This document shows, piece by piece, positions 1 through 64,000 of a stretch of DNA of 64,000 bases (its first letter is position 1; each line of letters opens with the position of its first letter). Source of the stretch: an uncultured Gemmatimonadales bacterium (GTDB taxonomy: Bacteria; Gemmatimonadota; Gemmatimonadetes; Gemmatimonadales; Gemmatimonadaceae). Location of the stretch: contig OY969695.1 of NCBI GenBank assembly GCA_963701965.1, positions 1,664,001 through 1,728,000 on the forward strand, written 5' to 3'. The notes under the pieces are model-generated. The model did not search any database. It worked only from the letters and a program-made list of their open reading frames with translations, and was not told the DNA's origin. The translations under genes were made by a program, and so were the position numbers.

Positions 1-879
1 TGGAGCACTTTGGTGCTGGGGGGCGCTGCTCCTTCCGGTCGCCAGCAACATTGCCGTACCGACCAGGATCGCCACCCCGGTCAAGTTCTCGGACGTGCGA
101 CCTGGTGGATCGTTCATCGTGCGGGATAGGCATCGACCGGCAGGTGTACTGCTGGGGCACGGCTAAATACGGCGAGTTGGGCAACCCGACGGTCGTGACG
201 GGCGACTCCGTGAGCGCCGTGGAGTCGGCCACCGTCCCGACCAAGGTGGCGGCTCTAGCCGGACACAGCATTGTTGCGCTCGTGGTCCTGTCGGGCGCTC
301 CCGACCAAAACTGCAGCGCAGTGAGCGGCGTGCCGTGCCAGATTATCGACGAGAATGGTGGCTCGGTCTGCGCGGCCGAGGACAATGGGACCACGTGGTG
401 CTGGGGAGCTCGATCACTTCGGAAACGCCGGTCCGCTCACGACCACGCCGCATAGTGATGCGAACATCAACGTCAACTATCTGCCGGTGACACTGACCGG
501 CGCCAAGCCATACACCGCGTTTGCTCACGCGTCAAACGCTGCGAGCCTGTGTGGATGGAACGCGAGCGGCTCAGCCGAGTGCTGGGGCGACAACAGCTTT
601 GGCGAGCTGGGATCCGCAGGTTTTGGCGGTCCAGTCCCCGCGCCGATCAGCGGCATGCTGACGTTCACGGCGATCGGCATGGGGAGCGAGCACGCGTGCG
701 GCCTCACGAGCGGCAAGGACGTGTATTGCTGGGGCGAGGACGGCTACGGCCAGTTCGGCAACGGCACCGTCAACGCCGGCACCGCCACCCAGTTGGGAGT
801 CTACCAACCCACTCCGGTGCTGGGCCTCCCTGGCACATCACACCCACCGACCCAGGTCACGGCGGCGTCCCACCGGTAG
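1..879 (+). CDS. RCC1-repeat (ATS1-like) beta-propeller protein, 5' partial, frameshift near 410
   Basis: Repeated CWG..xYGELG motifs (VYCWGTAKYGELG, ECWGDNSFGELG, HACGLTSGKDVYCWGEDGYGQFG) across ORFs 51..455 and 355..879. Confidence 0.8.
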
Positions 880-944
880 CGGACACACTCGCGCTCCCGT
901 GCTTTGCGCCAGACCGCCCCAGTTTGATTCCACGGACCGCGCCA

Positions 945-1118
945 TGCCTGTTTGAGTCGGCGAGGGGGGATGACCGGCAGACAAGAGGCTCCCGGGCGTA
1001 CACCGGGGTGAAGCCACCAGGGTGTGTAGAGCTTCGCGAAGGGCGAAGGTACTGGCTGCAGCGGCCACTGAGTTCGAACCGTTTGGCGGCGGCATGGGAG
1101 GTAATGCACCATGGCTAA
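945..1118 (+). pseudogene. Possible DUF4160-like remnant upstream of DUF2442 gene
   Basis: Frame ends ...LAAAWEVMHHG* overlapping the next start, as in DUF4160/DUF2442 pairs; N-terminus not recognisable. Confidence 0.3.
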
Positions 1119-1566
1119 GAGCGCCCACAAGATTGTCACGACGGACGCCGAGATCGACGCGGCAATCGCCAAGGCGGAACTCTATCCGCCCCACGCGGTC
1201 ATTGCAGCGACGTACGACCAGGCAGAGGACGCCATCGCCATTCGCTTCGCCGATGGCGTCGAGCTCCGTATTCCTCGACGTCTCGTGCAAGGACTCCAGC
1301 GCGCGACGCCCAATCAGCTCAAAGACATTGCGATCGAAGGACCGGGCACGGGGCTCGTCTGGCCTGCGCTAGGGGTAGCGCACTACGTCCCCGGTCTCGT
1401 CGCCGGTACCTTCGGCACGCGTCAATGGATGGCGGAGATCGGACGTCGGGGAGGTGCGCGGCGGACCCACGCCAAAGCCATCGCCGCTCGCGCAAACGGC
1501 GCGAAAGGCGGCCGACCACGAAAGCGGGCGACAAGCGCGAGTACTCGAGGCAAGCGATCGGTGTAG
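1111..1566 (+). CDS. DUF2442 domain protein (antitoxin-like)
   Basis: IRFADGVELRIP..GLQRAT..QL..I.IEGPGTGLVWPAL..HYVPGL..G.FGTRQWM..GR.GG...KA.AARANGAKGGRPRK; GGAGG RBS upstream. Confidence 0.85.
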   Translation: MAKSAHKIVTTDAEIDAAIAKAELYPPHAVIAATYDQAEDAIAIRFADGVELRIPRRLVQGLQRATPNQLKDIAIEGPGTGLVWPALGVAHYVPGLVAGTFGTRQWMAEIGRRGGARRTHAKAIAARANGAKGGRPRKRATSASTRGKRSV

Positions 1567-1741
1567 TTATCAGTGCTCGTCTCCGACTGCGGGACGCTAG
1601 CGAGACACGGAGACGCTGCTGACGTGCTAGACGCAGCCGGATAACGAAACGCTCCTCGTTGAAGGCGCGAAGGGCGTTCTCTTCAGCAACCGTAACTGGT
1701 CAAGCGTACCAGCGAGTGACCGCGTCATGGAAAAAAGCGAC

Positions 1742-1804
<63 letters not shown>

Positions 1805-1899
1805 AGACCTCGGTCGTCTGACACCAGGCAACGGGTCATCCGTGACACGGCGCAATGTGCTCTAACGGGAATAGATGAGAGACGCGGCGGAGCAAGACG

Positions 1900-2682
1900 T
1901 CAGAGTAGCTTCGACATAACTACGACGTCCTGGCCAACAGTATACGGTGCGCGATACGGTGCGCGGAGAAGACCTTCGGCGACAAGGCCTGATTGTCTTA
2001 GCAGGAGCACAACTCTCGAATCGGTGAGGGGATGTAGGAAGTAGATCTTGCGTTGCTTGAGTGCAGTTGCGCGTTGCATCGCCTCCCGCACGAGTTCAGC
2101 CAGGCTCTCTTCGTGGTCGGTTGCGCGCAGGAGGATTCCTTTCACGGATCCCCCACGTTTCGGTACGAGAATGACTGCCGCGACACACCCGGTGCCGGCG
2201 CGGAGACACACGAGCCGCTTCGGTTTATCAGCATAAGTGACAGTTGCCTTACTGCGTGCCGCCGATACAATGCGGCGAGCATAATCAAGCGACACGTCGT
2301 GCCAAGTCGCGGCGAACATCGTGCGAACAGCGCTTGCTAGCGATCGACGGTCAAAGCTCCTTGGCTCCGCTATAGTGCCCGGTACGATCGAGACAGGAAT
2401 GGGCTGTCGATACTCGTAGTCGTCGGCGACTAGAAACTTGCCGAACACGAGTTCGTCATGGCCGGTAGAGTCATGGGCGGTAGAGTAGTGGCGGGCTAGG
2501 TGTCCTTCGATACGCATTCCAGCGGCAAGCAAGTACTGTACGGTGCCAACGGCGGTGTCTGGAGCTGTACAGTACACTTTGCGCGCGCCCAGACTCCGAG
2601 CTCGCGTTTCGATTGCCCGGCGCGTAGCCAGGGCGTAACCGCGACGTCGAGCGCCGGATTTCATCATCGAACGTCTCGCCAA
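1900..2682 (-). CDS. Tandem GNAT-fold acetyltransferase-like protein, probably N-terminally truncated
   Basis: Two RK(V/I)Y...G...EG.L..(H/P)Y...D..V..K.L GNAT C-terminal motifs. Confidence 0.6.
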   Translation of the reverse strand: MARRSMMKSGARRRGYALATRRAIETRARSLGARKVYCTAPDTAVGTVQYLLAAGMRIEGHLARHYSTAHDSTGHDELVFGKFLVADDYEYRQPIPVSIVPGTIAEPRSFDRRSLASAVRTMFAATWHDVSLDYARRIVSAARSKATVTYADKPKRLVCLRAGTGCVAAVILVPKRGGSVKGILLRATDHEESLAELVREAMQRATALKQRKIYFLHPLTDSRVVLLLRQSGLVAEGLLRAPYRAPYTVGQDVVVMSKLL

Positions 2683-3069
2683 GGCACGCGCCTATTCGTC
2701 CGAGCAGTGGCGGCCCTCTCGGCGGCGCTGTCGTTCGCGGCCGTCGATCCCTCCGGGCATCACGGGTGGCGCGATGGCGCTGGCGGCCTCGCCTGGTGAA
2801 CGGCGGCTGCGGTGTGAGGGTGGCGTCGGTGGCAGCGTCGCGCGGGTCCCACAGCGGAACGCGGCCTATTCAGTCCGACGTTCCGGATCTTAGATAAGCT
2901 GCTTTCTGCGATGGGTCCTTCGTGGACGACGTTCGGGCAGGTAGTGGACCGAACGATCGAGAAGATGCCGGCGAGCAAGCCTGAAGACTCGAAGCGACGT
3001 CGGGCGTGAACGCGGCCGACCTTTACTGCCGGCGCCGAACGGTAGAACCAGCGCAGCAGCCGGTCGCTC

Positions 3070-3212
3070 ATAATCAGTGGGCGTTGAACGGCGTGGTCGC
3101 GAGCATCGCCCATCTCGCCTATCACCTGGGCGCGATGCGTCAGATCGACGGCGCGGCGCGCGGGCCAACGGCGGAAGACGAAGCGCGTGCCGGGCCGCGC
3201 GTCGAGCCGTAG
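3070..3212 (+). pseudogene. DinB-family C-terminal fragment
   Basis: SIAHLAYHLGAMRQI motif without an upstream domain. Confidence 0.5.
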
Positions 3213-4354
3213 GGGAAGTACGCCTTGAGCCGAAGCATCGGCTGCTCCAAGCAATACCAACTCGCAAGCGCGACCGCGAAGCTCGCCGCGACGCCGAGCG
3301 CGCTGAACGCCAACTGCGCCGGCAGGTGGGAGCCGAGGACGGCCGGCGCCGCGTCGGGCGCGAGGCCGCGGGCGTGGAGGAGACCTATGATCGGGAAGTG
3401 CACGACGTAGAGGCCGTAGCTGTAGCGGCCGAGGGTCCCGAGCGCCCGGCTCGAGAGCACGCGCTGCGTCCGGGTGCCGGCGTCCGCCGTCATGGCGGCG
3501 ACGACGAGCGCGGCGCAGATGGCGGCGATCGCGCTGTAGCCAAAGATCTCGAACTCCGGATAGTCGCGGTTGACGCTCGATCGCGCGACGAAACTGACCG
3601 TGATGAACAGCGTGCCGACCACTCCGGCGGCCGTCACCAGGCGATGCCAGCGCCGGAGACCGCCGTCGCTGCGCGCCGCGATCGCCAATAGCGCGCCGAC
3701 CGCGAGCGTATCGATGCGCGTGGGGGTCAGCACCCATGCGGCCATCGGGCTCGCGTGGGCGAGCCAAAGGCCGGCGCGCAACAGCGGACAGATCACGAGC
3801 AAGGCGACACAGATCCGTGTCAGCGTCCGTCGGTTGGCGAGGAGCACGACCGTCGGCCATAGCAGATAGAACTGCTCCTCGACGGCCAGCGACCAGAAAT
3901 GGGACGATCGCATCGGCGCCGCATCGAACCCATGCCACGCGATGAGATAGTTGGTGGTATAGGTCCAGTACCAGCCCTGGACGTGCCGGATGTTCGTGGC
4001 CGCTTGGGGAAATCGCGCCATGACGAGCGGGAGGAACGACGCACTGACGACCAGCGCCACGCAGATATAGTAGAGCGGGAAAATGCGCAGCGTGCGGCGG
4101 GCGTAGAAATTCCGGAAATAGCCGGGGTGGCCCTTACTGTCGAGCAGGATCCCGGTAATCAGGAAACCCGACAGCACGAAGAAGAGATCGACGCCCGCCC
4201 ATCCCCAACTCGTGATCTCGGCGACCACCTGATCGACGCGGGCGATCGGTGCGCTCCAATAGGCGGTGTGGAGCATCAGTACGGCCGCAATGGCTACGCC
4301 CCGGACCCCATCGAGGGTCGCAACGCGCGCGGATTCGTTCAGCGCTGGCCGCAC
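3140..4354 (-). CDS. Acyltransferase 3 family (OafA/OatA-like) membrane O-acyltransferase
   Basis: LDGVRGVAI, GVDLFFVLSGFLIT, FYARRTLRIFPLY, HFWSLAVEEQFYLLWP, GRYSYGLY motifs. Confidence 0.92.
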   Translation of the reverse strand: MRPALNESARVATLDGVRGVAIAAVLMLHTAYWSAPIARVDQVVAEITSWGWAGVDLFFVLSGFLITGILLDSKGHPGYFRNFYARRTLRIFPLYYICVALVVSASFLPLVMARFPQAATNIRHVQGWYWTYTTNYLIAWHGFDAAPMRSSHFWSLAVEEQFYLLWPTVVLLANRRTLTRICVALLVICPLLRAGLWLAHASPMAAWVLTPTRIDTLAVGALLAIAARSDGGLRRWHRLVTAAGVVGTLFITVSFVARSSVNRDYPEFEIFGYSAIAAICAALVVAAMTADAGTRTQRVLSSRALGTLGRYSYGLYVVHFPIIGLLHARGLAPDAAPAVLGSHLPAQLAFSALGVAASFAVALASWYCLEQPMLRLKAYFPYGSTRGPARASSSAVGPRAAPSI

Positions 4355-4479
4355 ATGTATACGGTACCAAGCGGGACAACAGGGCACCAGGCCGGATCCG
4401 GCGTGCGTTATTGCTTCGCCAAGTCCCCCAACATTGGTCGACGTCAACCGGGGGACGCGGAATTTCCGCGAGGACGGTT

Positions 4480-5148
4480 CCCTTGCCTTATCGACCGGCG
4501 ATTGCACATCGAGTCGTGCGGAATGAAACGGCGGACACCTTGTTGACGGTCGCTCCCGCCGTGCACCCGCTTTTGCCATTCTTGCTCGTGTTGGTCGGCT
4601 CGACCGGCCGGCGGCTGGGCAGCGTTCTAGGCCTACGCTGGACTGACGTCGACCTTGAGCGGCGTACGATCGTTTGGCGTGCGGCGCTCGACAAAGGACG
4701 GAAGACCTGGCAGTCACCGCTTCCAGAACTGGCGGCGACCGCGCTGCGCGAACGGGCGCGGGCGGTGGGATGGTACAGTAACGCGTACATCTTCCCTGCT
4801 CCGAAGAAGCCCGCCGTGTCGGCGACCCGACATCTCGCGGCGGTTTGGCTCCGGCGAGCGTACCGGATCGCCAAGATCGAAAGAGAACTGGGCGGGCTAT
4901 GGCACCCGTTTCGGCGGAAGTGGGCGACGGAGCGAAAGCACTATCCGGTGACGGACGTCGCGGCCGCAGGCGGTTGGCGCGACATCAACACGCTGCTCAC
5001 CTGCTATCAGCATCCCGACAGTGACACGATGCGCGCCGTCGTGGAGCTGAGCCCACTCGGGAGAAACGTACACACGAACGTACACACCTCAGCGATAAAC
5101 GAACTGGCGCCGCACGAGGAAGCTCGCACGGCGCCAGTAGTTAGTTAG
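4480..5148 (+). pseudogene. Tyrosine integrase, catalytic C-terminal part only (left element)
   Basis: TGRRLGSV..LRWTDVD, LWHPFRRKWATERKH, AGGW, CYQH motifs; stop abuts the tRNA-Pro att copy; no intact N-terminus. Confidence 0.85.
5102..5140. terminator. GC-rich hairpin next to the att copy
   Basis: actggcgccg...cggcgccagt inverted repeat; same position relative to att as the terminator at 22882. Confidence 0.5.
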
Positions 5149-5193
5149 GTCGGGGCGACTGGATTTGAACCAGCGACCTCCTGCTCCCGAAGC
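5149..5193 (-). repeat. att site: 45-bp duplicate of the 3' part of tRNA-Pro
   Basis: gtcggggcgactggatttgaaccagcgacctcctgctcccgaagc is identical to 22932..22976. Confidence 0.97.
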
Positions 5194-5376
5194 TGGCTCG
5201 GAAGGTCACGAGTTTTGACAATTTGACGGACGCTAGAGGGAAACCGGGCATCGGTGCCGGGTTTTCGCGTTGTTCTCGAAGCAGTCTGCCGCATGAAACG
5301 GGTCACGGAACGGGTCAGCACGATTTTGGGCGATAGCAGTTAACACACAATGCTGACGGGAGTCATCTCGATCGTC

Positions 5377-5421
5377 GTTGCAGTTCTACAAGTTGTAGAG
5401 CTACAAGTTGTGACTCTACAA
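5377..5421. repeat. Three tandem 15-bp units, each a TTGTAG-NN-CTACAA-like dyad
   Basis: gttgcagttctacaa / gttgtagagctacaa / gttgtgactctacaa. Confidence 0.85.
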
Positions 5422-5879
5422 CTACCAAGCGCTCAGATCGACTCCCCTGACGCCAATACTCGGCGCTCGCCTGCCATCGCACGCTGGCGTCGAAGGTGGT
5501 CGATCGGCGTGACTTGTCCTACCGCCGTCGCTGTCAGGTTGGATAAGAAACAACAGCGAGTGTGTGATGGGCTCGAGGCGTCAGTGTCGCCAACCCCCGA
5601 GCGAAGCACCTCGATGTCCTTCGCGCTGCGGCCACGAAGCGGTGTGTTCCGCACAATGGCATACCGACGTACTCGATCGGGCTCATCGCATTAGTGCCAG
5701 TGCCGCGAAGCGTGAGTGGGCTCGTAGTGTCAAGGGCCATTTTTCTGACACAATAGGGCAGAATCATGACATCGAGCACTCACCGCTCCCACGATGCGCC
5801 CGGATACTCTGGCGACTTCCTCAAAGACAACCAACATTGCTGGGAAGTTGGCAACATGGAAAAACACTGGAGAACGTGA

Positions 5880-6512
5880 TTGGCGAACAGCGACAAGCCG
5901 AAAACAGCTGCGATTGCGGCAGGCGCGGGCGTCGGTTCGTTCGTCGGGTTGCTCGTCGGCCTTTCGTCGGCTCCCGTGGTGGCTGCCATTGTTGGCGCAC
6001 TGGCTGCCGGACTACTCGCTCTGTTGGGCCTGCGTGAATCAACGACGAAACGACCGGCGACCTGTCGCGCCCTCAAGTGCTTCGCGTCGCGGGGTTCGGT
6101 GTCGCTGCGTCCTTCACGCTGATCGTTGGACTGGCGCTCCGCGCGCGCGACGTACTATCACCGTCGCCCAAACAGCAGGTCGCAGAGTGGCACAATGCAG
6201 GTTACACCGACAGCGTTGCTCGCGTGTTGGTCGCCTATCGCGACTTCGGTATCCTGCCGACGAATGTGACAGTCAGCGAGAAGGTACTTCCATCCCCGCG
6301 CACCAGGGACGGTCCTGTTCGCTGAAGCGCTCGATCAGTGCGGCTCACTGGACCTGCATCGGATTCCGGATGATGGGGAGCTACTCAAAGCGTACCTCAT
6401 CGCACACGGATCGTGGAAGCCCATCGGCCAGGCCGTGGCCGCGGTCCCGCAACCTCAGCGACGCCAACTACTCCTCTCCGTTTGGCAACTCATCTGCGCG
6501 CCGGTCTCGTGA
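5880..6512 (+). CDS. Hypothetical membrane protein (two frameshifts)
   Basis: Hydrophobic GxxxG helices in 5880..6122 and 6077..6325; a third frame continues GTVLFAEALDQC...WQLICAPVS* to 6512. Confidence 0.55.
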
Positions 6513-6514
6513 TC

Positions 6515-7891
6515 GTGAGCAAATCGTTGGGGACATGTGCCGGCTTTCTCTACCCCTGCGTACTGAGTCTCTCGGCCGTTACGTCCCTGGCCCAGGGACC
6601 TTCGAACGCGACACTCGACCATGCGAGACACGCGGTCGTGCGAGTCGAAGTTGACGGCTGCGCCGCCGCTTCCCACTACGGAACAGGATTCTACGAGCAA
6701 TCGACCCACAATGTGGTACCGCGTATCATGTGATTGCGGGCTGCAAGGACATTGTCGTCGTGTCCGCTATGACCGGTGCACATCGCGTGGCGAGCGTGAC
6801 GCATGTGCTGCGGAAAGCTGACCTCGCGCTCCTGGCCGTCGACAATGTACCCGCGAGTACCACAGAGCTGGCTATCGGTACACCAACATATAACGCACAA
6901 GACCAGTTGATGGCGCTGGGCTATCCGTTACAGGCACCAGAGGTTGGAAGTGCCAAGCTCACGTACCGATTTGGCGCTCACACGTTACGGGGTATCCTCT
7001 CGACAACGCTGCAGAACCAAGTGCGGTCGGCAGGTGTGCCCGACTTGGATCTGCCGCTCGTCAGCCTCGATGGACACCTCCTGCCAGGCTTGTCGGGGGC
7101 ACCGATTCTGGATGCGCGTGGCGATGTCGTCGCGATCGGCGATGGTGGTGTCGACGAAGGTGCCGCCAGCATAAGCTTCGCGATCCCATCAGATCACATA
7201 CAGGCGCTTGCGGCCTCATCCGAAGCACTGAACGCGCCAGAGACGACGAGACTCACCGTTCTGTTCGCGGCTGACTTCGATTCCAAGGTCGGAACGAGCA
7301 CCCAATGCGGGCAAACGTCGTTCATACGCGTGCGCCAACGCTCGCTCGCCGATATGGCGCAGACAACAGACGATCCGTTTGGGCTCCAACAGCTACTGAC
7401 TGTCTTTCACATCGCCCCTCAGCAAGATATCCGGTTCGACGTATACCAAGACACGGCGTCGACCGCCACGTTCGTCTTGCCCGCAGGCGCCCAACTGCGC
7501 TACGCAAACGGATTCTGCAGCGCGCAATTGACTCCGGATATTGAGATACGACCTGCTCACGCAGACCGGCGGGCAATGGTTCATCGATCCCACGGTTACG
7601 TACCATGCAGCCGTTCAGCGACCGGATGGTTTGATTGCGATGAGAAAGGCCTGGTATCAGGTCAGTCCAATCACCGGCATATCGCCCCCTGAACGGTACG
7701 TCTTCGAAGTAGTCGCCCAGAAGCGCAATACGCTCCTCGGCTCATCCCTCACAAACGTGAACAACAGAGCGTTCGGTCAGTGTCGGCTTCAACCAATCGC
7801 TCCGGGCTGCGCGCAGCTCCTTCAACAAGACCAAAGCGCTTGGGAGAACGGAGTGCTCGCCATTCACCTGACGACATTTCCATCCAACTAG
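6515..7891 (+). CDS. Secreted trypsin-like serine protease (frameshifts near 6717 and 7545)
   Basis: GTGF, TAYHV (His), ADLALL (Asp), GLSGAP (Ser) triad; signal-peptide-like N-terminus. Confidence 0.8.
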
Positions 7892-8032
7892 CCGACCATT
7901 CCATTTCGTTCACAGCGCCATTTGCGGCGCGCATTCTACGGGACGAAGAGGATCGCGGGAGGTCGTGTCGGGCGGTTGCTGGCGCACGGCAATGACGACA
8001 TACCCGACTGATACTCGTTCGACAGGTAAACA

Positions 8033-8735
8033 ATGGAACCGCCCGACGAGCCATTGGACCGCGAGAGATTCCCTATACTCCGCGTCCTACCCGAGGCCGT
8101 CCTACGCGTACTGCGAAGACATTACTACGCGGGCGTGAAGGAAGCCGAAACAGGATTCCAGTTTCACGTGGCGGATGAAGATGCGGTGACCGGCGCTCTG
8201 GGAGAGCGCTTGATCGAGCCGCCAACGTGGATAACGGTGGATGGTCAGGAGTACATGTGGCGCACGTCCTACCATAAGCTGCGCGGCCGCGGCGCCAATG
8301 CCCCGGAGAAGCGCCTTGGCGCCAATGGTATCTTCCAGCTGGAAGTGCTGGGTCTGACCGGACGATTCAATGTGCGCAAGGGATTGCTCTTCCAGTCAAA
8401 AATCGGCTGGCAGGGCAGCGACTCGCAGTTGCTGGGGCAGGCCCGTACTCTGCTGGAGCTGTCGAGATCCGCAATCGTTATCGACTACGCCCCGGATGGG
8501 TACAAGGCGGTGGCGGCGACTGATGTTGTTGCAGCCAATGGAAACAGTAGACGAGTACGTCCCAGAGCAGCCCGGCAACTGGCAGAAGTGCTGGGGGATG
8601 GGCTCGTGAGCTGCACGAGGCGAAAATGGCCTCTATTGGGACGCGGAGCAGGAGCGGCTTGTTGTCGGCGGCGAGCGTGTCTCCGAGCTCGTGCCCGCAA
8701 GCGTCACAAACACGAGAATTGAGCGGATCCGGTAA
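8033..8735 (+). CDS. PD-(D/E)xK restriction-endonuclease-like protein (frameshift near 8620)
   Basis: DED.VTG...EKRLGANG.F.....RKGLLFQSK pattern resembles E..D..(Q/E)xK nucleases. Confidence 0.5.
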
Positions 8736-8973
8736 GCACTTGGAGGCGGGAACAAGGATCCCAGGCCTTCTTAAGGATCGAGTGGCCAACGACGCGCGAA
8801 CGACGCCCCCTCTCATAGTCGACGCGAACAAGTACTCCCATGCCCGGACGACGGATCAGCATGTTCGCTTTAGGTTTCGGTACAGCAGGCGTTCATCGCC
8901 GCTAGCTGTTGCCGTCTTGCCGTGAGTATTGTCGCCAGCGACTTCCAACAACGTCAGTATGCGTGGCGAACGA

Positions 8974-10179
8974 ATGTCTTCGAATAGCGAGCTGTTGGAC
9001 TTAGCAGATTCGGCCTTCTGTGACAGGCTAAGGTTTGCGGTCCAACGATCTAGATCGTCGGGCGCCAACACGCTCACCGCGGTCTGTCGATCAGCGCGCG
9101 GTGCGTTTCCTACTTTGGTTGTTGAGACGCTTCGCGAGTTGGAGCCGCGCGCACCGGCGCTTCTTCAGCGCACGTGGGCCGACGACGAACCCGGGCATGT
9201 CGACTCAGCGCCACCCGCAATGCCGGAGCCTCACCCAATCGACTACGAGTGGCGGTATACGAGGTCGACCGCTGACGCGGTTGCTGCGTACGCGCAAGCT
9301 CTTCCAGGAGACATCGCTTGCGTCGGTACCCCGACAGTGTTCTGGCGTTTGCTACACTCTGGGATCAATGCGACGCTTTTTGACCGCAACGCAGACGTTT
9401 TGCAGTCGGTCGGATCTGCGCCGAAACACAACATCGTGCAGTGCGATCTGCTGGCATCATCGTGGGCGCCTCCCACAGTTGGCGCCTTCGGCGTGGTGAT
9501 TCTCGATCCACCATGGTACAGCGATCACACCCGCCTTTGGATCGCAAGAGCATTGCATTTGGTTCGACCGGGCGGGCGCCTGCTGGTCACATTGTTCCCC
9601 GAGCTCGTACGTCCGTCCGCGCACACCGAACGGCTTGAGCTGTTGGAATTGATGGAGTCCATCGGGAGAGTTAGTACACTGCCGTTTCCGGCCCTGTACG
9701 CGACCCCACGTTTCGAGAAGGAAACTCTAGACGCGCTAGGTTTTGCCGGTCTCGGGCAGTGGCGTTCTGGCGATCTGCTGGAAGTCGCCATCAATGCCAA
9801 CCCGCCAGCTATTGGTGCCGGCACGCCCTCAGAATCCACCTGGGATCGCGTTCAGCTCGGTACCCAGGTCGTCGCGGTTCGACGAGACGTGCCGAAATTG
9901 GGGCCGAGCGATTCAAAAGCTCAGCCGCTCAAAGTATCGCCGGTAATGCGAGATGGGTCCTACCTCTTGAAATCCGTCAGCGCAAGGGACGCGACGCGGT
10001 GTGACATCTACCTTTGGACCTCGCGCAATCGTGCGTTACGCGCCGACAATGGCGCGCCGACTCTGCTGCCATTCCTCCAGTGCTTGGAACGTGGCGAATC
10101 ACCTCGGACAGCTATCGACGCCGCGCCCCACGGCGACCGCAGAGCCCTCGAAATCGTCGTCGCCGTGATCGGCTGGTAG
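8974..10179 (+). CDS. SAM-dependent amino-methyltransferase-like protein (DPPW motif)
   Basis: IACVGTPTVF motif I-like, LFDRN, VILDPPWY motif IV, LVRPGGRLLV. Confidence 0.7.
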   Translation: MSSNSELLDLADSAFCDRLRFAVQRSRSSGANTLTAVCRSARGAFPTLVVETLRELEPRAPALLQRTWADDEPGHVDSAPPAMPEPHPIDYEWRYTRSTADAVAAYAQALPGDIACVGTPTVFWRLLHSGINATLFDRNADVLQSVGSAPKHNIVQCDLLASSWAPPTVGAFGVVILDPPWYSDHTRLWIARALHLVRPGGRLLVTLFPELVRPSAHTERLELLELMESIGRVSTLPFPALYATPRFEKETLDALGFAGLGQWRSGDLLEVAINANPPAIGAGTPSESTWDRVQLGTQVVAVRRDVPKLGPSDSKAQPLKVSPVMRDGSYLLKSVSARDATRCDIYLWTSRNRALRADNGAPTLLPFLQCLERGESPRTAIDAAPHGDRRALEIVVAVIGW

Positions 10180-10207
10180 CGCAATTGACACCGAGCTCAT
10201 CCTGTAT

Positions 10208-10243
10208 TTGACATTGGTCCGACACAACGATATTGTTGTGTCG
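10208..10243 (+). promoter_or_regulatory. sigma70-type promoter overlapped by a 24-bp palindromic operator
   Basis: TTGACA-17bp-TATTGT; CGACACAAC-gatatt-GTTGTGTCG (10220..10243) covers the -10 box and ends at the GTG start. Confidence 0.8.
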
Positions 10244-10680
10244 TGATTCCGCCTTTTGGCGTGAGCGGGAATCTTCCGCCCGGTATTCATGTTGCGACGT
10301 GGGACGAGGTGACAACTCGGCTGGGTGCTACTTCCCAGCGCCGACGGCTTGTCGCCGGTCTGCGACTGGGATTAGCCCAACTTCGACTCGCTGGCTGCGC
10401 GCGGGCTTACATAGACGGAAGTTTTGCGTCGAGTGAACCGACTCCGGGCGATTTCGACGTCTGCTACGAAACGCGCGGTATGGATCCGCAGTTTCTCGAT
10501 CCCGTGTTCTTCGACCAACGATCCAACCGCGCCGCGCAGAAGGCCAAGTACGGCGGCGAATTCTTCCCGAGTTTATTCCCGGCTGCGGTGGGGTACACGT
10601 TTCTTCAATTCTTCCAGGTGGATAAGCGCACCGGCGACGCCAAAGGCATCGTGGCCATAGATCCGAGGGACGTGCCATGA
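10243..10680 (+). CDS. DUF6932 family, nucleotidyltransferase-like
   Basis: G.LPPGIH.ATW.E, YIDGSF.S....PGDFDV (GS..DxD), FFQ.DK.TG..KGIV.IDP. Confidence 0.85.
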   Translation: MIPPFGVSGNLPPGIHVATWDEVTTRLGATSQRRRLVAGLRLGLAQLRLAGCARAYIDGSFASSEPTPGDFDVCYETRGMDPQFLDPVFFDQRSNRAAQKAKYGGEFFPSLFPAAVGYTFLQFFQVDKRTGDAKGIVAIDPRDVP

Positions 10681-12196
10681 TCAAGAATGAGCGACAGTAT
10701 CGAATTGCTACGGCCGAAGCCGCGCGTTTCAGCGAGGCTCTAGCCTCACGTCCTAACGCGCCTCCGGAGAACTCGGACATCGATCCACGCTTTTGGGACG
10801 CGGAAACGGAAGCCATGCACGCGCAGCTAGAGGAGCTACGCGCAGAGCTTTCAGCGTACGATGCCCTGCAGAGCGGAACTCACCGACTCTTCGACGTGCG
10901 TGGTTGGCAAGACGTGCCGCGCGCACTCGTGCAAGGTCGCATCGCTATGGGGCTGACCCAGAAGGATCTTGCAGAGCGCCTTGAACTTCCCGAACAGACG
11001 ATTCAACGGTACGAAGCGACCGAGTATGCGGCTGCCAGTTTGTGGCGACCCGTGATATCGCGACAGCGCTAGGTCTCGAACTGTCCGGTTTCACTATCGC
11101 GCCTGATGCGGAGCCAACGCCATCACGCTTTTTCGAGCATCTCAAGGAAATCGGACTTGATAGACGTATCGTCTCCGAGAATCTCCTCCCACCGGCGCTC
11201 GCATCAGCTATGCTCGCACCAGCCAAGGCTAGGACCAAGATATATGGCGCAGTAATGCAAGTCGCTGGTCTCGTAGAGCGTATTTTCGGTATTCCTCCTT
11301 CGGTGTTATTCGGCAACGAGCCTCTAACAGCATTTGTGGTCCCAGCGACTGCGGCCAGATTCAAACGACCTAAGGTCCGAACAAAGGCGAACGTCGATCG
11401 CCAAGCAATCACCGACGGTTACACGTTTTTTGTACACTATCTCGCGTTGCTAGTACTGGAGACAACGAGCCATTTACCGCGCGAACCGGTTCCAGAGTCG
11501 CCTCAAGAATGGCGCAGTCGGATTCTGAGGCAATTTGGCAGCTTGGAATTCGAGCATGTCGTACAGTTCTTTTGGAGCGTCGGAATTCCAATCCTTCCGC
11601 TGAGGGACAGCGGGATTTTTCATGGAGCTTGCTAGCGTATCGGCGGGCACGAAGTCATCGTGCTAAAGCAACGCACGCTTTCGGAGGATCGATGGACGCT
11701 GGATGTGCTCCACGAGGGTGGCCATATTGTCCAAGAGCCCCTTAGCGAATCGTTTCAGATTCTCGAGGACGAAACTCCCTGGTTTGATGATCCGAGAGAA
11801 CAGAACGCTACACGCTTTGCCAGCGAGATCTTACTGGACGGGAAAGCGGATGCTATGGCAGAGCGCGCGGTCAATTTAGCGAATAACAATGTTCGTTTTC
11901 TCGAGCGCGCCGTGCGAAGAATTGCGGACGAAGCCAGCGTACCGCTCGGTGTGCTGGCGAACTATCTAGCCTATCGGATTGCCGCGGATACACGGGATGC
12001 TTCCGAGCCGATTAACTGGTGGCCAAGTGCGGCACGTCTGCAACGTCAACGGAATGATCCATGGAAGATTGCACGCGACGCGCTTCTTGAGCATGCAGAT
12101 TTTGCTAGACTGAATCCAATTGATCGAGACCTGCTTGTTCGGGCTCTCATGGACCCTACTGTAGAACCCGCGGCGAAGGGAGGAACCAACACATGA
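10677..12196 (+). CDS. XRE HTH fused to ImmA/IrrE Zn-metallopeptidase; frameshift near 11050 and in-frame TAG at 11633
   Basis: MIKNERQY..., GLTQKDLAERL...IQRYEATEY HTH; FHGAC*RIGG..VIVLKQ; DVLHEGGH (HExxH); REQNATRFA..ILL. Confidence 0.8.
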
Positions 12197-12927
12197 CCGA
12201 TGCGCCAAATAAGCTAAAGATCTCGTGCGGCACGGTCGATTGTGAGAATGGACTTCACTGTTATCTACGCACGAAGCGTGAGGCTCAGAAAGCAAGCCGA
12301 CAAGTTCGGTCAACGAGAGCGATCAACGGGACAAACGCGGCTGAAATGAATAGCAGTTCAGAGGTGGCATCGCCCAAGACCGCTGGATTTGATACTGGCC
12401 TGTCAATTGGAGATGTGGTTCAAAAGAGAGCGACATCACGACAATGTAAGGCCTGCGGCGTGAATCTTGTGGACTGGGAGCGCATCGGACAACGCGATAT
12501 CCGCAATGTGAAGCACACGTTTCAAGCCATGCGTACCGAGTGGATTCGGCACTATTTCTGGCACGTATCCATCGACAGCGTGGCAGTAGACTACGCATTC
12601 CGCAAAGGGAAACAGCAATTACGCGAACGCCTAGCAGGTCGTATTCGAAGTGCAATTGGAAAGTCAGCAGATCAACTCTTCCGCAATGGTGCGCAGACGC
12701 CGCTAGGCACAACCCCGAGGGCAGAGAATATCATGTACTTTGCGCAACATGCGACGGCGAGCTGCTGCCGCAAATGCGTTGAAGAATGGCACTCGATACC
12801 CCGGAATCGAGTCTTGTCAAACGAGGACATCGAATATCTCACAGACTTGGGTATGTGCTACATACTGGAGCGACTACCAACACTGCCGGAGGACGCAGCT
12901 GCAGTTTCCACTTCGGACGGCGAGTGA
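12193..12927 (+). CDS. DUF4186 family protein with Cys-rich N-terminal extension
   Basis: G.QTP...FAQHATASCCRKCVEEWHSIP motif; ATGA coupling to upstream gene. Confidence 0.85.
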   Translation: MTDAPNKLKISCGTVDCENGLHCYLRTKREAQKASRQVRSTRAINGTNAAEMNSSSEVASPKTAGFDTGLSIGDVVQKRATSRQCKACGVNLVDWERIGQRDIRNVKHTFQAMRTEWIRHYFWHVSIDSVAVDYAFRKGKQQLRERLAGRIRSAIGKSADQLFRNGAQTPLGTTPRAENIMYFAQHATASCCRKCVEEWHSIPRNRVLSNEDIEYLTDLGMCYILERLPTLPEDAAAVSTSDGE

Positions 12928-13033
12928 CAGCGAATCGCTGGAGTGAGGCTAGCTCGTTTGTGCGCTCATACCCGATGCTTGTCATGCGGCAGTTGATTGA
13001 ACACGCTGACTCAAAGATTGTCGGAAGGACTAG

Positions 13034-14002
13034 ATGAGCCCACGCGGAGTGATCAAGACAGATTCGTATTCCGCTGAACTTCGAGCACGAGCTATCGACC
13101 TAACTCAAAAGCGCGTGCTCATCGCTGATTTGCGCGGGAGCCAACAAGCAAAGGATCTAACCGTTCCGCCAAACTGCAGTGGCTACGGCAGGATCCGTCA
13201 TTTTTCTAGAAGGACGATACCTGACTGGCCACCGAACTCATTGCCGATCGACCCGGCTTGTGCGGCACTTGGCTTGTCCCGCTCGGATGCTCTCAATGCC
13301 CAAGTGTTTCAGAATGCGGCCTGCAATTGGCGTTGCTGGTACTGCTATGTTCCGTACGAACTCCTGTCCGCCGATTCGAAGCGGGGCGCCTGGCTTTCGG
13401 CCGATGATATATTGGACCTGTATTTAAAGGAGCCTGAACAGGCTCGAGTCATCGATTTGAGTGGCGGCCAGCCCGACCTGGTGCCCGAGTGGTTGCAATG
13501 GATGGTGGAAGCGGTTGAATCGCGTGGGCTTGAGAAGCAAGTCTATCTGTGGTCGGACGACAATCTCAGCAACGACTACTACTGGCAGTATTTGACGGAA
13601 CACGCTAGGGAAGCAATTTCCTCCGCGCGCAACTATGGCCGCGTATGCTGCTTCAAGGGATTTGATGATCGGTCATTCTCATTCAACACTCAGGCGGCAT
13701 CAGACTTGTTTAGTCGACAATTCGAACTGTTCGGCCGCCTCATGTCCGAAGGGATTGATCTATACGCTTATATGACGTTCACGACGCCTTATTCGAATGG
13801 CATCGCAGACGCCATGACGCGTTTCGTCGATCGCCTGCAGGAACTTAGCCCCAACCTTCCCTTGCGCGCCGTGCCGTTAGAGATTCGTCCGTACACGCCA
13901 ATGCAAGCTCGCATTGGCCCGCAGGAGGAACGTGCACTCGATCTTCAGCGAGTCGCGTGCGAAGCTTGGCTGCGGGAGATCGACCGACGTTTTCTCGGCT
14001 AG
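13034..14002 (+). CDS. Radical SAM protein
   Basis: CNWRCWYC (CxxxCxxC) and IDLSGGQP; GGAAGGA RBS. Confidence 0.9.
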   Translation: MSPRGVIKTDSYSAELRARAIDLTQKRVLIADLRGSQQAKDLTVPPNCSGYGRIRHFSRRTIPDWPPNSLPIDPACAALGLSRSDALNAQVFQNAACNWRCWYCYVPYELLSADSKRGAWLSADDILDLYLKEPEQARVIDLSGGQPDLVPEWLQWMVEAVESRGLEKQVYLWSDDNLSNDYYWQYLTEHAREAISSARNYGRVCCFKGFDDRSFSFNTQAASDLFSRQFELFGRLMSEGIDLYAYMTFTTPYSNGIADAMTRFVDRLQELSPNLPLRAVPLEIRPYTPMQARIGPQEERALDLQRVACEAWLREIDRRFLG

Positions 14003-14053
14003 CGAGCGCAATGTACCGATCAATGCCGTCGCGTTGCGACCGACCAGGATCCC

Positions 14054-14593
14054 GTGATCGACTTCGGACTGCTACAAGAGGCGGTTCGAGCAGATTCATA
14101 TTGGTCGGCGTACCTACGGAGCTCGGGCGAGCGTCAGGCAATTCGGATGCACCTTGCGATCTTCGTTGAGCCTTTTCTTGGCTTTGTTCTCGATGGCAGC
14201 AAGACGATCGAATCGAGATTTAGCGTCAACGCGACCGCCCCATACGGCCGCGTCTCCCGCGGTGACGTGGTTCTTCTCAAGCGATCTGGTGGGCCAATTT
14301 GTGGCATATGTCAGGCTGCCAATGTCTGGTACTATGAGCTCGACAAACGTGCCTGGCGTGAGATTCGTCGTCGATTTGCGACAGCCTTGCGACTCAATGC
14401 GCCTGACCTCAAGGATCGTTGCAATCGCGCCAGCTACGCCACTCTTATTCGCCTAAAGCACGTCTCGCCGACGCTGCCTATTGGCGTTGCGAAACGCGAT
14501 AGACGCGGGTGGGTCGTTCTGACAGAATCGAACCATCTGCTCAACCTGTTCGAATATTCGGAATGTCGGCAGGCTATTCGATACTCTCGTTGA
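14054..14593 (+). CDS. ASCH domain protein (PUA-like fold)
   Basis: HLAIFVEPFL..VLDGSKTIESRFS (GxKxxExR), GDVVLLK.SGGPI.G. Confidence 0.85.
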   Translation: MIDFGLLQEAVRADSYWSAYLRSSGERQAIRMHLAIFVEPFLGFVLDGSKTIESRFSVNATAPYGRVSRGDVVLLKRSGGPICGICQAANVWYYELDKRAWREIRRRFATALRLNAPDLKDRCNRASYATLIRLKHVSPTLPIGVAKRDRRGWVVLTESNHLLNLFEYSECRQAIRYSR

Positions 14594-14707
14594 TTGGAGC
14601 AAGAGTGGTGAGCGTTCTCGCGCCACGTCGTGCATTCTTGTAGCTAGAAGATAGCCGTCGAGGAATACCCGGTTTCAGTTCACATCTTCGCTAGGTAATC
14701 GTCTCAG

Positions 14708-15289
14708 ATGAGGTTGACTGTTATTGGGATCGCGGGGCATGCCAAGAGTGGCAAGAGCACGTTGGCTCAGGCGTTATCGGATCGACTGGCGCTTCCACGC
14801 GTTAGCTTCGGGACCGAAATACGAAAGATTGCTGGAGAACGCGGCGAGCCCGTCACGGACCCAGCACGCGCGACCGAAAGAGCGGTGCTCATGCGTCACG
14901 GAGAACATCTCGTTGCGCATGAGACGGAAATGCTCTGCCGTCGGGTTATCGCCCAAGCAAACTGGAGAGAAAGAGGGGGCGTCATCATAGACGGCATACG
15001 ACATGTCGTCGTCGTAGAGACTCTTCGTCGAATTCTATCGCCGGTGTCGCTGTTCTTGATTCTGGTTAACACCTCCGCGAACGAACGCGAGCAGCGTTTC
15101 GTCGACGCCGGGCTGGGTCCTTTGACACGCGCCGTCATGGACGCTCATTCAACTGAGCGCGAAATTCCAGACGAGATCGCGTTACTCGCGGATCAAGTAG
15201 TCGACGGAGCAGTTGACGCCAGCGTCACTGTGGACGCGGTAGTCGCAGCTATCGAAGCACGGTCCTTGTCGCGCGGCGTGCCTGATTGA
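14708..15289 (+). CDS. P-loop nucleotide/nucleoside monophosphate kinase-like protein
   Basis: GIAGHAKSGKST Walker A, VSFG.EIR, VIIDGIRH. Confidence 0.8.
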   Translation: MRLTVIGIAGHAKSGKSTLAQALSDRLALPRVSFGTEIRKIAGERGEPVTDPARATERAVLMRHGEHLVAHETEMLCRRVIAQANWRERGGVIIDGIRHVVVVETLRRILSPVSLFLILVNTSANEREQRFVDAGLGPLTRAVMDAHSTEREIPDEIALLADQVVDGAVDASVTVDAVVAAIEARSLSRGVPD

Positions 15290-15313
15290 GCAAACCTACC
15301 CTTTCGAACGCAT

Positions 15314-16309
15314 CTAGTACGGTATACTGAAGTCCTCGTGCACAACGATCGAGGCGAATTCGTGCACGCCGTTTGGTCTCACCCAGTAGTGTAGGTGGAA
15401 CTCGTAATCAATGTCGCGACGCCACGCGCGTGCACCGTCAGTTTGGCGAACTAGGTCCGGGTCGTTGCCGCCGTTGCCGGTCCGGAGTCAATGTGGCTTC
15501 CCAGTGTTCAACTGCAATAGTGTATCAGCGCTCGCGTTCAGCAGTCGCTCGATCTTGGCAGTCTCATGACAGAAACCAAGGGCCTGTGCGGACTGCAGAA
15601 ATTCGGACCCTAGAGCACAAATAACATTGATCGGCCAGATAAGTGCACCGCCCTGCATGGCCTGGCGTTGAGCAGTTCGCATCTCGATCGCAGCTCGCTC
15701 GCAACCTGACAGTTGCCAAAGCGCGGAAGCACTCTCCAGACCAATGAAGCCGGCCAAATTCTCAACCAGCGCGGCGTCGATACGATACTCCGTCTCTTCT
15801 GGCTCATTCGTTTCCACGCGCTGGATAAGAGCTGAGCCCATCACAGTGACCGCAAATGTTGTGTTTGCGGTACCTCGCGTCCACACAATCGGGTCCCTAC
15901 CTCCAGCTTGCTCCTGTCGGAACGCCGCCAACCCCAGGAGGTGGTGATGGTGTTCAATGAACAATTGCGGTCGATTGACAAGATGCGAGTCGGGATTGCA
16001 TGCGGATGTTACGCATACCAATTCGACGACTTGTGCGACGTCTTCGGCGGTGGTGCCGCCTAGCAAGGAGTAGACCAGGGTGACGATATCGTGGCGCGCA
16101 ATCTCGCGAGAATGCGGGCCTCCAACCCAGACCGGATAACTCTGTGTTTTTGCGAGGAGTTCGCTGGCATCAGCGGCGGAAACGATTCTCACCCATCGCT
16201 GCTGCTGCAATCGCCGCAACTCCAACAGTTGTGATACGTATTCGTCTCTTGCGGCGGTCGTGTCGGAATCGAGCGCGACAGCATACGCGTCAAGATACAC
16301 ATCAGGCAT
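15314..16309 (-). CDS. Hypothetical protein with C-terminal RelE-like domain, in-frame TGA at 15488
   Basis: Frame continues past KPH* as LRTGNGGNDP...AWRRDIDYEFHLHYW...FASIVVHEDFSIPY*; start overlaps the ATPase stop. Confidence 0.6.
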
Positions 16310-18185
16310 TCTGATTATTACCCGGCCGACTCCGCCGCTTCCGAATCCCCGCTTCAAGAATCGACGCTGCTGAGTTCTCCGTTTCATCGAAAAACCCTAC
16401 CGGCCACTCTTCAAGCACTCCATACTCGTTGACGATTACACGGCGATATTGTGATTGCCTGTCGATCTGTTCGACAAAGTAAAGTGCGATCGAATCCGCC
16501 ATGGTCGGCTCGCTCGTTGCAGCGGCCCAATAGCGAAGGCGATTGACCAAGTGCTCGCTGTGTGTCTCTACCACACATTGCTTGCCGAGTCGAGCCATGG
16601 CAACGAAGAAGTCTGCCAAACGTGTCTGTGCCTTCGGATTCAGATGCACCTCTGGTTGTTCGAATAACAGTGTAGCACCGGACGGCGCCACGAGCGCCAT
16701 CACTAGAACCGGAAGAACTTGACTCACACCGATGCCTACCTGTGTAAGGTCAAACTCCGATCGAAGTTCATAACCAAGTCGGCCTATACTCACACTAATT
16801 GCTTCACTCCCTACGCCGAGAAATGCAAGCCATTCGTTGACTGCTTGCAGAAGATTGACCTCCGTCTGACCTGCCAGGTTGCGGTCAGCTACGAATCTCT
16901 CTGGAGGCAAATGGGGCACCTTAGCTTCACTGTAAAGATCGAGCACGGCTGCCGTGTGCTCGCCACTCACTCCGACATCCCACGATTCGGACCCGCCGAC
17001 AAGCGGGTAAACGGTGCGGGGCGCGGTCCGGATGGGTCCGAGATAACGAACAGAGGTGACGAAGAAATCACGTATCGCTAACGACGAGTCTCGTATGACA
17101 GGTGGAAGCTGCCGGTGCTCAGCGGCCTTCAGACCAAATTGTGTGACACGAACTGCGCGTAGCAGATCGTCCCTTCGGTCTGCTAGCGCTTTTGCGAGCT
17201 GTCGCCGATAGTCCGGCCGTAGTGTGCGATAACTGGCAACGAATTGTGCGGTGGAAAACTCCAGTTGCTCGAGCAGCGCGGCAGCGGACTGCGCGTCCGG
17301 CGTTCCTATTGATTTGAGAACTTGCAGCAGTATGGCCCTGACTTCGGCATTTAGGACTTGGTCAGCTTCAGTCGCAAGCGTGTCTCCCGGCGGATCGTCC
17401 AACTCTTGGACGGACTCAAGTAGCGCACTAACAAACGAATTAGATGCGCGCTCTGCGGCATCATATACGACTGTGATTCTTCTTGGGAGGAAATGAGTGA
17501 GAGATGCTCCAACCGGCATATCGCTACCGGATCGTCTCCGCGACCGATCAGCAAAATCGACAACCTCGTAGTCGAAGGACTCAAGGACTCGAGACGGGAC
17601 GCGACCTTCGATACCGAGACCCAAATCAACTAGTCGATTAACCCGCGGCGACCCTAGCCGCCGCATGTGGATTCCGGCACCAGGTGGCCGTTCGCTCATG
17701 GATCGAAGGTCGGCGTTCGTCCTGCTAGCACGACTATCTCCGATGTCGACCCACGACTCCAGCCGCGACTCGTGAAGATCGGGATGAAGCTGGGGCAGTC
17801 GTCGACCATCTGTAGATGGGGCGATAAACGCGTAGGAACATCGGACGAGCGCTTGCCGCGATGTATCGCTTGGCCAGAACCTCCCAGCGAATGATGCGAG
17901 TCGCTCTGATGAAACCCTCAGCGAGAACCCGATCTCCACGATTGTGCGCTCTGCGTACCTACAGCGCACGTCTTCAAATGTGCCCAACCGCACGAGAGGA
18001 CCATTAAGAATAACCGGCATATTGTTGAGAGGACTGCGCAGCGTTTGCGCGGTCATCAGGATGCTCTGGATGACGGTGCTCTTTCCCGCGCTATTAGGAC
18101 CGGTCAGTATCGTTAGCGGCGCCAGCGTCAGCAATGTATTGGCTTGTACGGATTTGAAGCAGTGCAATCGCCATTCAATGAGCAT
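16302..18185 (-). CDS. ABC/AAA-type ATPase with C-terminal DUF3696
   Basis: GPNSAGKS, VGIGVSQVLP, FEQPEVHLNP, VETHSEH, WPVGFFDE. Confidence 0.9.
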   Translation of the reverse strand: MLIEWRLHCFKSVQANTLLTLAPLTILTGPNSAGKSTVIQSILMTAQTLRSPLNNMPVILNGPLVRLGTFEDVRCRYAERTIVEIGFSLRVSSERLASFAGRFWPSDTSRQALVRCSYAFIAPSTDGRRLPQLHPDLHESRLESWVDIGDSRASRTNADLRSMSERPPGAGIHMRRLGSPRVNRLVDLGLGIEGRVPSRVLESFDYEVVDFADRSRRRSGSDMPVGASLTHFLPRRITVVYDAAERASNSFVSALLESVQELDDPPGDTLATEADQVLNAEVRAILLQVLKSIGTPDAQSAAALLEQLEFSTAQFVASYRTLRPDYRRQLAKALADRRDDLLRAVRVTQFGLKAAEHRQLPPVIRDSSLAIRDFFVTSVRYLGPIRTAPRTVYPLVGGSESWDVGVSGEHTAAVLDLYSEAKVPHLPPERFVADRNLAGQTEVNLLQAVNEWLAFLGVGSEAISVSIGRLGYELRSEFDLTQVGIGVSQVLPVLVMALVAPSGATLLFEQPEVHLNPKAQTRLADFFVAMARLGKQCVVETHSEHLVNRLRYWAAATSEPTMADSIALYFVEQIDRQSQYRRVIVNEYGVLEEWPVGFFDETENSAASILEAGIRKRRSRPGNNQNA

Positions 18186-18531
18186 GTGCCTCCTCGAGCC
18201 GAACGTGAGCGTCACATTGGTGTGCTTCACCATTACAACCTAAGTTCGCGACCTAACGGCCCCACAGTTCTCGGACTCGGACTCGGCCAGCCGGCATCAG
18301 TCCCGCGACCGAAATCGAAGAGGCCGAAAGCTCGGACACTGTCTTCAGAATCCGCAGACGCGAACTGGTCGACAAGCACTCCGACATCGCGCGGCAAATC
18401 GTGCAGATGCACTCGATATCACCTATCACCGGCACCACGGCCACCGAGTAGGTGCGGTCGAGTTCGGGATTGCCGACCTGCATTGTCACGAAGGCATATG
18501 TATGCTCGTCAATTGCCTCCCAGTTCCGAAC

Positions 18532-19297
18532 CTATGTCACATCACCACCACGACGCGCGCTGCGGCGCAGCTGCTCGAGCTCGGCCCGCAACGGCGCCCA
18601 ATATGCGCGGTCAAGCTCCCGCTCCATTGCCTCCTCGGCGGTCAGGGCCTCCTCCAGCCGCACCTTGTCACGCGCAGTGGCGGCGTCCAACAGCGGACGC
18701 TCGGCAACTATTTCGCGCGCAGCGGTTCGGAACCGGTGCACCGCCTCGACGAGTAACACCGGCGTGCGCAGCTCGCGCAACCAGAATCGCGCCTCGGTGG
18801 GCGCAGGACGCGATGTTCCGCCGAGGTAGCTGACTTCCATGAGCCGGCGAATCATCGGCCAGTCCTTGTCCCGCTGAGTCTTCTTAGACACGACGAGATC
18901 GGACAAACCAATCACATTGACGGTGAGACCATTCTGGTAGCGCGCGGGTCTGACGTCGCGACACAAGCGCGCGAAATGGGTCGACCCCGCGGAGGCGCGC
19001 CATGACGTCAATGCGCATGCCCGCGACGTCCGGGCGTTCACACTCAAAATGAATCGCATGACCGCGCTCCAGGTATTGGAGCTCGAATGGTGGCACCGCA
19101 ACGACTCTCGCCTGAAGGTCGGCGAGGGCCGCCTTCAATCGCGAGAGATTGTCAGCGTCTGCGAGGACGGCGAGATCGGTGTCCCGGCTGAACTCCGCTG
19201 CCCCGTACAGAATGCACGCCTGACCGCCGATGAGCAGACTGTCGACGGAGAATGCCCGGATCGAAGAAAGGACTCTGTGTATCGGGCTCGGGCCCAA
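18532..19297 (-). CDS. Minimal nucleotidyltransferase-like protein (frameshift near 18940)
   Basis: LLIGGQACILYG..EFSRDTD, IDVM, DLVVSKKTQRDKDW. Confidence 0.7.
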
Positions 19298-19463
19298 GCG
19301 TGCCTCCCAGGGCGAGATAGTCGACCCACATCTGAGAGCTGGCCGTCCAACGCTCCTCTGGCGTCATACGGTACCAAGCTGCCCATTCGGGCTCGCAGAG
19401 GTCTTCGATTTCGACGCGGCGTCGCGAAACGGCCGCTCTAGACCGACGATCTGAGGGGGTCAC
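19152..19463 (-). CDS. Small partner protein overlapping the nucleotidyltransferase gene
   Basis: EWAAWYRMTPEERW..S..MW..YLALGGTLGPEPD.QSPFF; ends uncertain. Confidence 0.5.
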   Translation of the reverse strand: MTPSDRRSRAAVSRRRVEIEDLCEPEWAAWYRMTPEERWTASSQMWVDYLALGGTLGPEPDTQSPFFDPGILRRQSAHRRSGVHSVRGSGVQPGHRSRRPRRR

Positions 19464-19686
19464 AAGATCCTCTCGACTCGATACGGGACGACGACTGTGT
19501 CACTTTGAAACTAACACCTAAAAAGCACGAGATAAATGGTTTTGCGCCGGCCACAATCAACAACCTGACGAGCGACGGCTTGCGCAACGACCATGACGGG
19601 GTCCCGGCGTCGAGCGTCATAGGTGTATCGAGGCCTTCGTCTGCCCGAGTAAGCGTTGCATGATCTTTCTTGCCTGGGCCTGAAGC

Positions 19687-20400
19687 TCACTGATAGGGGT
19701 CGAAGCGTCGCAGGACCGCAATGTACGGCTCAAGTAGACTCGCGCGAAACTCGGCCATGACGGACGCAACGTTGTTGCCGCATTGCCATTGTGTGGGCGT
19801 CAACCCCGTGAGCCGACGGACGATCCGCAGGAGCGCTTGTGGCGACGACGCATTGAGCGCGTTGGCGATCGCCGTCGCGCTTTGGGTCGTCGACTCCGCG
19901 TGGTACGCAACTCGGGCCAACAGCGCGATTTCGAGATAGCGTTTCGGGGATGGCAGGCCGGCGCGGTTGAATCGCGACATTAGAGAGCCACGAGGCACGC
20001 CACCTAGCGTCGCGACGTCTGCTACCAGCTTGCATTGCCCGCCAAAGACCGCGGCGATGAACCGAATCCAACCGGCTGTCGTGGTGCCGAGCACATCGTT
20101 GACCAGCACTACGGCGTGCCGAGCCAACGAGCTCGGAAGCCGCTCCGGATCCAGTGCTTCCCGTAGCGACGCCCACCCCAATCGACCAACGCGCAGATCC
20201 ACAACCGGCTCGGCGCCAGCGGCGCCAAGTATGGCCGCTCGGCGGACAGCGGCGTCGCCGACTTCCTCGCTCACGATCCCAAGGACCGGAATGTGAGGGA
20301 ACGCGCGCCGCACGCGAACCAGCTGATCCACTGCCGCCGTGTCGATCCGAGCGACCGAGACAATGCCGGCGGCCGCATTGACTGGGCGCCCCGATCTCCA
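19687..20400 (-). CDS. AraC-type HTH regulator, N-terminus degenerate
   Basis: SLMSRFNRAGLPSPKRYL, IANALNASSPQALLRIVRRLTGLTPTQW. Confidence 0.7.
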   Translation of the reverse strand, partial: WRSGRPVNAAAGIVSVARIDTAAVDQLVRVRRAFPHIPVLGIVSEEVGDAAVRRAAILGAAGAEPVVDLRVGRLGWASLREALDPERLPSSLARHAVVLVNDVLGTTTAGWIRFIAAVFGGQCKLVADVATLGGVPRGSLMSRFNRAGLPSPKRYLEIALLARVAYHAESTTQSATAIANALNASSPQALLRIVRRLTGLTPTQWQCGNNVASVMAEFRASLLEPYIAVLRRFDPYQ

Positions 20401-20419
20401 GCCTTTGGCGGTGACGCTC

Positions 20420-21237
20420 AGAGGCCTCCGCAAAGCCAGGGCTATACCCAAGAGAGCTTCGCCTACGACGCCGGGCTGGATCGAGGGTTCGTCGGCGCGG
20501 CCGACTGGGACGGCATTCTGATCGACACCGCCGTCCGCCGCCGCCGTCCGGACACGAGCTTGATTTGGAGACAACAACGCGCCCTGAACATTGAAATACT
20601 TGCTCGGCACGCCATTGATGCGGTGAAGGCAGCGGACCTTTCTGTACTCCTGGCGCCGACCATCGAGGTACGCGCGGACGCTCTGGTACACGAAGGCAAG
20701 ACGCTCTGGTCGCTAGGCATGGCATTGCCCGTATACAACGTCGTCCCAACATTGGCCGTTTGGCGGTGCCCATCGCATCAGCGCCTCTACGATCAGGTGT
20801 GCGAGCGGCAATTCGGGATCAGCGGACCATTGTTCAAAGTCGTCGACATCTTTCGTGATTCCGGGCAGCACCAGCGTCTCGTGTTCCGTGCCAACGGGTC
20901 GACCGAGGAAACCGGTGGGTCGGTCTCGTGGACGCTCAGGCGCGATGACGAGTCGATGCAAAGCATCTCGCGGGGAAGATGGCTGGACGCCCGGCTGGCC
21001 ATCGATAATCTGATCAATGACACGCTCGTAGCGGACCGGCTCGCAGGCAGCATCGTCATTGTGCCGCCCGAGTGGGAGACATACCGGAACCTAGGCGCGT
21101 TTTCTCCAGTGTACCTGTACGATACGGAAGTGCGGGCCGCCCCTTACGTCTGGTCGCCCCACGCCGGTATCTGGGTACCGATTCGATCAATAGCGGCGAG
21201 ACGCATCGTCTCCAGGTCCGCCGTCGGTATCGCATGA
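20420..21237 (+). CDS. Hypothetical protein preceded by an XRE-HTH fragment
   Basis: GYTQESFAYDAGLDRGFVGA resembles an XRE helix pair; the ORF stop overlaps the next ATG (ATGA). Confidence 0.45.
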
Positions 21238-21626
21238 ACGGTCTTCCTGAGTTGGCGGGGGACTGGCGCCGGCGCGCAGAGCTGCTGCGGACACACGGCG
21301 CGGAGGAAGCCGCGAAGACTTGCGATGCGCTGGCAGCCGAACTCGAAGCGTCGATCAGTGAGCGCGAAAATGAATTGCTCACTCTGGCACAAGCGCAGGT
21401 CGTTTGCGGCTACTCGCGCGATCACCTGGCGCGCCTGATTCGTAACGGTGCGATTCCGAACGCCGGCCGCCGGCACGCGCCAAGGGTACGACGTCAGGAC
21501 CTGCCGATGCGTCCGGCGAAGAAGAACATTGCTCGGCAGACACACGCCGCATATGATCCCGTTGCCGATGCCCGGTCGCTCTCTGCGGCCCGTCTCCACA
21601 AGGGAGGCGTGCATGGCAAGACGTAG
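21234..21626 (+). CDS. Excisionase-like HTH protein
   Basis: LLTLAQAQVVCGYSRDHLARLIRNGAIPN...PRVRRQDLP, directly upstream of the integrase. Confidence 0.7.
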   Translation: MNGLPELAGDWRRRAELLRTHGAEEAAKTCDALAAELEASISERENELLTLAQAQVVCGYSRDHLARLIRNGAIPNAGRRHAPRVRRQDLPMRPAKKNIARQTHAAYDPVADARSLSAARLHKGGVHGKT

Positions 21627-22883
21627 CGGCTGGTACAAAGTGGACGGACGATGGGCGCGAGTGCTCGGCGAGCGAGGGTGCCGCGTCCGGCTGTTTGAGA
21701 TGACGAAGGGTGGTCCTTTTTATCGGACTGTGTGGGTCTCGGGTCGCGGGAAGGACCGGAAGTGCCTACACACTTCGGACAAAGCCAGAGCCGAGCGCCT
21801 GGGACTCTCGTTACTCACGTCCCTGCTACAGGGACTGGCTCCAGCACCGGAAACGCCGCTGACACTGGGCGATCTCTGGAATCGGTATCGCACCGAGTGC
21901 CGGACATTCCACGCCACGAGGCCACGGTGGCAGTTGGAGTGCGGGGACGCATGAAGTGCTTGATCGCGTACTTCGGTGCCGGTTGCCAGGTGCGCGAACT
22001 GTCCGCCGACGATGTGGCAGCCTACACAGCCACCCGGCGCGCCGGCGGGATCGTGGTCGACGAGGACTACACGACTGGCGCGGTACGTCCGCGAAGCGTC
22101 GATGTCGATCTTACGTTGCTCAATCGCATCTTGAACTGGGCAGTTTCGGTACGAGTGAATGGCGTTCGACTGCTAGACACCAACCCGCTCCGCGGCGTTC
22201 AGCGCGTGCGGGAGCACAAATCGCGAAGACCGTTGGCGACCTGGGATCGCTTCCTGGTCACACGCAAGGCACTCCGCGAATTGGCGGACGAAGCGATTGA
22301 TGACGCCGAACACCTGCGGTTCGTGAAGATCGAGTTCGCGCTGGTACTCGCCGAAGCTACGGGACGCCGGCTCGGTTCGATCCGCCAGCTCGAATGGTCG
22401 GACATAGATCTGGAGGGCGGCGTGATTCGTTGGCGCGCCGAGGCGGACAAGCAGGACGCTGAGTGCCAGGTGCCGATCCCGGCGGCACTCGGCGAGGAGA
22501 TTCGCGCATTCCGGAAGGAGCTCGCGACGGTCGGCGGGCTATGCTTCCCCTCCGAGCAAGACATCACGGTGGCGATGAGCCGGTATCAGTTCGCCAAATG
22601 GCTCCGGCGCGCGGAGAAGAAGGCGAGGCTGCCGAAACTCGCCGGCGGCCTTTGGCACCCATATCGCCGAAAGTGGGCGACCGAACGCAAGCACCTCGCA
22701 ATCGCCGACGTCGCGGCCGCCGGCGGGTGGCGTGATAAGGCGACGTTGCTCAACTACACCCAACCAACCGATGACGCCATGCTCGCGGTCATGAGCGAGC
22801 CCACCAAGCTCCGAGACGTGGCATTAGCCGGCCAAACGAAGCCACGGAACGGGTCACCAAATGGGTCACGGCCCGAGATGTAA
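21613..22883 (+). CDS. Tyrosine recombinase/integrase (frameshift near 21930)
   Basis: TGRRLGSI..LEWSDID, LWHPYRRKWATERKH, AGGW, NYTQ; adjacent to tRNA. Confidence 0.92.
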
Positions 22884-22920
22884 AAAACCGGCGCCACTCA
22901 GCAACGCTAAGTGACGCCGG
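22882..22920 (-). terminator. Intrinsic terminator downstream of tRNA-Pro
   Basis: Minus strand ccggcgtcacttagc-gtt-gctgagtggcgccgg-tttttt. Confidence 0.85.
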
Positions 22921-22932
22921 CGGTTAGATGAG

Positions 22933-23006
22933 TCGGGGCGACTGGATTTGAACCAGCGACCTCCTGCTCCCGAAGCAGGCGCGCTACCGGGCTACGCTAC
23001 GCCCCG
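22933..23006 (-). tRNA. tRNA-Pro(CGG), CCA not encoded
   Basis: CGGGGCGTAGCGTAGCCCGGTAGCGCGCCTGCTTCGGGAGCAGGAGGTCGCTGGTTCAAATCCAGTCGCCCCGA folds as a cloverleaf with anticodon CGG. Confidence 0.97.
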
Positions 23007-23147
23007 AAAAAAACGGTAGAGATCGTAAAAATACTGATGCCGGCCACCCGCGCGCCAGGCGCACCGTGACAGTCGGGCGCTTGAAGCCCGGAAGTCCCGC
23101 GGGCAACTTGTACGGCGCGTCGACACATTTACCGTGAGGAAACAGGT

Positions 23148-23717
23148 ATGAGACGAGCCTTCCGGGCCACCACCGCGGCACTCGGCCTGACCACGTTCGC
23201 ACTCTGCGCGGCTCCCACCGCGGTGGCGCAGTCCTCGCCGCTGTCGCTCACATTGGCGACCTTCGCCAACAACGACAAAATCCCCACCGCCCAAGGCTAC
23301 GACAAGAACAGCTGCGGCGGCCAGAACGTCTCCCCCGCCCTCAAATGGGCCGGCGTGCCGAGCGGAACCAAGAGCCTGGCGCTCATCATGTTCGACCCCG
23401 ATGCGCGCAAAGGCCAAGGATGGACCCACTGGGTCGCCTACGGCATCGACCCCAAGAAAGGCGGCATCGCCGAAGGCCAAGGCACATCGACCGCCGGCAT
23501 CATCCAAGGAAAGACCGGATTCCCCGCCCCGGGCTACGGCGGACCCTGCCCGCCGGTCGGCGACCCACCCCACCACTACGTCTTCACCCTGTACGCCCTC
23601 GACCTCGCGCCCAACGCCATGGAAGCCGGCCTCGATCGCGATGGATTGCTGACCGCCATCAAGGGCCACTCCATCGGCACCGCCACCCTGACCGGCCTGT
23701 ACCAACGCACCAAATGA
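23148..23717 (+). CDS. Secreted YbhB/YbcL (PEBP/Raf kinase inhibitor-like) protein
   Basis: Signal peptide; NVSPALKW, FDPDA, WTHWV, YGGPCPP, HHYVFTLYALD. Confidence 0.93.
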   Translation: MRRAFRATTAALGLTTFALCAAPTAVAQSSPLSLTLATFANNDKIPTAQGYDKNSCGGQNVSPALKWAGVPSGTKSLALIMFDPDARKGQGWTHWVAYGIDPKKGGIAEGQGTSTAGIIQGKTGFPAPGYGGPCPPVGDPPHHYVFTLYALDLAPNAMEAGLDRDGLLTAIKGHSIGTATLTGLYQRTK

Positions 23718-23769
23718 CTTGGCCCGGGGCCGGCCAACGAGCCGGCCCCGATCCGCGTACTCTTCAGGT

Positions 23770-26700
23770 GTGGCCACTGACGACACACACACGGAAATAG
23801 CCAAGCCCCACGAGCTCGAGCTCGGGACCCGGGGCACCGCCCTCACGGCCCTTTTTATCCGACGCCCCGTCATGACGACCCTCGTCATGGCCGGCATTCT
23901 CCTGTTCGGAATCATCGCTTACCAAGAGCTCCCGGTCAGCGATTACCCCCCCGTCGATTTCCCCACGATCTCCGTCAGCGCCTCCCTCTCCGGCGCCAGC
24001 CCGGAGACCATGGCCGCGACCGTGGCGACGCCCCTCGAGAAACAGTTCTCGACCATCGCCGGCATCGACAACATCACGTCCACCAGCGCCCTCGGCTCCA
24101 CGTCGCTCACCGTCCAGTTCTCCCTGGACCGGAACATCGACGCCGCCGCCCAGGACGTGAACGCGGCCATCTCGGCAGCCCTCGTCAATCTGCCGATCAA
24201 CATCGTCCCGCCCTCCTACCGGAAACAAAACCCGGCCTCCCAGCCGATTCTGTTCTACGCCCTCACGTCGCCCGACCTCCCCCTTCAAACCGTAGACGAA
24301 TACGGCGAAACCACCATCGCCCAACAAGTCTCGATGGTGAACGGCGTCGCCCAGGTCAACGTCTACGGCTCCCAGAAGTACGCCGTCCGCATCCAGGTCG
24401 ACCCCCAGGCGCTCGCGTCGCGCAATCTCGGCATCGACCAGGTCGCCCGCGCCGTCACGGCCGACAACGTCAGTATCCCCACGGGCATCATGTACGGCCC
24501 CAACCAGACCAAAACGGTCTACGCCACGGGCCAGCTCTACAACGCCGACCAGTTCAAGCACCTCATCGTCGCCTATCGGAACGGCGCGCCGGTCCGACTC
24601 GGCGATGTCGGCAACGTCCTGGATGACGTCCAGAACAACAAGACCGCCAGCTGGTACTACACGGGCGGCAAGGGCCAGCGCTCGATCTTCCTCGCCATCA
24701 CCCGCCAGCCCGGGACCAACACCATCGATGTCGTCAACGCCGTCAAGAAGACGATGGCGAACATTCGAAAAGGAGCTCCCGCCCTCCGTCACCGTCCACA
24801 CCGAGGGCGACCGCAGCATCAGCATCTTGGGCGCCGTGCATGACGTCAGGCTCTCGCTGCTCCTGGCGCTCATCTTCGTCGTGCTCGTCATCTTCATATT
24901 CCTGAGGAACGTCACCGCTACCATCATCCCGAGCCTCACCCTGCCGATGGCCGTCGTCGGCACGTTCTCGGTGATGTACCTGCTCAACTTCAGCCTCGAC
25001 AACCTCTCGCTCATGGCCCTGACCCTGGCCGTGGGCTTCGTGGTCGACGACGCGATCGTGATGCTGGAGAACATCATCCGGCACATTGAGCTCGGCGAGA
25101 AACCGATGGAAGCCGCCTACAAAGGCTCCGGCGAAGTCGGCTTCACCATCCTGTCGATGACGCTCTCGCTCGGCGCCGTGTTCATTCCGCTCGTGTTCAT
25201 GGGCGGCATCATCGGCCGGCTGTTCAACGAGTTCGCGCTCACGATCACCATCTCGATCCTGGTGTCGGGCTTCGTGTCGCTGACGCTGACCCCGATGCTG
25301 TGCAGCCGGTTCCTGCAGGAACGGCACGAAGAACACCACGGCAAGATGTTCATGGCTACCGAGCGCGCGTTCAGCGCCGTCCTCGGCGCCTATGAACGCA
25401 GTCTCGCCTGGGTCATGCGGCACCGGCCGCTCACGCTGGCGTTCTCCGTCCTGATCCTCGTCCTGACCGCGGTCCTGTTCCGGTTCGTCTCCAAAGGCCT
25501 CTTTCCGCCCGACGACACCGGCCAGCTCAACGCGACCACCGAGGCCGCGCAGGGCACATCGTTCAGGAGATGGTCCGGCTCCAGCAGCGCGTCGCCAAAC
25601 TGGCCGCCCAGGACCCCTACATCGATCAGTTCGTCTCGTCGGCCGGCGCCGGTGGCTTCACCTCGGGCTCGAATCAGGGCAACATGTTCATCACCCTGAA
25701 GCCCGCCAACCAACGCCCGCCCGCCGACGTCTGCCTGGTGGAAATCACCCGGCGCTTGAACCGCGTGCCGGGCATCTCGGTCTTCATCCAGAACCCCCCC
25801 AGCATCCGCATCGGCGGCCGCAACTCGAAATCCCTCTACCAGTACACGCTCCAAGCTCCCGACATCGCCGAGCTGTACGAGAACGCCCTCAAGCTGCTGA
25901 CAGAGCTCAAGAAGAACCCCCTGCTCACCGACGTCACGTCCGACCTGCTCAATACCAGCCCCACCGTCACCGTCCGCATGGACCGCAACCGGGCCGCGGC
26001 CCTCGGCGTCACGGCGGCGGCACTGGAGAACGCGCTCGCGGAAGCCTACAACGCCCAGCAGGTGTCCACGATCTACACGGCGAGCAACGAGTACTGGGTG
26101 CTCATGGAAGTCCTGCCCAAGTATCAGCAGTCCATCCCCGACATCACCTCGCTCTACGTCCACGGGAGCAACAACAGGGTCGTCCCGATGTCGGACGTCG
26201 CCACGCTCGACCGCGGCGTCAGCCCCCAGACCGTGAATCACTCGGGCCAGCTGCCGTCCGTCACCATCACGTTCAACACCCCGCCCGGCGCCGACCTCAG
26301 TAAAGTCACCAGCACCGTCGATGCCGCCGCCAACCGCGTCCTCGCCGGCGACGTGTCGCACGCGTTCTCCGGTCAGGCCCAGGCGTTCCAGAGCTCGCAG
26401 TCAGGACTCGGCGTCCTGCTCGTCGTGACCATCTTCGTCATCTACATCATCCTCGGCATCCTGTACGAGAGCTTCATCCACCCGATCACCATTCTCACGG
26501 GTCTGCCGTTTGCCACGTTTGGGGCATTGCTGGCCCTCTTCGTCACCGGCGTCGAGCTCGACGTGTACGCCTACGTGGGCATCATCATGCTGATCGGCAT
26601 CGTCAAGAAGAACGCCATCATGATGATCGACTTCGCCATCGAGACCGAGCGCGCCGGACACAAGACGCCCACCGAAGCCATTCTCGAAGCCTGCAGCGTC

Positions 26701-26979
26701 CGGTTCCGCCCGATCATGATGACGACCGTCGCCGCGATCGCCGGCACCCTCCCCATCGCCATCGGCGTCGGCACCTCCGCGGCGTCCCGCCGCCCCCTCG
26801 GCGTCTCGGTGGTCGGCGGCCTCGCGTTCTCCCAAGTCGTGACGCTCTACGTCACCCCCGTGTTCTATACCTACCTCGACGAGCTGCAAACGTGGCTCGG
26901 CAACCCCCACCTGCCGCGCTGGATGCGGCTCTGGCCGCGGCGGCAACCGCAGCTGCCCGTACCTGTCGCCGGCGACTGA
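23770..26979 (+). CDS. RND efflux permease, MdtB/C-like (frameshifts near 24770 and 25570)
   Basis: FIRRPVMTTL, GFVVDDAIVMLENI, GIVKKNAIMMIDFA, RFRPIMMTT. Confidence 0.9.
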
Positions 26980-26983
26980 TCGC

Positions 26984-29900
26984 ATGAACTTCACGACTCT
27001 CTTCATCAAGCGCCCGGTCATGACGACCCTCGTCATGGTCGGCATCCTGTTCTTCGGCATCGTCGCCTACCGCGCCCTCCCGGTCAGCGACCTGCCCAAC
27101 GTCGACTACCCGACGATCACGGTCAGCGCCACGCTCCCCGGCGCCAGCCCCGAAACCATGGCGGCTACCGTCGCCACGCCGCTCGAGAAGCAATTCTCGA
27201 CGATCGCCGGCATCGACAACATGACGTCGACGTCGAGCATCGGCGCCACACAGATCGTCGTCCAGTTCACGCTCGACCGGAACATCGACGCCGCCGCCCA
27301 GGACGTGCAGGCGGCCATCACCCAGACCCTGCGCACGCTGCCGCAAGGCATCATCCCGCCGTCGTACCAGAAGACCAACCCGGCCGACGCCCCGATCATC
27401 ACCTTGGCGCTGACGTCGGACGTCGTGCCCCTCTCGGCGCTCGATGAGTACGGCGAGGTCACGCTGGCCCAACGCCTGTCGATGGTCGGCGGCGTCGCCC
27501 AGGTGCTCGTCCAGGGCACGCAGAAGTACGCCGTGCGCATCCAGCTCGACCCGCACCAGCTGGCCACGCGCAACATCGGCCTCGAGGACGTCAACGCCGC
27601 GATCGCCAGCCAGAACGTCAACATCGCCACCGGCGTCCTGTGGGGCACCAAGACCGCGCTCACCATCAACGCCACGGGCCAGCTCGATAACGCGCAAGCG
27701 TTCCGCGACATGGTGGTCGCCTACAAAAACGGCGCCCCGGTCCGCTTGGGTGACGTGGGACGCGTCACCGACGACGTCCAGAACAACAAGACCGCCAGCT
27801 GGCTCAACGGCCAACGATCCATCGTCCTCCAGATCCAACGCCAACCCGGCACCAACACGGTGGCGGTCGCCAACCGGATCAAACAGGCCCTCGCCAAACT
27901 GGAAGCCGATATCCCGGGCTCCATCCATGTCGAGATCCTCTACGACCGGTCGACGAGCATCCAGGAGTCGGTGCACGACGTCACGTTCACTCTCGAGCTG
28001 ACCCTCGTGCTCGTCGTGCTCGTGATCTTCCTGTTCCTCCGCAACCTCTCGGCGACGGTCATCCCGAGCCTCGCCTTGCCGATGTCGATCATCGGCACGT
28101 TCTCGGTGATGTACCTGCTCAACTACAGCCTCGACAACCTGTCGCTCATGGCCCTGACGCTCGCCGTCGGGTTCGTGGTCGACGACGCCATCGTCATGCT
28201 GGAGAACATCGTCCGCCACCTGGAGATGGGGAAACCCCGGGTGCAGGCGGCGATGGACGGCGCCGCCGAGGTGGGCTTCACGATCCTGTCCATGACGCTG
28301 TCGCTCTCCGCGGTGTTCATCCCGATCCTCTTCATGGGCGGGATCATCGGGAAGCTGTTCCACGAGTTCGCGGTCACCATCGGCGTCTCGATCCTCGTGT
28401 CCGGGTTCGTGTCGCTGACCCTGACGCCGATGCTCTCCAGCCTCTTCCTGCGCGGCGAAAAGGACCAGCACCACGGCCGGATGTACAACGCGGTCGAGCA
28501 CATGTACGATGTCGTCCTGGCGAAGTACGAGAGCAGCCTGGCCTGGGTCATGGCCCGCCGGCCCGCCACGCTCGTGTTCTCGGCCGTCATCCTGGTCGCC
28601 ACGGTCGTCGTGTTCTGGTTCATGCCCAAGGGTCTCTTCCCGAGCGATGACACCGGACAGCTCCTGGTGACCACGGAAGCGGCCGAAGGCGTGTCCTTCG
28701 ACGCCCTGGTGCAGCACCAGGCCGAGGCCGCCGCCATCATCGTCAAAGACCCCGACGTGCACGCGGTCACATCGTCGGTCGGCACGACGCCGGCTGCGAA
28801 CCAGGGGCAGATGACGATCGATCTCAAGCCGATCAGCCAACGGAGCCGGACGGCGGATGACATCGCGCGCGACCTGACGAGGTCCGTGGCCGGCGTCCCC
28901 GGCATCACGATCTTCGTCCAGAATCCACCGGCGATCTCGATCGGCGGCCTCCAGTCCAAGAGCCTGTACCAATACACGCTGCAGAGCGGCGACGTCCCGA
29001 CGCTCAACAAGACAGCCCGCGCGCTGGAAGACCGGCTGCGCCAACTGCCGATGCTGTCGGGCGTCACCAGCGATCTCCTCATCGAGAACCCGCAGGTCAC
29101 GATCGACATCGACCGCGATCACGCCGGCCAACTGGGCGTCACGGCGGCCGAGATCGAGAACACGCTGTACGACGCGTTCGGCCAACGGCAGGTGTCGACG
29201 ATCTACACGCCGACCAACGAGTACTGGGTCGTCATGGAAGTCCTCCCCCAGTTCCAGGCCGACGTGGCCTCGCTCGGCACGCTCTACGTGCGGCCCAACA
29301 CCGGCGGCGGCGGCCAGTCCAACGGCGGGTACGGCGCGCTCAGCGTCGCGCCGAGCTCCGGCGGCGCGCTGGTGCCGCTGTCGGCCGTTGCGCGGTTCCG
29401 CGACGACGTGGGTCCGGTCACCGTCAACCACTCGGGCCAGCTCCCGTCGGTCACGATCTCGTTCGACCTGGCGCCCGGCGCATCGCTCGGCTCGGCGCTC
29501 ACCGCGATCCAAAAGGAATCCAAGGCGGTCCTGCCCGGCAACATCGGCGCCAGCTTCACCGGGACCGCGGCCGCGTTCGAGTCCACCCAATCCGGGCTGC
29601 TGCTCCTCGTGGCGCTGGCCGTGTTCGTGATCTACCTGATCCTGGGCGTCTTGTACGAGAGCTTCATCCACCCGATCACGATCCTCTCCGGCCTGCCCTT
29701 CGCGGCGTTCGGCGCGCTCGTCACCCTCTGGCTCTGCCACCTCGATCTCGACGTCTACGGCATCGTCGGCGTCATCATGCTCATCGGCATCGTGAAGAAG
29801 AACGCGATCATGATGATCGACTTCGCCATCGAGTCCGAGCACGGCGGCAAATCGCCGGAAGCGGCGATCCTCGAGGCCTGCAGCGTCCGGTTCCGCCCGA

Positions 29901-30160
29901 TCATGATGACGACGATGGCGGCGCTCATGGGCGCGTTGCCGATCGCGCTGGGGTTGGGCGCCGGGGCGTCCACGCGCCGTCCGTTGGGCGTCGCGGTGGT
30001 CGGCGGCCTGGCCTTCTCCCAGCTGGTCACGCTGTACGTGACTCCGGTGTTCTATACCTACTTCGACGAGCTCCAGACGTGGTTCGAGGCCCGCGCCGAG
30101 CGGAAGAAGACCGGCGAGCACGCCATCATGCCGGGACCTCTGCCACAGGCTGGCGACTAG
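26984..30160 (+). CDS. RND efflux permease, MdtB/C-like
   Basis: Intact 1058 aa with the same RND motifs. Confidence 0.95.
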   Translation: MNFTTLFIKRPVMTTLVMVGILFFGIVAYRALPVSDLPNVDYPTITVSATLPGASPETMAATVATPLEKQFSTIAGIDNMTSTSSIGATQIVVQFTLDRNIDAAAQDVQAAITQTLRTLPQGIIPPSYQKTNPADAPIITLALTSDVVPLSALDEYGEVTLAQRLSMVGGVAQVLVQGTQKYAVRIQLDPHQLATRNIGLEDVNAAIASQNVNIATGVLWGTKTALTINATGQLDNAQAFRDMVVAYKNGAPVRLGDVGRVTDDVQNNKTASWLNGQRSIVLQIQRQPGTNTVAVANRIKQALAKLEADIPGSIHVEILYDRSTSIQESVHDVTFTLELTLVLVVLVIFLFLRNLSATVIPSLALPMSIIGTFSVMYLLNYSLDNLSLMALTLAVGFVVDDAIVMLENIVRHLEMGKPRVQAAMDGAAEVGFTILSMTLSLSAVFIPILFMGGIIGKLFHEFAVTIGVSILVSGFVSLTLTPMLSSLFLRGEKDQHHGRMYNAVEHMYDVVLAKYESSLAWVMARRPATLVFSAVILVATVVVFWFMPKGLFPSDDTGQLLVTTEAAEGVSFDALVQHQAEAAAIIVKDPDVHAVTSSVGTTPAANQGQMTIDLKPISQRSRTADDIARDLTRSVAGVPGITIFVQNPPAISIGGLQSKSLYQYTLQSGDVPTLNKTARALEDRLRQLPMLSGVTSDLLIENPQVTIDIDRDHAGQLGVTAAEIENTLYDAFGQRQVSTIYTPTNEYWVVMEVLPQFQADVASLGTLYVRPNTGGGGQSNGGYGALSVAPSSGGALVPLSAVARFRDDVGPVTVNHSGQLPSVTISFDLAPGASLGSALTAIQKESKAVLPGNIGASFTGTAAAFESTQSGLLLLVALAVFVIYLILGVLYESFIHPITILSGLPFAAFGALVTLWLCHLDLDVYGIVGVIMLIGIVKKNAIMMIDFAIESEHGGKSPEAAILEACSVRFRPIMMTTMAALMGALPIALGLGAGASTRRPLGVAVVGGLAFSQLVTLYVTPVFYTYFDELQTWFEARAERKKTGEHAIMPGPLPQAGD

Positions 30161-30307
30161 TCGCCGAACGGTCCCACCGGGGCCAGGTCACTGGTGGCCG
30201 CCGTGATCGCGAGGGCGTCGATCGTGAGAAGCGCGGCCACGGGACGCTAACGTGCACTCCCCGCGTCACAGGCCGCCCGCGCCGGCGGCCAAGATTATGT
30301 CAGTACT

Positions 30308-30634
30308 TCATGACGGGACGGCAACCGGCGACCGGTCCGCGTCTTCCGATCGGGAATAGCAGCCCGCAACCGCGGCGTTCACCGCCGCGCCGAGTACATG
30401 GAGCGCCCAGGCCCGTCGCTCGGTCGCCATGAGGGGTTGGACCGCCGGCCGAATGAGCTCCTTGAGCCGAATGATGATCCGCTCCGGAGACTCGCCCTGC
30501 CGTCGCTCGGCGCGCGCGTAGGCCCGTACGGCGCGTTCCAGGCGGCCCTGATTGGCCCAAGGGCCGGCGACCGCGCTCAGGATCGCGCCGCGGACGCGGG
30601 CCTCATAATCGATTGATGGCATTTCTGAAGTCAT
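30308..30634 (-). CDS. Small hypothetical protein
   Basis: MTSEMPSIDYEARVRG...ESPERIIIRLKEL; start overlaps the TetR stop. Confidence 0.5.
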   Translation of the reverse strand: MTSEMPSIDYEARVRGAILSAVAGPWANQGRLERAVRAYARAERRQGESPERIIIRLKELIRPAVQPLMATERRAWALHVLGAAVNAAVAGCYSRSEDADRSPVAVPS

Positions 30635-31248
30635 CAAAGGGAAATCGCCTCCCACGCCATCGACTCCGCAGCCTGCCAGAGGGCCGGCGTCATAGTGATC
30701 TTCCCCTGCACCGCCAACTCCCGGACTTCGCGCAGCAGGCCAAGGCAGACGGCGCGCAGCAACTCGGGCGGCAGGGGCTTGAAGACGCGCTCCGCTATGC
30801 CGGTCTCGAACACGGCGACGAGCGGCGCTTTCATGGCCTCGAGCCGACGCCGCGTCTCGACGCCGACGTACGGCGAGCCATGGTACGCCATGAGAAATGC
30901 CCAGGCCGCGGGATAGGTATCGCCAAACCGCACCGCCCCCTGCCAGTGCGCGGCGAACATCTCCCGGGGCGTCATACCGTCGCGGTGCGACGCCAGCAGA
31001 TCGCGGATCATGAGACTGTCCCAGCGCAGGAAGAGCGCTTCGAGCAACTCGTCCTTGCTCGCGTGATACAGGTACAGCGTTCCGGTGCCCACCCCGGCGC
31101 GGCGGGCGATCTCCGGCACGGTGGTCCCGTGAAAGCCTTGTTCGACGAAGAGCTCCAACGCCGCGGCCTCGATCGCCTCGCATTTCTGCGTGCGATCATC
31201 GACGGCGGCCGCGACAGCGGGCTCAGGCGATAGTGACTGAACGTCCAT
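30634..31248 (-). CDS. TetR/AcrR family regulator
   Basis: AALELFVEQGFHGTTVPEIARRAGVGTGTLYLYHASKDELL. Confidence 0.93.
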   Translation of the reverse strand: MDVQSLSPEPAVAAAVDDRTQKCEAIEAAALELFVEQGFHGTTVPEIARRAGVGTGTLYLYHASKDELLEALFLRWDSLMIRDLLASHRDGMTPREMFAAHWQGAVRFGDTYPAAWAFLMAYHGSPYVGVETRRRLEAMKAPLVAVFETGIAERVFKPLPPELLRAVCLGLLREVRELAVQGKITMTPALWQAAESMAWEAISL

Positions 31249-31253
31249 TCACT
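31232..31253. promoter_or_regulatory. Palindromic TetR-type operator over the TetR start codon
   Basis: AGTGACTGAACGTCCATTCACT imperfect dyad. Confidence 0.55.
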
Positions 31254-31291
31254 CGCACAATACCCTATTGTGCCCCCGTCGTCAATTGCCC

Positions 31292-32333
31292 CTATGGGGT
31301 GGCCAACTTGCCTGAGCTGACCAGTCGAGCCCTCGGGTCGGCCTGTGCGGGGACGACGGGGACCGGAGGAGCCACCCCAACGGTCCCGCGCCGCCGGCGG
31401 CTCGTGAATCCGAGCAACAGCAGGATCGCCAACGGCACCAGGATGAACACCACCGTGAACAGCGCAAACCAATGCTCGACAAAGGCGCGGTCGGGGTGCT
31501 GGGGATCCACGTACGCCGTGATCGTCTGCCCCCTGTGGTACCGTTCGATCACGGCCTCGGCCCACGCGTACCCGCGCGACTCGTTGAGGGGCGTTACCCC
31601 GCTCGACGTGTACTGGCGCCCGCCGATCGCGTAGCGGTAGGTCACGACCGGCCGGTAGGACATGCGGCCCCGATTCACGCGGACATCTTCGATGCCGGTC
31701 GACAGAACCGTAGCGGGGACTGGACGCCACGTGAGCAGCATGACGACCTGCAAGAGCAGGATCAGGACGCCGACGCCCATGAAGAGGGAGAGAAACCCCA
31801 TCGCCAGCCCGGCATTCTTGATGACGGCGGCGGGCAATGCCGACCCATCGGCAGGGAGCGCGTGCCACCCGCCCAGCGCACGGGCGGCCGCGACAGCGGT
31901 CGCCTGCCCCGCGCGATCGCCGGTGAGGACGGGCGTCCACGGGACCCGCGCGCCGTTCGTGCGAATGAACACGGGGCGGTACGTCGCGTTGGTTTGCGTC
32001 GGCGACCGCTCCAGCGCGACATCTGTGGATGTCGGCCAGCGGCACCTCGGATGTCGTCGTGGGCCCGAAGGGTCCGTACCTGATCAGGCGAGCCACGCCG
32101 GCCGTGCCATCGATCACGACGCGCCGGTCGGCCGCGTTCAGCAACATGACGCACCCCACGAGGGCGAATATCCCGCACACGACGTAGGGCACGAATGGCA
32201 CGCGGGCATGCGTCACGATCATGGCGGCGATGATGCCGCCGCCCATGGCCAACAACGCGGCGCCAATGCCCCTCATGGGCCACGCGCTTTCGTGACAGAC
32301 GACGAGGCCCGGGCGCTGCTCGACGAGGCGCAT
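31292..32333 (-). CDS. DUF3592 membrane protein (frameshift near 32020)
   Basis: WRPVPATVLS...YRPVVTYRY...GQTITAYVDPQHPDRAFV. Confidence 0.75.
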
Positions 32334-32370
32334 CTCCGGAACAGACGACCCGGGGATAACTTATCGTAAC

Positions 32371-32907
32371 ATGCTCCCCATTCGAGTCCGCCCCGCGGGC
32401 ATCAACGATACGGCGGCACTCACGGCGTTCGCGGCGCGGACGTTCCACGCGACGTACCACGCGTTCAACACGGCGGAGAACATGGCGGGCTACATGGCGG
32501 CCGCGTTCACCCCGGAGCGCATGCGGGCCGAGATCGTCGATCCGGCGGGGTTCGTCCTGCTCGCCGAGTCCGACGAGATCGTGGGATACGCCGCGATCGC
32601 GGGGCCACCGGCACCGGCAGCCGTCCCGTACGCGGGCGCGCTCGAGATCAAGCGCTTTTACGTCAATGGGGCGTGGCACGGTCACGGCATTGCCCAGACA
32701 CTGATGCGCGCGGTCATCGAGACGGCGCGCGCCCGCGGCGCGCCGGCGGTGTGGCTCGGCGTGTGGAATCAGAATCCGCGGGCCATCGCGTTCTATCGGA
32801 AATCGGGGTTTACCGATGCGGGCGCGCATGCGTTTCAACTCGGCGACGAAACGCAATCCGACATCCTCATGGTGCGGGAGACGGTCCCGGAGTTGCATCT
32901 TCCCTGA
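32371..32907 (+). CDS. GNAT acetyltransferase (PaiA-like)
   Basis: EIKRFYV..WHGHGIAQTLM, VWLGVWNQNPRAIAFYRKSGF. Confidence 0.92.
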   Translation: MLPIRVRPAGINDTAALTAFAARTFHATYHAFNTAENMAGYMAAAFTPERMRAEIVDPAGFVLLAESDEIVGYAAIAGPPAPAAVPYAGALEIKRFYVNGAWHGHGIAQTLMRAVIETARARGAPAVWLGVWNQNPRAIAFYRKSGFTDAGAHAFQLGDETQSDILMVRETVPELHLP

Positions 32908-32909
32908 CC

Positions 32910-33650
32910 ATGCTTTCGACCAAAAAAATCTACGGTGCGCTGCTCCTGGTCACGGCCAGCGTCGCCGGTGCGCAGGACACGACCAAGACCCCACGACCAC
33001 CCGTCGTGGTGTTTCACGGAGATCTCGGGTACGTCAGCACGACGGGGAATACCCAGGTCTCGACCTTCAACTTCACGGATCAACTCACGATCCACACGAG
33101 CCCCGTCAACAAGATCGATCAGAACCTGGGATGGGTGTACGGCCAGAATGACAATGTGGTGCAGACGAACATCTGGACGGCGTCTCTCCGCGACGAGTAT
33201 GCGCTGACCAAGCAGATCGGTCTCTACGCGCAGGTCGGATTCGATCGCAACCCGTTCGCGGGCATCGATCGCCGCCTGGAGGAAGGCGGGGGCCTGGCGA
33301 TCACGCCGGTCCTGCCGGCGCGGCACAAGCTGGAGTTCGACGCCGGTGCGGCCTACATCGAGCAACGATCGCTGCCCGACAGCACCGACAACCACGCGAC
33401 CGCGCGGGGCGCTGTCACTTACCGCTATACGTTCGGCAAAGACACGTACGCGCAGCAGTCGGTCGAGGCGCTCCCCAGCCTCGAAGAGCGCTCGGACTTT
33501 CGCATCAACTCCGAGACCGACCTCGTCGCCCCGCTCTCGCGTCACTTCGCGATCAAGTTGGGCTACACGATCCACTACGCGAACCTGCCACCGCCGGGCT
33601 TCAAGACGACCGACCGTCTCTTCACGTCGGACCTCCAAGTGACGTTCTGA
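32910..33650 (+). CDS. DUF481 outer-membrane beta-barrel protein
   Basis: Signal peptide, GYVSTTGNT, FAGIDRR, C-terminal F. Confidence 0.85.
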   Translation: MLSTKKIYGALLLVTASVAGAQDTTKTPRPPVVVFHGDLGYVSTTGNTQVSTFNFTDQLTIHTSPVNKIDQNLGWVYGQNDNVVQTNIWTASLRDEYALTKQIGLYAQVGFDRNPFAGIDRRLEEGGGLAITPVLPARHKLEFDAGAAYIEQRSLPDSTDNHATARGAVTYRYTFGKDTYAQQSVEALPSLEERSDFRINSETDLVAPLSRHFAIKLGYTIHYANLPPPGFKTTDRLFTSDLQVTF

Positions 33651-34963
33651 CACTCTCGATGATCTTCGACCAGGGCGTCGTGGCGTAGTGCATGCCGTAC
33701 GCCCGGTCGACATCGAGATGCTCGCGGGCCACGGCGCCGGCCGCCTCCCGCAGATACTCCGGCGTAAACCAGGTCGTGCTATCGTTCGGCGCGAAGAGAT
33801 CGCTGGAGTAGAGCAGCTTGTCGGCCGGCCAATAGACCATCATCTGCGCGCGCCCGTCTCCGCGCGATAGGGCACGATGCGCACCGTGCCGACGTCGACC
33901 GGCGCCGACACCACGCGCCACACGGGTTGCCGCGGCGCCCGCTGCAGTGAATCGGGGAACGTACGGTGGACCGCGCGCAGCGCGCGGGTCAGGATCGGCA
34001 CATTGAGATCGAGCGCGTAGATCGGGATGCCCCGCGCCGCATACTCGCGGATGCCCCATGTGCGGCCACGAGTCCGACGTCGTGATGACGCCCTTGACCG
34101 GCCGTCCCGGATATCGGCGCGCCACTTCGGCGAGCGCCTGCCGCGAATATCCGGAGGAGATCGGCGCCTCCAGAACGAGGATCCCGTCGGGTTGCACGAT
34201 CAGCGACACGTTCCAGGCGCCGGGCAAGAGAACGACGCCGGGCGCGACGTCTTGCGCGCGCTCCCCGTGCAGCACCGCCTCGTCGAGCGAACGGCGGTGC
34301 CGCGCGACGAACATCGCCTGGGTGGCCGAGTCGATGGCGAACGCGCTGTCCGGCACCGGGACGTCGAAGGCGAGCGCGGTGATGGATCGCGCCTCGTCCG
34401 GCAATCCGTTGCGCGTCCATTGGCGCTGCCGCGGCACCCGCACGCCATTGGGCTCCAACGTCCACATCGAGTACTCGTACCGCGTCACGAAGTCCCCCCA
34501 GACGTAGCAGCGCCACGTCCGGTTGGCGCACCAGATCCGGCGCGGCGAGCGCCTCCAACACGACGCGCGTCGGGAAATTCGCGAGCTCCTCATCGAGATC
34601 ATGCACCATCGGGTCGCCGCCGGTCGCCGTCGTGCGCGTCGCGCGCCCCGTCGCCGGCGGCGCGAAGTCCGGTGCTTGCAGCCACCATTCATTCTGCGAG
34701 TATCCCCGGGAGCGGAACGTCACGCGCATGCGCCCGCCAGTGAAGTCGAGCAGCTGCGTCTCGTCTTCGTAGTCCTGGAACCACGGACCCTCGGGGCGCT
34801 CCGACTGCTCCAGCATGTTCCGATGCCCGATGCTGGCGATCTGCACGCTGTGTATCGCGCGCAACCGCGCCTCGCCACCCATGGCGTCGATCGACCGCCG
34901 GATGAGACCGCGCGCCGTCGAGTCTGCCGGCACCACGAGCAGCATCGTCAAGAGAAACGTCAT
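33622..34963 (-). CDS. Metallo-beta-lactamase-fold secreted protein, multiply frameshifted
   Basis: AMGG..RLRAI, GILVLEAP, ITTSDSWPH(M)G, YSSDLF, GMH motifs spread over several frames. Confidence 0.65.
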
Positions 34964-35065
34964 GGGGCGGAGACTGCGGCCTGTCCCCTGCGGTTGCCAC
35001 CATGATGTCGCAAACGGCGGCGCGGGTGTCGCCAGCGGCGCAAAGTTTGCCCCGGCTCCGTTGTC

Positions 35066-35359
35066 ATGGATGAAGTCGTCGTGCAATTCAACGAGATGTT
35101 TAGCGCGAGCGACGGCGTGCCGTATCTGCCCCGCGTCTGCGCCCGCGAAGATGACATCGGCCGCTGGGAGGGCTGGCTCGAGTTCGACTCGCCCTTGGGC
35201 GGGCCCCCGCTCCGCTCGGCGCGCGAGACGGTCCAGCCCAACCGCGCCGATCTCGCCTACTGGGCCGGCGGGCTCACACGGGTGTATCTGGAGGGCGCCC
35301 TGCGGCGCGCCGAGGACGAAACGCGACGCAACTGGTACGAGGATGACCTGAGCGGATAG
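35066..35359 (+). CDS. Conserved-looking hypothetical protein
   Basis: WEGWLEF...RETVQPNR.DL.YWA.GLT.VYLEGAL; good codon bias. Confidence 0.65.
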   Translation: MDEVVVQFNEMFSASDGVPYLPRVCAREDDIGRWEGWLEFDSPLGGPPLRSARETVQPNRADLAYWAGGLTRVYLEGALRRAEDETRRNWYEDDLSG

Positions 35360-35364
35360 GCGGG

Positions 35365-36006
35365 ATGGTGCCATTCTTGAGCACCATGAAAGTGCTCGTC
35401 CTTGGCGCCTCCGGACGCCTGGGCCGCGTCCTCGTGATGCGCGCCCTCTCTGCCGGCCACACCGTCACCGCCTTCACGCGTACGCCGGCACAATATCTGT
35501 CCGGCGATCCATCCGTTCGCATCTACGGCGGCAGCGTCGGCCAACCCCGCGCCGTCCGCGCCGCCGTGCGCGATCAAGATGCGGTCATCTGGGCGGTGGC
35601 GCCGGCGGAGCTGGACGGCCTGCGGCTCGTGCTGCGGGAGATGACCAGCGCGGGGACGCGGAGCGTCATCCACGTGAGTGACGCCGCGGCGAGCTCGGAC
35701 ACGCGCTCCGCGGGGGGCGCGGCCGCGCGGCTCCTGGAGAGCGTCACCGGCCGCTCGCCGGGTCGCGCCGCCCGCGACCGCGAGTCGGTGGTCTCTGATA
35801 GCCCGCTGGAATGGACCATTGTGCGGCCGGCGCGCCTCACCCTCGGCCCCCTCACAGGAACATATGCCGCGACCGTTGATCCGGAGGCCGTCCGCATGAC
35901 GAGCATCTCGCGCGCCGACGTCGCCGCGTTCATTACCACGCAGCTGGCCGACCGCACGTTCGTCGGACAGGCGCCCCATCTAACGTCCACGAGCGGCCGG
36001 GTGTAG
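35365..36006 (+). CDS. NAD(P)H-binding protein (biliverdin reductase B-like)
   Basis: VLGASGRLG, WTIVRPARL, ISRADVAAF. Confidence 0.88.
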   Translation: MVPFLSTMKVLVLGASGRLGRVLVMRALSAGHTVTAFTRTPAQYLSGDPSVRIYGGSVGQPRAVRAAVRDQDAVIWAVAPAELDGLRLVLREMTSAGTRSVIHVSDAAASSDTRSAGGAAARLLESVTGRSPGRAARDRESVVSDSPLEWTIVRPARLTLGPLTGTYAATVDPEAVRMTSISRADVAAFITTQLADRTFVGQAPHLTSTSGRV

Positions 36007-36017
36007 GTTGACGCTCC

Positions 36018-37331
36018 ATGGCACCCTCCAACGCCCTCCCCAAGGACTGGACGACGGCGGGACGCATCCCGTCGTACCAGGATTGGCTCACCGAGACCAA
36101 CCGCGGCGCGTTCAAGCCGCGTAGCAAACTGCTGCAGCGCGTCGATCAGGCGATCAAGCAGTGGAATCTCACGCCGAACGCCGACACGACCATCACGCTC
36201 TCCAATGCGATCGACGTGTGGCGCCGGTCCAATCCCGAGTGGGAGAAGCGCAACAAGACGGGCACCATCAGCAAGACAATGTCGGCGCTCGCCCACTTCA
36301 AGCGACTGGATTTCCACGCCAAGTTCACGTCGGCCGACGTCATGGCGCTGCAGTGCATCCGCGAGGAGCGCGAGGCACTCCTCCAGCGGTTCATCGGCAA
36401 GGACGTCACGTTCAAGGGCAAACACGTCCGCGCCAAGCTCAAAGAGGCGGTCGACGACTTCAAGTCGGACGTGCGCGCCGCGCCGGGCTACGTCCAGAAG
36501 CTGACGCCCCAACAAGCCGTCAACGACCTGCAGGGCGCCCTCACGAAAATGGCGGCGGCGATCTTCTGCGTCGACAACCTGACGGTGATCGGCGACATCA
36601 TGAGCTACATCTCGCCGCTCATCGGCCAGTGCGCGGCCAGCGCGGCGCCGTTCGTCTCCAACATCACGGGCATCTACAACTGCTGCAGCACGCTGGCGAT
36701 CGCCTGCAAGAAGGTGTACGAGGAGAACGATGCCTGGAAGCACGTTCCCTACGCTATCGATACGGGCACGCCCAGCGCGGCATTCAAGGGCCTGTCCAAG
36801 TGCATGGAGCGGGAGACCAACAGCGCGCTGGCCAGCGCCGCAAACGCCAGTGTCTCGTTCGCGGCCCAGACGGCGCTCATCTTCGCGGACGGCGGCGTGT
36901 TCAGCGGCCCCGCCGTCGGTCTGGCGAGCTGGATGGCCAGCGTTTCCCAGACCCTAATGTTGTTGGCCATGGAGTGGCGGGCGACGAACAAGTACAACGA
37001 GTTGATCGCCGCGGCCAAAGCCAGCCAGGACAAGCTCGATTGGGACGTGTTCAAGGTCTACCCGCTCATCGGCTGCTATTACCTGGTCATCGGCAACACC
37101 AGCGACATCATTCCGATCGACTACTTCGGGGAGCGGGACTGGATGACGCGGTTCGAGCGGGTCAAGCGCGACCACTTCGATAGCATCTACGACAAGGCCT
37201 GCGACCTGATCGACGCCTCGCCGTGGGAGATCATCGGCCTCCCCAAGCGGAAACAGGGCACCAGCCTGACGCTGGGCAGTCTCGCCAGCTTCGCCTTCGA
37301 CCAGGGCGCGGGAATAGTCGGCCAGGCCTGA
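36018..37331 (+). CDS. Hypothetical 437-aa protein
   Basis: Long ORF with strong GC3 bias; no recognised family. Confidence 0.8.
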   Translation: MAPSNALPKDWTTAGRIPSYQDWLTETNRGAFKPRSKLLQRVDQAIKQWNLTPNADTTITLSNAIDVWRRSNPEWEKRNKTGTISKTMSALAHFKRLDFHAKFTSADVMALQCIREEREALLQRFIGKDVTFKGKHVRAKLKEAVDDFKSDVRAAPGYVQKLTPQQAVNDLQGALTKMAAAIFCVDNLTVIGDIMSYISPLIGQCAASAAPFVSNITGIYNCCSTLAIACKKVYEENDAWKHVPYAIDTGTPSAAFKGLSKCMERETNSALASAANASVSFAAQTALIFADGGVFSGPAVGLASWMASVSQTLMLLAMEWRATNKYNELIAAAKASQDKLDWDVFKVYPLIGCYYLVIGNTSDIIPIDYFGERDWMTRFERVKRDHFDSIYDKACDLIDASPWEIIGLPKRKQGTSLTLGSLASFAFDQGAGIVGQA

Positions 37332-37386
37332 GCATTTCTGACGGGTGGTGCGTATACAGCGTGTCACCGACCCGTTGGGAGTCCTG

Positions 37387-39375
37387 ATGCATCGTTTCGC
37401 CGCCGCCATCTGTCTCGCGTGTGCCCTGTCGCAACCGGCTCTCGCCCAGCACCGGGCGATGACGGTCGGCGATATGGCGCTGGAAAAAGGCGTGGGCGAT
37501 CCGCGGCTCTCGCCCGACGGACGCACGGTCGCCTACGTCCGCACCACGACCGACTACACGACGGACGCGATCACGAACGAGATCGTGCTGATCGATCTCG
37601 CCTCCGGCAAGGCGACGCATACGTTTGCGGGAACGTCGCCGCGCTGGTCGCCCGACGGGGCGGCGATCGCCTATACCGTGAAAACCGGCATCTCGGTCTA
37701 CGACGTGGCGTCAGGTCAGTCGCGTACCGTGGCCACGGTCTACGAGACCGACAACTGGACCGGCAATGCCACGCTCAAGAACTTCGCGTGGTCGCCAGAC
37801 GGCGCCTCGATCGCGTTCGTGGGGACGGAGGCTCCGCGTCCCGCACCCACCAGCAATGTCCGGGCGTACTCGCGCATCATGTACAAGACGCGGACGGGCT
37901 TCACCGACGATCGGCGCACCCACATCTGGGTCGTGTCGGCGAAGGGTGACGAGCCGCGCGTGTTGACGCCGGGCAATCACGATGAGCATTCGTTGGCCTG
38001 GTCGCCCGACAGCAAACGGATCGCGTTCGTCAGCGACCGGTCGCCGGATCCCGACAACGCGTATCACAACGACTTGTGGACGGTGGATGTCGCCAGTGGC
38101 GCCATCACGCGCCTGACCGACACGCCGGGCGCCGAGTTCGCCCCCGTCTGGTCGGCGGATGGCACCCAGCTGGCCTATCCGGCGTGGACGCGCCCGCACA
38201 ATACCAAAGACAGTCCGTCCGAGGATACCCACGCCTGGGTGATCGCGGCGACCGGCGGCGCGCCGCACCAGTTGGCCCCGACGCTCGACCGGCGCATCTC
38301 GGAAGTCAGCTGGCAACCCGGCGCGCCCGTCGTGTATTTCGCGGCGACGGATCACGGCTCGAGCGCCATCTACCGCGCGCCGGCCGCCGGCGGCGCCGCG
38401 CAGCGGCTTGTCAACTGTCTGTGCACCGTTCGGCAGTACTCGTTCGACAAAGCCGGGAAGCTCATGACATTCGTCAAGACGGACGTCACGCACCCGCCCG
38501 AGGTCTGGATCTCCGCGACCGACGGTTCCGGGGCCCGGCAGCTGACGCACGATCAGGACGCGCTCCTGGCACAGGTCACCATGGCCGACGCCGAGATGGT
38601 GGAAGTGCCGAGCTTCGACGGGACGCGCGTGCAGGGATGGGTCATGAAGCCGGTGGGCCTCCGCGAGGGGCAGCGGTACCCACTCATCCTCTCGATTCAC
38701 GGCGGCCCCCACGGCATGTTCGGCTACACGTTCTCCGACCGGTTCCAGATGCTCGTCGGCCGGGGATATGGCGTCGTGTTCCTCAACCCGCGCGGGAGCT
38801 CGGGTTACGGGCAGACGTTCTCCGACGGCACGGTGCTCAACTGGGGTGGCGGCGACTACAAGGACTTGATGATCGGGCTCGATAGCGCGATCCACCGGAA
38901 CGCGTCGTGGGTCGACACGGCACGCCTGGGCGTTACCGGCGGCAGCTACGGCGGGTTCATGACCAACTGGGTCATCACCCAGACGCCGCGGTTCAAGGCG
39001 GCGGTGTCCGTCGCCAGCGTGAGCAATCTGATCAGCTTCTACGGCACGTCGTTATACACGGACCTCATTGAGGCCGAGTTCAACATGAGCCCCAAGGACA
39101 ACTACCCGTTGCTCTGGCAGTGGTCGCCGCTCGCCCACGTGGAGCACGTGACGACGCCGACGCTGTTCTTGCATGGCGAGATCGACCACGATGTGCCGAT
39201 CACGCAGGCCGAAGAGATGTACGTGGCGCTCGGGAAGCTCGGCGTGCCGACGACCATCGTCCGCTATCCGAACGAAGGGCACGGATTCCGGCAGCCCACC
39301 CACATCGTCGACAGCATCAAGCGCACGGATCAGTGGTTCGACCAATATCTGCGGTCCGGCGCCGTGACGCAGTAG
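37387..39375 (+). CDS. S9 family prolyl oligopeptidase/acylaminoacyl peptidase
   Basis: PD40 WSPD repeats, IHGGPH, GGSYGG, HGEIDHDVP, EGH. Confidence 0.95.
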   Translation: MHRFAAAICLACALSQPALAQHRAMTVGDMALEKGVGDPRLSPDGRTVAYVRTTTDYTTDAITNEIVLIDLASGKATHTFAGTSPRWSPDGAAIAYTVKTGISVYDVASGQSRTVATVYETDNWTGNATLKNFAWSPDGASIAFVGTEAPRPAPTSNVRAYSRIMYKTRTGFTDDRRTHIWVVSAKGDEPRVLTPGNHDEHSLAWSPDSKRIAFVSDRSPDPDNAYHNDLWTVDVASGAITRLTDTPGAEFAPVWSADGTQLAYPAWTRPHNTKDSPSEDTHAWVIAATGGAPHQLAPTLDRRISEVSWQPGAPVVYFAATDHGSSAIYRAPAAGGAAQRLVNCLCTVRQYSFDKAGKLMTFVKTDVTHPPEVWISATDGSGARQLTHDQDALLAQVTMADAEMVEVPSFDGTRVQGWVMKPVGLREGQRYPLILSIHGGPHGMFGYTFSDRFQMLVGRGYGVVFLNPRGSSGYGQTFSDGTVLNWGGGDYKDLMIGLDSAIHRNASWVDTARLGVTGGSYGGFMTNWVITQTPRFKAAVSVASVSNLISFYGTSLYTDLIEAEFNMSPKDNYPLLWQWSPLAHVEHVTTPTLFLHGEIDHDVPITQAEEMYVALGKLGVPTTIVRYPNEGHGFRQPTHIVDSIKRTDQWFDQYLRSGAVTQ

Positions 39376-39383
39376 ACTCGAGA

Positions 39384-40595
39384 TCAGACGCGCTCGACGA
39401 TAGTGGCGATGCCCTGACCGCCACCGATACAGAGGGTGATGAGTCCGGTGGCTAGATCGCGCCGCTCCAACTCGTCGAGCACCGTTCCCACGAGCATCGC
39501 GCCGGTCGCGCCCAACGGGTGGCCCAGCGCGATGGCGCCCCCGTTCACGTTGACGCGCGCGGGGTCGATGTTCAACTCGCGCATCGTCATGATCGGCACC
39601 ACCGCGAACGCCTCGTTGATCTCCCAGAGATCGATGTCGGTGACCGACATGCCGGCCGCGGCCAACGCTTTGCGCGACGCGGGCGCCGGCGCGGTCAGCA
39701 TGATGAGCGGCTCGCTCCCGATCGTGGCCATGGCCCGTATGCGGGCCCGGGCCTTGAGCCCGTGCGCGCGGACGTATTCCGGCGACGCGACCAGCACCGC
39801 GGCGGCGCCATCGACGATGCCGCTGGAGTTGCCCGCCGTGTGCACGTGGCGGATCGTGCCCGCCTCCGGGTACCGCGCCAGCGCGATCGGGTCCAGCGTG
39901 ACGCCGATCTCGGCGAACGCCGGCGGCAACCCCGCCAACGCCTCCATCGTCGTAGTCGGCCGCGTGTACTCGTCGAAATCGAGGAGCACCGCCCCGGTCG
40001 CCGGATCCGTGACCGGAATCAGGCTGCGGCTGAACCGGCACTCGCGCTGCGCCACGGCGGCCCGGCGCTGCGACTCCAGCGCAAACGCATCGACGTCCGC
40101 CCGTGACACACCGTAGAGGCTGGCGATGAGATCCGCGCTCTCGCCTTGCGGCACCTGATACACGCGCTCGCGGAGCCGCACGTTGCCGCCATCCGTCCCG
40201 CCACCATCCGCGCCCAGCGACAGGTGTGACATGCTCTCGACGCCACCGCCCACCGCGACCTGCTGAACGCCCGCGGCCACGCCCATCGCCGCGAAGTTGA
40301 CCGCCTGGAGCCCCGAGCCGCAGAAGCGATTGATGCTGGTGGCCGACACGTGATCCGGCCATCCGGCCGCCAGAACGGAGTTCCGCGCGATGTTCGCGCC
40401 CTGGACCCCCACCTGCGACACGCAACCGGCGACCACGTCGTCGACGTCATCCGGCGCCACGCCGCTCTTGGCCGCCAGCCCGTTGAGCGCCTGCGCCAAG
40501 AGCTCCTGCGGATGGATCTCCGTCAGGGCGCCTTTCCCGCGCTTCCCCTTTCCGCGCGGTGTGCGTACCGCGTCGACGATCAGTGCCTCGGCCAT
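39384..40595 (-). CDS. Acetyl-CoA C-acyltransferase (thiolase)
   Basis: [30 protein letters not shown]. Confidence 0.96.
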
Positions 40596-40654
40596 TGGTT
40601 CCTCCGGCGTCTGACACTAAAAATCGGAAGAGCGCCCCGCTGGTTCCCCGCCCC

Positions 40655-41947
40655 TCAGGCGCCTACCGTACTGGCCACGCGCGCAAACTCGGCGAACCCT
40701 TCCGCGTCGTTGGCCGCGGCCGCGATGCGTTGGACGCCCTCCAGCAACCGTTCGAGGCTCGTCGCGATCGACAGCCGCAGAAAGTGTTGTCCCTCGGCGC
40801 CGATCCGCCCGAACGACATGCGATCCATGGTCGCCACGCCATACCGCTCCAACAGGAACGCCTGCAACGCGCGCGAGGGCGACGTCCACGCCCCGCCGCT
40901 CTCCATGGCGCCCAGTCGCTCGCAGAGACCGGCCACGTTGGGAAACACATAGAACGCGCCGCGCGGCGTCTGGCAGCGGACGCCCTCGACGCGGTTCAAC
41001 GCCGCGACGACCTTCGTGCGGCGCTCCTCGAACGCGGCGACCATCTGGGCGATGGCCGGTTTCGACGCCGGACTCTCCAACGCCACCGTTCCGGCCACCT
41101 GAATGAACGGCGGAACGCAGGATACCGTGTTGATCGTCAGCTGCTTGAACACGGTCGCCTCTTCCGCGGTCGGCAGGACCGCCCAACCGAGGCGCCAGCC
41201 GGTCATCGCGAACCCTTTCGATGCGCCCGAGGCGATGATCGTGCGTTCCGCCATCCCGTCTTCGGCCGCGATACTGTGATGCGTGGCCCCATTGAACAGG
41301 ATGTCCTCGTAGATCTCGTCGGAGTAGACGCGGACGTCCGGCCGGCACCGCTCCCGGATCGCCGTGGCCATGGCCCGGAGCTCTGGCTGCGTCAGGACGC
41401 CGCCCGTGGGGTTCGACGGCGAGCACAGAATGATGACCTTCGTCCGCTTGGAGAGGCGGGCGATGAGGTCATCCGCCGTGAACGAAAAGCCCGTTTCCTC
41501 GCGCAGCGGCAACGGCACCGGCGTGGCGCCGACGTACGTGATCCACGATTCGTAGATCGGGAATCCGGGACTGGGATAGATCACCTCGTCGCCCGGGTCG
41601 ACATAGGTCTGCATCGTGAAACCGATGGACGGCTTGCCGCCCGTCGTCACGATGACCTGGGCCGGGTCGACGGTGATGCCCCGCGTGCGCCGGATGTGTG
41701 CGGCGATGGCTTCCCGCAGCGGCCGGATGCCCTGGGGATCGGTGTAATGCGAGTTGCCGCGGCGGATTTCGGCGCAGGCGGCCTCGTTGATGTGGGGCGC
41801 GCTGTCGAAATCGGGCTCGCCGATGTTCAACCGAATGACGTCGATCCCTCGGGCGGCGAGTCCCGGGGTCACGCGGGCGATATCGTCGCCCACACGGAAG
41901 GCGTTCTCGGTGCCCAAGGCAGCGAGGCGAGTGGCGAAGAGCGTCAT
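40655..41947 (-). CDS. Class I/II PLP-dependent aminotransferase (AspB-like)
   Basis: IGEPDF, SPSNPTG, SDEIY, SKGFAMTGWRLG, GAFY. Confidence 0.95.
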   Translation of the reverse strand: MTLFATRLAALGTENAFRVGDDIARVTPGLAARGIDVIRLNIGEPDFDSAPHINEAACAEIRRGNSHYTDPQGIRPLREAIAAHIRRTRGITVDPAQVIVTTGGKPSIGFTMQTYVDPGDEVIYPSPGFPIYESWITYVGATPVPLPLREETGFSFTADDLIARLSKRTKVIILCSPSNPTGGVLTQPELRAMATAIRERCRPDVRVYSDEIYEDILFNGATHHSIAAEDGMAERTIIASGASKGFAMTGWRLGWAVLPTAEEATVFKQLTINTVSCVPPFIQVAGTVALESPASKPAIAQMVAAFEERRTKVVAALNRVEGVRCQTPRGAFYVFPNVAGLCERLGAMESGGAWTSPSRALQAFLLERYGVATMDRMSFGRIGAEGQHFLRLSIATSLERLLEGVQRIAAAANDAEGFAEFARVASTVGA

Positions 41948-41972
41948 GCCTGAAAACTACTGGATCGAAACG

Positions 41973-42852
41973 TCAGGCGCCGATGCCTTCCGAACCGCGG
42001 GGTACGTGTTGGTCGGCGGGCGTGCCGGCGACCGGCAGGGGAACCGCGATATCGGTGCGGACGAGTCCCGCCGCCACGCGGGCCAGGAAATCGTGGGGCT
42101 CGAGCTGGGTGGCCAGGGACGAGGGCAGGAACCCCGATACCGCCCGGACTTCGTTGGCCAGCCCGCGCGCCGTGGCGTACCCAAGCTTGGCCGCCACATC
42201 GCGCACGCGGGTCGCGCCGGGCGGACCCTGCGACAGGTAGTGATAGGCGCGGACGACGCGCGCCGCCCGCAGCAGCACCCATCCCGACAGCCACCCGGCG
42301 CGATCCAAGGCCTCGTGCAGTCGGCGGCGGTGACGGACGCCGGCCAGCCGGGCGAGATCTTCCACCGTGGTGATCGTATCGGGTGTGCGAAAGAGCTCTT
42401 CGACCGCCCGCGCGACGGCGATCGGCAGCCGCGCCAGCGCCGGACCAAGTCGGGTGAGCAGGATGTCGGCCAGCGCGTCCGCGGGGAGGCTCTCCAGATA
42501 CGCGCGGAACTGCATTGGCGCATCGTCGAAACCCTTGAGCACGAGGTGGCGATGGCCGCGCATGGCGAGCGCCATTCTGGGCCCGCATGGCCGCGGGGGA
42601 CACCGTCGTGTAGCTCACGACGTGGACGGACTCGTGGCGTCCCAGCACGCCGACCAGATCACCGAGCTGCCGGCCGCCCACGAGCGCGGGGTCGACGACG
42701 GCGATATCGACGCGCGAGAGGCGGAGCGCGGCGTCGAGTTCCTCGACCGTGCGGACAACGCGCACGACGTGGCGGCGTCCGGGCACCGCGCGAAACGATG
42801 CCATGAGATGATCGGGGAGCAACGCGACAATCTGCAGGCGGTCCTGCGGCAT
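41973..42852 (-). CDS. Receiver-like domain plus AraC-type HTH regulator (frameshift near 42580)
   Basis: VDIAVVDP...VSYTTVSP N-domain; TVEDLARLAGV...VRDVAAKLGYATARGL C-domain. Confidence 0.75.
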
Positions 42853-42985
42853 CACGTTCAAAGCGCACCGCCCACGCACGACTGTGCCGCGCCCCAGGAC
42901 GTCATCCCAAAACGCCCTCGCGCACCGCACTGTGGACGGGTCCAAACCACGTCGCGTCAACCACTTAAATTATTTGGAGCGCTTA

Positions 42986-43111
42986 ATGTTACGCCGCCTT
43001 TCGATCCTTGCTGCGACCGTCGCCGCGATGACCCTCGCGGCCTGTGCTTCCACCACCGCCCCTACTGCTTCCTGCGGCGGGACCTACGCCGGTGGCTCCA
43101 CGCACTGCTAA
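42986..43111 (+). CDS. 41-aa exported peptide with lipobox and C-terminal Cys-x10-Cys
   Basis: MLRRLSILAATVAAMTLAAC-ASTTAPTASCGGTYAGGSTHC*; GGAG RBS 6 nt upstream. Confidence 0.8.
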   Translation: MLRRLSILAATVAAMTLAACASTTAPTASCGGTYAGGSTHC

Positions 43112-43121
43112 AACGCACGCC

Positions 43122-43154
43122 GTTGGCGCCGGAGTCCTAAGCTCCGGCGCCGAC
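43122..43154. terminator. Hairpin between convergent peptide and TPR genes
   Basis: gttggcgccggag-tcctaag-ctccggcgccgac. Confidence 0.6.
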
Positions 43155-44405
43155 TAACTCGGCGCTCAAGTGCTCTATCGCGTCGGCGACGCGCAAGGCG
43201 GCATTGCCAAGGTCCGGCTGCGCCTGCGGGGCGCTTGATTCTTCCTCGGGCATCGCGTCACGAGCCGCTTCGGCTTCGATTAACCGATCATTCAATTGGT
43301 GGCGCTCCGCAAGCACAATCGCCCGGTCAAACGCGGCACGCGCCTGCTCGTCGCGGCCGAACCGGCGGCAGCCCTGCCCAACGCCGAGCTGATAGTCCAC
43401 CGCGAGACGCGGAGCGAGCGCTTCACCCGCCAGCGTACGGCGGTACCGCTCGAACAACGTCTCCGAGCCAGTCCTGATCGCCAGCTCCATGAGATTGAGC
43501 GTCGCGATCGAGCGGAGAGTCTGATCCTTCGTGCGCGCCTGCAGGAGGAGTAACGCGCGACGAGCGGTGTCTCGCTTGCCGACATCCGCGAAGGCGAGCG
43601 CCAAGTCGTTCAGTACGCGGTCCTGCATGCGCTCTTCACGGTGATGTTCCAGCGCGGCATGCAAAAGCGTAAACCCGCGATCGAAGTCGCTCCGACGCAT
43701 GGCCACGACGCCCTGCTCGTGGAGCGCCAGCGCCATGACGTCGGTCACGGAAGGCACCGCATCCACGACCGGCTTACACTCGACCACGATCTCGCCCAAG
43801 AGTTCATCCGCGCGCGGCAGGTTGCCGCGGCGCAGCACGACGAGCGCCAAACCGTAACGAGACATCAATTCGGTGAATCGTGCGCCGGACTCGTCCGCCA
43901 TCGCCCGCGCCGTCTCGAGCGCCGACTCGGCGTCGACGAAGTTACCAGCCGCGATCGCGCACATCCCGAGTCGCTGCCACGCGTGGGGCACAAGCTCGAG
44001 CTCATTGTCGGACTCGGCAAAGCTCAGAAACGTACGATAGACGTCAATGGCCAGCTCTGATTCACGCTGGTCATGCAAGAGCGCCGCGTATGCAAGGACA
44101 TGCGCAGACACGACCGAGCGACTGCGGCCCCACGACTGGGTGACGGCGTTCACGATCGCGACGAGCGAGTTCTGGATCGGACCTTCCGGCATCTCCCCAA
44201 TCGCCTTGCGCACCGCCGCAACTTCGGTGGGGCGCGGCGCGATCCAGCTGTGCAGCGCTTCAGCCCACTTGTCGACGAGGCGAACCGTGACAAACCCGGC
44301 CGTCGTGGGCTTCCAGCGCGGATCGTCGACATGCATAGACCCAAGCACCTCGAGATAAGCGAGGTGCTCTCCGCGGAGGCGAGTCGGTCGACCCGTGGTC
44401 TGCAT
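43137..44405 (-). CDS. Tetratricopeptide-repeat protein
   Basis: Successive TPR-like helices (AWQRLGMCAIAAGNFVDAESAL, ALHEQGVVAMRRSDFDRG, VLNDLALAFADVG, GVGQGCRRFGRDEQARAAF); no signal peptide. Confidence 0.85.
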   Translation of the reverse strand: MQTTGRPTRLRGEHLAYLEVLGSMHVDDPRWKPTTAGFVTVRLVDKWAEALHSWIAPRPTEVAAVRKAIGEMPEGPIQNSLVAIVNAVTQSWGRSRSVVSAHVLAYAALLHDQRESELAIDVYRTFLSFAESDNELELVPHAWQRLGMCAIAAGNFVDAESALETARAMADESGARFTELMSRYGLALVVLRRGNLPRADELLGEIVVECKPVVDAVPSVTDVMALALHEQGVVAMRRSDFDRGFTLLHAALEHHREERMQDRVLNDLALAFADVGKRDTARRALLLLQARTKDQTLRSIATLNLMELAIRTGSETLFERYRRTLAGEALAPRLAVDYQLGVGQGCRRFGRDEQARAAFDRAIVLAERHQLNDRLIEAEAARDAMPEEESSAPQAQPDLGNAALRVADAIEHLSAELVGAGA

Positions 44406-44557
44406 GGGCCACAATGTTCTTCCAGGTCGGGTCACAGCGCAAGCCGGCTTTGCTCACAGTGTGACAGTTGTGGCGAGTTCCGCCATATGCCGAGTTTTCA
44501 GTGGTGAGATACCGCACACATTCGCCATGAGATAAGAGAACGCTCATGTTAATAGGC

Positions 44558-44573
44558 TGAAACGCGCGTTTCA
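44558..44573. promoter_or_regulatory. Perfect palindrome, probable TetR operator of the efflux operon
   Basis: TGAAACGCGCGTTTCA 35 nt upstream of the HlyD gene. Confidence 0.7.
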
Positions 44574-44608
44574 TACACGTGTTCTAGAGGCACATTATAT
44601 TCAGACGC

Positions 44609-45664
44609 ATGACGCGCAAGCGAATCCTGCTCGGGACCGCCCTCGCACTGCTCCTGGGCGCCGTAGCCTGGCTCGTTGGTGGCGGATCTGGCGACCTGGT
44701 TCTCACCGGTATCGTGACTACTGATGACGTGATCGTCAGCCCGCAGGTTACAGGTCAAATTGGACAACTGCTCGTCGATCAGGGAGACTCGGTCACGCCG
44801 GGCGAGCTCGTCGCTCGACTCGTGCCTGCCGAACTCCAGGCCGATCGCGCGTACTACGCGCATAGCGCCGAAGAAGGGGCCGTACGCGTCCAGTCGAGCG
44901 AAACATCGCTGCGCTTGCAGCAAATGCAAACCAATGATCAGATCAGCCAGGCCGAAGCGTTACTGGCGGCTGCCGTCGCCCAGCAAGCGGAAGCGGCGGC
45001 CAATCTCGACAACGCCAAGCTCACGCGCGATCGCTACGAGGCCCTGGCCAAGACCGGCGGCGTCGCCAAGCAAGAGCTCGATCAACAAGAGAATGGGTAT
45101 CAGGTCGCGGTCGCCCGCGCCAATGCCGCCGACAAACAAGTCGCGGCCCAGCGCGCGGCGCTGAGCATGGCCCGCGCGGCGGCCGAACAGGTCTCGATCA
45201 AGCGCAGCGACCTGTACATGGCGCGCCAGCAGCAGGCCGCCGCGACCGCCCAAGAGACCAAGGCCGACGTCCGCCTGGGATACAGCGAGCTCCGCTCGCC
45301 GATCGCGGGCATCGTCGATGTCCGCGCCGTGCGGAACGGTGAGGTCGTCAACCCGGGTCAACCCGTCGTGACGCTGATCAACCCGGACGCGCTCTGGATT
45401 CGCGCCGACGTCGAGGAGACCTACATCGATCGCGTCCGCCTGGGCGATCACCTGACCGTGCGGCTTCCGTCGGGCGCCACCCGCCAGGGCACGGTCTTCT
45501 ATAGAGGTGTCGACGCGGGCTTCGCGACGCAACGCGACGTGAGCCGCTCCAAGCGCGACATCAAGACGTTCGAGATCCGACTCCGCGTCGACAACCGCGA
45601 CCGCCTGCTGGCGGTCGGCATGACGGCGTACGTGCTCCTGCCGTCGCGCGTGACGCACGGATGA
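44609..45664 (+). CDS. HlyD family efflux periplasmic adaptor
   Basis: N-terminal TM, LLVDQGDSV, LRSPIAGIV, GEVVNPGQPVV. Confidence 0.92.
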   Translation: MTRKRILLGTALALLLGAVAWLVGGGSGDLVLTGIVTTDDVIVSPQVTGQIGQLLVDQGDSVTPGELVARLVPAELQADRAYYAHSAEEGAVRVQSSETSLRLQQMQTNDQISQAEALLAAAVAQQAEAAANLDNAKLTRDRYEALAKTGGVAKQELDQQENGYQVAVARANAADKQVAAQRAALSMARAAAEQVSIKRSDLYMARQQQAAATAQETKADVRLGYSELRSPIAGIVDVRAVRNGEVVNPGQPVVTLINPDALWIRADVEETYIDRVRLGDHLTVRLPSGATRQGTVFYRGVDAGFATQRDVSRSKRDIKTFEIRLRVDNRDRLLAVGMTAYVLLPSRVTHG

Positions 45665-46647
45665 ACGCCGTCGACGTCCGGCAGATCACGAAGACCTTCG
45701 GCACGTTCACGGCGGTCGACGCGATCTCGTTCACCGTCGCGCCGGGCGAGATCATGGGTCTCTTGGGCCCCAACGGCGCCGGCAAGTCGACGCTGCTCCG
45801 GATGCTCACGACGCTCATCATCCCCACATCGGGGACGGCGATCATCGCCGGGGCCAATGTCGTCGCCGCGCCCGACGACGTGCGCCGCGCGATCGGGGTC
45901 ATCCCCCAGGCCCTCACCAGCGATCTCGAGCTCTCGGCCCGCGAGAATCTCACCATCTTCGCGAAGCTCTACGGCGTCCCACGCGAGAAGCGGCGGCGTT
46001 TGATCAACGAGCTGCTCGCGGCCGTCGAGCTGACGGAGTGGGCCGACAAGCCGGTCAAGCAGCTCTCGGGCGGCATGCGCCGCCGCGTCGAGATCGCCCG
46101 CGGCCTCGTCCACGAGCCGCGCATTTTCTTCCTGGATGAGCCGACCACCGGACTCGATCCGGTGTCGCGCACGGCGGTGTGGGAGATGCTGCGTCGCATC
46201 AAGGCCGAACGGGACCTCACGGTCCTGCTGACGACGCACTATATGGACGAAGCGGACAAGTTGTGCGACCGCATCGCGATCGTGGACCACGGGAAGCTCA
46301 TCGTGCTCGACACACCCTTGGCCCTCAAGGACGCCGTCGCCGGCGCCAACACGCTCGAAGTGAGCTTCCAGTCGGCGCCCGATGACTGGACGGCGGAGTT
46401 GGAACAGCTGCCCGGCGTCGAGCACGTCGTGGGCGAGGGCGGCCTTTTTCGGATCACCTCGCATTCCGGCCCTGCCACGACTCAAGCCGTACTCGAGGCC
46501 GCCGCCGACCGCGGCGTCGTCGTACAGTCGCTGGGCGTCTCCAGTACCACGCTGGACAATGTCTTCCTGCATTTCACCGGACGCCAGCTGCGCGACGCGT
46601 TGCAATCCGCGACCGCCGCCGACAGTCCCTTCATGATGCGCCGCTAG
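45661..46647 (+). CDS. ABC exporter ATP-binding subunit (DrrA-like)
   Basis: GPNGAGKS, LSGGM, FLDEPT, TTHYMDEA. Confidence 0.96.
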   Translation: MNAVDVRQITKTFGTFTAVDAISFTVAPGEIMGLLGPNGAGKSTLLRMLTTLIIPTSGTAIIAGANVVAAPDDVRRAIGVIPQALTSDLELSARENLTIFAKLYGVPREKRRRLINELLAAVELTEWADKPVKQLSGGMRRRVEIARGLVHEPRIFFLDEPTTGLDPVSRTAVWEMLRRIKAERDLTVLLTTHYMDEADKLCDRIAIVDHGKLIVLDTPLALKDAVAGANTLEVSFQSAPDDWTAELEQLPGVEHVVGEGGLFRITSHSGPATTQAVLEAAADRGVVVQSLGVSSTTLDNVFLHFTGRQLRDALQSATAADSPFMMRR

Positions 46648-47762
46648 TGCAACGCGTCTGGGCCATCGTCGAACGCGACCTCCGGCGGTTCCGCCGCAGC
46701 CCGGCGCTCATCGTCATGTCGTTGGTCATGCCGCTCGTGCAGCTCGTGATCCTGGGCTACGCCTTCGGCGGCACGGTCAAGCATCTCAAGGTGGGGCTGC
46801 TCGATCAGGATCGCGGCGTGCAGTCCGTCAAGCTGCGCGAGCTGTCCGGCGCGATCGCGGCCAACGCCAGCACATTCGAGACGGTCCCCTACCACGACCA
46901 GGGCTCGGCTCTGTCGGCGCTGCGCAACGGACAGGTCAACGCCGTCCTCGACATTCCGCCCGAGTTTTCCCGCCGCGTCCTGGCCAAGGATGCCCCACGC
47001 GTCGCGCTGATCGAGGACAACACCGACAACTTCGTCTCGGGCGCGCTGGCGTCGAGCATATCAGGGCTGGTCTCGGCGTACAACGACCAGCAGAACGATC
47101 CGGTGCGCGTCCCGACGCAGACGTCGCTCGATCTCGTCGAGGTCTATCCCTACGTCCCGTACATCCAGTACCTGCTCGCCGGTTCGACGGTCATGGCGAT
47201 CTTCATGATGGTCATGATCGGCGGCGGCATCATCTTCATCAATGACAAGGCGCGCGGGCTGCACGAGGGATACCTGGTCACGCCGATCACCAAGCTGGAG
47301 CTCATTCTCGGCTTCAACATCTCGGGCGCGATCAAGGCCGTGCTGGCGGGATTCGTCCTCATGACGATCGGGTCCCTGATCGCGGGCATCCCCAACCCGT
47401 TCGCTCCCATGAGGTTGCTGCGGCTCCTCATCGTCGTGATCGCCACGTCGACCGCGCTGGTCAGCATGATGTTCATGATCATGGTGCGCATGAGCGATCC
47501 GTTGATTCCACGGGCGCTCTTCGGCGTGCTCAATACGCTGCTGTGGTTTCCGAGCGGGGCCATCTACCCGCAGCAGGCGTTCCCGGCCTGGATGCGTGCG
47601 ATCGCCATCGTCGACCCGTTCACGTATGGCGTGCACGCGCTCAAGAGTCTGCTGCTCAAGAACACGGGATTCGCGGCCATCGGGGGTGACTTGTTATATC
47701 TGACCATCTTCACCGTCGTGACCATGACCATCGCCACTCGACTCTTTCGGCGGACGCTGTGA
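46647..47762 (+). CDS. ABC-2 type permease
   Basis: Six-TM ABC-2 pattern, SGAIYP...PAWMR.IA.VDPFTY. Confidence 0.92.
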   Translation: MQRVWAIVERDLRRFRRSPALIVMSLVMPLVQLVILGYAFGGTVKHLKVGLLDQDRGVQSVKLRELSGAIAANASTFETVPYHDQGSALSALRNGQVNAVLDIPPEFSRRVLAKDAPRVALIEDNTDNFVSGALASSISGLVSAYNDQQNDPVRVPTQTSLDLVEVYPYVPYIQYLLAGSTVMAIFMMVMIGGGIIFINDKARGLHEGYLVTPITKLELILGFNISGAIKAVLAGFVLMTIGSLIAGIPNPFAPMRLLRLLIVVIATSTALVSMMFMIMVRMSDPLIPRALFGVLNTLLWFPSGAIYPQQAFPAWMRAIAIVDPFTYGVHALKSLLLKNTGFAAIGGDLLYLTIFTVVTMTIATRLFRRTL

Positions 47763-48403
47763 GCCCGGCCGTCGCCGACGTCGGGCCGCGGGGAGAAGTC
47801 ACGCGCGAGCGTCTCCTCGAGACCGCGGTGCAGCTCTTCGCGGAGCATGGCTTCGCCAAGGTCACCGTCCGCGACATCTGCCGCGGGGCGGACGCCAATG
47901 TCGCCGCCGTGAACTATCATTTCGGCGACAAGTTCGGGCTGTACATGGCCGTGCTGCGATTGGCGGTCGACGAAATGCGCAAGGTCAGCGATGTCACCAT
48001 GCAACCGGCGCCCGGCAGCTCGGCCGAAGACCGCCTGCGGCACTACATCCGGATGCACGTGACGATGCTGGTGCACATCGATCCCGCGTCGTGGATTCTG
48101 CGGCTCATGCTCCACGAGATGGCGGAGCCGACCAGCGCCGCGCCGTGGATCGTCGAGCACGGGTTCCGGCCGCGATTCCGCTACCTGTCAGGCGTCCTGG
48201 CCGAGCTCCTCGGGGCCGACGAGTCGGACCCGCGCGTGCTGCGCTGCGCGATCAGCGTGCAGTCCCAGTTTCTCTTCTGCAAGCCCGACAGGTTCCGGGC
48301 GATCGCCTTTGGCGACGCGATGCCCAACAGCGACGCCGAGATCGACACGCTGGTCGATCACATCGCCGCCTTTTCCCTCGCCGGCATTCGCGCCATCGCC
48401 TAG
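47759..48403 (+). CDS. TetR family regulator (CecR/DUF1956-like)
   Basis: TRERLLETAVQLFAEHGF..VTVRDIC..ADANVAAVNYHFGDK; FSLAGI. Confidence 0.92.
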   Translation: MSPAVADVGPRGEVTRERLLETAVQLFAEHGFAKVTVRDICRGADANVAAVNYHFGDKFGLYMAVLRLAVDEMRKVSDVTMQPAPGSSAEDRLRHYIRMHVTMLVHIDPASWILRLMLHEMAEPTSAAPWIVEHGFRPRFRYLSGVLAELLGADESDPRVLRCAISVQSQFLFCKPDRFRAIAFGDAMPNSDAEIDTLVDHIAAFSLAGIRAIA

Positions 48404-49647
48404 GGGCGCACGACCTCGAAATCGCTGCCATGCAGCGATGTCATCGTATGCAGCTCGTCGTCGCTCCACCGCGGGTCGGGCGCCCCGCTCACGAAGAACC
48501 CCGAGCCGTTGTCGGCGACGAACATCCCGTACCGCTGCATGGCCCGCAGGATCACCTGCACGTGCGCCGGAAACGCGCCGATGTTCACACTCGCCTTGAG
48601 CCGCACGCGCATCCCCATCGGCGGGAGCGCCGAGCTCGTGTCGTTGCTGGCGTAGTGGCGGGCCGGGGCGACGTAGGCGCGACGGGTCGACGGACACGTG
48701 AACCGCAAAGCGTGGGTGATGGCGCCATGGATCACGACTTCGTCATATCGCACGAGGCCCGGAAAGATCGGGAGTCCGGCCGCGTCCGCCGACGTCCAGC
48801 CGGCGGGGCGGAGCGCGTCAGATGTGAGATCGAAGACGGCGCCAGACCCGGCCGTCCAGGACGCACCCGCGGTCGCGTTCGCGGTCGCGTTCGCGCTGAC
48901 GGGCCGCGCCGAGAACATCTCGTAGAGCTTCCAGTTGTCGGCGTCGACCACGAGCACGTGCCGATCGCCGGAGCTGGACGGACCGCCCTCGATCGGTGCG
49001 TCCGGCGGCACGGGATAGGGCCCGGGGTCGCTCTCCGACGCATCGTCGAAATCCACGGGCACCCGCGGCTGCGTGCCATGCACGACGACGTACGGGATGC
49101 CGTTCGGCGCGCCGTCGAACACGGTGCCGAAGTCGGGATGCAACGCGCTGGACGCGCCGCAGCTGGCGATCAGCGTGCCAGAATTCGGGTCGACGGGTGC
49201 CGCCGAGATGTCGGCATTCCAGGCATTGTCGGCCGGGAAAACCTGGCGCCCGGCGAGATCACCGCTTCCCGCCCCCTCGCCGTGCACCGTCACCGAGTGT
49301 CCGATCGCCGATACCGCCACGGACTGGTCGAGGAATGTCGGCCCCAACGTCCAGTGCGCCTGCACTTGTCCGCTGGCATCGGTCACAGTCGGCGCGGCGA
49401 TCGTCCCCGATCCGGCCAATGGGACCCAGGTCACGGTGGCGCCGGCGAGTGCATGCCCCAGAGAGTCCGTCACCCGCACGACGAGGGGTTTGGACTCCAG
49501 CGATCCCAACGTCGCCGTTTGGCTGTCCCCGCTCACCACGGCGAGCGGCAACACAGGGCCGGCCTTCGCCGCGGTGGGGCCGTCGCCGCCACAGGCCAGC
49601 ATTGGCAGCACGAGCGCGTACCCATATAAACTGCGTCGAGATCGCAT
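48400..49647 (-). CDS. Secreted lipoprotein: Ig-like domain plus uncharacterised C-terminal domain
   Basis: MLACGGD lipobox; VSGDSQ..TDASG..WTLG Ig; GDRHVLVVD, SADAAGLPIFPGLVRYDEV, YGMFVADNG. Confidence 0.75.
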   Translation of the reverse strand: MRSRRSLYGYALVLPMLACGGDGPTAAKAGPVLPLAVVSGDSQTATLGSLESKPLVVRVTDSLGHALAGATVTWVPLAGSGTIAAPTVTDASGQVQAHWTLGPTFLDQSVAVSAIGHSVTVHGEGAGSGDLAGRQVFPADNAWNADISAAPVDPNSGTLIASCGASSALHPDFGTVFDGAPNGIPYVVVHGTQPRVPVDFDDASESDPGPYPVPPDAPIEGGPSSSGDRHVLVVDADNWKLYEMFSARPVSANATANATAGASWTAGSGAVFDLTSDALRPAGWTSADAAGLPIFPGLVRYDEVVIHGAITHALRFTCPSTRRAYVAPARHYASNDTSSALPPMGMRVRLKASVNIGAFPAHVQVILRAMQRYGMFVADNGSGFFVSGAPDPRWSDDELHTMTSLHGSDFEVVRP

Positions 49648-49674
49648 GCGTCTCCTCCCCTTCGACGACGACAA

Positions 49675-50646
49675 GTGACCGCCCCCGTCACGACCCTCTC
49701 CCGCCACACGATCGAAGCCGCGCGCGACCGGTTGCGCGGCATGGCTGTGCGCACCCCGCTCGTCTCCCTCGACTTGCCCGGGCGCACGGTCGCGCTCAAG
49801 CTGGAGACCCTGCAACCCGTGGGCTCGTTCAAGATCCGCGGTGCCGGGGCCGCGATCAGCGCCGCGCCGCGCGAGCGGTTGACCCGCGGCGTCTACACCG
49901 CGAGCGCCGGGAACATGGCCCAGGGCGTCGCCTGGTGCGCCCGCGCGCTGGGCATTCCCTGCACGGTCATCGCGCCGGACGATGCGCCGGAGGCCAAGAC
50001 GGCGGCGGTCGAACGACTCGGCGGCACGATCGTGCGGGTGCCGTTCCCGCGTTGGTGGCAGGTCCTCGTCGAACGCTCGTATCCCGGACTCGATGGACTC
50101 TTCGTGCATCCGGTGTCCGACGCCGACGTGATCACCGGCAACGCCACGATCGGACTCGAGATCATGGAGGACGCGCCAGAGACGGACACGGTGCTGGTCC
50201 CGTTCGGCGGCGGTGGTTTGTCCTGCGGTATCGCGCTGGGTCTCCGCGCCGCCGGATCGTCCGCGCGCGTCATCGCCTGCGAGGTCGACACGGCGGCGCC
50301 GCTGGCGGAGTCGTTCCGTGTGGGACGCGCATCGGCGATCGAGCGGCGTCCGAGCTTCGTCGACGGCATCGGCGGGCAATCGGTACTGGAAGAGATGTGG
50401 CCGTTGGCCAGCGCCGTGCTGGACGGCAGCATCGTCAGCTCGGTCGCCGAGATCGCGACCGCCGTGCGCTATCTCGCCGAACGGGCCCACGTCATCGCCG
50501 AAGGCGCGGGCGCGGCATCCGTCGCCGCGGCCACGTCGGATGCCGCGGCGGGCCGGCTCGGCGAACGCGTGGTCTGCATCGTTTCCGGTGGCAATATCGA
50601 CTTGCCCAAACTCGTGACGATTCTCACAGGGGGTGTGCCCGCCTGA
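49675..50646 (+). CDS. Threonine/serine dehydratase family PLP enzyme
   Basis: LKLETLQPVGSFKIRGA, SAGN, PFGGGGL, SGGN. Confidence 0.93.
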   Translation: MTAPVTTLSRHTIEAARDRLRGMAVRTPLVSLDLPGRTVALKLETLQPVGSFKIRGAGAAISAAPRERLTRGVYTASAGNMAQGVAWCARALGIPCTVIAPDDAPEAKTAAVERLGGTIVRVPFPRWWQVLVERSYPGLDGLFVHPVSDADVITGNATIGLEIMEDAPETDTVLVPFGGGGLSCGIALGLRAAGSSARVIACEVDTAAPLAESFRVGRASAIERRPSFVDGIGGQSVLEEMWPLASAVLDGSIVSSVAEIATAVRYLAERAHVIAEGAGAASVAAATSDAAAGRLGERVVCIVSGGNIDLPKLVTILTGGVPA

Positions 50647-52061
50647 GATACCTGGCCGCACCGTCGCCCGGGGCACTGTGGCCGCGCTGGATCTTCCTGC
50701 GCGCCCTCGGTCTTATTTTCGGCTCGGCGTTCTACTCGCTGCTATTTCAGATCCACGGTCTGATCGGACCGGCGGGAATTTTACCGGCGGGCGACTACCT
50801 TGGCGCGCTCCGACGCGCGGCGCCTGGCATCGTCCACGTCTGGGCGGCGCCGACGCTCCTCTGGTTCGGGGCGGGCGATGGCGCACTGACGGCGCTCGTC
50901 GGGGCCGGCTTCGTGGCGTCCGTCCTGCTCACGGCCAACATCGCTCCGCGCCTCACGACGGCGGTCTGCACGATCGTCTTTCTCTCCTGCGTCGCCGCGC
51001 TGCAAGACTTCTCGTCATACCAGTCGGACGGCATGCTGCTCCAGGCCGGGGTCGCGTCGATCCTCCTGGCCCCCGGCGGACTCCGCCCGGGACTGGGCCG
51101 CGAGTCCCCGCCGCCGCGGGCGGCCGTGTGGCTGCTCTTGTGGGAGTGGTTCTCGATCTACTTCGAGTCGGGGCTGGTCAAGCTGTTGAGCGGCGACGTG
51201 CAGTGGCGGACGCTCACGGCCATGGACCACTACTACGAGAACAACCCGCTCCCAACGTGGCTCGGCTGGTACGAACAGCAGCTGCCGCACGCCATACAGG
51301 CCGGCGTCACCCTGCTGACCCTCATCGTGGAGCTCGCCGGACCGTTCGTCTTGTTTCTCCCCCGCAAGCCGCGCCTCTACGCGGCCGCGTTTCTCACGGC
51401 GTTTCAGATCGCGATCATCACGACCGCGAACTACGCGTTTCTCAACTACCTGGTGCTGGCGCTGGGCGTGTTGCTCATCGACGACAAGACGGTGCCGTCC
51501 GGAGACACGCGCCCGCGACGGCTGGGATGGGCCAGCGCCGGCGCGTTCGTGGTGACGCTGTATGTGTCGATCGTGTCGTTCCCGGTGCGCGCCGTGCCGG
51601 ACGTGCTCCTCTTGCCCGCGCGTTGGCTGGCGCCCTTTCGCATCGCCAACGCCTACGGCTTGTTCGCCGTCATGACGACCGCCCAGTACGAGATCGAGTT
51701 CCAGGGCACCCGCGACGACTCCACGTGGATCGCGTACCCGTTCCGCTACAAACCGCAGGACCCCGCGGCGCCGCCCGGTATCTACGCCCCGTACCAGCCA
51801 CGATTCGACTGGAACCTGTGGTTCGCGTCGCTGGCCCCGTCGGAAGAGACGCCGTGGATCGCGACGGTCCAGGAACGCTTGCTCGCCAACGACGGCGCTG
51901 TCCTGTCCCTGTTCGCCAAGAATCCGTTCGGCGCGACGCCGCCGATCGCCGTGCGCGTGGTGCTCTGGCGATATTGGTTCGCGGACTTCGCCACCCGTCG
52001 CCGCACGGGCCGTTGGTGGAACCGCCAGCTGCTCGAGCTCTTTGTCCCCACGGTACATTAA
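50643..52061 (+). CDS. Lipase maturation factor family membrane protein (start uncertain)
   Basis: FLRALGLIF..AF.SL, SGLVKL, PLPTW, NYAFLNYL, YGLFAVMT, PYQPRFDWNLWFA. Confidence 0.88.
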   Translation: MRYLAAPSPGALWPRWIFLRALGLIFGSAFYSLLFQIHGLIGPAGILPAGDYLGALRRAAPGIVHVWAAPTLLWFGAGDGALTALVGAGFVASVLLTANIAPRLTTAVCTIVFLSCVAALQDFSSYQSDGMLLQAGVASILLAPGGLRPGLGRESPPPRAAVWLLLWEWFSIYFESGLVKLLSGDVQWRTLTAMDHYYENNPLPTWLGWYEQQLPHAIQAGVTLLTLIVELAGPFVLFLPRKPRLYAAAFLTAFQIAIITTANYAFLNYLVLALGVLLIDDKTVPSGDTRPRRLGWASAGAFVVTLYVSIVSFPVRAVPDVLLLPARWLAPFRIANAYGLFAVMTTAQYEIEFQGTRDDSTWIAYPFRYKPQDPAAPPGIYAPYQPRFDWNLWFASLAPSEETPWIATVQERLLANDGAVLSLFAKNPFGATPPIAVRVVLWRYWFADFATRRRTGRWWNRQLLELFVPTVH

Positions 52062-52066
52062 GCGCC

Positions 52067-52987
52067 ATGCGCATTCTGATTCTCGGAGCGGGAGCGATCG
52101 GCGGATACTTCGGCGGACGCCTGCTCCAGGCCGGCCGCGACGTGACGTTTCTCGTGCGTCCCAAACGCGCCGCCCAGCTGGCCGAAACCGGCCTGGTCAT
52201 CCGGAGCCGGTTCGGCGACGCGACGGTGCCGCATCCACCCACGGTGCTCGCCGACACGCTGCGCGGGCCGTTCGATCTGGTGATCGTGAGCGCCAAGGCG
52301 TACGATCTGGAGAGCGCGATCCGCGATGTGGCGCCCGCCGTCGGACCCAAGACCGCCATTCTGCCATTGCTCAACGGACTGCGGCACATCGACGTCCTCG
52401 AGGCGCACTTTGGCGCGGGGCCGGTGCTCGGCGGACAGTGCCTGATCGCCGTGACGCTGGATGAGGCCGGACGCATCCTCCATCTCAACGAGAACCAGTC
52501 GATCACGTTTGGCGAGCGGGCCGGCGGACGGTCGGCCCGTATCGACGCGATTGCCGCCGCGCTCGGCGGCGCGACGTTCGACGCCCGCGTGAGCGAATCG
52601 ATCCTGTTGGACATGTGGGAGAAGTGGGTGTTCCTGGCCACGCTGGCGGGCGCCACATGCCTGATGCGCGCGCCCGTGGGGGATATCGTCTCGGCCGGCG
52701 GCGCCGCGTTCGGCGAACAGCTCCTCGCCGAGTGCGCCGCGATCGCCGCGGGGGCCGGCTATCGGCCGCGGCCGGCGTTGATCGATAACGCGCGCCAGAC
52801 CGTCACCGCACCGGGGTCCCCGCTCACCGCGTCAATGCTGCGCGACGTCGAGCGCGGCGCGCGCACCGAGGCGGATCACGTCATCGGCGATCTGCTCGCG
52901 CGCGCGGGGTCAACCGACCCCCGTCTCCTGCGACTCGTGGCGCTGAACCTGCGCGCCTATGACGCCCGCCGGTCCCGAACGGCGTAA
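52067..52987 (+). CDS. panE: 2-dehydropantoate 2-reductase
   Basis: LGAGAIGGYFG, SAKAYDL, LLNG, MWEKW, SMLRD, TEAD. Confidence 0.92.
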   Translation: MRILILGAGAIGGYFGGRLLQAGRDVTFLVRPKRAAQLAETGLVIRSRFGDATVPHPPTVLADTLRGPFDLVIVSAKAYDLESAIRDVAPAVGPKTAILPLLNGLRHIDVLEAHFGAGPVLGGQCLIAVTLDEAGRILHLNENQSITFGERAGGRSARIDAIAAALGGATFDARVSESILLDMWEKWVFLATLAGATCLMRAPVGDIVSAGGAAFGEQLLAECAAIAAGAGYRPRPALIDNARQTVTAPGSPLTASMLRDVERGARTEADHVIGDLLARAGSTDPRLLRLVALNLRAYDARRSRTA

Positions 52988-53024
52988 AAAAGCAAGGGAC
53001 CCGCGCCACGCGGGTCCCTTTGCT
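52986..53024 (-). terminator. Intrinsic terminator downstream of pqqA (possibly bidirectional)
   Basis: aagggacccgcg-cca-cgcgggtccctt stem with a T-tract on the minus strand. Confidence 0.85.
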
Positions 53025-53041
53025 CGGCCTGGCAGTGCGCT

Positions 53042-53116
53042 TTAGCGCCGGGCCACGTACGCGGTGACTTCCATCGTCACTTCGACGACTTCGAATTCGG
53101 GTTTGGACCACGTCAT
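53042..53116 (-). CDS. pqqA: PQQ precursor peptide, 24 aa (absent from the ORF track)
   Basis: MTWSKPEFEVVEVTMEVTAYVARR*: W..P.F and E-V-T-x-Y motifs; GGAG upstream. Confidence 0.9.
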   Translation of the reverse strand: MTWSKPEFEVVEVTMEVTAYVARR

Positions 53117-53153
53117 CCTATGCTCCATTGGCTAGGGTTGCACCAGTTGTATA

Positions 53154-53169
53154 AGCACCCGGCGTGCCA
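53154..53169 (-). promoter_or_regulatory. sigma54 -24/-12 promoter of pqqA
   Basis: TGGCACGCCGGGTGCT, GG-N10-GC spacing. Confidence 0.8.
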
Positions 53170-53247
53170 CGCGGGACCATTTGCGTAACACGCTTTCTTT
53201 CAGTCACTTAGATTGCGTGCTCGAGTATTCATGTGGGGACGATTGGG

Positions 53248-53282
53248 TGGGGGATTCGCCCCGAACTGGGTGAAATCACCCA
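53248..53282. promoter_or_regulatory. Two 16-bp dyads, candidate enhancer (UAS) sites
   Basis: TGGGGGATTCGCCCCG and TGGGTGAAATCACCCA, about 80-115 bp upstream of the sigma54 promoter. Confidence 0.55.
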
Positions 53283-54628
53283 CTGATCCCGAATTTCTTG
53301 AGCCGATAGCGCAGCGTGTCGCGACTGATGCCGAGGCGGCTCGCCGCTTTGGTCTGGTTCCCTCCCGCCTCGCGCAGCGCCTGCTCGATCATGGAGCGCT
53401 CCCATTGGACCAGATCCACGCCGGCCGGTGGGCGGCTCTCGGGATCGCCGGGCGGCTCGACCAACGACAGATGCTCGGCATCAATGGCGGGCCCGCGACT
53501 CCACAGCACCGCGCGCTCAATGACGTGGCTCAGCTCGCGCACGTTCCCCGGCCATGAATAGGCGAGCAGCGCATCGCGCGCCGGGGGTGCGATCTCGCGC
53601 ACCTCGCGTCCGTACTTCGCGCTCGAGCGCCGGAGAAAGTCGCCGGCCAACAGCAACACGTCGTCGCCGCGCTCCCGGAGCGGCGGTAATCGCAGCAGGA
53701 TGACGGCGAGCCGGAAGTACAAGTCCTTCCGAAACTGCCCGCGCTGCGCCTCCCGCTCCAAATCGCGATTGGTCGCGGAGAGAATGCGCACGTCGACCTT
53801 GCGGTCGCGGACGCCGCCGACGCGCCGCACCATCCGCTCTTCGATCGCGCGCAACAGCTTGCCCTGCAGCGCCAGCTCGACGTCGCCGATCTCGTCGAGA
53901 AAGAGAAACCCGCCTTCGCCCGCCTCGAAGAGCCCGATCTTCGATTCCTTCGCGTCGGTGAACGCGCCGCGCTCGTGCCCGAACAACTCGGCTTCCATGA
54001 GCGTGGCAGGCAACGCCGTACAATTGACCTCGATGAACGGACGGGTCGCCCGCGGGCCGGACGCATGAATGCTGCGGGCGATCAACCCCTTCCCCGTGCC
54101 CGTCTCGCCGGTGATGAGGATCGGCGGCACATCGTCGAGAGCCGCGACCTGCGCGGCGCGGTCCAGCACCGCGCGCATCGCGGGCGACTCGCCGATGATG
54201 CCGGCGAACGGCATTTCGCGCTTCGTGCGCCCCCGGTAATAGGACAGCTCCTGGCGCATGAGCGCCTGCTGCCGCGCCCGATCGGCCAGCAGCTTGAGCT
54301 CATCGAGATCGACGGGCTTCTTGAGGTAGTCGAACGCCCCGCGCTTGACGGCGTCGACCGCGCCCTCGATCGTGCCGTAGGCCGTCATGATGATCACCGG
54401 CACCGCCGGATCGAACTCGCGGATGCGCTGCAACAACTCGATGCCGCTCATGCCGGGCAGACGCACGTCGAGGAACACGACGTCGGGTCGCACGCGCTCC
54501 AGCATCTCCAGCGCCTGCTCCGCCGTGCCGGCGACTTCCGCCTCGTACCCGGACTCGTTCAAAAAGGCCTTGATCGAACGGGCGAGGGTTCGCTCGTCGT
54601 CGACGATCAGCACCGTCGACCCGTTCAT
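53276..54628 (-). CDS. NtrC-family sigma54-dependent response regulator
   Basis: Receiver LIVDDE/FLDV; GETGTGK, GAFTDA, WPGNVREL, Fis-type HTH. Confidence 0.96.
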   Translation of the reverse strand: MNGSTVLIVDDERTLARSIKAFLNESGYEAEVAGTAEQALEMLERVRPDVVFLDVRLPGMSGIELLQRIREFDPAVPVIIMTAYGTIEGAVDAVKRGAFDYLKKPVDLDELKLLADRARQQALMRQELSYYRGRTKREMPFAGIIGESPAMRAVLDRAAQVAALDDVPPILITGETGTGKGLIARSIHASGPRATRPFIEVNCTALPATLMEAELFGHERGAFTDAKESKIGLFEAGEGGFLFLDEIGDVELALQGKLLRAIEERMVRRVGGVRDRKVDVRILSATNRDLEREAQRGQFRKDLYFRLAVILLRLPPLRERGDDVLLLAGDFLRRSSAKYGREVREIAPPARDALLAYSWPGNVRELSHVIERAVLWSRGPAIDAEHLSLVEPPGDPESRPPAGVDLVQWERSMIEQALREAGGNQTKAASRLGISRDTLRYRLKKFGISG

Positions 54629-56100
54629 GCGGCCGTCTCCGCCGGGAGCCAGACGCGCGCCGTGGTGCCCCCGCCTTCGCCGTGGCGACTGGCGATAGCG
54701 AGGCGGCCGCCGTTCTGCTCCACGTAGCGCTTCGCGATGGCCAGGCCCAGCCCCGTGCCTTCGGGGCGGGTCGTAAAGAAGGGCTCGCACACCGACGGGA
54801 GCACGCTCTCCGGAATGCCGCGCCCCGTGTCGCTGATCTCGACCGTGATCCCGCTGTCATCGGACCGCGCCGCGATCCGGAGCCGCCCGCCTTCCGGTCC
54901 CGGCATCGCGTCGATGGCGTTGGCGATGATCTCCAACAGCGCTTGCTCGATCTGCATGGGATCGACCCGAATGGGCGGCAACGTCGCCGCGACCTCCATA
55001 TCGAGCGTGATACCGTGCTCGCGCATCGGTCCCGCCACGGCGGGCAGCAGATCGTCGACCAGCGTGGCTACGTTTTCCCGCAACGGGTGAAAGGGAGCTG
55101 GCCGCGAGAAGCTCAACAAATGACCGACGCGGCGGTCGAGACGATCGACCTCGTCGATGATCGTCTGGAAATGCTCGCGCGCGTCGGGGACTGCGGCCCG
55201 GTGGAGCCCCAACTGCGCCGCCGCCCGCAGACTGGCCAGGGGATTCCGGAGGCCGTGCGCCACCGCGGCCGCCATTTCGCCGATCAATGCCAGGCGCTCC
55301 GACTGGACGAGCTGCGCCTGTTTTGCATCGAGCTCGGCGCGCGACAGCCGGAGCTTCTCGGTCATCTGGGCGAAGGCGCGGGCTAGCGTCCCCACTTCGT
55401 CCGACAATGTCACGTCGATGGGAGATGTGAGATTGCCGGCGCCCACCGCCACCATCGCATCGTTCAGGGCGCGGATCGGGCGCGTCAATCCGCGCGCGAT
55501 GAGCCACGATGCCACCACCCCCGTACCCAGCGCCAACACCAGCATCGCGATCAGGGTCCGGCGTTCGCCGGCGACGATGGCCGCCAGCTCCGCGTAGGCG
55601 CCGCGCACGCTCGACTCGCGTTGCCGCCGATAGACGTCGCGGTTGACATCCGCCAGAATTGGCATCAAGCCATTCCGAAGGTCGCGCGTCGCCAACTGAT
55701 AGGCGGCAACGCGCTGGCCGGAGTCATACAGCGTGAAGACCTGTCCCACGACGCGATCAATGGCGTTCTGCAGCGCGCGCACCGTGTCGGCGAGCCCCCG
55801 CTCATCGGGTCTCAGCTCGGACTGCCATCGTTGCTGCCAGTAGTTGATCACCTGACCGGTGACCTGATATTCCTTGCGGCCCTCGGGGCTCATGCCCGTC
55901 AGGTATCGCCACACGGCGTCCGTCTGCTTCGACATGATATCTTCGAGCTCGCCGTACGTGCGATTGCGCGCCATGTTCTCGCCGAGCGTCTCCAGCGCGG
56001 CGCGCTCCAGCAAGTTGATGCGAATGGCTTCGGCGGCGATCAGCAAAACCGGAATCGCCGTCAGCGAAAATCCGAGGAGCAGCTTGCGCTGAAAGGTCAT
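54625..56100 (-). CDS. HAMP sensor histidine kinase
   Basis: Two TM, HAMP, AHGLRNPL, DTGRG, GTGLGL. Confidence 0.95.
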   Translation of the reverse strand: MTFQRKLLLGFSLTAIPVLLIAAEAIRINLLERAALETLGENMARNRTYGELEDIMSKQTDAVWRYLTGMSPEGRKEYQVTGQVINYWQQRWQSELRPDERGLADTVRALQNAIDRVVGQVFTLYDSGQRVAAYQLATRDLRNGLMPILADVNRDVYRRQRESSVRGAYAELAAIVAGERRTLIAMLVLALGTGVVASWLIARGLTRPIRALNDAMVAVGAGNLTSPIDVTLSDEVGTLARAFAQMTEKLRLSRAELDAKQAQLVQSERLALIGEMAAAVAHGLRNPLASLRAAAQLGLHRAAVPDAREHFQTIIDEVDRLDRRVGHLLSFSRPAPFHPLRENVATLVDDLLPAVAGPMREHGITLDMEVAATLPPIRVDPMQIEQALLEIIANAIDAMPGPEGGRLRIAARSDDSGITVEISDTGRGIPESVLPSVCEPFFTTRPEGTGLGLAIAKRYVEQNGGRLAIASRHGEGGGTTARVWLPAETAA

Positions 56101-56194
56101 GCCGCCGGGGAGTCTCCAGGCCGAGCCTGTATCTTAACGCTCGGGCCGGCCCGGCGCGCGCTCACGGGCGACCATGGCCAGTACAGGCGCGGGG

Positions 56195-56692
56195 TCAGGC
56201 CAGCGAGACGGACCTCGCGCGCGTCTCGGCAATGAATGCGATGGGCGGCCCCACCAGCAGCATGTGGCCCGCGAGCTCGACGAAGAACACGACGGACATG
56301 ACGGGCACGGTCGTGGTGTGTCGCGATAGCGGCACCACAATGCGGTTCATCGCCAGCCATACAATGGCGCCAAACACGAGTCCGACCGCGACCGTGCCAC
56401 ACTCCATGTGCGTGAGCCGGCGGAGCCACGCCGACCTTTCCCATGTCACGAGGTAGACGGCGGCCCAGAAGAACGCGACGGCGCAATGCAATGCCAGTCC
56501 CAGCGCCGCTGCCGGCAGGCCGTCGTAGAAGGCCGATTCCCCGAGCAGCGCGGTGGCGATCGACTGAAAGAGCTGCTCGACATCGCACACTTTGAGAATG
56601 ACCACGAACAGCACCACGGCGAACGCGCCATCCAACAGCGCGACCACCGTGCCGGCAATGGCCAGACGCTCGCCCAGCGACCGGGGTGTCAT
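56195..56692 (-). CDS. Four-TM membrane protein (DUF1440-like)
   Basis: FQSIA..LLG..A..GG-like, GLALH, MN.IVVPLS, HMLLVGPPIA. Confidence 0.7.
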   Translation of the reverse strand: MTPRSLGERLAIAGTVVALLDGAFAVVLFVVILKVCDVEQLFQSIATALLGESAFYDGLPAAALGLALHCAVAFFWAAVYLVTWERSAWLRRLTHMECGTVAVGLVFGAIVWLAMNRIVVPLSRHTTTVPVMSVVFFVELAGHMLLVGPPIAFIAETRARSVSLA

Positions 56693-56776
56693 TCTGTCAG
56701 AAGCTAGACAATCGGGTGGTCTGCCTTGGAGAGCCAACTTCGCCTATTCCGGTGAGACCAATTACCATTCACCGAC

Positions 56777-58253
56777 ATGGGAAGAAAACCCGGAGCTTCA
56801 GCCACAGTCTATTTCCAAGTCGACCAGGGCGGGGACACGCCCCTGCAACACCAGATATATAGTGGCATCCGCGACGCGATTCTGAAGGGCGCGCTCATCC
56901 CCGGCGCGCGGCTGCCGTCGTCTCGGTCGCTCGCTGACGAGCTTGGTGTCTCGCGCACGACGGTCGTCTTTGCCTTGGGTCAGTTGCAAGCCGAGGGGTG
57001 CGTGATCTCGGCCGGCGCGGCGGGGACGTTCGTGGCGCGCACGCTGCCCGACACCCTGCGCCGCGTGCGCCGGACGGGCGGCGGCGCGGTGCTCTCCCGG
57101 CTCGCGACGACGCTGCTCGAAGCGCCGCCGCCGGCCGTGCGCATTCCGGGGCCGCCGCGCCCGTTCCGCGTAGGGACGCCGGCCGTCGAGCAGTTCCCGG
57201 TCACCGTCTGGGCGAGGCTCGCTGCGCGTCGCCGTCGGAGCGTCTCGGCGTCGCTGCTCGACTACAGTGCCATGGGCGGGTATCGGCCCCTGCGCGAGGC
57301 GATCGCCGGACACGTGGCCGTCGGGCGGGGCGTACGGTGTGCGCCCGAGCAGGTCGTCATCATGGCCGGTGCGCAGCACGCCCTGACCTTTACCGCGCGC
57401 ATGTTGCTCGATCCGGGCGACAAGGCGTGGCTCGAGGAACCCGGGTACATCGGCGCCCGCCACGCGTTGATGGTTTCCGGCGCGACGATCGTGCCGGTCC
57501 CCGTCGACGCCGAGGGCCTCAACGTCGCGGCGGGCATCCGGCTCGCGCCGTCGGCGCGGATGGTCTATGTCTCCCCGTCGCATCAGCATCCCCTCGGCGT
57601 GTCGCTGAGTCTCACCCGGCGGCTGGCCCTGTTGCAGTGGGCGGCGCGCAGCGGCGCGTGGGTCATGGAGGACGACTACGACAGCGAGTACCGCTACGGC
57701 GGGCGGCCTATGCCCGCAATGTACGGCCTGGACACCTATGGTCGTGTCATCTACGTCGGCTCGTTCAGCAAGACAATGTTCCCCTCGCTCCGCCTGGGGT
57801 TCATTGTCGTGCCCGACGAGCTGGTCGACGCGTTCGCCGCCGCGCGGCCGAGGGTCGAGCAGCATCCGCCGACCTTGGATCAAGTCATTCTCGCCGATTT
57901 CATCACGGACGGACACTTCGCGCGGCACACGCGGCGCATGCGCCAGGTGTACGCCGAGCGGTACAATGCCATCCGTCGGGCGGCGGCGCGATATTGCCCC
58001 GAGACCATCGAGCTCTATCCCAGCGACACGGGGCTGCACGTCACCGGCGAGCTGCTGACCGTGCGGAGTGACGTGCGGGTGTCCGAATGCCGCGCGGCGG
58101 CGTGGCATCGAGGTCGGGCCGCTGTCACACTATTACTGCTCCGCTCTGGCCAAGCCGCGGCCCGGCGTCATCCTCGGATTCGCCGCCGTCGATCCCGCGC
58201 GCATCGCCGCCGGCATGCGCACGCTGGCCGAGGCCATTCGCGATCAGGCGTGA
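56777..58253 (+). CDS. MocR/GabR family regulator (GntR plus PLP domain; frameshift near 58085)
   Basis: GARLPSSRSLADELGVSRTTV, EDDYDSEY, YVGSFSK. Confidence 0.93.
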
Positions 58254-58462
58254 TTGCCAGGCCACGAGACCCGTGGCCTCGCGCGTCCGACGCCGCCCGC
58301 GGACACTCGTCGCCGCGAGACTGGCGATGGCGAGGATGGTGGCGATCGCCCAGATGAGACGCTGGCCCAGCCACAGGGACCAGCGGAGGACGCGGAGCAG
58401 TTGGATTCGTGTCATGGGAAGGGGATAGCCGGCCCGCGGCTTGCGTGTGCCATCCCCGCAAC

Positions 58463-59059
58463 GTGGACAGCATCCTGACGTACCTCGAGTCGCTGCCTCC
58501 CGTGGCGCTCTACATCGCGCTCGGGTTGGCCGCGGCAATGGAGAACGTCCTCCCGCCGCTGCCCACGGACAGCGTGGTGGCCTTTGGCGGGTTTCTCGCC
58601 GCTCGCGGCCAGGCCAGCGCGCTCGGGATATTTCTGGCGACCTGGACCGGAAATGTCGCCGGCGCCTGCGCCGTGTACGCCGTCTTTCGGCGCGTGGGTT
58701 GGGGGCAGCACCGGCTCATGCGCGAGAGCGGACGCTGGTCCGCGGCGCGGCTGCGCGCGCTCTACGATCGCTATGGGCTCGTCGCGTTGGCGCTGAGTCG
58801 ATTCGTGCCCGGCGCCCGCGCGCTCGTGCCGCCGCTCGCCGGATCCCTGCGCGTGGCGGCGCCGGGATTTGTCGGCGTCCTGGCGCTCGCCTCCGCCGTA
58901 TGGTATGGCGTCCTCACGTCGGTCGCCTATACCGCCGGCGCCAACTGGGAGACCGTCCAGTCTCGGATTGTCGCAATGGCGGACGGCTGGACGCTGGCGG
59001 CGGCGGGGATCGTGGCCGCGCTCGTGATCTGGTGGTGGCTCGCGCGGCGCCGGGCTTAG
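58463..59059 (+). CDS. DedA family membrane protein
   Basis: ENVLPPLPTD, GNVAG, SRFVPGARALVP..AG. Confidence 0.9.
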   Translation: MDSILTYLESLPPVALYIALGLAAAMENVLPPLPTDSVVAFGGFLAARGQASALGIFLATWTGNVAGACAVYAVFRRVGWGQHRLMRESGRWSAARLRALYDRYGLVALALSRFVPGARALVPPLAGSLRVAAPGFVGVLALASAVWYGVLTSVAYTAGANWETVQSRIVAMADGWTLAAAGIVAALVIWWWLARRRA

Positions 59060-59061
59060 CC

Positions 59062-60114
59062 CTATTCGACGCCCAGGTTGGCGATGATCTCGTGGAAGGC
59101 CGCCGGCGCAATGCGTTGCGCGGCCGCCGCCCGCCGGCCGGCATCGAATTCCGGCGCGCTCAGATCGCCGGTGTCGACAGCGCGCGCGAGTACCGCGACT
59201 TCCGTCAATTTCTCCTGGCCGAACGTCAGCCATGTCCTGACCTCCGCGTCGAATCGCCACGGGCCCGACATCTCGGCGGGCACATAGCGGAGAGAGCACG
59301 ACGGCGCGACCCACAGCCGCTCCGTGCCGCGCGTGTACGCGATCCGCTCGAGCGTGCGGTACGCGCCTTCAATGTCGGTGCGCCACACCGTACGGCCATC
59401 AATGACCCCGGCCGAGAGGACGCGATCGTGCGGCAACGCGCGCAGAATGCCGTCCAGCTGCTCGGGAGCCCGCACGAGATCGACGTGCAAGCCGGCCACC
59501 GGGAACAATGCGGCAAGGGCAATGTTGTCGCCAAGGCCGCCGAAATACGTGGCGACCAAGAGCTTCGGCGCGCCGGGCATGCCGGCCAACACCGCGTACG
59601 CCCATCCATAGGCCGCCTGGGCATCGGGCGAGATGTCCGTGACGAGCATGGGTTCATCGAGCTGCACCCAGGTCGCTCCCTCGCGCGCCAGGCGGCTGAT
59701 CGCCTCGGCATAGATCGCCATCACCTGGTCGAGGATCTCGAGCCGCGGCGCGTCCCCCATCGTCGCCAAGAGGAGGAACGAGATAGGCCCCAGTAGTACC
59801 GGCCGGGTGTCTATGCCCAGTGCCAGGGCCTCGCGATACTCGGCCACTGGCTTGGAGACGTCGAGCGCCAGCGCATCCCGCGTCAGCTGCGGCACGACGT
59901 ACTGGTCCCTGGTGTCGAACCATGGCGCGCGCGTGAGAGCGCCCGGTTCCCCGTCGCGGACGGCGCCGACCATGCGAGCGGTCTCGAGCACGGGATCGCA
60001 CGTCGCGCAATCATTGCTCGGTATGCCCACGATCCCGCTGTCGCGCTGAATCTCCCAACGGCGCCGCCGGGAGCCATCCATCCGGAACGCGCCGAGATTG
60101 GCAGCAATGGTCAT
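59062..60114 (-). CDS. Stand-alone N-terminal half of cobalamin-independent methionine synthase (MetE-like)
   Basis: IAANLG, IPSND, WFDT, RPVLLGPISFL, WVQLDEP, ATYFG, GVIDGR.VWR, APSCSL..VP; ends before the catalytic half. Confidence 0.8.
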   Translation of the reverse strand: MTIAANLGAFRMDGSRRRRWEIQRDSGIVGIPSNDCATCDPVLETARMVGAVRDGEPGALTRAPWFDTRDQYVVPQLTRDALALDVSKPVAEYREALALGIDTRPVLLGPISFLLLATMGDAPRLEILDQVMAIYAEAISRLAREGATWVQLDEPMLVTDISPDAQAAYGWAYAVLAGMPGAPKLLVATYFGGLGDNIALAALFPVAGLHVDLVRAPEQLDGILRALPHDRVLSAGVIDGRTVWRTDIEGAYRTLERIAYTRGTERLWVAPSCSLRYVPAEMSGPWRFDAEVRTWLTFGQEKLTEVAVLARAVDTGDLSAPEFDAGRRAAAAQRIAPAAFHEIIANLGVE

Positions 60115-60189
60115 TCCTGCCAGCAACGTAAATAGTGCACGGGTGACCGTGCAACTGGCGTCGCGACCTGGCCGGGGCGATAATGGCGC

Positions 60190-63100
60190 ATGTCCCAGAT
60201 TATGAGAATCGCGGCCATCGCTGTGAGCCTGGCCGCCACCGCGCCGCTCGGCGCCCAGACATCCGGACCACTCCTGCTCCAGCAGCCGACGATCAGCCGG
60301 ACGCTGGTGGCCTTCACCTACGGCGGCAATGTGTGGACCGCGCCGCGCAGCGGCGGGGCCGCGCGGCGCCTCACCGCCGGCACCGGCCTGGCGACGAATC
60401 CTGCGTTCTCGCCCGACGGCAAATCCATCGCCTTCACCGGCATCTACGACGGGAATGCCGACGTGTACGTCGTGAGCGCGGACGGCGGTGTCCCGACGCG
60501 TCTCACCTACCATCCAGCGGCCGACGTCGTCGTGGGTTGGACGCCGGACGGCGGACGCGTGCTCTTCCGGTCGGGCCGGTCGAGCTTCAGCCGGTACGCG
60601 CGCCTCTATACGGTCGCCAAGGAGGGCGGGCCGGCCACGGAAGTGTCTCTGCCCCGCGGATATACCGGGTCGTTCTCGTCCGACGGCGCGCGCCTCGCCT
60701 ACGTGCCGAACGATCCCGCCAACGAGATCTGGAAGCGATATCGCGGGGGTGAGACATCGGAGATCTGGCTGGCGACAATGTCCAATGCGTCGATCGAGCG
60801 CATCCCGCGCGAGAACTCGAACGACAACTGGCCGATGTGGGTCGGCAACTCGGTGTACTTCCTGTCCGATCGCAACGGCCCGACGACGTTGTTCGAGTAC
60901 GACACGCGGTCAAAGGCGGTGACCGCGGTTGTCGCCAACACCGGTCTCGATATCAAGTCGGCGGCCGCTGGCCCCGACGCCATCGTCTACGAGCAATTCG
61001 GCAGCCTGTTTCTGTTCGATCCCGCGAAGAAAACGTCGACGCCGATTCCCATCACGGTCTCCGGCGATCTGCCGCACGTCCGTCCCCGCTATGTGCCGGT
61101 CGGTCAACAGATCGCCGCCGCGAATCTCTCGCCAACCGGCGCGCGCGCCGTGTTCGAGGTGCGCGGCGAGATCGTGACCGTGCCCGCCGACAAGGGCGAC
61201 ATCCGCAACATCACCAACACGCCGGCCGTGATGGAGCGTGATCCGGCGTGGTCGCCGGACGGGCGCTCGATCGCCTATTTCTCCGACGCATCGGGCGAGT
61301 ACACCCTGCACATCGCGCCCCAGAACGGTGCCGGGACGCCCCGCAGCATCACCCTGGGCGACGCGCCGTCGTTCTACTACTCGCCGACGTGGTCGCCGGA
61401 CAGCAAGAAGATCAGCTATCTCGACAAGCGCCTCAACGTGTGGTACGTCGACGTGGCGACCGGGAAGTCGGTCAAGGTCGACACCGACCCGTTCGAGGCG
61501 CCGTGGCGGGCGCTCGACCCCGTGTGGTCGCCCGACAGCCGGTGGATCGCCTATACCAAGAGCCAGCCCAACCATCTGCGGGCCGTCTTTCTGTACTCGC
61601 TGGAGACTGGCACCGCGACGCGGGTGACCAATGCCATGGGCGACGCGCGCTTCCCGGCGTTCGACCGCGGCGGCGAATACCTGTACTTCACTGCCAGCAC
61701 CAATGCCGGCGCCTCGGCGGGTTGGTTGGACATGTCGAGCTTCGACCATCCCGTGACGCGCAGCATCTACCTCGTCGTGTTGCGCAATGACCGTCCGTCG
61801 CCGCTGGTCCCGCTGTCCGACGAAGAGAAGATCGACTCGGCAAAAGCGGCGGCGGACACCGGGAAAAAGGCCGACTCGGTCAAGAAGAAGCCCGACGCGG
61901 CAACGGCTATCCGCGTTGACCTGGCCAACATCGATCAGCGCGTGCTGGCGCTCCCGCTTGGCGACCGCCGCTGGAGCGGTTTGGCAACCGGAGCGCCGGG
62001 AACGATCTTCGCGCTGGAGACTGTCGACCGCCCGCCGCAGACAGCCGAAGACGAGGGCGGATCCCGCCAGACGGTGTTCAAGTGGGACCTGACGAGTCGC
62101 AAGCTGACGAAAGTCGCCGACGGCGTCATGGGACTCAGTCCCCAGGGCGACGCCGGAGATCGCATCCCGACGTCGTTCCATCTGTCGGCCAACGGGCAGA
62201 AGATGATCTACCGTGCCGACGGCCAGTGGATGATCGCGCCGGTCGATGGCGCCAAACCTGGCGAGGGGATGCTCAACCTCGCCGACGCGCAGGTCGCGGT
62301 CGATCCGCGCGCCGAATGGCGGCAGATGTACCACGAAGCCTGGCGCATCGAGCGCGATTTCTTCTATGATCCGCACTTCCATGGCCTCGACCTGGGCACT
62401 GCCGAAGCGAAATACGCCGCCTACGTTCCCGGGCTCGCCAGTCAACAAGAGCTCCGCTACCTGCTGACCGAGGCACTGGGCGAGCTGACGGTCGGGCATC
62501 TCTTCATTAGTGGCGGCGGCGAGATCCCGGCGACGCATCCACCGCGCACCGGTCTGCTCGGCGCCGACTACGCGGTCGACCACGGCCGGTACCGCTTCGC
62601 GCGGATCTACTCGGGCGAGAACTGGAATCCGGAGCTCAAGGCGCCGCTCACGCAGCCCGGCGTCAACGTCGCGGTCGGCGACTACCTGCTCGCCGTGAAT
62701 GGCGTCGATGTCCGAGGCACCGAGGACGTCTACAAGTACTTCGGCGCGACGGCCGGCAAGACCGTCATCCTGCGCGTCGGCCGCGATCCCTCTGGCGCCG
62801 GCGCCCGTGATGTGAGCGTCGTCCCCACGGCCAGCGAAGTCGCGCTCCGCAATCTGGCGTGGATCGAGGATAACCGGCGCACCGTGGATCGTTTGAGCGG
62901 CGGGAAGCTTGCGTACGTGTACCTGCCCAACACGGGCGGCGCCGGATACACGAGCTTCAACCGCTACTATTTCGCGCAAACGGCGAAGCAAGGCGCGGTG
63001 CTCGACGAGCGCTTCAATGGCGGCGGCTCGATCGCCGACTATATGATCGACGTCATGATGCGGAAGCCCATGTTCCGCGAGATGACGCGCGACGCGTCGG

Positions 63101-63531
63101 ACTTCACCTCCCCGGTCGGCGCGATCTTCGGCCCCAAGGTGATGGTGACCAACGAGTACGCGGGCTCGGGCGGCGACGCGCTGCCGTTCATGTTCCATGA
63201 GACCAAGATCGGACCGCTCGTTGGGAAGCGGACGTGGGGCGGCCTGGTGGGCATCTACGACTATCCGCCGCTCATGGATGGCATGAGCGTCACGGCGCCC
63301 CGCGTCGGGTTGTACACCACCCGGGGCCAGTTCGAGATCGAGAACCACGGCGTCGCGCCGGACGTCGCGGTGGAGCTCGACCCGACGGCCTGGCGCGCCG
63401 GACATGACACGCAGCTCGAGCGCGCCGTCGCCATCGCGATGGACTCGCTGGTCAAGGAACCGCCGGCCATCGTCAAGCGCCCCCCGTATCCCAACTATCA
63501 CCAGGCGGGGAGCACGGCCGCAACACAGTAG
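60190..63531 (+). CDS. Tricorn protease (S41 family)
   Basis: Propeller repeats, YRGG, EW.QMYHEAWR, PDZ, DERFNGGG, AGSGGD, GKRTWGG, IENHGV.PD. Confidence 0.96.
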   Translation: MSQIMRIAAIAVSLAATAPLGAQTSGPLLLQQPTISRTLVAFTYGGNVWTAPRSGGAARRLTAGTGLATNPAFSPDGKSIAFTGIYDGNADVYVVSADGGVPTRLTYHPAADVVVGWTPDGGRVLFRSGRSSFSRYARLYTVAKEGGPATEVSLPRGYTGSFSSDGARLAYVPNDPANEIWKRYRGGETSEIWLATMSNASIERIPRENSNDNWPMWVGNSVYFLSDRNGPTTLFEYDTRSKAVTAVVANTGLDIKSAAAGPDAIVYEQFGSLFLFDPAKKTSTPIPITVSGDLPHVRPRYVPVGQQIAAANLSPTGARAVFEVRGEIVTVPADKGDIRNITNTPAVMERDPAWSPDGRSIAYFSDASGEYTLHIAPQNGAGTPRSITLGDAPSFYYSPTWSPDSKKISYLDKRLNVWYVDVATGKSVKVDTDPFEAPWRALDPVWSPDSRWIAYTKSQPNHLRAVFLYSLETGTATRVTNAMGDARFPAFDRGGEYLYFTASTNAGASAGWLDMSSFDHPVTRSIYLVVLRNDRPSPLVPLSDEEKIDSAKAAADTGKKADSVKKKPDAATAIRVDLANIDQRVLALPLGDRRWSGLATGAPGTIFALETVDRPPQTAEDEGGSRQTVFKWDLTSRKLTKVADGVMGLSPQGDAGDRIPTSFHLSANGQKMIYRADGQWMIAPVDGAKPGEGMLNLADAQVAVDPRAEWRQMYHEAWRIERDFFYDPHFHGLDLGTAEAKYAAYVPGLASQQELRYLLTEALGELTVGHLFISGGGEIPATHPPRTGLLGADYAVDHGRYRFARIYSGENWNPELKAPLTQPGVNVAVGDYLLAVNGVDVRGTEDVYKYFGATAGKTVILRVGRDPSGAGARDVSVVPTASEVALRNLAWIEDNRRTVDRLSGGKLAYVYLPNTGGAGYTSFNRYYFAQTAKQGAVLDERFNGGGSIADYMIDVMMRKPMFREMTRDASDFTSPVGAIFGPKVMVTNEYAGSGGDALPFMFHETKIGPLVGKRTWGGLVGIYDYPPLMDGMSVTAPRVGLYTTRGQFEIENHGVAPDVAVELDPTAWRAGHDTQLERAVAIAMDSLVKEPPAIVKRPPYPNYHQAGSTAATQ

Positions 63532-63585
63532 CGGAGAAGGTGATGGACATGTGACTCGACGCCGGATCATGCGTCGATCGTCGGG

Positions 63586-64000
63586 ATGAGAACGTTCGCC
63601 AATGATCCGGACGAGTCGATTGGAGCGTTGCTGCGCGCAGAACACGCGCGCGCCGAACGTTTGCTCAATCACGTGCGCGGCGGCGTCCTGCTCCTGCTGG
63701 GCGCCGCCGCGATCGTCTATGCACCGGCGCTCACCGCGGCGCTGGTACGGGTGAACATCCTGGTGTTCACCCCGATGCTTCTGTGGACGGCGTTCCAAGA
63801 GCTGCGCTACCACCGTCCGCACTACGCGCCGTCCTGGCTCATCACCGTCAACGCCGCGGCCGACCTGGGGGCCATCACCGCGCTCCAGGCCGGGTACGGG
63901 TTGGCCGGCATTCCCGGATTGGCGCTCCACTCGCCGATCTTCCTGGCGTATTTCGCGGTGTTGGCGAGCCGTCCGTTTACCGGATCGGAGCGACACGCGG
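63586..64000 (+). CDS. Membrane protein, 3' partial (possible sensor N-terminus)
   Basis: Open frame MRTFANDPDE... with several hydrophobic helices to the window end. Confidence 0.6.
   Translation, partial: MRTFANDPDESIGALLRAEHARAERLLNHVRGGVLLLLGAAAIVYAPALTAALVRVNILVFTPMLLWTAFQELRYHRPHYAPSWLITVNAAADLGAITALQAGYGLAGIPGLALHSPIFLAYFAVLASRPFTGSERHA

Follow-up and report, generated by a model that had tools for sequence, protein, structure and literature searches.

What might a cassette of seven genes encoding a methyltransferase (MTase), a DUF6932 protein, an XRE-ImmA protein, a DUF4186 protein, a radical SAM enzyme (rSAM), an ASCH protein and a kinase do for the bacterium that carries it? The question arises from a window of 64,000 nucleotides (contig OY969695.1) of an uncultured Gemmatimonadales bacterium, in which a sequence-only reading had placed seven co-oriented genes inside a tRNA-integrated island and had proposed a stress-inducible module that makes, phosphorylates and reads an unusual nucleotide. 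The genes were found at these places, all on the forward strand, and the island is real: the 45-bp att repeat at its left end (5149..5193) is an exact copy of 22932-22976, i.e. of the 3' part of a tRNA-Pro(CGG) gene on the reverse strand (22932..23006), the integration site, and the tyrosine integrase of the island is encoded on the forward strand at 21732..22883 (PF00589, E 3e-11). The island is 17.8 kb long and low in GC (58.8%; cassette 56.5%) compared to the host (67.1%). Two groups of genes recur in none of the related loci and were rejected as cassette members: those at 15488-18233, among them one for an NsnB-like ATPase, and those at 8033-8722.

The window copy is atypical in that its MTase is found upstream of the cassette promoter and not at the usual place between rSAM and ASCH. 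The ATGA overlaps at 10677 and 12193, by which three genes had been described as coupled, are genuine. Of the short gaps reported further downstream, the one of 51 nt between rSAM and ASCH is probably not real but the product of a frameshift near 13990: the assembled rSAM ORF ends at 14002, and another frame, which resembles the C-termini of homologues, runs to 14057, where its TGA stop overlaps the GTG start of ASCH; this short tail gave no significant score against the rSAM profile. The XRE-ImmA gene is split into three pieces by a frameshift near 11045 and a TAG at 11633-11635, where homologues encode Trp. Since rpoB is broken too, the breaks are possibly assembly errors; read data of one run yielded three short contigs, none of which spans a break.

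The co-occurrence analysis took the radical SAM gene as anchor and covered 80 genome loci, in which the neighbourhood proved to be kept tightly across phyla. XRE-ImmA and the long form of DUF4186 accompany rSAM in 76/80 loci, the kinase in 73-75, ASCH in 70, the MTase in 68 and DUF6932 in 63, and the full order DUF6932, XRE-ImmA, DUF4186, rSAM, MTase, ASCH, kinase is present in 49. The reciprocal count anchored on the MTase gave the same picture (rSAM 57/58, ASCH 54/55, kinase 53/55). The kinase is absent from only five of the 80 loci (three contig ends, one IS-broken locus and one real gap), losses of the MTase (12/80) and ASCH (10/80) being commoner; the latter two are dispensable in some loci, and rSAM and the kinase form the near-constant core of the cassette. 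For L008, L066 and L067 the whole genomes (completeness not given) yielded no MTase. Four loci keep rSAM-MTase-ASCH-kinase and lack DUF4186 and XRE, and natural five-gene and four-gene versions exist which separate the modules. The parts are furthermore tied together by gene fusions, namely MTase-ASCH (L018, L062, L084), ASCH-kinase (L009), DUF4186-rSAM (L044), ASCH-DUF4186 (L061) and nucleotidyltransferase (NTase)-rSAM (P0130), the NTase part of the last giving a weak Polbeta match and no detectable DUF6932 similarity. A longer fusion of an rSAM fragment with a DNA-methylase-like protein (P0121) is a single case and was taken as a chimera. The cassette is rare and patchy, spread over at least a dozen bacterial phyla with rSAM identities of 49-57% across phyla; no true homologue was found in 100 relatives or in 300 sampled cyanobacteria. 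Intact copies are present in cultured strains, and an 18.4-kb insertion holding the cassette distinguishes Tolypothrix PCC 7712 from PCC 7601 (PMC9679502).

How the cassette may be controlled is indicated by its front end. Ahead of the DUF6932 gene (10243..10680; Pfam E 6e-32) a sigma70-type promoter-like sequence (TTGACA-17-TATTGT, 10208..10236, forward strand) leaves almost no leader, and a palindrome (ACACAA-N8-TTGTGT, 10222..10241), the predicted XRE site, overlies its -10 box. No other promoter-like site was found in 8700-15600; as shuffled sequence gives 2.8 such sites on average, the promoter call taken by itself is weak. Many loci also have TTGAC near -35, and in 99/104 loci the palindromic operator over a leaderless promoter was located no more than 150 nt upstream of DUF6932, with 1 of 112 matches in 2.29 Mb lying elsewhere; the 5.1-Mb genome has just one exact copy. 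Together with the ATGA overlap of the two genes behind it, the operator gives the front end a layout like that of type II toxin-antitoxin (TA) modules. The conserved operator lends support to the inducible control postulated before, and a fixed seven-gene set kept with one operator across a dozen phyla argues for strong joint selection.

DUF6932 conserves the residues of a pol-beta-type motif (hG[GS]...DxD plus a third acid), with G59 and S60 in 52/52, D70 in 51/52, D72 in 52/52 and E106 in 50/52 sequences, and is predicted to be a minimal nucleotidyltransferase; the PDB sequence search gave no match. In 13 loci it is replaced by a DUF4160-type gene (DUF4160 match in 11/13 upstream ORFs), and there the operator is lost and the N-terminus and HTH of the repressor differ. 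Since the gene swap takes along repressor N-terminus and operator, the first slot is likely the holder of a swappable toxin, DUF6932 itself being of predicted toxicity. The variant repressor N-terminus matched DUF2442 once, weakly, in nine cases and the variant profile missed the window's own DUF2442 gene, so that this label is a lead only. XRE-ImmA (10677..12196; HTH_3 E 4e-6, Peptidase_M78 E 1e-5), the predicted antitoxin, repressor and sensor, is ~485 aa long with a toxin-specific N-terminus, and its HExxH motif (H336, E337, H340) is invariant in 57 intact homologues. The literature searched, beyond whose reach most subscription papers lie, holds no paper on DUF6932 and, among those on DUF4186, none that describes the operon as a system.

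The radical SAM enzyme (13034..14057; E 4e-7), of an uncharacterised family, shows CxxxCxxC (C97/C101/C104) and GGQ (G144/G145) in 57/57 sequences, as expected for the superfamily, and additionally an invariant fourth cysteine, C206, and K208. Its model (pLDDT 95.8) matches radical SAM folds with a partial TIM barrel. PFL-activase is closest (Z 17.4, rmsd 3.0 over 225 residues, 11% identity), four Z units above the next match, followed by QueE (Z 13.2), spore photoproduct lyase (SPL, third, Z 12.7) and viperin (Z 12.2). With the first three rSAM shares the single-cluster partial-barrel fold and with SPL the conserved extra Cys, but identities are 9-11%, no spl or que genes lie nearby, and neither the recurrent neighbour clusters (164 loci) nor the flanking ORFs that were scanned contain a gene for a glycyl-radical enzyme. 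A viperin identity was rejected: NF038283 gave 21.7 bits where its cut-off is 180, the PADLOC pVip match is limited to the cluster motif (E 6e-6), and PFL-activase is closer in fold. PDB sequence searches for rSAM, like those for the MTase and DUF6932, returned nothing significant beyond the cluster motif.

With an enzyme that acts on protein as best fold match, rSAM and MTase might modify proteins, e.g. DUF4186, XRE-ImmA or a translation factor, and thereby set a post-translationally controlled TA switch. In most loci DUF4186 lies just before rSAM; one locus has the two fused, DUF4186 carries a conserved G-x-Q-T motif, and PF10237, the family matched by the MTase, includes a lysine methyltransferase. 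The 11% identity, the four loci without DUF4186 and XRE, and the kinase and ASCH, which indicate nucleotides, make such a switch quite improbable. The fourth cysteine is compatible with a different role, an inducible clean-up in which a lyase-type rSAM and ASCH as an amidohydrolase would strip damaged or phage-made bases or nucleotides which the kinase would recycle, so that modified phages are starved or damage is repaired; in SPL a Cys returns the H atom (PMC5682303). The rank of SPL in the fold search agrees with this, as do the deacylase activity of ASCH homologues (EOLA1 preprint, bioRxiv 10.64898/2026.08.01.741249) and the recurrence of anti-phage dGTPase and dCTP-deaminase-like genes as neighbours, the latter at 8 loci. 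Clean-up is nevertheless unlikely: the dGTPase link stems from one cyanobacterial lineage and a methyltransferase in 68/80 loci suggests synthesis.

The SAM-dependent, DPPW-type MTase-like protein (8929 with TTG or 8974 with ATG, to 10179; PF10237 weak, E 4e-4; DPPWY motif) shares 26-30% identity with the gene that other loci have between rSAM and ASCH. PF10237 was detected in 28/52 family members, and the [DN]PP[YFW] motif IV of N6-adenine/N4-cytosine methyltransferases is present, with D184, P186, W187 and Y188 invariant in 52; the nearest atlas clusters are PF10237 and then BpsA, an aminopropyltransferase family. PF10237 covers a protein-lysine and an RNA adenine methyltransferase, and the PF10237 and BpsA relatives include enzymes with substrates other than nucleic acid. 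The invariant DPPW motif, the three MTase-ASCH fusions and an invariant basic tail of ASCH (KxDRRxW) would also suit a nucleic acid (tRNA, rRNA or DNA) marked in place, with MTase and rSAM as writers of a complex base and ASCH as its reader; fusion or linkage of ASCH with adenine MTases is described (PMC4738411), and together with AAA_17 genes ASCH accompanies (PIN)-GNAT-EVE operons (PMC7641849). Yet 12/80 loci and the three genomes named above lack a detected MTase, the cassette contains no nuclease, and operator repression suits a constitutive self mark poorly. We regard in-place marking as rather unlikely, and so too its details, a kinase salvaging released nucleotides and a toxin that fires if the mark is lost or foreign.

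ASCH (PUA-like, 14054..14593) is weak alone in the window (E 0.027), where it lacks an FW pair near-invariant elsewhere; an intact homologue reached E 6e-6. Its triad K50/E53/R55 is conserved in 50/50, 49/50 and 50/50 sequences and corresponds to the K-x-x-E-x-R triad of the YqfB/EOLA1 amidohydrolases, an ac4C-deacetylase triad according to the EOLA1 preprint. Unlike these, the cassette ASCH has an invariant His33, the basic C-terminal motif and no acetyltransferase partner, and the sequence match to EOLA1 is only E 0.17. The NMP-kinase-like P-loop protein (AAA_17/18, AdkA-like; 14708..15289, AAA_18 E 1e-9) keeps its catalytic residues, as does ASCH; its best full-length PDB matches are 3lw7/3h0k (AdkA-like SSO1041, E 1.5e-14), and an intact homologue matches the viperin-associated kinase VakA (E 1e-9). 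DUF4186 (12193..12927, E 5e-19), in a long form that carries HATAxCCRxC and, at the N-terminus, an additional Cys4/His motif, is a predicted zinc-binding protein of the family that includes E. coli YneG. Its model (pLDDT 85) found no match in the fold search (best Z 3.7), which is no proof of a new fold; stand-alone short DUF4186 genes had unrelated neighbours in 5/6 loci and gave no functional clue. As DUF4186 is lost together with XRE-ImmA, it is tied to the regulator side.

The surroundings of the cassette bear on its purpose. It sits on plasmids (7), conjugative ones included, and on islands, and defence genes often adjoin it: defence-type Pfam families occur within 4.5 kb in 17/39 loci read, a raw tally without background control that includes four cyanobacterial loci related to one another, and L008, L020, L066, L074 and L078 had none among the ORFs scanned. 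Four loci have a TylF methyltransferase in the operon, which in L019 and L152 is placed between ASCH and the kinase; the operon of L061 has gained a deoxynucleoside kinase, and PhyH accessory genes were seen. No copy was found in viral contigs or GenBank phages. Carriage on conjugative elements, TylF and PhyH, and the BpsA-like atlas matches could fit addiction cargo, or else the production of a secreted nucleoside or an aminopropylated small molecule, in either case without a part in anti-phage defence. This is very improbable, since no transporter travels with the cassette (recurrent neighbour clusters, 164 loci) and an ImmA-type sensor with frequent defence neighbours suits an intracellular response.

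PADLOC 2.0 matched no named system on intact copies: no required gene set was complete, and the weak single-protein matches were to unrelated systems. Like prokaryotic viperin (pVip) loci, the cassette is patchy, lies near defence genes and combines a radical SAM and NMP-type kinase core (with the VakA match) with adjacent toxin genes; HicA/RelE toxins flank viperin genes (bioRxiv 10.1101/2023.12.08.570793). It differs in its separate rSAM family and in adding MTase, ASCH, DUF4186, ImmA repressor and operator. The (PIN)-GNAT-EVE operons with ASCH and AAA_17 genes (Bell et al. 2020, PMC7641849, citing Iyer et al. 2013), themselves predictions, likewise lie near restriction systems and bring ASCH together with a kinase of AAA_17 type, a modifying enzyme and a toxin domain. 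The cassette is without GNAT, EVE and PIN, its modifiers being radical SAM and DPPW MTase, and neither GNAT nor EVE was found among the seven genes or recurrent neighbours. RosmerTA (RmrA) and CapH/CapP share the HTH plus HExxH zinc peptidase and exchangeable toxin partners, but matches are weak and local (RmrA E 1e-8, capP E 9e-5), RmrT has no match, and XRE-ImmA here heads five further genes.

We tentatively favour, as possible though short of probable, a mobile, self-repressed anti-phage system in which a predicted TA sensor gates enzymes that would make a modified nucleotide; the substrate and the anti-phage role we infer from sequence. The entry of nucleotide or sugar enzymes (TylF, deoxynucleoside kinase) into the operon, and the dCTP-deaminase-like genes beside it, support this explanation. 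XRE-ImmA, probably with its cognate toxin, would bind the palindrome that covers the -10 box, keeping the transcript off. Infection or DNA stress would activate the zinc peptidase, a step modelled on IrrE/CapP-type peptidases, lifting repression and freeing the front-slot toxin (DUF6932 nucleotidyltransferase or DUF4160-type) as a growth-arrest backup, with DUF4186 as a putative zinc protein on the regulator side. rSAM may abstract an H atom from a nucleotide, C206 likely returning one, and the kinase would phosphorylate the unusual monophosphate into the NTP or dNTP pool, poisoning phage nucleic-acid synthesis. Where present, the DPPW methyltransferase may add an N-methyl group, and ASCH may read or hydrolyse the modified base and thereby protect the host or reset the system. 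The sequence-only interpretation is partly supported, namely with respect to neighbourhood, absence of a PADLOC system, operator and kinase/ASCH residues; it had missed the swappable toxin-like slot of DUF6932, the non-viperin nature of rSAM, the dispensability of MTase and ASCH in some loci and the rearranged and, as assembled, broken state of the window copy. Against the anti-phage system speak the low viperin score of rSAM together with a closest fold that acts on protein, the span of PF10237 over protein-lysine and RNA methyltransferases with an aminopropyltransferase as next atlas family, the uncontrolled neighbour tally with loci lacking defence families, and partner proteins that are conserved and less diversified than many arms-race genes. 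A bolder form, a new immune class in which non-viperin rSAM, N-methyltransferase and kinase build an unseen antiviral or signalling nucleotide that ASCH erases and whose production the ImmA peptidase-antitoxin fusion couples to a swappable toxin, is rather doubtful.

What is new is the gene set; the theme resembles viperin-kinase loci and ASCH-AAA_17 operons. For none of the families of rSAM, MTase, long DUF4186 and DUF6932 do the libraries searched contain a close member that has been characterised, and the cassette is directly testable, as cultured strains hold intact copies and shorter natural versions separate the modules. If true, the bolder form would amount to an independent second route to nucleotide-analogue immunity and provide first functions for DUF4186, including E. 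coli YneG, and DUF6932; if a modified nucleotide is made, it would involve novel radical chemistry and possibly an antiviral nucleoside not described before.

The radical SAM (rSAM) protein of the cassette (window 8929-15289) belongs to a well-bounded family with 547 representatives at E ≤ 1e-3 and 3422 homologues at E ≤ 1e-10. A genome scan anchored on its gene confirmed 164 loci, the best 80 of which were analysed for linkage and originate, according to their titles, from Chloroflexota, Cyanobacteria, Planctomycetota, Acidobacteriota, Actinomycetota, Verrucomicrobiota, Pseudomonadota, Myxococcota, Bacillota, Bacteroidota, Nitrospirota, Armatimonadota and Latescibacterota, together with one archaeal MAG. 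Queries with proteins of the window and of plasmids detected XRE-ImmA and DUF4186 each in 76 of these 80 loci, the kinase in 73, ASCH in 70, the DPPW-type methyltransferase (MTase) in 68 and DUF6932 in 63; in this and the reciprocal count loci were not dereplicated, and some come from related Dehalococcoidia and cyanobacteria. Profiles built from the rSAM loci agreed with these numbers, the kinase then reaching 75/80. Reciprocally, an MTase alignment was searched against metagenomes, and among the best 80 of 381 loci, counting only those sufficiently flanked, rSAM was present in 57/58, ASCH in 54/55, the kinase in 53/55, DUF4186 and XRE each in 32/33 and DUF6932 in 29/33. The neighbourhood on which the sequence-only reading had staked its proposal is kept across phyla, 49 of the best 80 of 164 loci showing the single order DUF6932, XRE-ImmA, DUF4186, rSAM, MTase, ASCH, kinase. 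The cassette is rare: 100 relatives contained no true homologue (one marginal match, E 1e-3), 300 sampled cyanobacteria none either, and among 301 genomes of the phylum a long DUF4186 occurs in the window's genome only. Seven plasmids carry the cassette, six of them conjugative; a search in phages did not find it.

Since the kinase is rarely missing and natural subsets of four loci each exist, the cassette divides into a core of rSAM and kinase, MTase and ASCH as usual additions, and a regulator side to which DUF4186 is tied. Of the five rSAM loci without kinase, three lie at contig ends and one is broken by an IS element; the fifth is L028. MTase and ASCH are absent from L008, L066, L067 and L073 (DUF6932-XRE-DUF4186-rSAM-kinase), and the first three genes from L024, L069, L078 and L084 (rSAM-MTase-ASCH-kinase). 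Intact natural copies occur in Nostoc sp. NIES-3756 (on a plasmid), Tolypothrix PCC 7712, Rhizobium sp. WYJ-E13 and Flavobacterium sp. RHBU_24, and Paenibacillus sp. HW567 has a five-gene version. Fusions were observed for MTase-ASCH (3 loci), ASCH-kinase, DUF4186-rSAM, ASCH-DUF4186 and a pol-beta-like domain with rSAM, of which those seen in one case only could be sequence errors; other permutations of gene order occur in L142, L146 and L154. A rearranged, extended cassette (L061:3067-10990) carries an ASCH-DUF4186 fusion, TylF, the kinase and a deoxynucleoside kinase, with DUF4160 and a WYL gene nearby. Downstream of the kinase, a 160-aa gene without Pfam match (L013:13756-14235) was found in 7 loci and is a possible eighth component. 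Furthermore, L018:13310-14299 encodes another kinase-like domain in fusion with a longer uncharacterised region, and its protein cluster recurs next to the cassette in 5 loci (L018, L062, L065, L072, L083).

For the flanks (within 4.5 kb), 287 of 562 ORFs were scanned, which covered 39 loci. Clear defence-type families (restriction-modification, prokaryotic Argonaute (pAgo) with nuclease, TIR/Thoeris, Pycsar, AbiEii, SNF2 or DUF1998 helicases) flank the cassette in 17 of the 39, a raw tally with no background rate alongside that includes four related pAgo loci; transposases, recombinases or conjugation genes flank many others. Non-defence cargo is a very improbable description of the cassette, for which an anti-phage role would tentatively be preferred. 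Across the 164 loci, the nucleotide-related neighbours that recur are a dGTPase of anti-phage type (13, cyanobacterial), dCTP-deaminase-like genes (8) and TylF (4). In L014, L017, L021, L023, L029 and L087 a divergent long pAgo and a PD-(D/E)XK nuclease gene adjoin the cassette upstream of DUF6932, in some of them beside Tn7-like genes.

Both the seven cassette genes and the island described in the sequence-only reading are present in the window at the places described. The island (5149-22976; 58.8% GC vs. 67.1% for the host) lies between two exact 45-bp copies of the tRNA-Pro(CGG) 3' part and carries its integrase at 21732-22883. A profile search gave one copy of every cassette gene in this genome. 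As assembled, XRE-ImmA is interrupted twice, by a frameshift near 11045 and by a TAG at 11633, the rSAM tail is frameshifted near 13990 within a T run, and ASCH lacks F119/W120, which homologues retain in 49/49 and 48/49 cases, respectively. The window's MTase is only distantly homologous (26-30% identity) and sits upstream of the promoter. This assembly carries indel errors, because rpoB (G000:C1:1454098-1458625 of the window's genome), one of five essential genes checked, is split across two frames and an RND efflux gene (23719-26979) has two frameshifts; other apparent pseudogenes in the genome need care. Three breaks within 6.3 kb exceed what the rough assembly error rate, itself a rate from one event, predicts, and the sole sequencing run found spans none of the three. 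Decay and assembly error are both possible, and the window copy is atypical and possibly decayed.

Immediately outside the att repeat lies a second integrase remnant (4249-5148), and a further partial tRNA-Pro repeat is located ~2.9 kb before the window start, which together suggests tandem islands at tRNA-Pro. Within ~72 kb (G000:C1 ~3048000-3120000 and 4293888), a 30-bp sequence resembling a tRNA 3' end occurs in at least seven near-identical copies, which may form an array of att sites or of cassettes. On the minus strand, an ABC/AAA_21 ATPase with DUF3696 (16302-18233; PADLOC NsnB E 1e-70, HEC-03B E 3e-45) and an unknown gene of 299 aa (15488-16387) form a two-gene module facing the cassette; the pair is Menshen-like defence cargo that is not linked to the cassette elsewhere. 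A nucleotidyltransferase-like gene (18532-19463, minus strand; assigned by eye) is broken across two frames and has a small gene upstream; its scanned piece gave no Pfam match. The island also holds a fragmented trypsin-like peptidase gene (6413-7891) and a 229-aa nuclease-like ORF without Pfam match (8033-8722).

Upstream of DUF6932, an inverted repeat with arms of at least 6 bp is present in 66 of 76 non-redundant sequences vs. 13% of shuffles. In 99/104 loci with room, the predicted XRE binding site ACACAA-N8-TTGTGT (at most one mismatch) is no more than 150 nt away from DUF6932. The motif was derived from the very loci on which it was scored, so that the controls carry the weight: of 112 matches in 2.29 Mb only one was located elsewhere, and the 25 listed loci without DUF6932 gave 0/25. 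The one exact copy in the window's genome (10222-10241) covers the -10 box of TTGACA-17-TATTGT and ends one base before the start codon. XRE-ImmA would repress the cassette from this operator, with its peptidase mediating induction. In 13 loci without DUF6932 a gene of ~80-100 codons precedes the repressor; 11 of these match DUF4160, the HicA-like toxin of the DUF4160/DUF2442 pair. The repressor there retains its ImmA part with a different N-terminus and HTH sequence. As these 13 loci lack the operator and have an altered repressor, first gene, N-terminus, HTH and operator change as one set. Interchangeable type II toxin-antitoxin heads attached to one common peptidase would give this pattern, and the product of the first gene would act as a toxin.

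The rSAM model (pLDDT 95.8) is closest in fold to PFL-activase (Z 17.4, rmsd 3.0, 225 residues, 11% identity), followed by QueE (Z 13.2), spore photoproduct lyase (SPL; 12.7), lysine aminomutase (12.3) and viperin (12.2). Protein modification is quite an unlikely function; rSAM would perform radical conversion of a nucleotide. It is not a viperin, as it scores below the cut-off of the NCBIfam viperin model. Among 60 full-length sequences including distant members, R53, Q93 and Q229 are each kept in 58, K208 in 57, C206 in 55 and R278 in 51. The arginines may bind phosphate. SPL and the epimerase YydG use a cysteine outside the cluster to give the H atom back (PMC5682303), and C206 might by analogy do the same. 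The kinase, with intact P-loop, resembles AdkA-like SSO1041 and the viperin-associated kinase VakA and would contribute phosphorylation. In the MTase a DPPWY-type motif is invariant, 28/52 members match PF10237, and its atlas neighbours are PF10237 clusters first, then BpsA; the enzyme would add methylation. A cassette that marks nucleic acid is a doubtful reading, though the foremost alternative. ASCH retains K50/E53/R55, corresponding to K21/E24/R26 of the amidohydrolase EOLA1, reported in a preprint as an ac4C deacetylase (bioRxiv 10.64898/2026.08.01.741249). Removal of modifications as the purpose of the whole cassette is unlikely; in the preferred nucleotide-making reading ASCH would act as an eraser. 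DUF4186 has two Cys/His clusters, and a fold search of its predicted model gave no match; its short form, E. coli yneG, is uncharacterised according to the accessible parts of PMC9283627 and PMC11502571.

No named system matching the cassette was found in PADLOC, NCBIfam, PHROGs or the literature searched; outside that literature, the neighbourhood may be shown in Iyer et al. 2013 or in the supplementary figure of the EOLA1 preprint. PMC9679502 lists the genes merely within an 18.4-kb strain-specific insertion, and the accessible parts of PMC4738411, PMC10853773, PMC12707154 and bioRxiv 10.64898/2026.10.19.760177 contain no mention of the cassette. The nearest themes are viperin-kinase loci (bioRxiv 10.1101/2023.09.13.557418, 10.1101/2023.12.08.570793) and ASCH-AAA_17 operons with GNAT-EVE (PMC7641849). 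The cassette is a real, conserved system and apparently undescribed so far, in line with what had been proposed from the sequence. The analysis establishes its joint inheritance, its mobility, an operator, a first gene that can be swapped and catalytic motifs that are intact; taken as a whole, it may tentatively be regarded as a repressed, inducible, toxin-coupled, nucleotide-making anti-phage cassette.

What the first reader, a model, noticed from the sequence alone, without database searches (positions are those of the whole stretch)
42986..44405. Lipobox micro-peptide plus cytoplasmic TPR protein plus divergent AraC regulator: possible peptide-signalling system
Seen: a 41-aa ORF with RBS, signal peptide, LAAC lipobox, Thr/Ala/Pro linker and a terminal CGGTYAGGSTHC that could form a disulfide loop. 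It converges on a TPR protein without a signal peptide (shared hairpin) and is divergent from a receiver-like/AraC regulator (41973..42852). Known: RRNPP quorum sensing pairs a small exported propeptide with a TPR receptor, but is described mainly in Firmicutes and their phages. Inference: an analogous peptide-receptor circuit in a diderm lineage, possibly with a lipid-anchored or cyclic signal.
Basis: partly seen in the sequence, partly recalled or inferred. Interest (0 to 1): 0.72.

Follow-up and report, generated by a model that had tools for sequence, protein, structure and literature searches.

The report
Lipopeptide–TPR–AraC signalling cassette of Gemmatimonadota
A 41-residue gene with a lipoprotein signal sits tail-to-tail with a TPR-repeat protein and back-to-back with an AraC-type regulator in a three-gene unit shared by many Gemmatimonadota, and it likely works as a self-amplifying peptide signal of a kind so far described in Gram-positive bacteria.

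Summary
The 41-aa lipobox ORF, the signal-less 422-aa TPR protein and the divergent AraC-type gene recur as one cassette: 106 of 108 top-scoring TPR loci carry a convergent mini-lipoprotein and 102 the regulator; 8 of the 9 lipobox micro-ORFs in this genome lie beside a TPR paralogue. Substitutions show the peptide is coding and its tail varies fastest. New here: a tandem direct repeat with a 21-bp period, the layout of AraC/XylS operators, precedes the peptide gene in 73 of 107 loci, which points to autoinduction; this window's clade has a different 21-bp repeat. Two corrections: the regulator is frameshifted in this assembly, and the disulfide loop is optional (40 of 109 tails lack it). Best reading (0.55): a Rap–Phr-like circuit in a diderm phylum, with the tail clipped, imported and read by the TPR protein, which gates the AraC activator. 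No paper found; this scan reported the same cassette earlier on another genome (e1-7345201).

The parts
42986..43111 (+). Mini-lipoprotein (putative propeptide), 41 aa: signal peptide 1-19, lipobox Cys20, T-A-P linker, variable tail
   Evidence: homologues in 106 of 108 loci; codon-position bias 103/78/215 in 13 disjoint pairs
42976..42979 (+). Ribosome-binding site GGAG
   Evidence: RBS-like word before 104 of 109 peptide starts
43034..43045 (+). Lipobox LAAC (Cys20 = predicted acylation and signal peptidase II site)
   Evidence: box composition over 109 homologues
43073..43108 (+). Tail CGGTYAGGSTHC, candidate signal; possible 10-residue disulfide loop
   Evidence: last 10 residues have 40 non-synonymous against 27 synonymous codon changes; unit tandemly repeated in some homologues
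43122..43154 (.). 14-bp hairpin between the convergent stops; TPR stop codon lies in its loop; no U-tract
43137..44405 (-). TPR protein, 422 aa, no signal peptide: N-terminal helical region (about 15-90), about seven TPR units (about 100-370), C-terminal helix; putative receptor
41973..42852 (-). Receiver-like + AraC/XylS-type HTH regulator, split by a frameshift in this assembly
   Evidence: frames 42577-42852 and 41973-42578
42575..42576 (-). Site of the one-base insertion relative to three orthologues (assembly error or recent inactivation)
42869..42901 (+). Clade-specific direct repeat, two 12-nt copies (42869-42880, 42890-42901) with a 21-bp period; candidate operator of the AraC protein
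42928..42933 (+). Candidate -10-like hexamer CACTGT of the peptide promoter, 38 nt from the start of the second repeat copy as in four orthologues
   Evidence: weak, frame chosen after seeing the repeat

Best explanation
The three genes recur together as one cassette and likely form a peptide-signalling circuit in which the mini-lipoprotein would be exported and acylated, its short tail would be clipped off and imported, and the TPR protein would bind it and thereby likely release the AraC-type regulator. Shown: linkage, coding evolution, variable tails, TPR fold, the 21-bp-period repeat in front of the peptide gene. Inferred: (1) Sec export, acylation at Cys20 and signal peptidase II cleavage; (2) proteolysis behind the T-[AG]-P tether frees a 9-12-residue Gly/Ser/Asn-rich tail, closed by a disulfide in about 6 of 10 families; (3) uptake by an Opp/Dpp-type transporter; (4) binding in the TPR groove; (5) the TPR protein, which has no HTH, holds the regulator through its atypical receiver domain, as Rap proteins hold their partners; (6) the freed regulator binds the tandem half-sites next to the -35 region and raises peptide transcription (positive feedback) and, in some lineages, TPR transcription (negative feedback). 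The sign of step 5 (anti-activator rather than co-activator) is chosen by analogy only. In this window the regulator is frameshifted, so the loop here is either mis-assembled or broken.
For: Linkage: 106 of 108 loci with a peptide, 102 of 108 with the regulator; 48 and 51 of 52 further loci not used in training; 8 of 9 lipobox ORFs of 75 aa or less in the genome are TPR-convergent; 8 of 17 TPR paralogues each have their own different peptide. Coding and tail variation. Tandemly repeated tail units in five homologues (G000 paralogue near 1.973 Mb, L208, L220, L221, L222), as in some Phr propeptides (PMC11343458, abstract). Fold: NprR-NprX Z 20.1 (rmsd 4.8, 274 aligned), RapLS20 Z 20.0 (7.5, 323), RapH-Spo0F Z 19.3 (5.0, 291); conserved polar residues at groove positions, R263 90%, D267 91%, N304 58%/E 34%. 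Operator: tandem site in 73 of 107 peptide promoters with spacing 21 in 73 of the 86 neighbouring-site distances, 0 of 535 shuffles; 42 of 52 held-out loci; -10-like A..T at offset 38 or 39 in 34 and 40 of 73; also before 15 of 108 TPR genes; 45 of 121 genomes match a strict pattern against 3 control matches in 2 genomes. XylS sites have the same 21-bp period (PMC4514859, passage). Machinery in this genome: signal peptidase II, LolA (109), family-5 solute-binding proteins (62), oligopeptide ABC ATPase tails (110). One TPR homologue is fused to an ECF sigma factor (P0082), which fits a role in gating transcription factors.
Against: No binding, processing, translation or import data. Groove-versus-tail co-variation was not above random positions (partial r 0.087, null 0.045 +/- 0.049, 59 of 300). 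The best fold matches are generic eukaryotic TPRs (LGN/Pins Z 23.5) and MalT domain III scores as Rap does (Z 19.3), so the fold does not single out RRNPP; RapJ matched the profile only at E 4e-5, below many unrelated TPRs. The signal peptide and T-[AG]-P tether are shared with ordinary large lipoproteins of the genome. A lipid-anchored, possibly disulfide-closed peptide needs an unidentified protease and two membranes' worth of transport; no protease or transporter gene is conserved beside the cassette across 21 wide loci. 9 of 17 paralogues here lack a micro-peptide and 5 of the 8 pairs lack the regulator. The family operator is not detected in this window (best 1.2 bits) or in 23 other loci. 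The loci are kin and were picked as top-scoring hits, so counts overstate independence.
Confidence: 0.55

Rival explanations
1. Cell-autonomous export or envelope monitor: the mini-lipoprotein is a sentinel substrate. When Sec export, acylation or Lol traffic fails, the unexported tail (or a degradation product) stays in or returns to the same cell's cytoplasm, binds the TPR protein and switches the regulator. No signal passes between cells.
For: Removes the need for release across the outer membrane; the N-terminal part is a generic lipoprotein tether; lipobox Cys kept in all 109; some stand-alone operator matches precede secreted proteins and lipoproteins (L144, L146, L149, L181, L182, L184).
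Against: A monitor does not need eight paralogues with eight different tails, fast tail change between close relatives or tandemly repeated tails. Other stand-alone sites precede cytoplasmic or unrelated genes.
Confidence: 0.17
2. The peptide is a signal, but it is read at the membrane by an unlinked sensor kinase that phosphorylates the receiver-like domain of the AraC protein; the TPR protein is a modulator (phosphatase or adaptor) and does not bind the peptide.
For: The regulator keeps an invariant Asp at the receiver phospho-site position and a Thr after Tyr82 in 16 of 20; weak matches to receiver structures (E 0.005-0.007); a single-domain receiver gene follows the regulator in many wide loci. 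Cyclic peptides read by kinases are known from agr systems (recalled).
Against: The peptide tracks the TPR gene, not the regulator: 8 of 8 TPR-linked peptides here, only 3 of them with the regulator. No kinase is conserved at the locus. The receiver-like domain lacks the first acidic pair and the canonical Lys (canonical residues recalled), and only 2 of 20 members match Pfam Response_reg, weakly.
Confidence: 0.13
3. The mini-lipoprotein is a membrane-active effector (lysis-protein or entericidin-like), the output of the regulator, and the TPR protein is its control or immunity partner.
For: Same size and lipobox layout; Atlas feature neighbours include a colicin E1 lysis-protein cluster at 0.87, a lead only; weak NCBIfam small-lipoprotein matches far below cut-off; operator in front of the peptide gene fits an output gene.
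Against: Tails are polar, Gly/Ser/Asn-rich, variable in length and sometimes repeated, with no amphipathic or cationic segment; no toxin cargo beside the cassette; a cytoplasmic partner is poorly placed to neutralise an exported lipopeptide.
Confidence: 0.07
4. The active piece is the cleaved signal peptide, as for enterococcal sex pheromones made from lipoprotein signal sequences (recalled), released inward by an intramembrane protease; the tail is a by-product.
For: Needs no import; signal region also changes between relatives (71 synonymous, 51 non-synonymous codons).
Against: Tails carry clade-specific motifs, paired Cys and tandem repeats; tail similarity follows TPR similarity more closely than signal similarity does (Spearman 0.36 against 0.23, kin not independent).
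Confidence: 0.08

Closest known systems
Rap-Phr systems of Bacillus, especially RapLS20-Phr*LS20-RcoLS20 of plasmid pLS20 (PMC7641744, abstract and outline read; PMC9765709, introduction read)
   Same: HTH-less TPR protein of similar size beside a short secreted propeptide with a C-terminal variable part; a separate transcription factor as likely partner; many paralogous pairs and orphan receptors per genome; occasional tandem pheromone copies; fold match Z 19-20.
   Different: Diderm host; propeptide always a predicted lipoprotein (SPII-type were 211 of 2,734 predicted RRNPPA peptides in PMC9765709, section 9); convergent, not co-transcribed; tail often bracketed by two Cys; partner is an atypical-receiver/AraC activator with a tandem operator in front of the peptide gene; no clear sequence homology to Rap; not found in phages or plasmids searched.
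NprR-NprX, PlcR-PapR, AloR-AloP (PMC9765709; PMC7425212, passages read)
   Same: TPR receptor plus adjacent 30-60-aa exported peptide; up to 16 paralogous loci in one genome for Alo.
   Different: Those receptors carry their own HTH; here DNA binding is supplied by a separate AraC protein.
AraC/XylS activators with direct-repeat operators (XylS/Pm; PMC4514859 and PMC5481539, passages read)
   Same: Double-HTH domain (HTH_18 in 20 of 20); two direct-repeat half-sites with a 21-bp period ending next to the -35 region.
   Different: N-terminal domain is receiver-like, not a sugar or aromatic-binding domain; the input is likely a protein partner.
Small lysis/entericidin-type lipoproteins (Atlas neighbour Lysis_col; entericidin recalled)
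   Same: About 40-45 aa, lipobox, short mature part.
   Different: Hypervariable polar tail, fixed pairing with a TPR gene, no toxin cargo.

Membership tests
RRNPP(A) | 5-9 tandem TPR motifs forming a superhelix with a concave groove (PMC9765709) | tested here: met
   Pfam TPR; about seven units by register; model pLDDT 92; TPR superhelix matches
RRNPP(A) | Cytoplasmic receptor without signal peptide | tested here: met
   No hydrophobic N-terminus in 41 aligned homologues; conserved residues start near His14. By inspection, no predictor run.
RRNPP(A) | Adjacent short propeptide gene with a secretion signal | tested here: met
   106 of 108 loci; 58 of 62; Sec/SPII type, which RRNPP_detector accepts only at its relaxed level (PMC10075063, passage)
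RRNPP(A) | N-terminal HTH or Rap-type three-helix bundle | tested here: inconclusive
   No HTH. Four N-terminal helices 15-90; RapLS20 aligns from model residue 32, RapI and RapH from 73-74; region not folded and searched alone
RRNPP(A) | Common descent with Rap/NprR/PlcR/Rgg/AimR receptors | tested here: inconclusive
   RapJ E 4e-5, ranked below generic TPRs; no Rap family in NCBIfam; 6-12% identity in structural alignments, LGN/Pins rank higher
RRNPP(A) | Receptor and peptide co-directional in a two-gene operon (hallmark of many members, PMC7425212) | tested here: not met
   Convergent in all loci with a peptide by construction of the search and in 8 of 8 pairs found by an orientation-blind genome scan
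RRNPP(A) | Host in Bacillota or their mobile elements | tested here: not met
   66 of 67 named loci are Gemmatimonadota, one contig labelled Actinomycetota; no match in viral contigs, phages or plasmids
RRNPP(A) | Mature peptide is exported, re-imported and binds the TPR groove, changing receptor activity | not testable with these tools
Sec/SPII lipoprotein | Basic N-region, hydrophobic core, lipobox with invariant Cys | tested here: met
   one homologue (L025) looks atypical, without the T-[AG]-P tether; signal peptidase II genes present
AraC/XylS activator | C-terminal double HTH domain | tested here: met
   HTH_18 in 20 of 20 members at E<=0.1, best 9e-15, the orthologue shown is below the curated cut-off; AdpA, RamA, SoxS structures
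AraC/XylS activator | Binds tandem direct-repeat half-sites next to the -35 element | tested here: inconclusive
   Repeat with the right period and position found; binding by this protein not shown
Canonical response regulator | Receiver with first acidic pair, phospho-Asp, Thr/Ser and Lys (residues recalled) | tested here: not met
   Asp invariant, Thr in 16 of 20, acidic pair and Lys not conserved; Response_reg in 2 of 20, weak

The most novel reading that the evidence does not exclude
A phylum-wide, independently evolved peptide quorum-sensing family of diderm bacteria: a lipid-anchored propeptide sheds a hypervariable, often disulfide-closed tail that crosses back into the cytoplasm, binds an HTH-less TPR receptor and frees an atypical-receiver/AraC activator that re-induces the peptide from a 21-bp tandem operator, with up to eight private channels and several eavesdropping receptors in one soil genome.
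Probability: 0.4. Interest if true: 0.86.

Novelty: new variant of a known kind. Interest (0 to 1): 0.7.

Why it matters
Peptide signals read by cytoplasmic TPR receptors are described as a Firmicutes trait (PMC9765709, PMC10075063). Gemmatimonadota are outer-membrane bacteria common in soil (recalled) with little known regulation; the TPR family matched 171 of 401 sampled genomes of the phylum (weak matches included). If the reading holds, it gives a cell-to-cell signal for this phylum, a new route (lipoprotein precursor, optional ring, two membranes) and a complete testable kit: short synthetic tails, a soluble receptor, a regulator and its predicted operator, all of which can be rebuilt in a laboratory host. 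The peptide gene is mostly uncalled: neither this peptide nor an orthologue is in a 15-billion-protein collection by exact match.

Tried and rejected
Complex prediction of TPR with peptide: tool not available, nothing folded, no evidence either way. Single-sequence fold of the TPR protein: poor (pLDDT 62.5), replaced by the alignment-based model. Co-evolution of groove positions with tails: first run had two repeat registers off by one (165 of 300 random sets as good); corrected run still not significant (59 of 300). Family operator matrix on this window: no site (best 1.2 bits); a clade-specific repeat was found afterwards by eye, rests on four or five close relatives, and its pattern matched once in the genome with one control match, so it gives no regulon. 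Regulon from stand-alone operator matches in other genomes: downstream genes are mixed (lipoproteins, TonB-type receptor, pilin, phospholipase D-like, DUF262-like and methylase-like genes, labels by eye), no common function accepted. RNA: two soil metatranscriptome runs hold small shares; contigs at 99% or more cover parts of the TPR gene (43274-43653, 43541-43767) and 44642-44792, not the peptide or the frameshift; DNA carry-over is not excluded, so not used. Mobile elements: no relatives in viral contigs, phages or plasmids. Terminator scan did not call the hairpin. Frameshift burden: the regulator was the only split gene among the 27 query genes of two syntenic loci that matched this region, but other genes elsewhere in the assembly are split, so error versus pseudogene stays open. 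TPR and regulator profiles are unrelated. Literature: seven searches found no description; 0 papers hold both RRNPP and Gemmatimonadota; for only 20 of 60, 20 of 261 and 10 of 27 papers were listed; subscription journals and supplements were not seen and may hold a genome-mining mention.

Full report
Observation. A 41-aa ORF at 42986-43111 (+) has a GGAG site, a basic start, a hydrophobic core, LAAC at residues 17-20, a Thr/Ala/Pro linker and the tail CGGTYAGGSTHC. It converges on a 422-aa TPR protein at 43137-44405 across a 14-bp hairpin without a U-tract (z -4.8). The divergent regulator spans 41973-42852 but is split: one extra base at 42575-42576 relative to three orthologues separates the receiver-like half from the HTH half. 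It was the only split gene among the syntenic matches, yet other genes of this single-contig assembly are split too, so an assembly error and a real pseudogene both remain possible.

It is a conserved cassette. The genome holds 17 loci of this TPR family; 8 have a convergent lipobox ORF of 38-72 aa, each with a different tail, 6 of the 8 with two tail cysteines. An independent, orientation-blind scan found 9 lipobox ORFs of 75 aa or less in the whole genome, and 8 are these. Of 120 loci fetched from relatives and the phylum, 108 were unique, closed and had 400 nt or more downstream: 92 have a strict lipobox peptide, 14 a variant box, 2 none, and 102 have the regulator; the same peptide rule fired at 7 of 1500 random long frames. 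A separate scan of all species genomes gave 67 loci, 66 labelled Gemmatimonadota and one Actinomycetota; of 62 evaluable, 58 have the peptide and 61 the regulator, and of the 52 not used in training 48 and 51. The TPR profile matched 171 of 401 genomes of the phylum at E<=1e-15, weak matches included. These loci are kin and top-scoring hits, so they show conservation, not independent events. One locus comes from the unpublished genome G012; no conclusion depends on it.

The peptide is a real gene with a variable end. In 13 disjoint pairs of equal length (chosen at 60% protein identity or more, which favours silent changes) substitutions fall 103/78/215 on codon positions 1/2/3; synonymous to non-synonymous codons are 71:51 in the signal, 64:34 in the linker and 27:40 in the last ten residues. 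All 109 peptides have the Cys, 107 a T-[AG]-P-type tether, 104 an RBS-like word. The signal and tether are shared with ordinary large lipoproteins, so only the tail is special. Tails are Gly/Ser/Thr/Asn-rich and clade-specific on the TPR tree; 68 have two Cys with loops of 6-13 residues, 40 have none. Five homologues repeat the tail unit two or three times, which marks a unit of about 8-10 residues and recalls duplicated Phr pheromones (PMC11343458, abstract). The ring is therefore optional.

The TPR protein. The alignment-based model is all-helical at pLDDT 92. The best structural matches are LGN/Pins (Z 23.5), then NprR-NprX (20.1), OGT (20.1), RapLS20 (20.0, 323 residues aligned), RapI, phi105 Rap, MalT domain III and RapH-Spo0F (19.3-19.5); Foldseek gives the same picture. 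This supports a peptide-binding superhelix of Rap size without an HTH, but not membership of RRNPP. Groove positions hold conserved polar residues (R263, D267, N304/E). Groove residues did not co-vary with tails beyond random positions. One homologue is fused to an ECF sigma factor.

The regulator and a likely operator. The regulator has an AraC-type double HTH and an atypical receiver-like domain. Motif discovery in 100 peptide-regulator spacers gave TGTCNCAAAA-type sites. They occur as a tandem with a 21-bp period in 73 of 107 loci, on the peptide strand, mostly 80-105 nt before the start, and in 0 of 535 shuffles; 42 of 52 held-out loci have them. A -10-like hexamer follows at offset 38 or 39, which puts the half-sites at about -71 to -55 and -50 to -34. 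XylS binds TGCA-N6-GGNTA-N6-TGCA-N6-GGNTA, the same period (PMC4514859, passage). The tandem also precedes 15 of 108 TPR genes. A strict pattern matched 45 of 121 genomes against 3 control matches; by my count from the tables, 43 of the 45 have a TPR match, the other two have the site beside the regulator at a contig end, and none of 18 same-family genomes listed without a TPR match has a site. This window and 23 other loci lack the family site. The window and its four orthologues instead share a different 12-nt repeat at the same 21-bp period (42869, 42890), with an A..T hexamer 38 nt on, and their recognition helices differ from the family's. That is suggestive, post hoc and from one clade.

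Mechanism. I commit to a Rap-Phr-like loop (0.55): export and acylation, clipping of the tail, import, binding to the TPR protein, release of the regulator, and re-induction of the peptide. The genome has signal peptidase II, LolA and oligopeptide-type ABC parts, none linked to the cassette. RapLS20 is the nearest working model: a TPR protein that does not bind DNA, sequesters a transcription factor and is switched off by its peptide (PMC7641744, abstract). Every step from clipping onward is inferred. The rivals are a cell-autonomous export monitor (0.17), a membrane kinase as receptor (0.13), the signal peptide as the active piece (0.08) and a membrane-active lipopeptide (0.07). Flanking genes differ by lineage and stand-alone operator matches precede mixed genes, so the output is not known; secreted and envelope proteins are the weak lead.

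Known or new. It works like RRNPP on the evidence of layout and fold, but fails two usual features (host, co-directional operon) and homology is inconclusive, so it is not filed as a member. Seven literature searches found no description. Papers seen: PMC9765709 (abstract, introduction, section 9), PMC10075063, PMC7425212, PMC4514859 and PMC5481539 (passages), PMC7641744 and PMC11343458 (abstract and outline); no supplements. This scan has reported the same cassette on another genome (e1-7345201) and related lipoprotein-tail systems; those are unchecked AI notes and add no support. Verdict: real, conserved, apparently undescribed; new variant of a known kind; interest 0.70.

Noticed in passing
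G000:C1 TPR paralogues at 4337115, 3759819, 4920949, 1856712, 4790680; proteins P0095, P0113, P0126, P0164, P0172: A roughly 45-residue N-terminal Cys/His-rich domain (C-x-G-x3-H-x-W...CCNG pattern) is fused to a subset of the TPR family; no Pfam hit in the library proteins scanned. Possible metal- or redox-sensing module.
   Followed up: partly
P0082: ECF sigma factor (regions 2 and 4) fused in front of a full TPR-family domain.
   Followed up: no
L302:3164-8277 (G000:C1 about 4337160-4342280): A peptide-less TPR + AraC pair is followed directly by a lasso-peptide PqqD chaperone-like and macrolactam cyclase-like gene (matches below curated cut-offs); possible regulated RiPP cluster and eavesdropping receptor.
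   Followed up: no
G000:C1 about 3564046-3564465 (-): Beside TPR paralogue 3562727 the convergent gene is a longer lipoprotein that has an internal Cys-Gly-rich-Cys loop like the tails, followed by a cupredoxin-like end (label by eye).
   Followed up: no
window 5734-5771 (-): Best genome-wide match to the family's tandem operator (10.2 and 17.6 bits), in a region with an integrase fragment and no clear gene downstream.
   Followed up: partly
L181:1604, L189:1536: Stand-alone tandem operator matches lie just behind tRNA-Ala and tRNA-Sec genes, perhaps at island edges.
   Followed up: partly
L124-L140: A single-domain receiver gene follows the regulator in many loci of both families; a pilin-type gene is divergent from the TPR gene in five loci of the second family.
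   Followed up: partly
L261: Complete cassette on a contig of a genome labelled Actinomycetota, with a peptide nearly the same as Gemmatimonadaceae ones; probably a mis-binned contig.
   Followed up: no
G000:C1 about 644090-644230: A roughly 69-nt exact tandem duplication lies between the stops of another TPR-peptide pair.
   Followed up: no
window 33622-35374 (-): A long secreted-protein gene appears split over two or three frames, another likely frameshift in this assembly.
   Followed up: no
window about 1727-1800: A GA dinucleotide run that reads as an (RE)n ORF.
   Followed up: no
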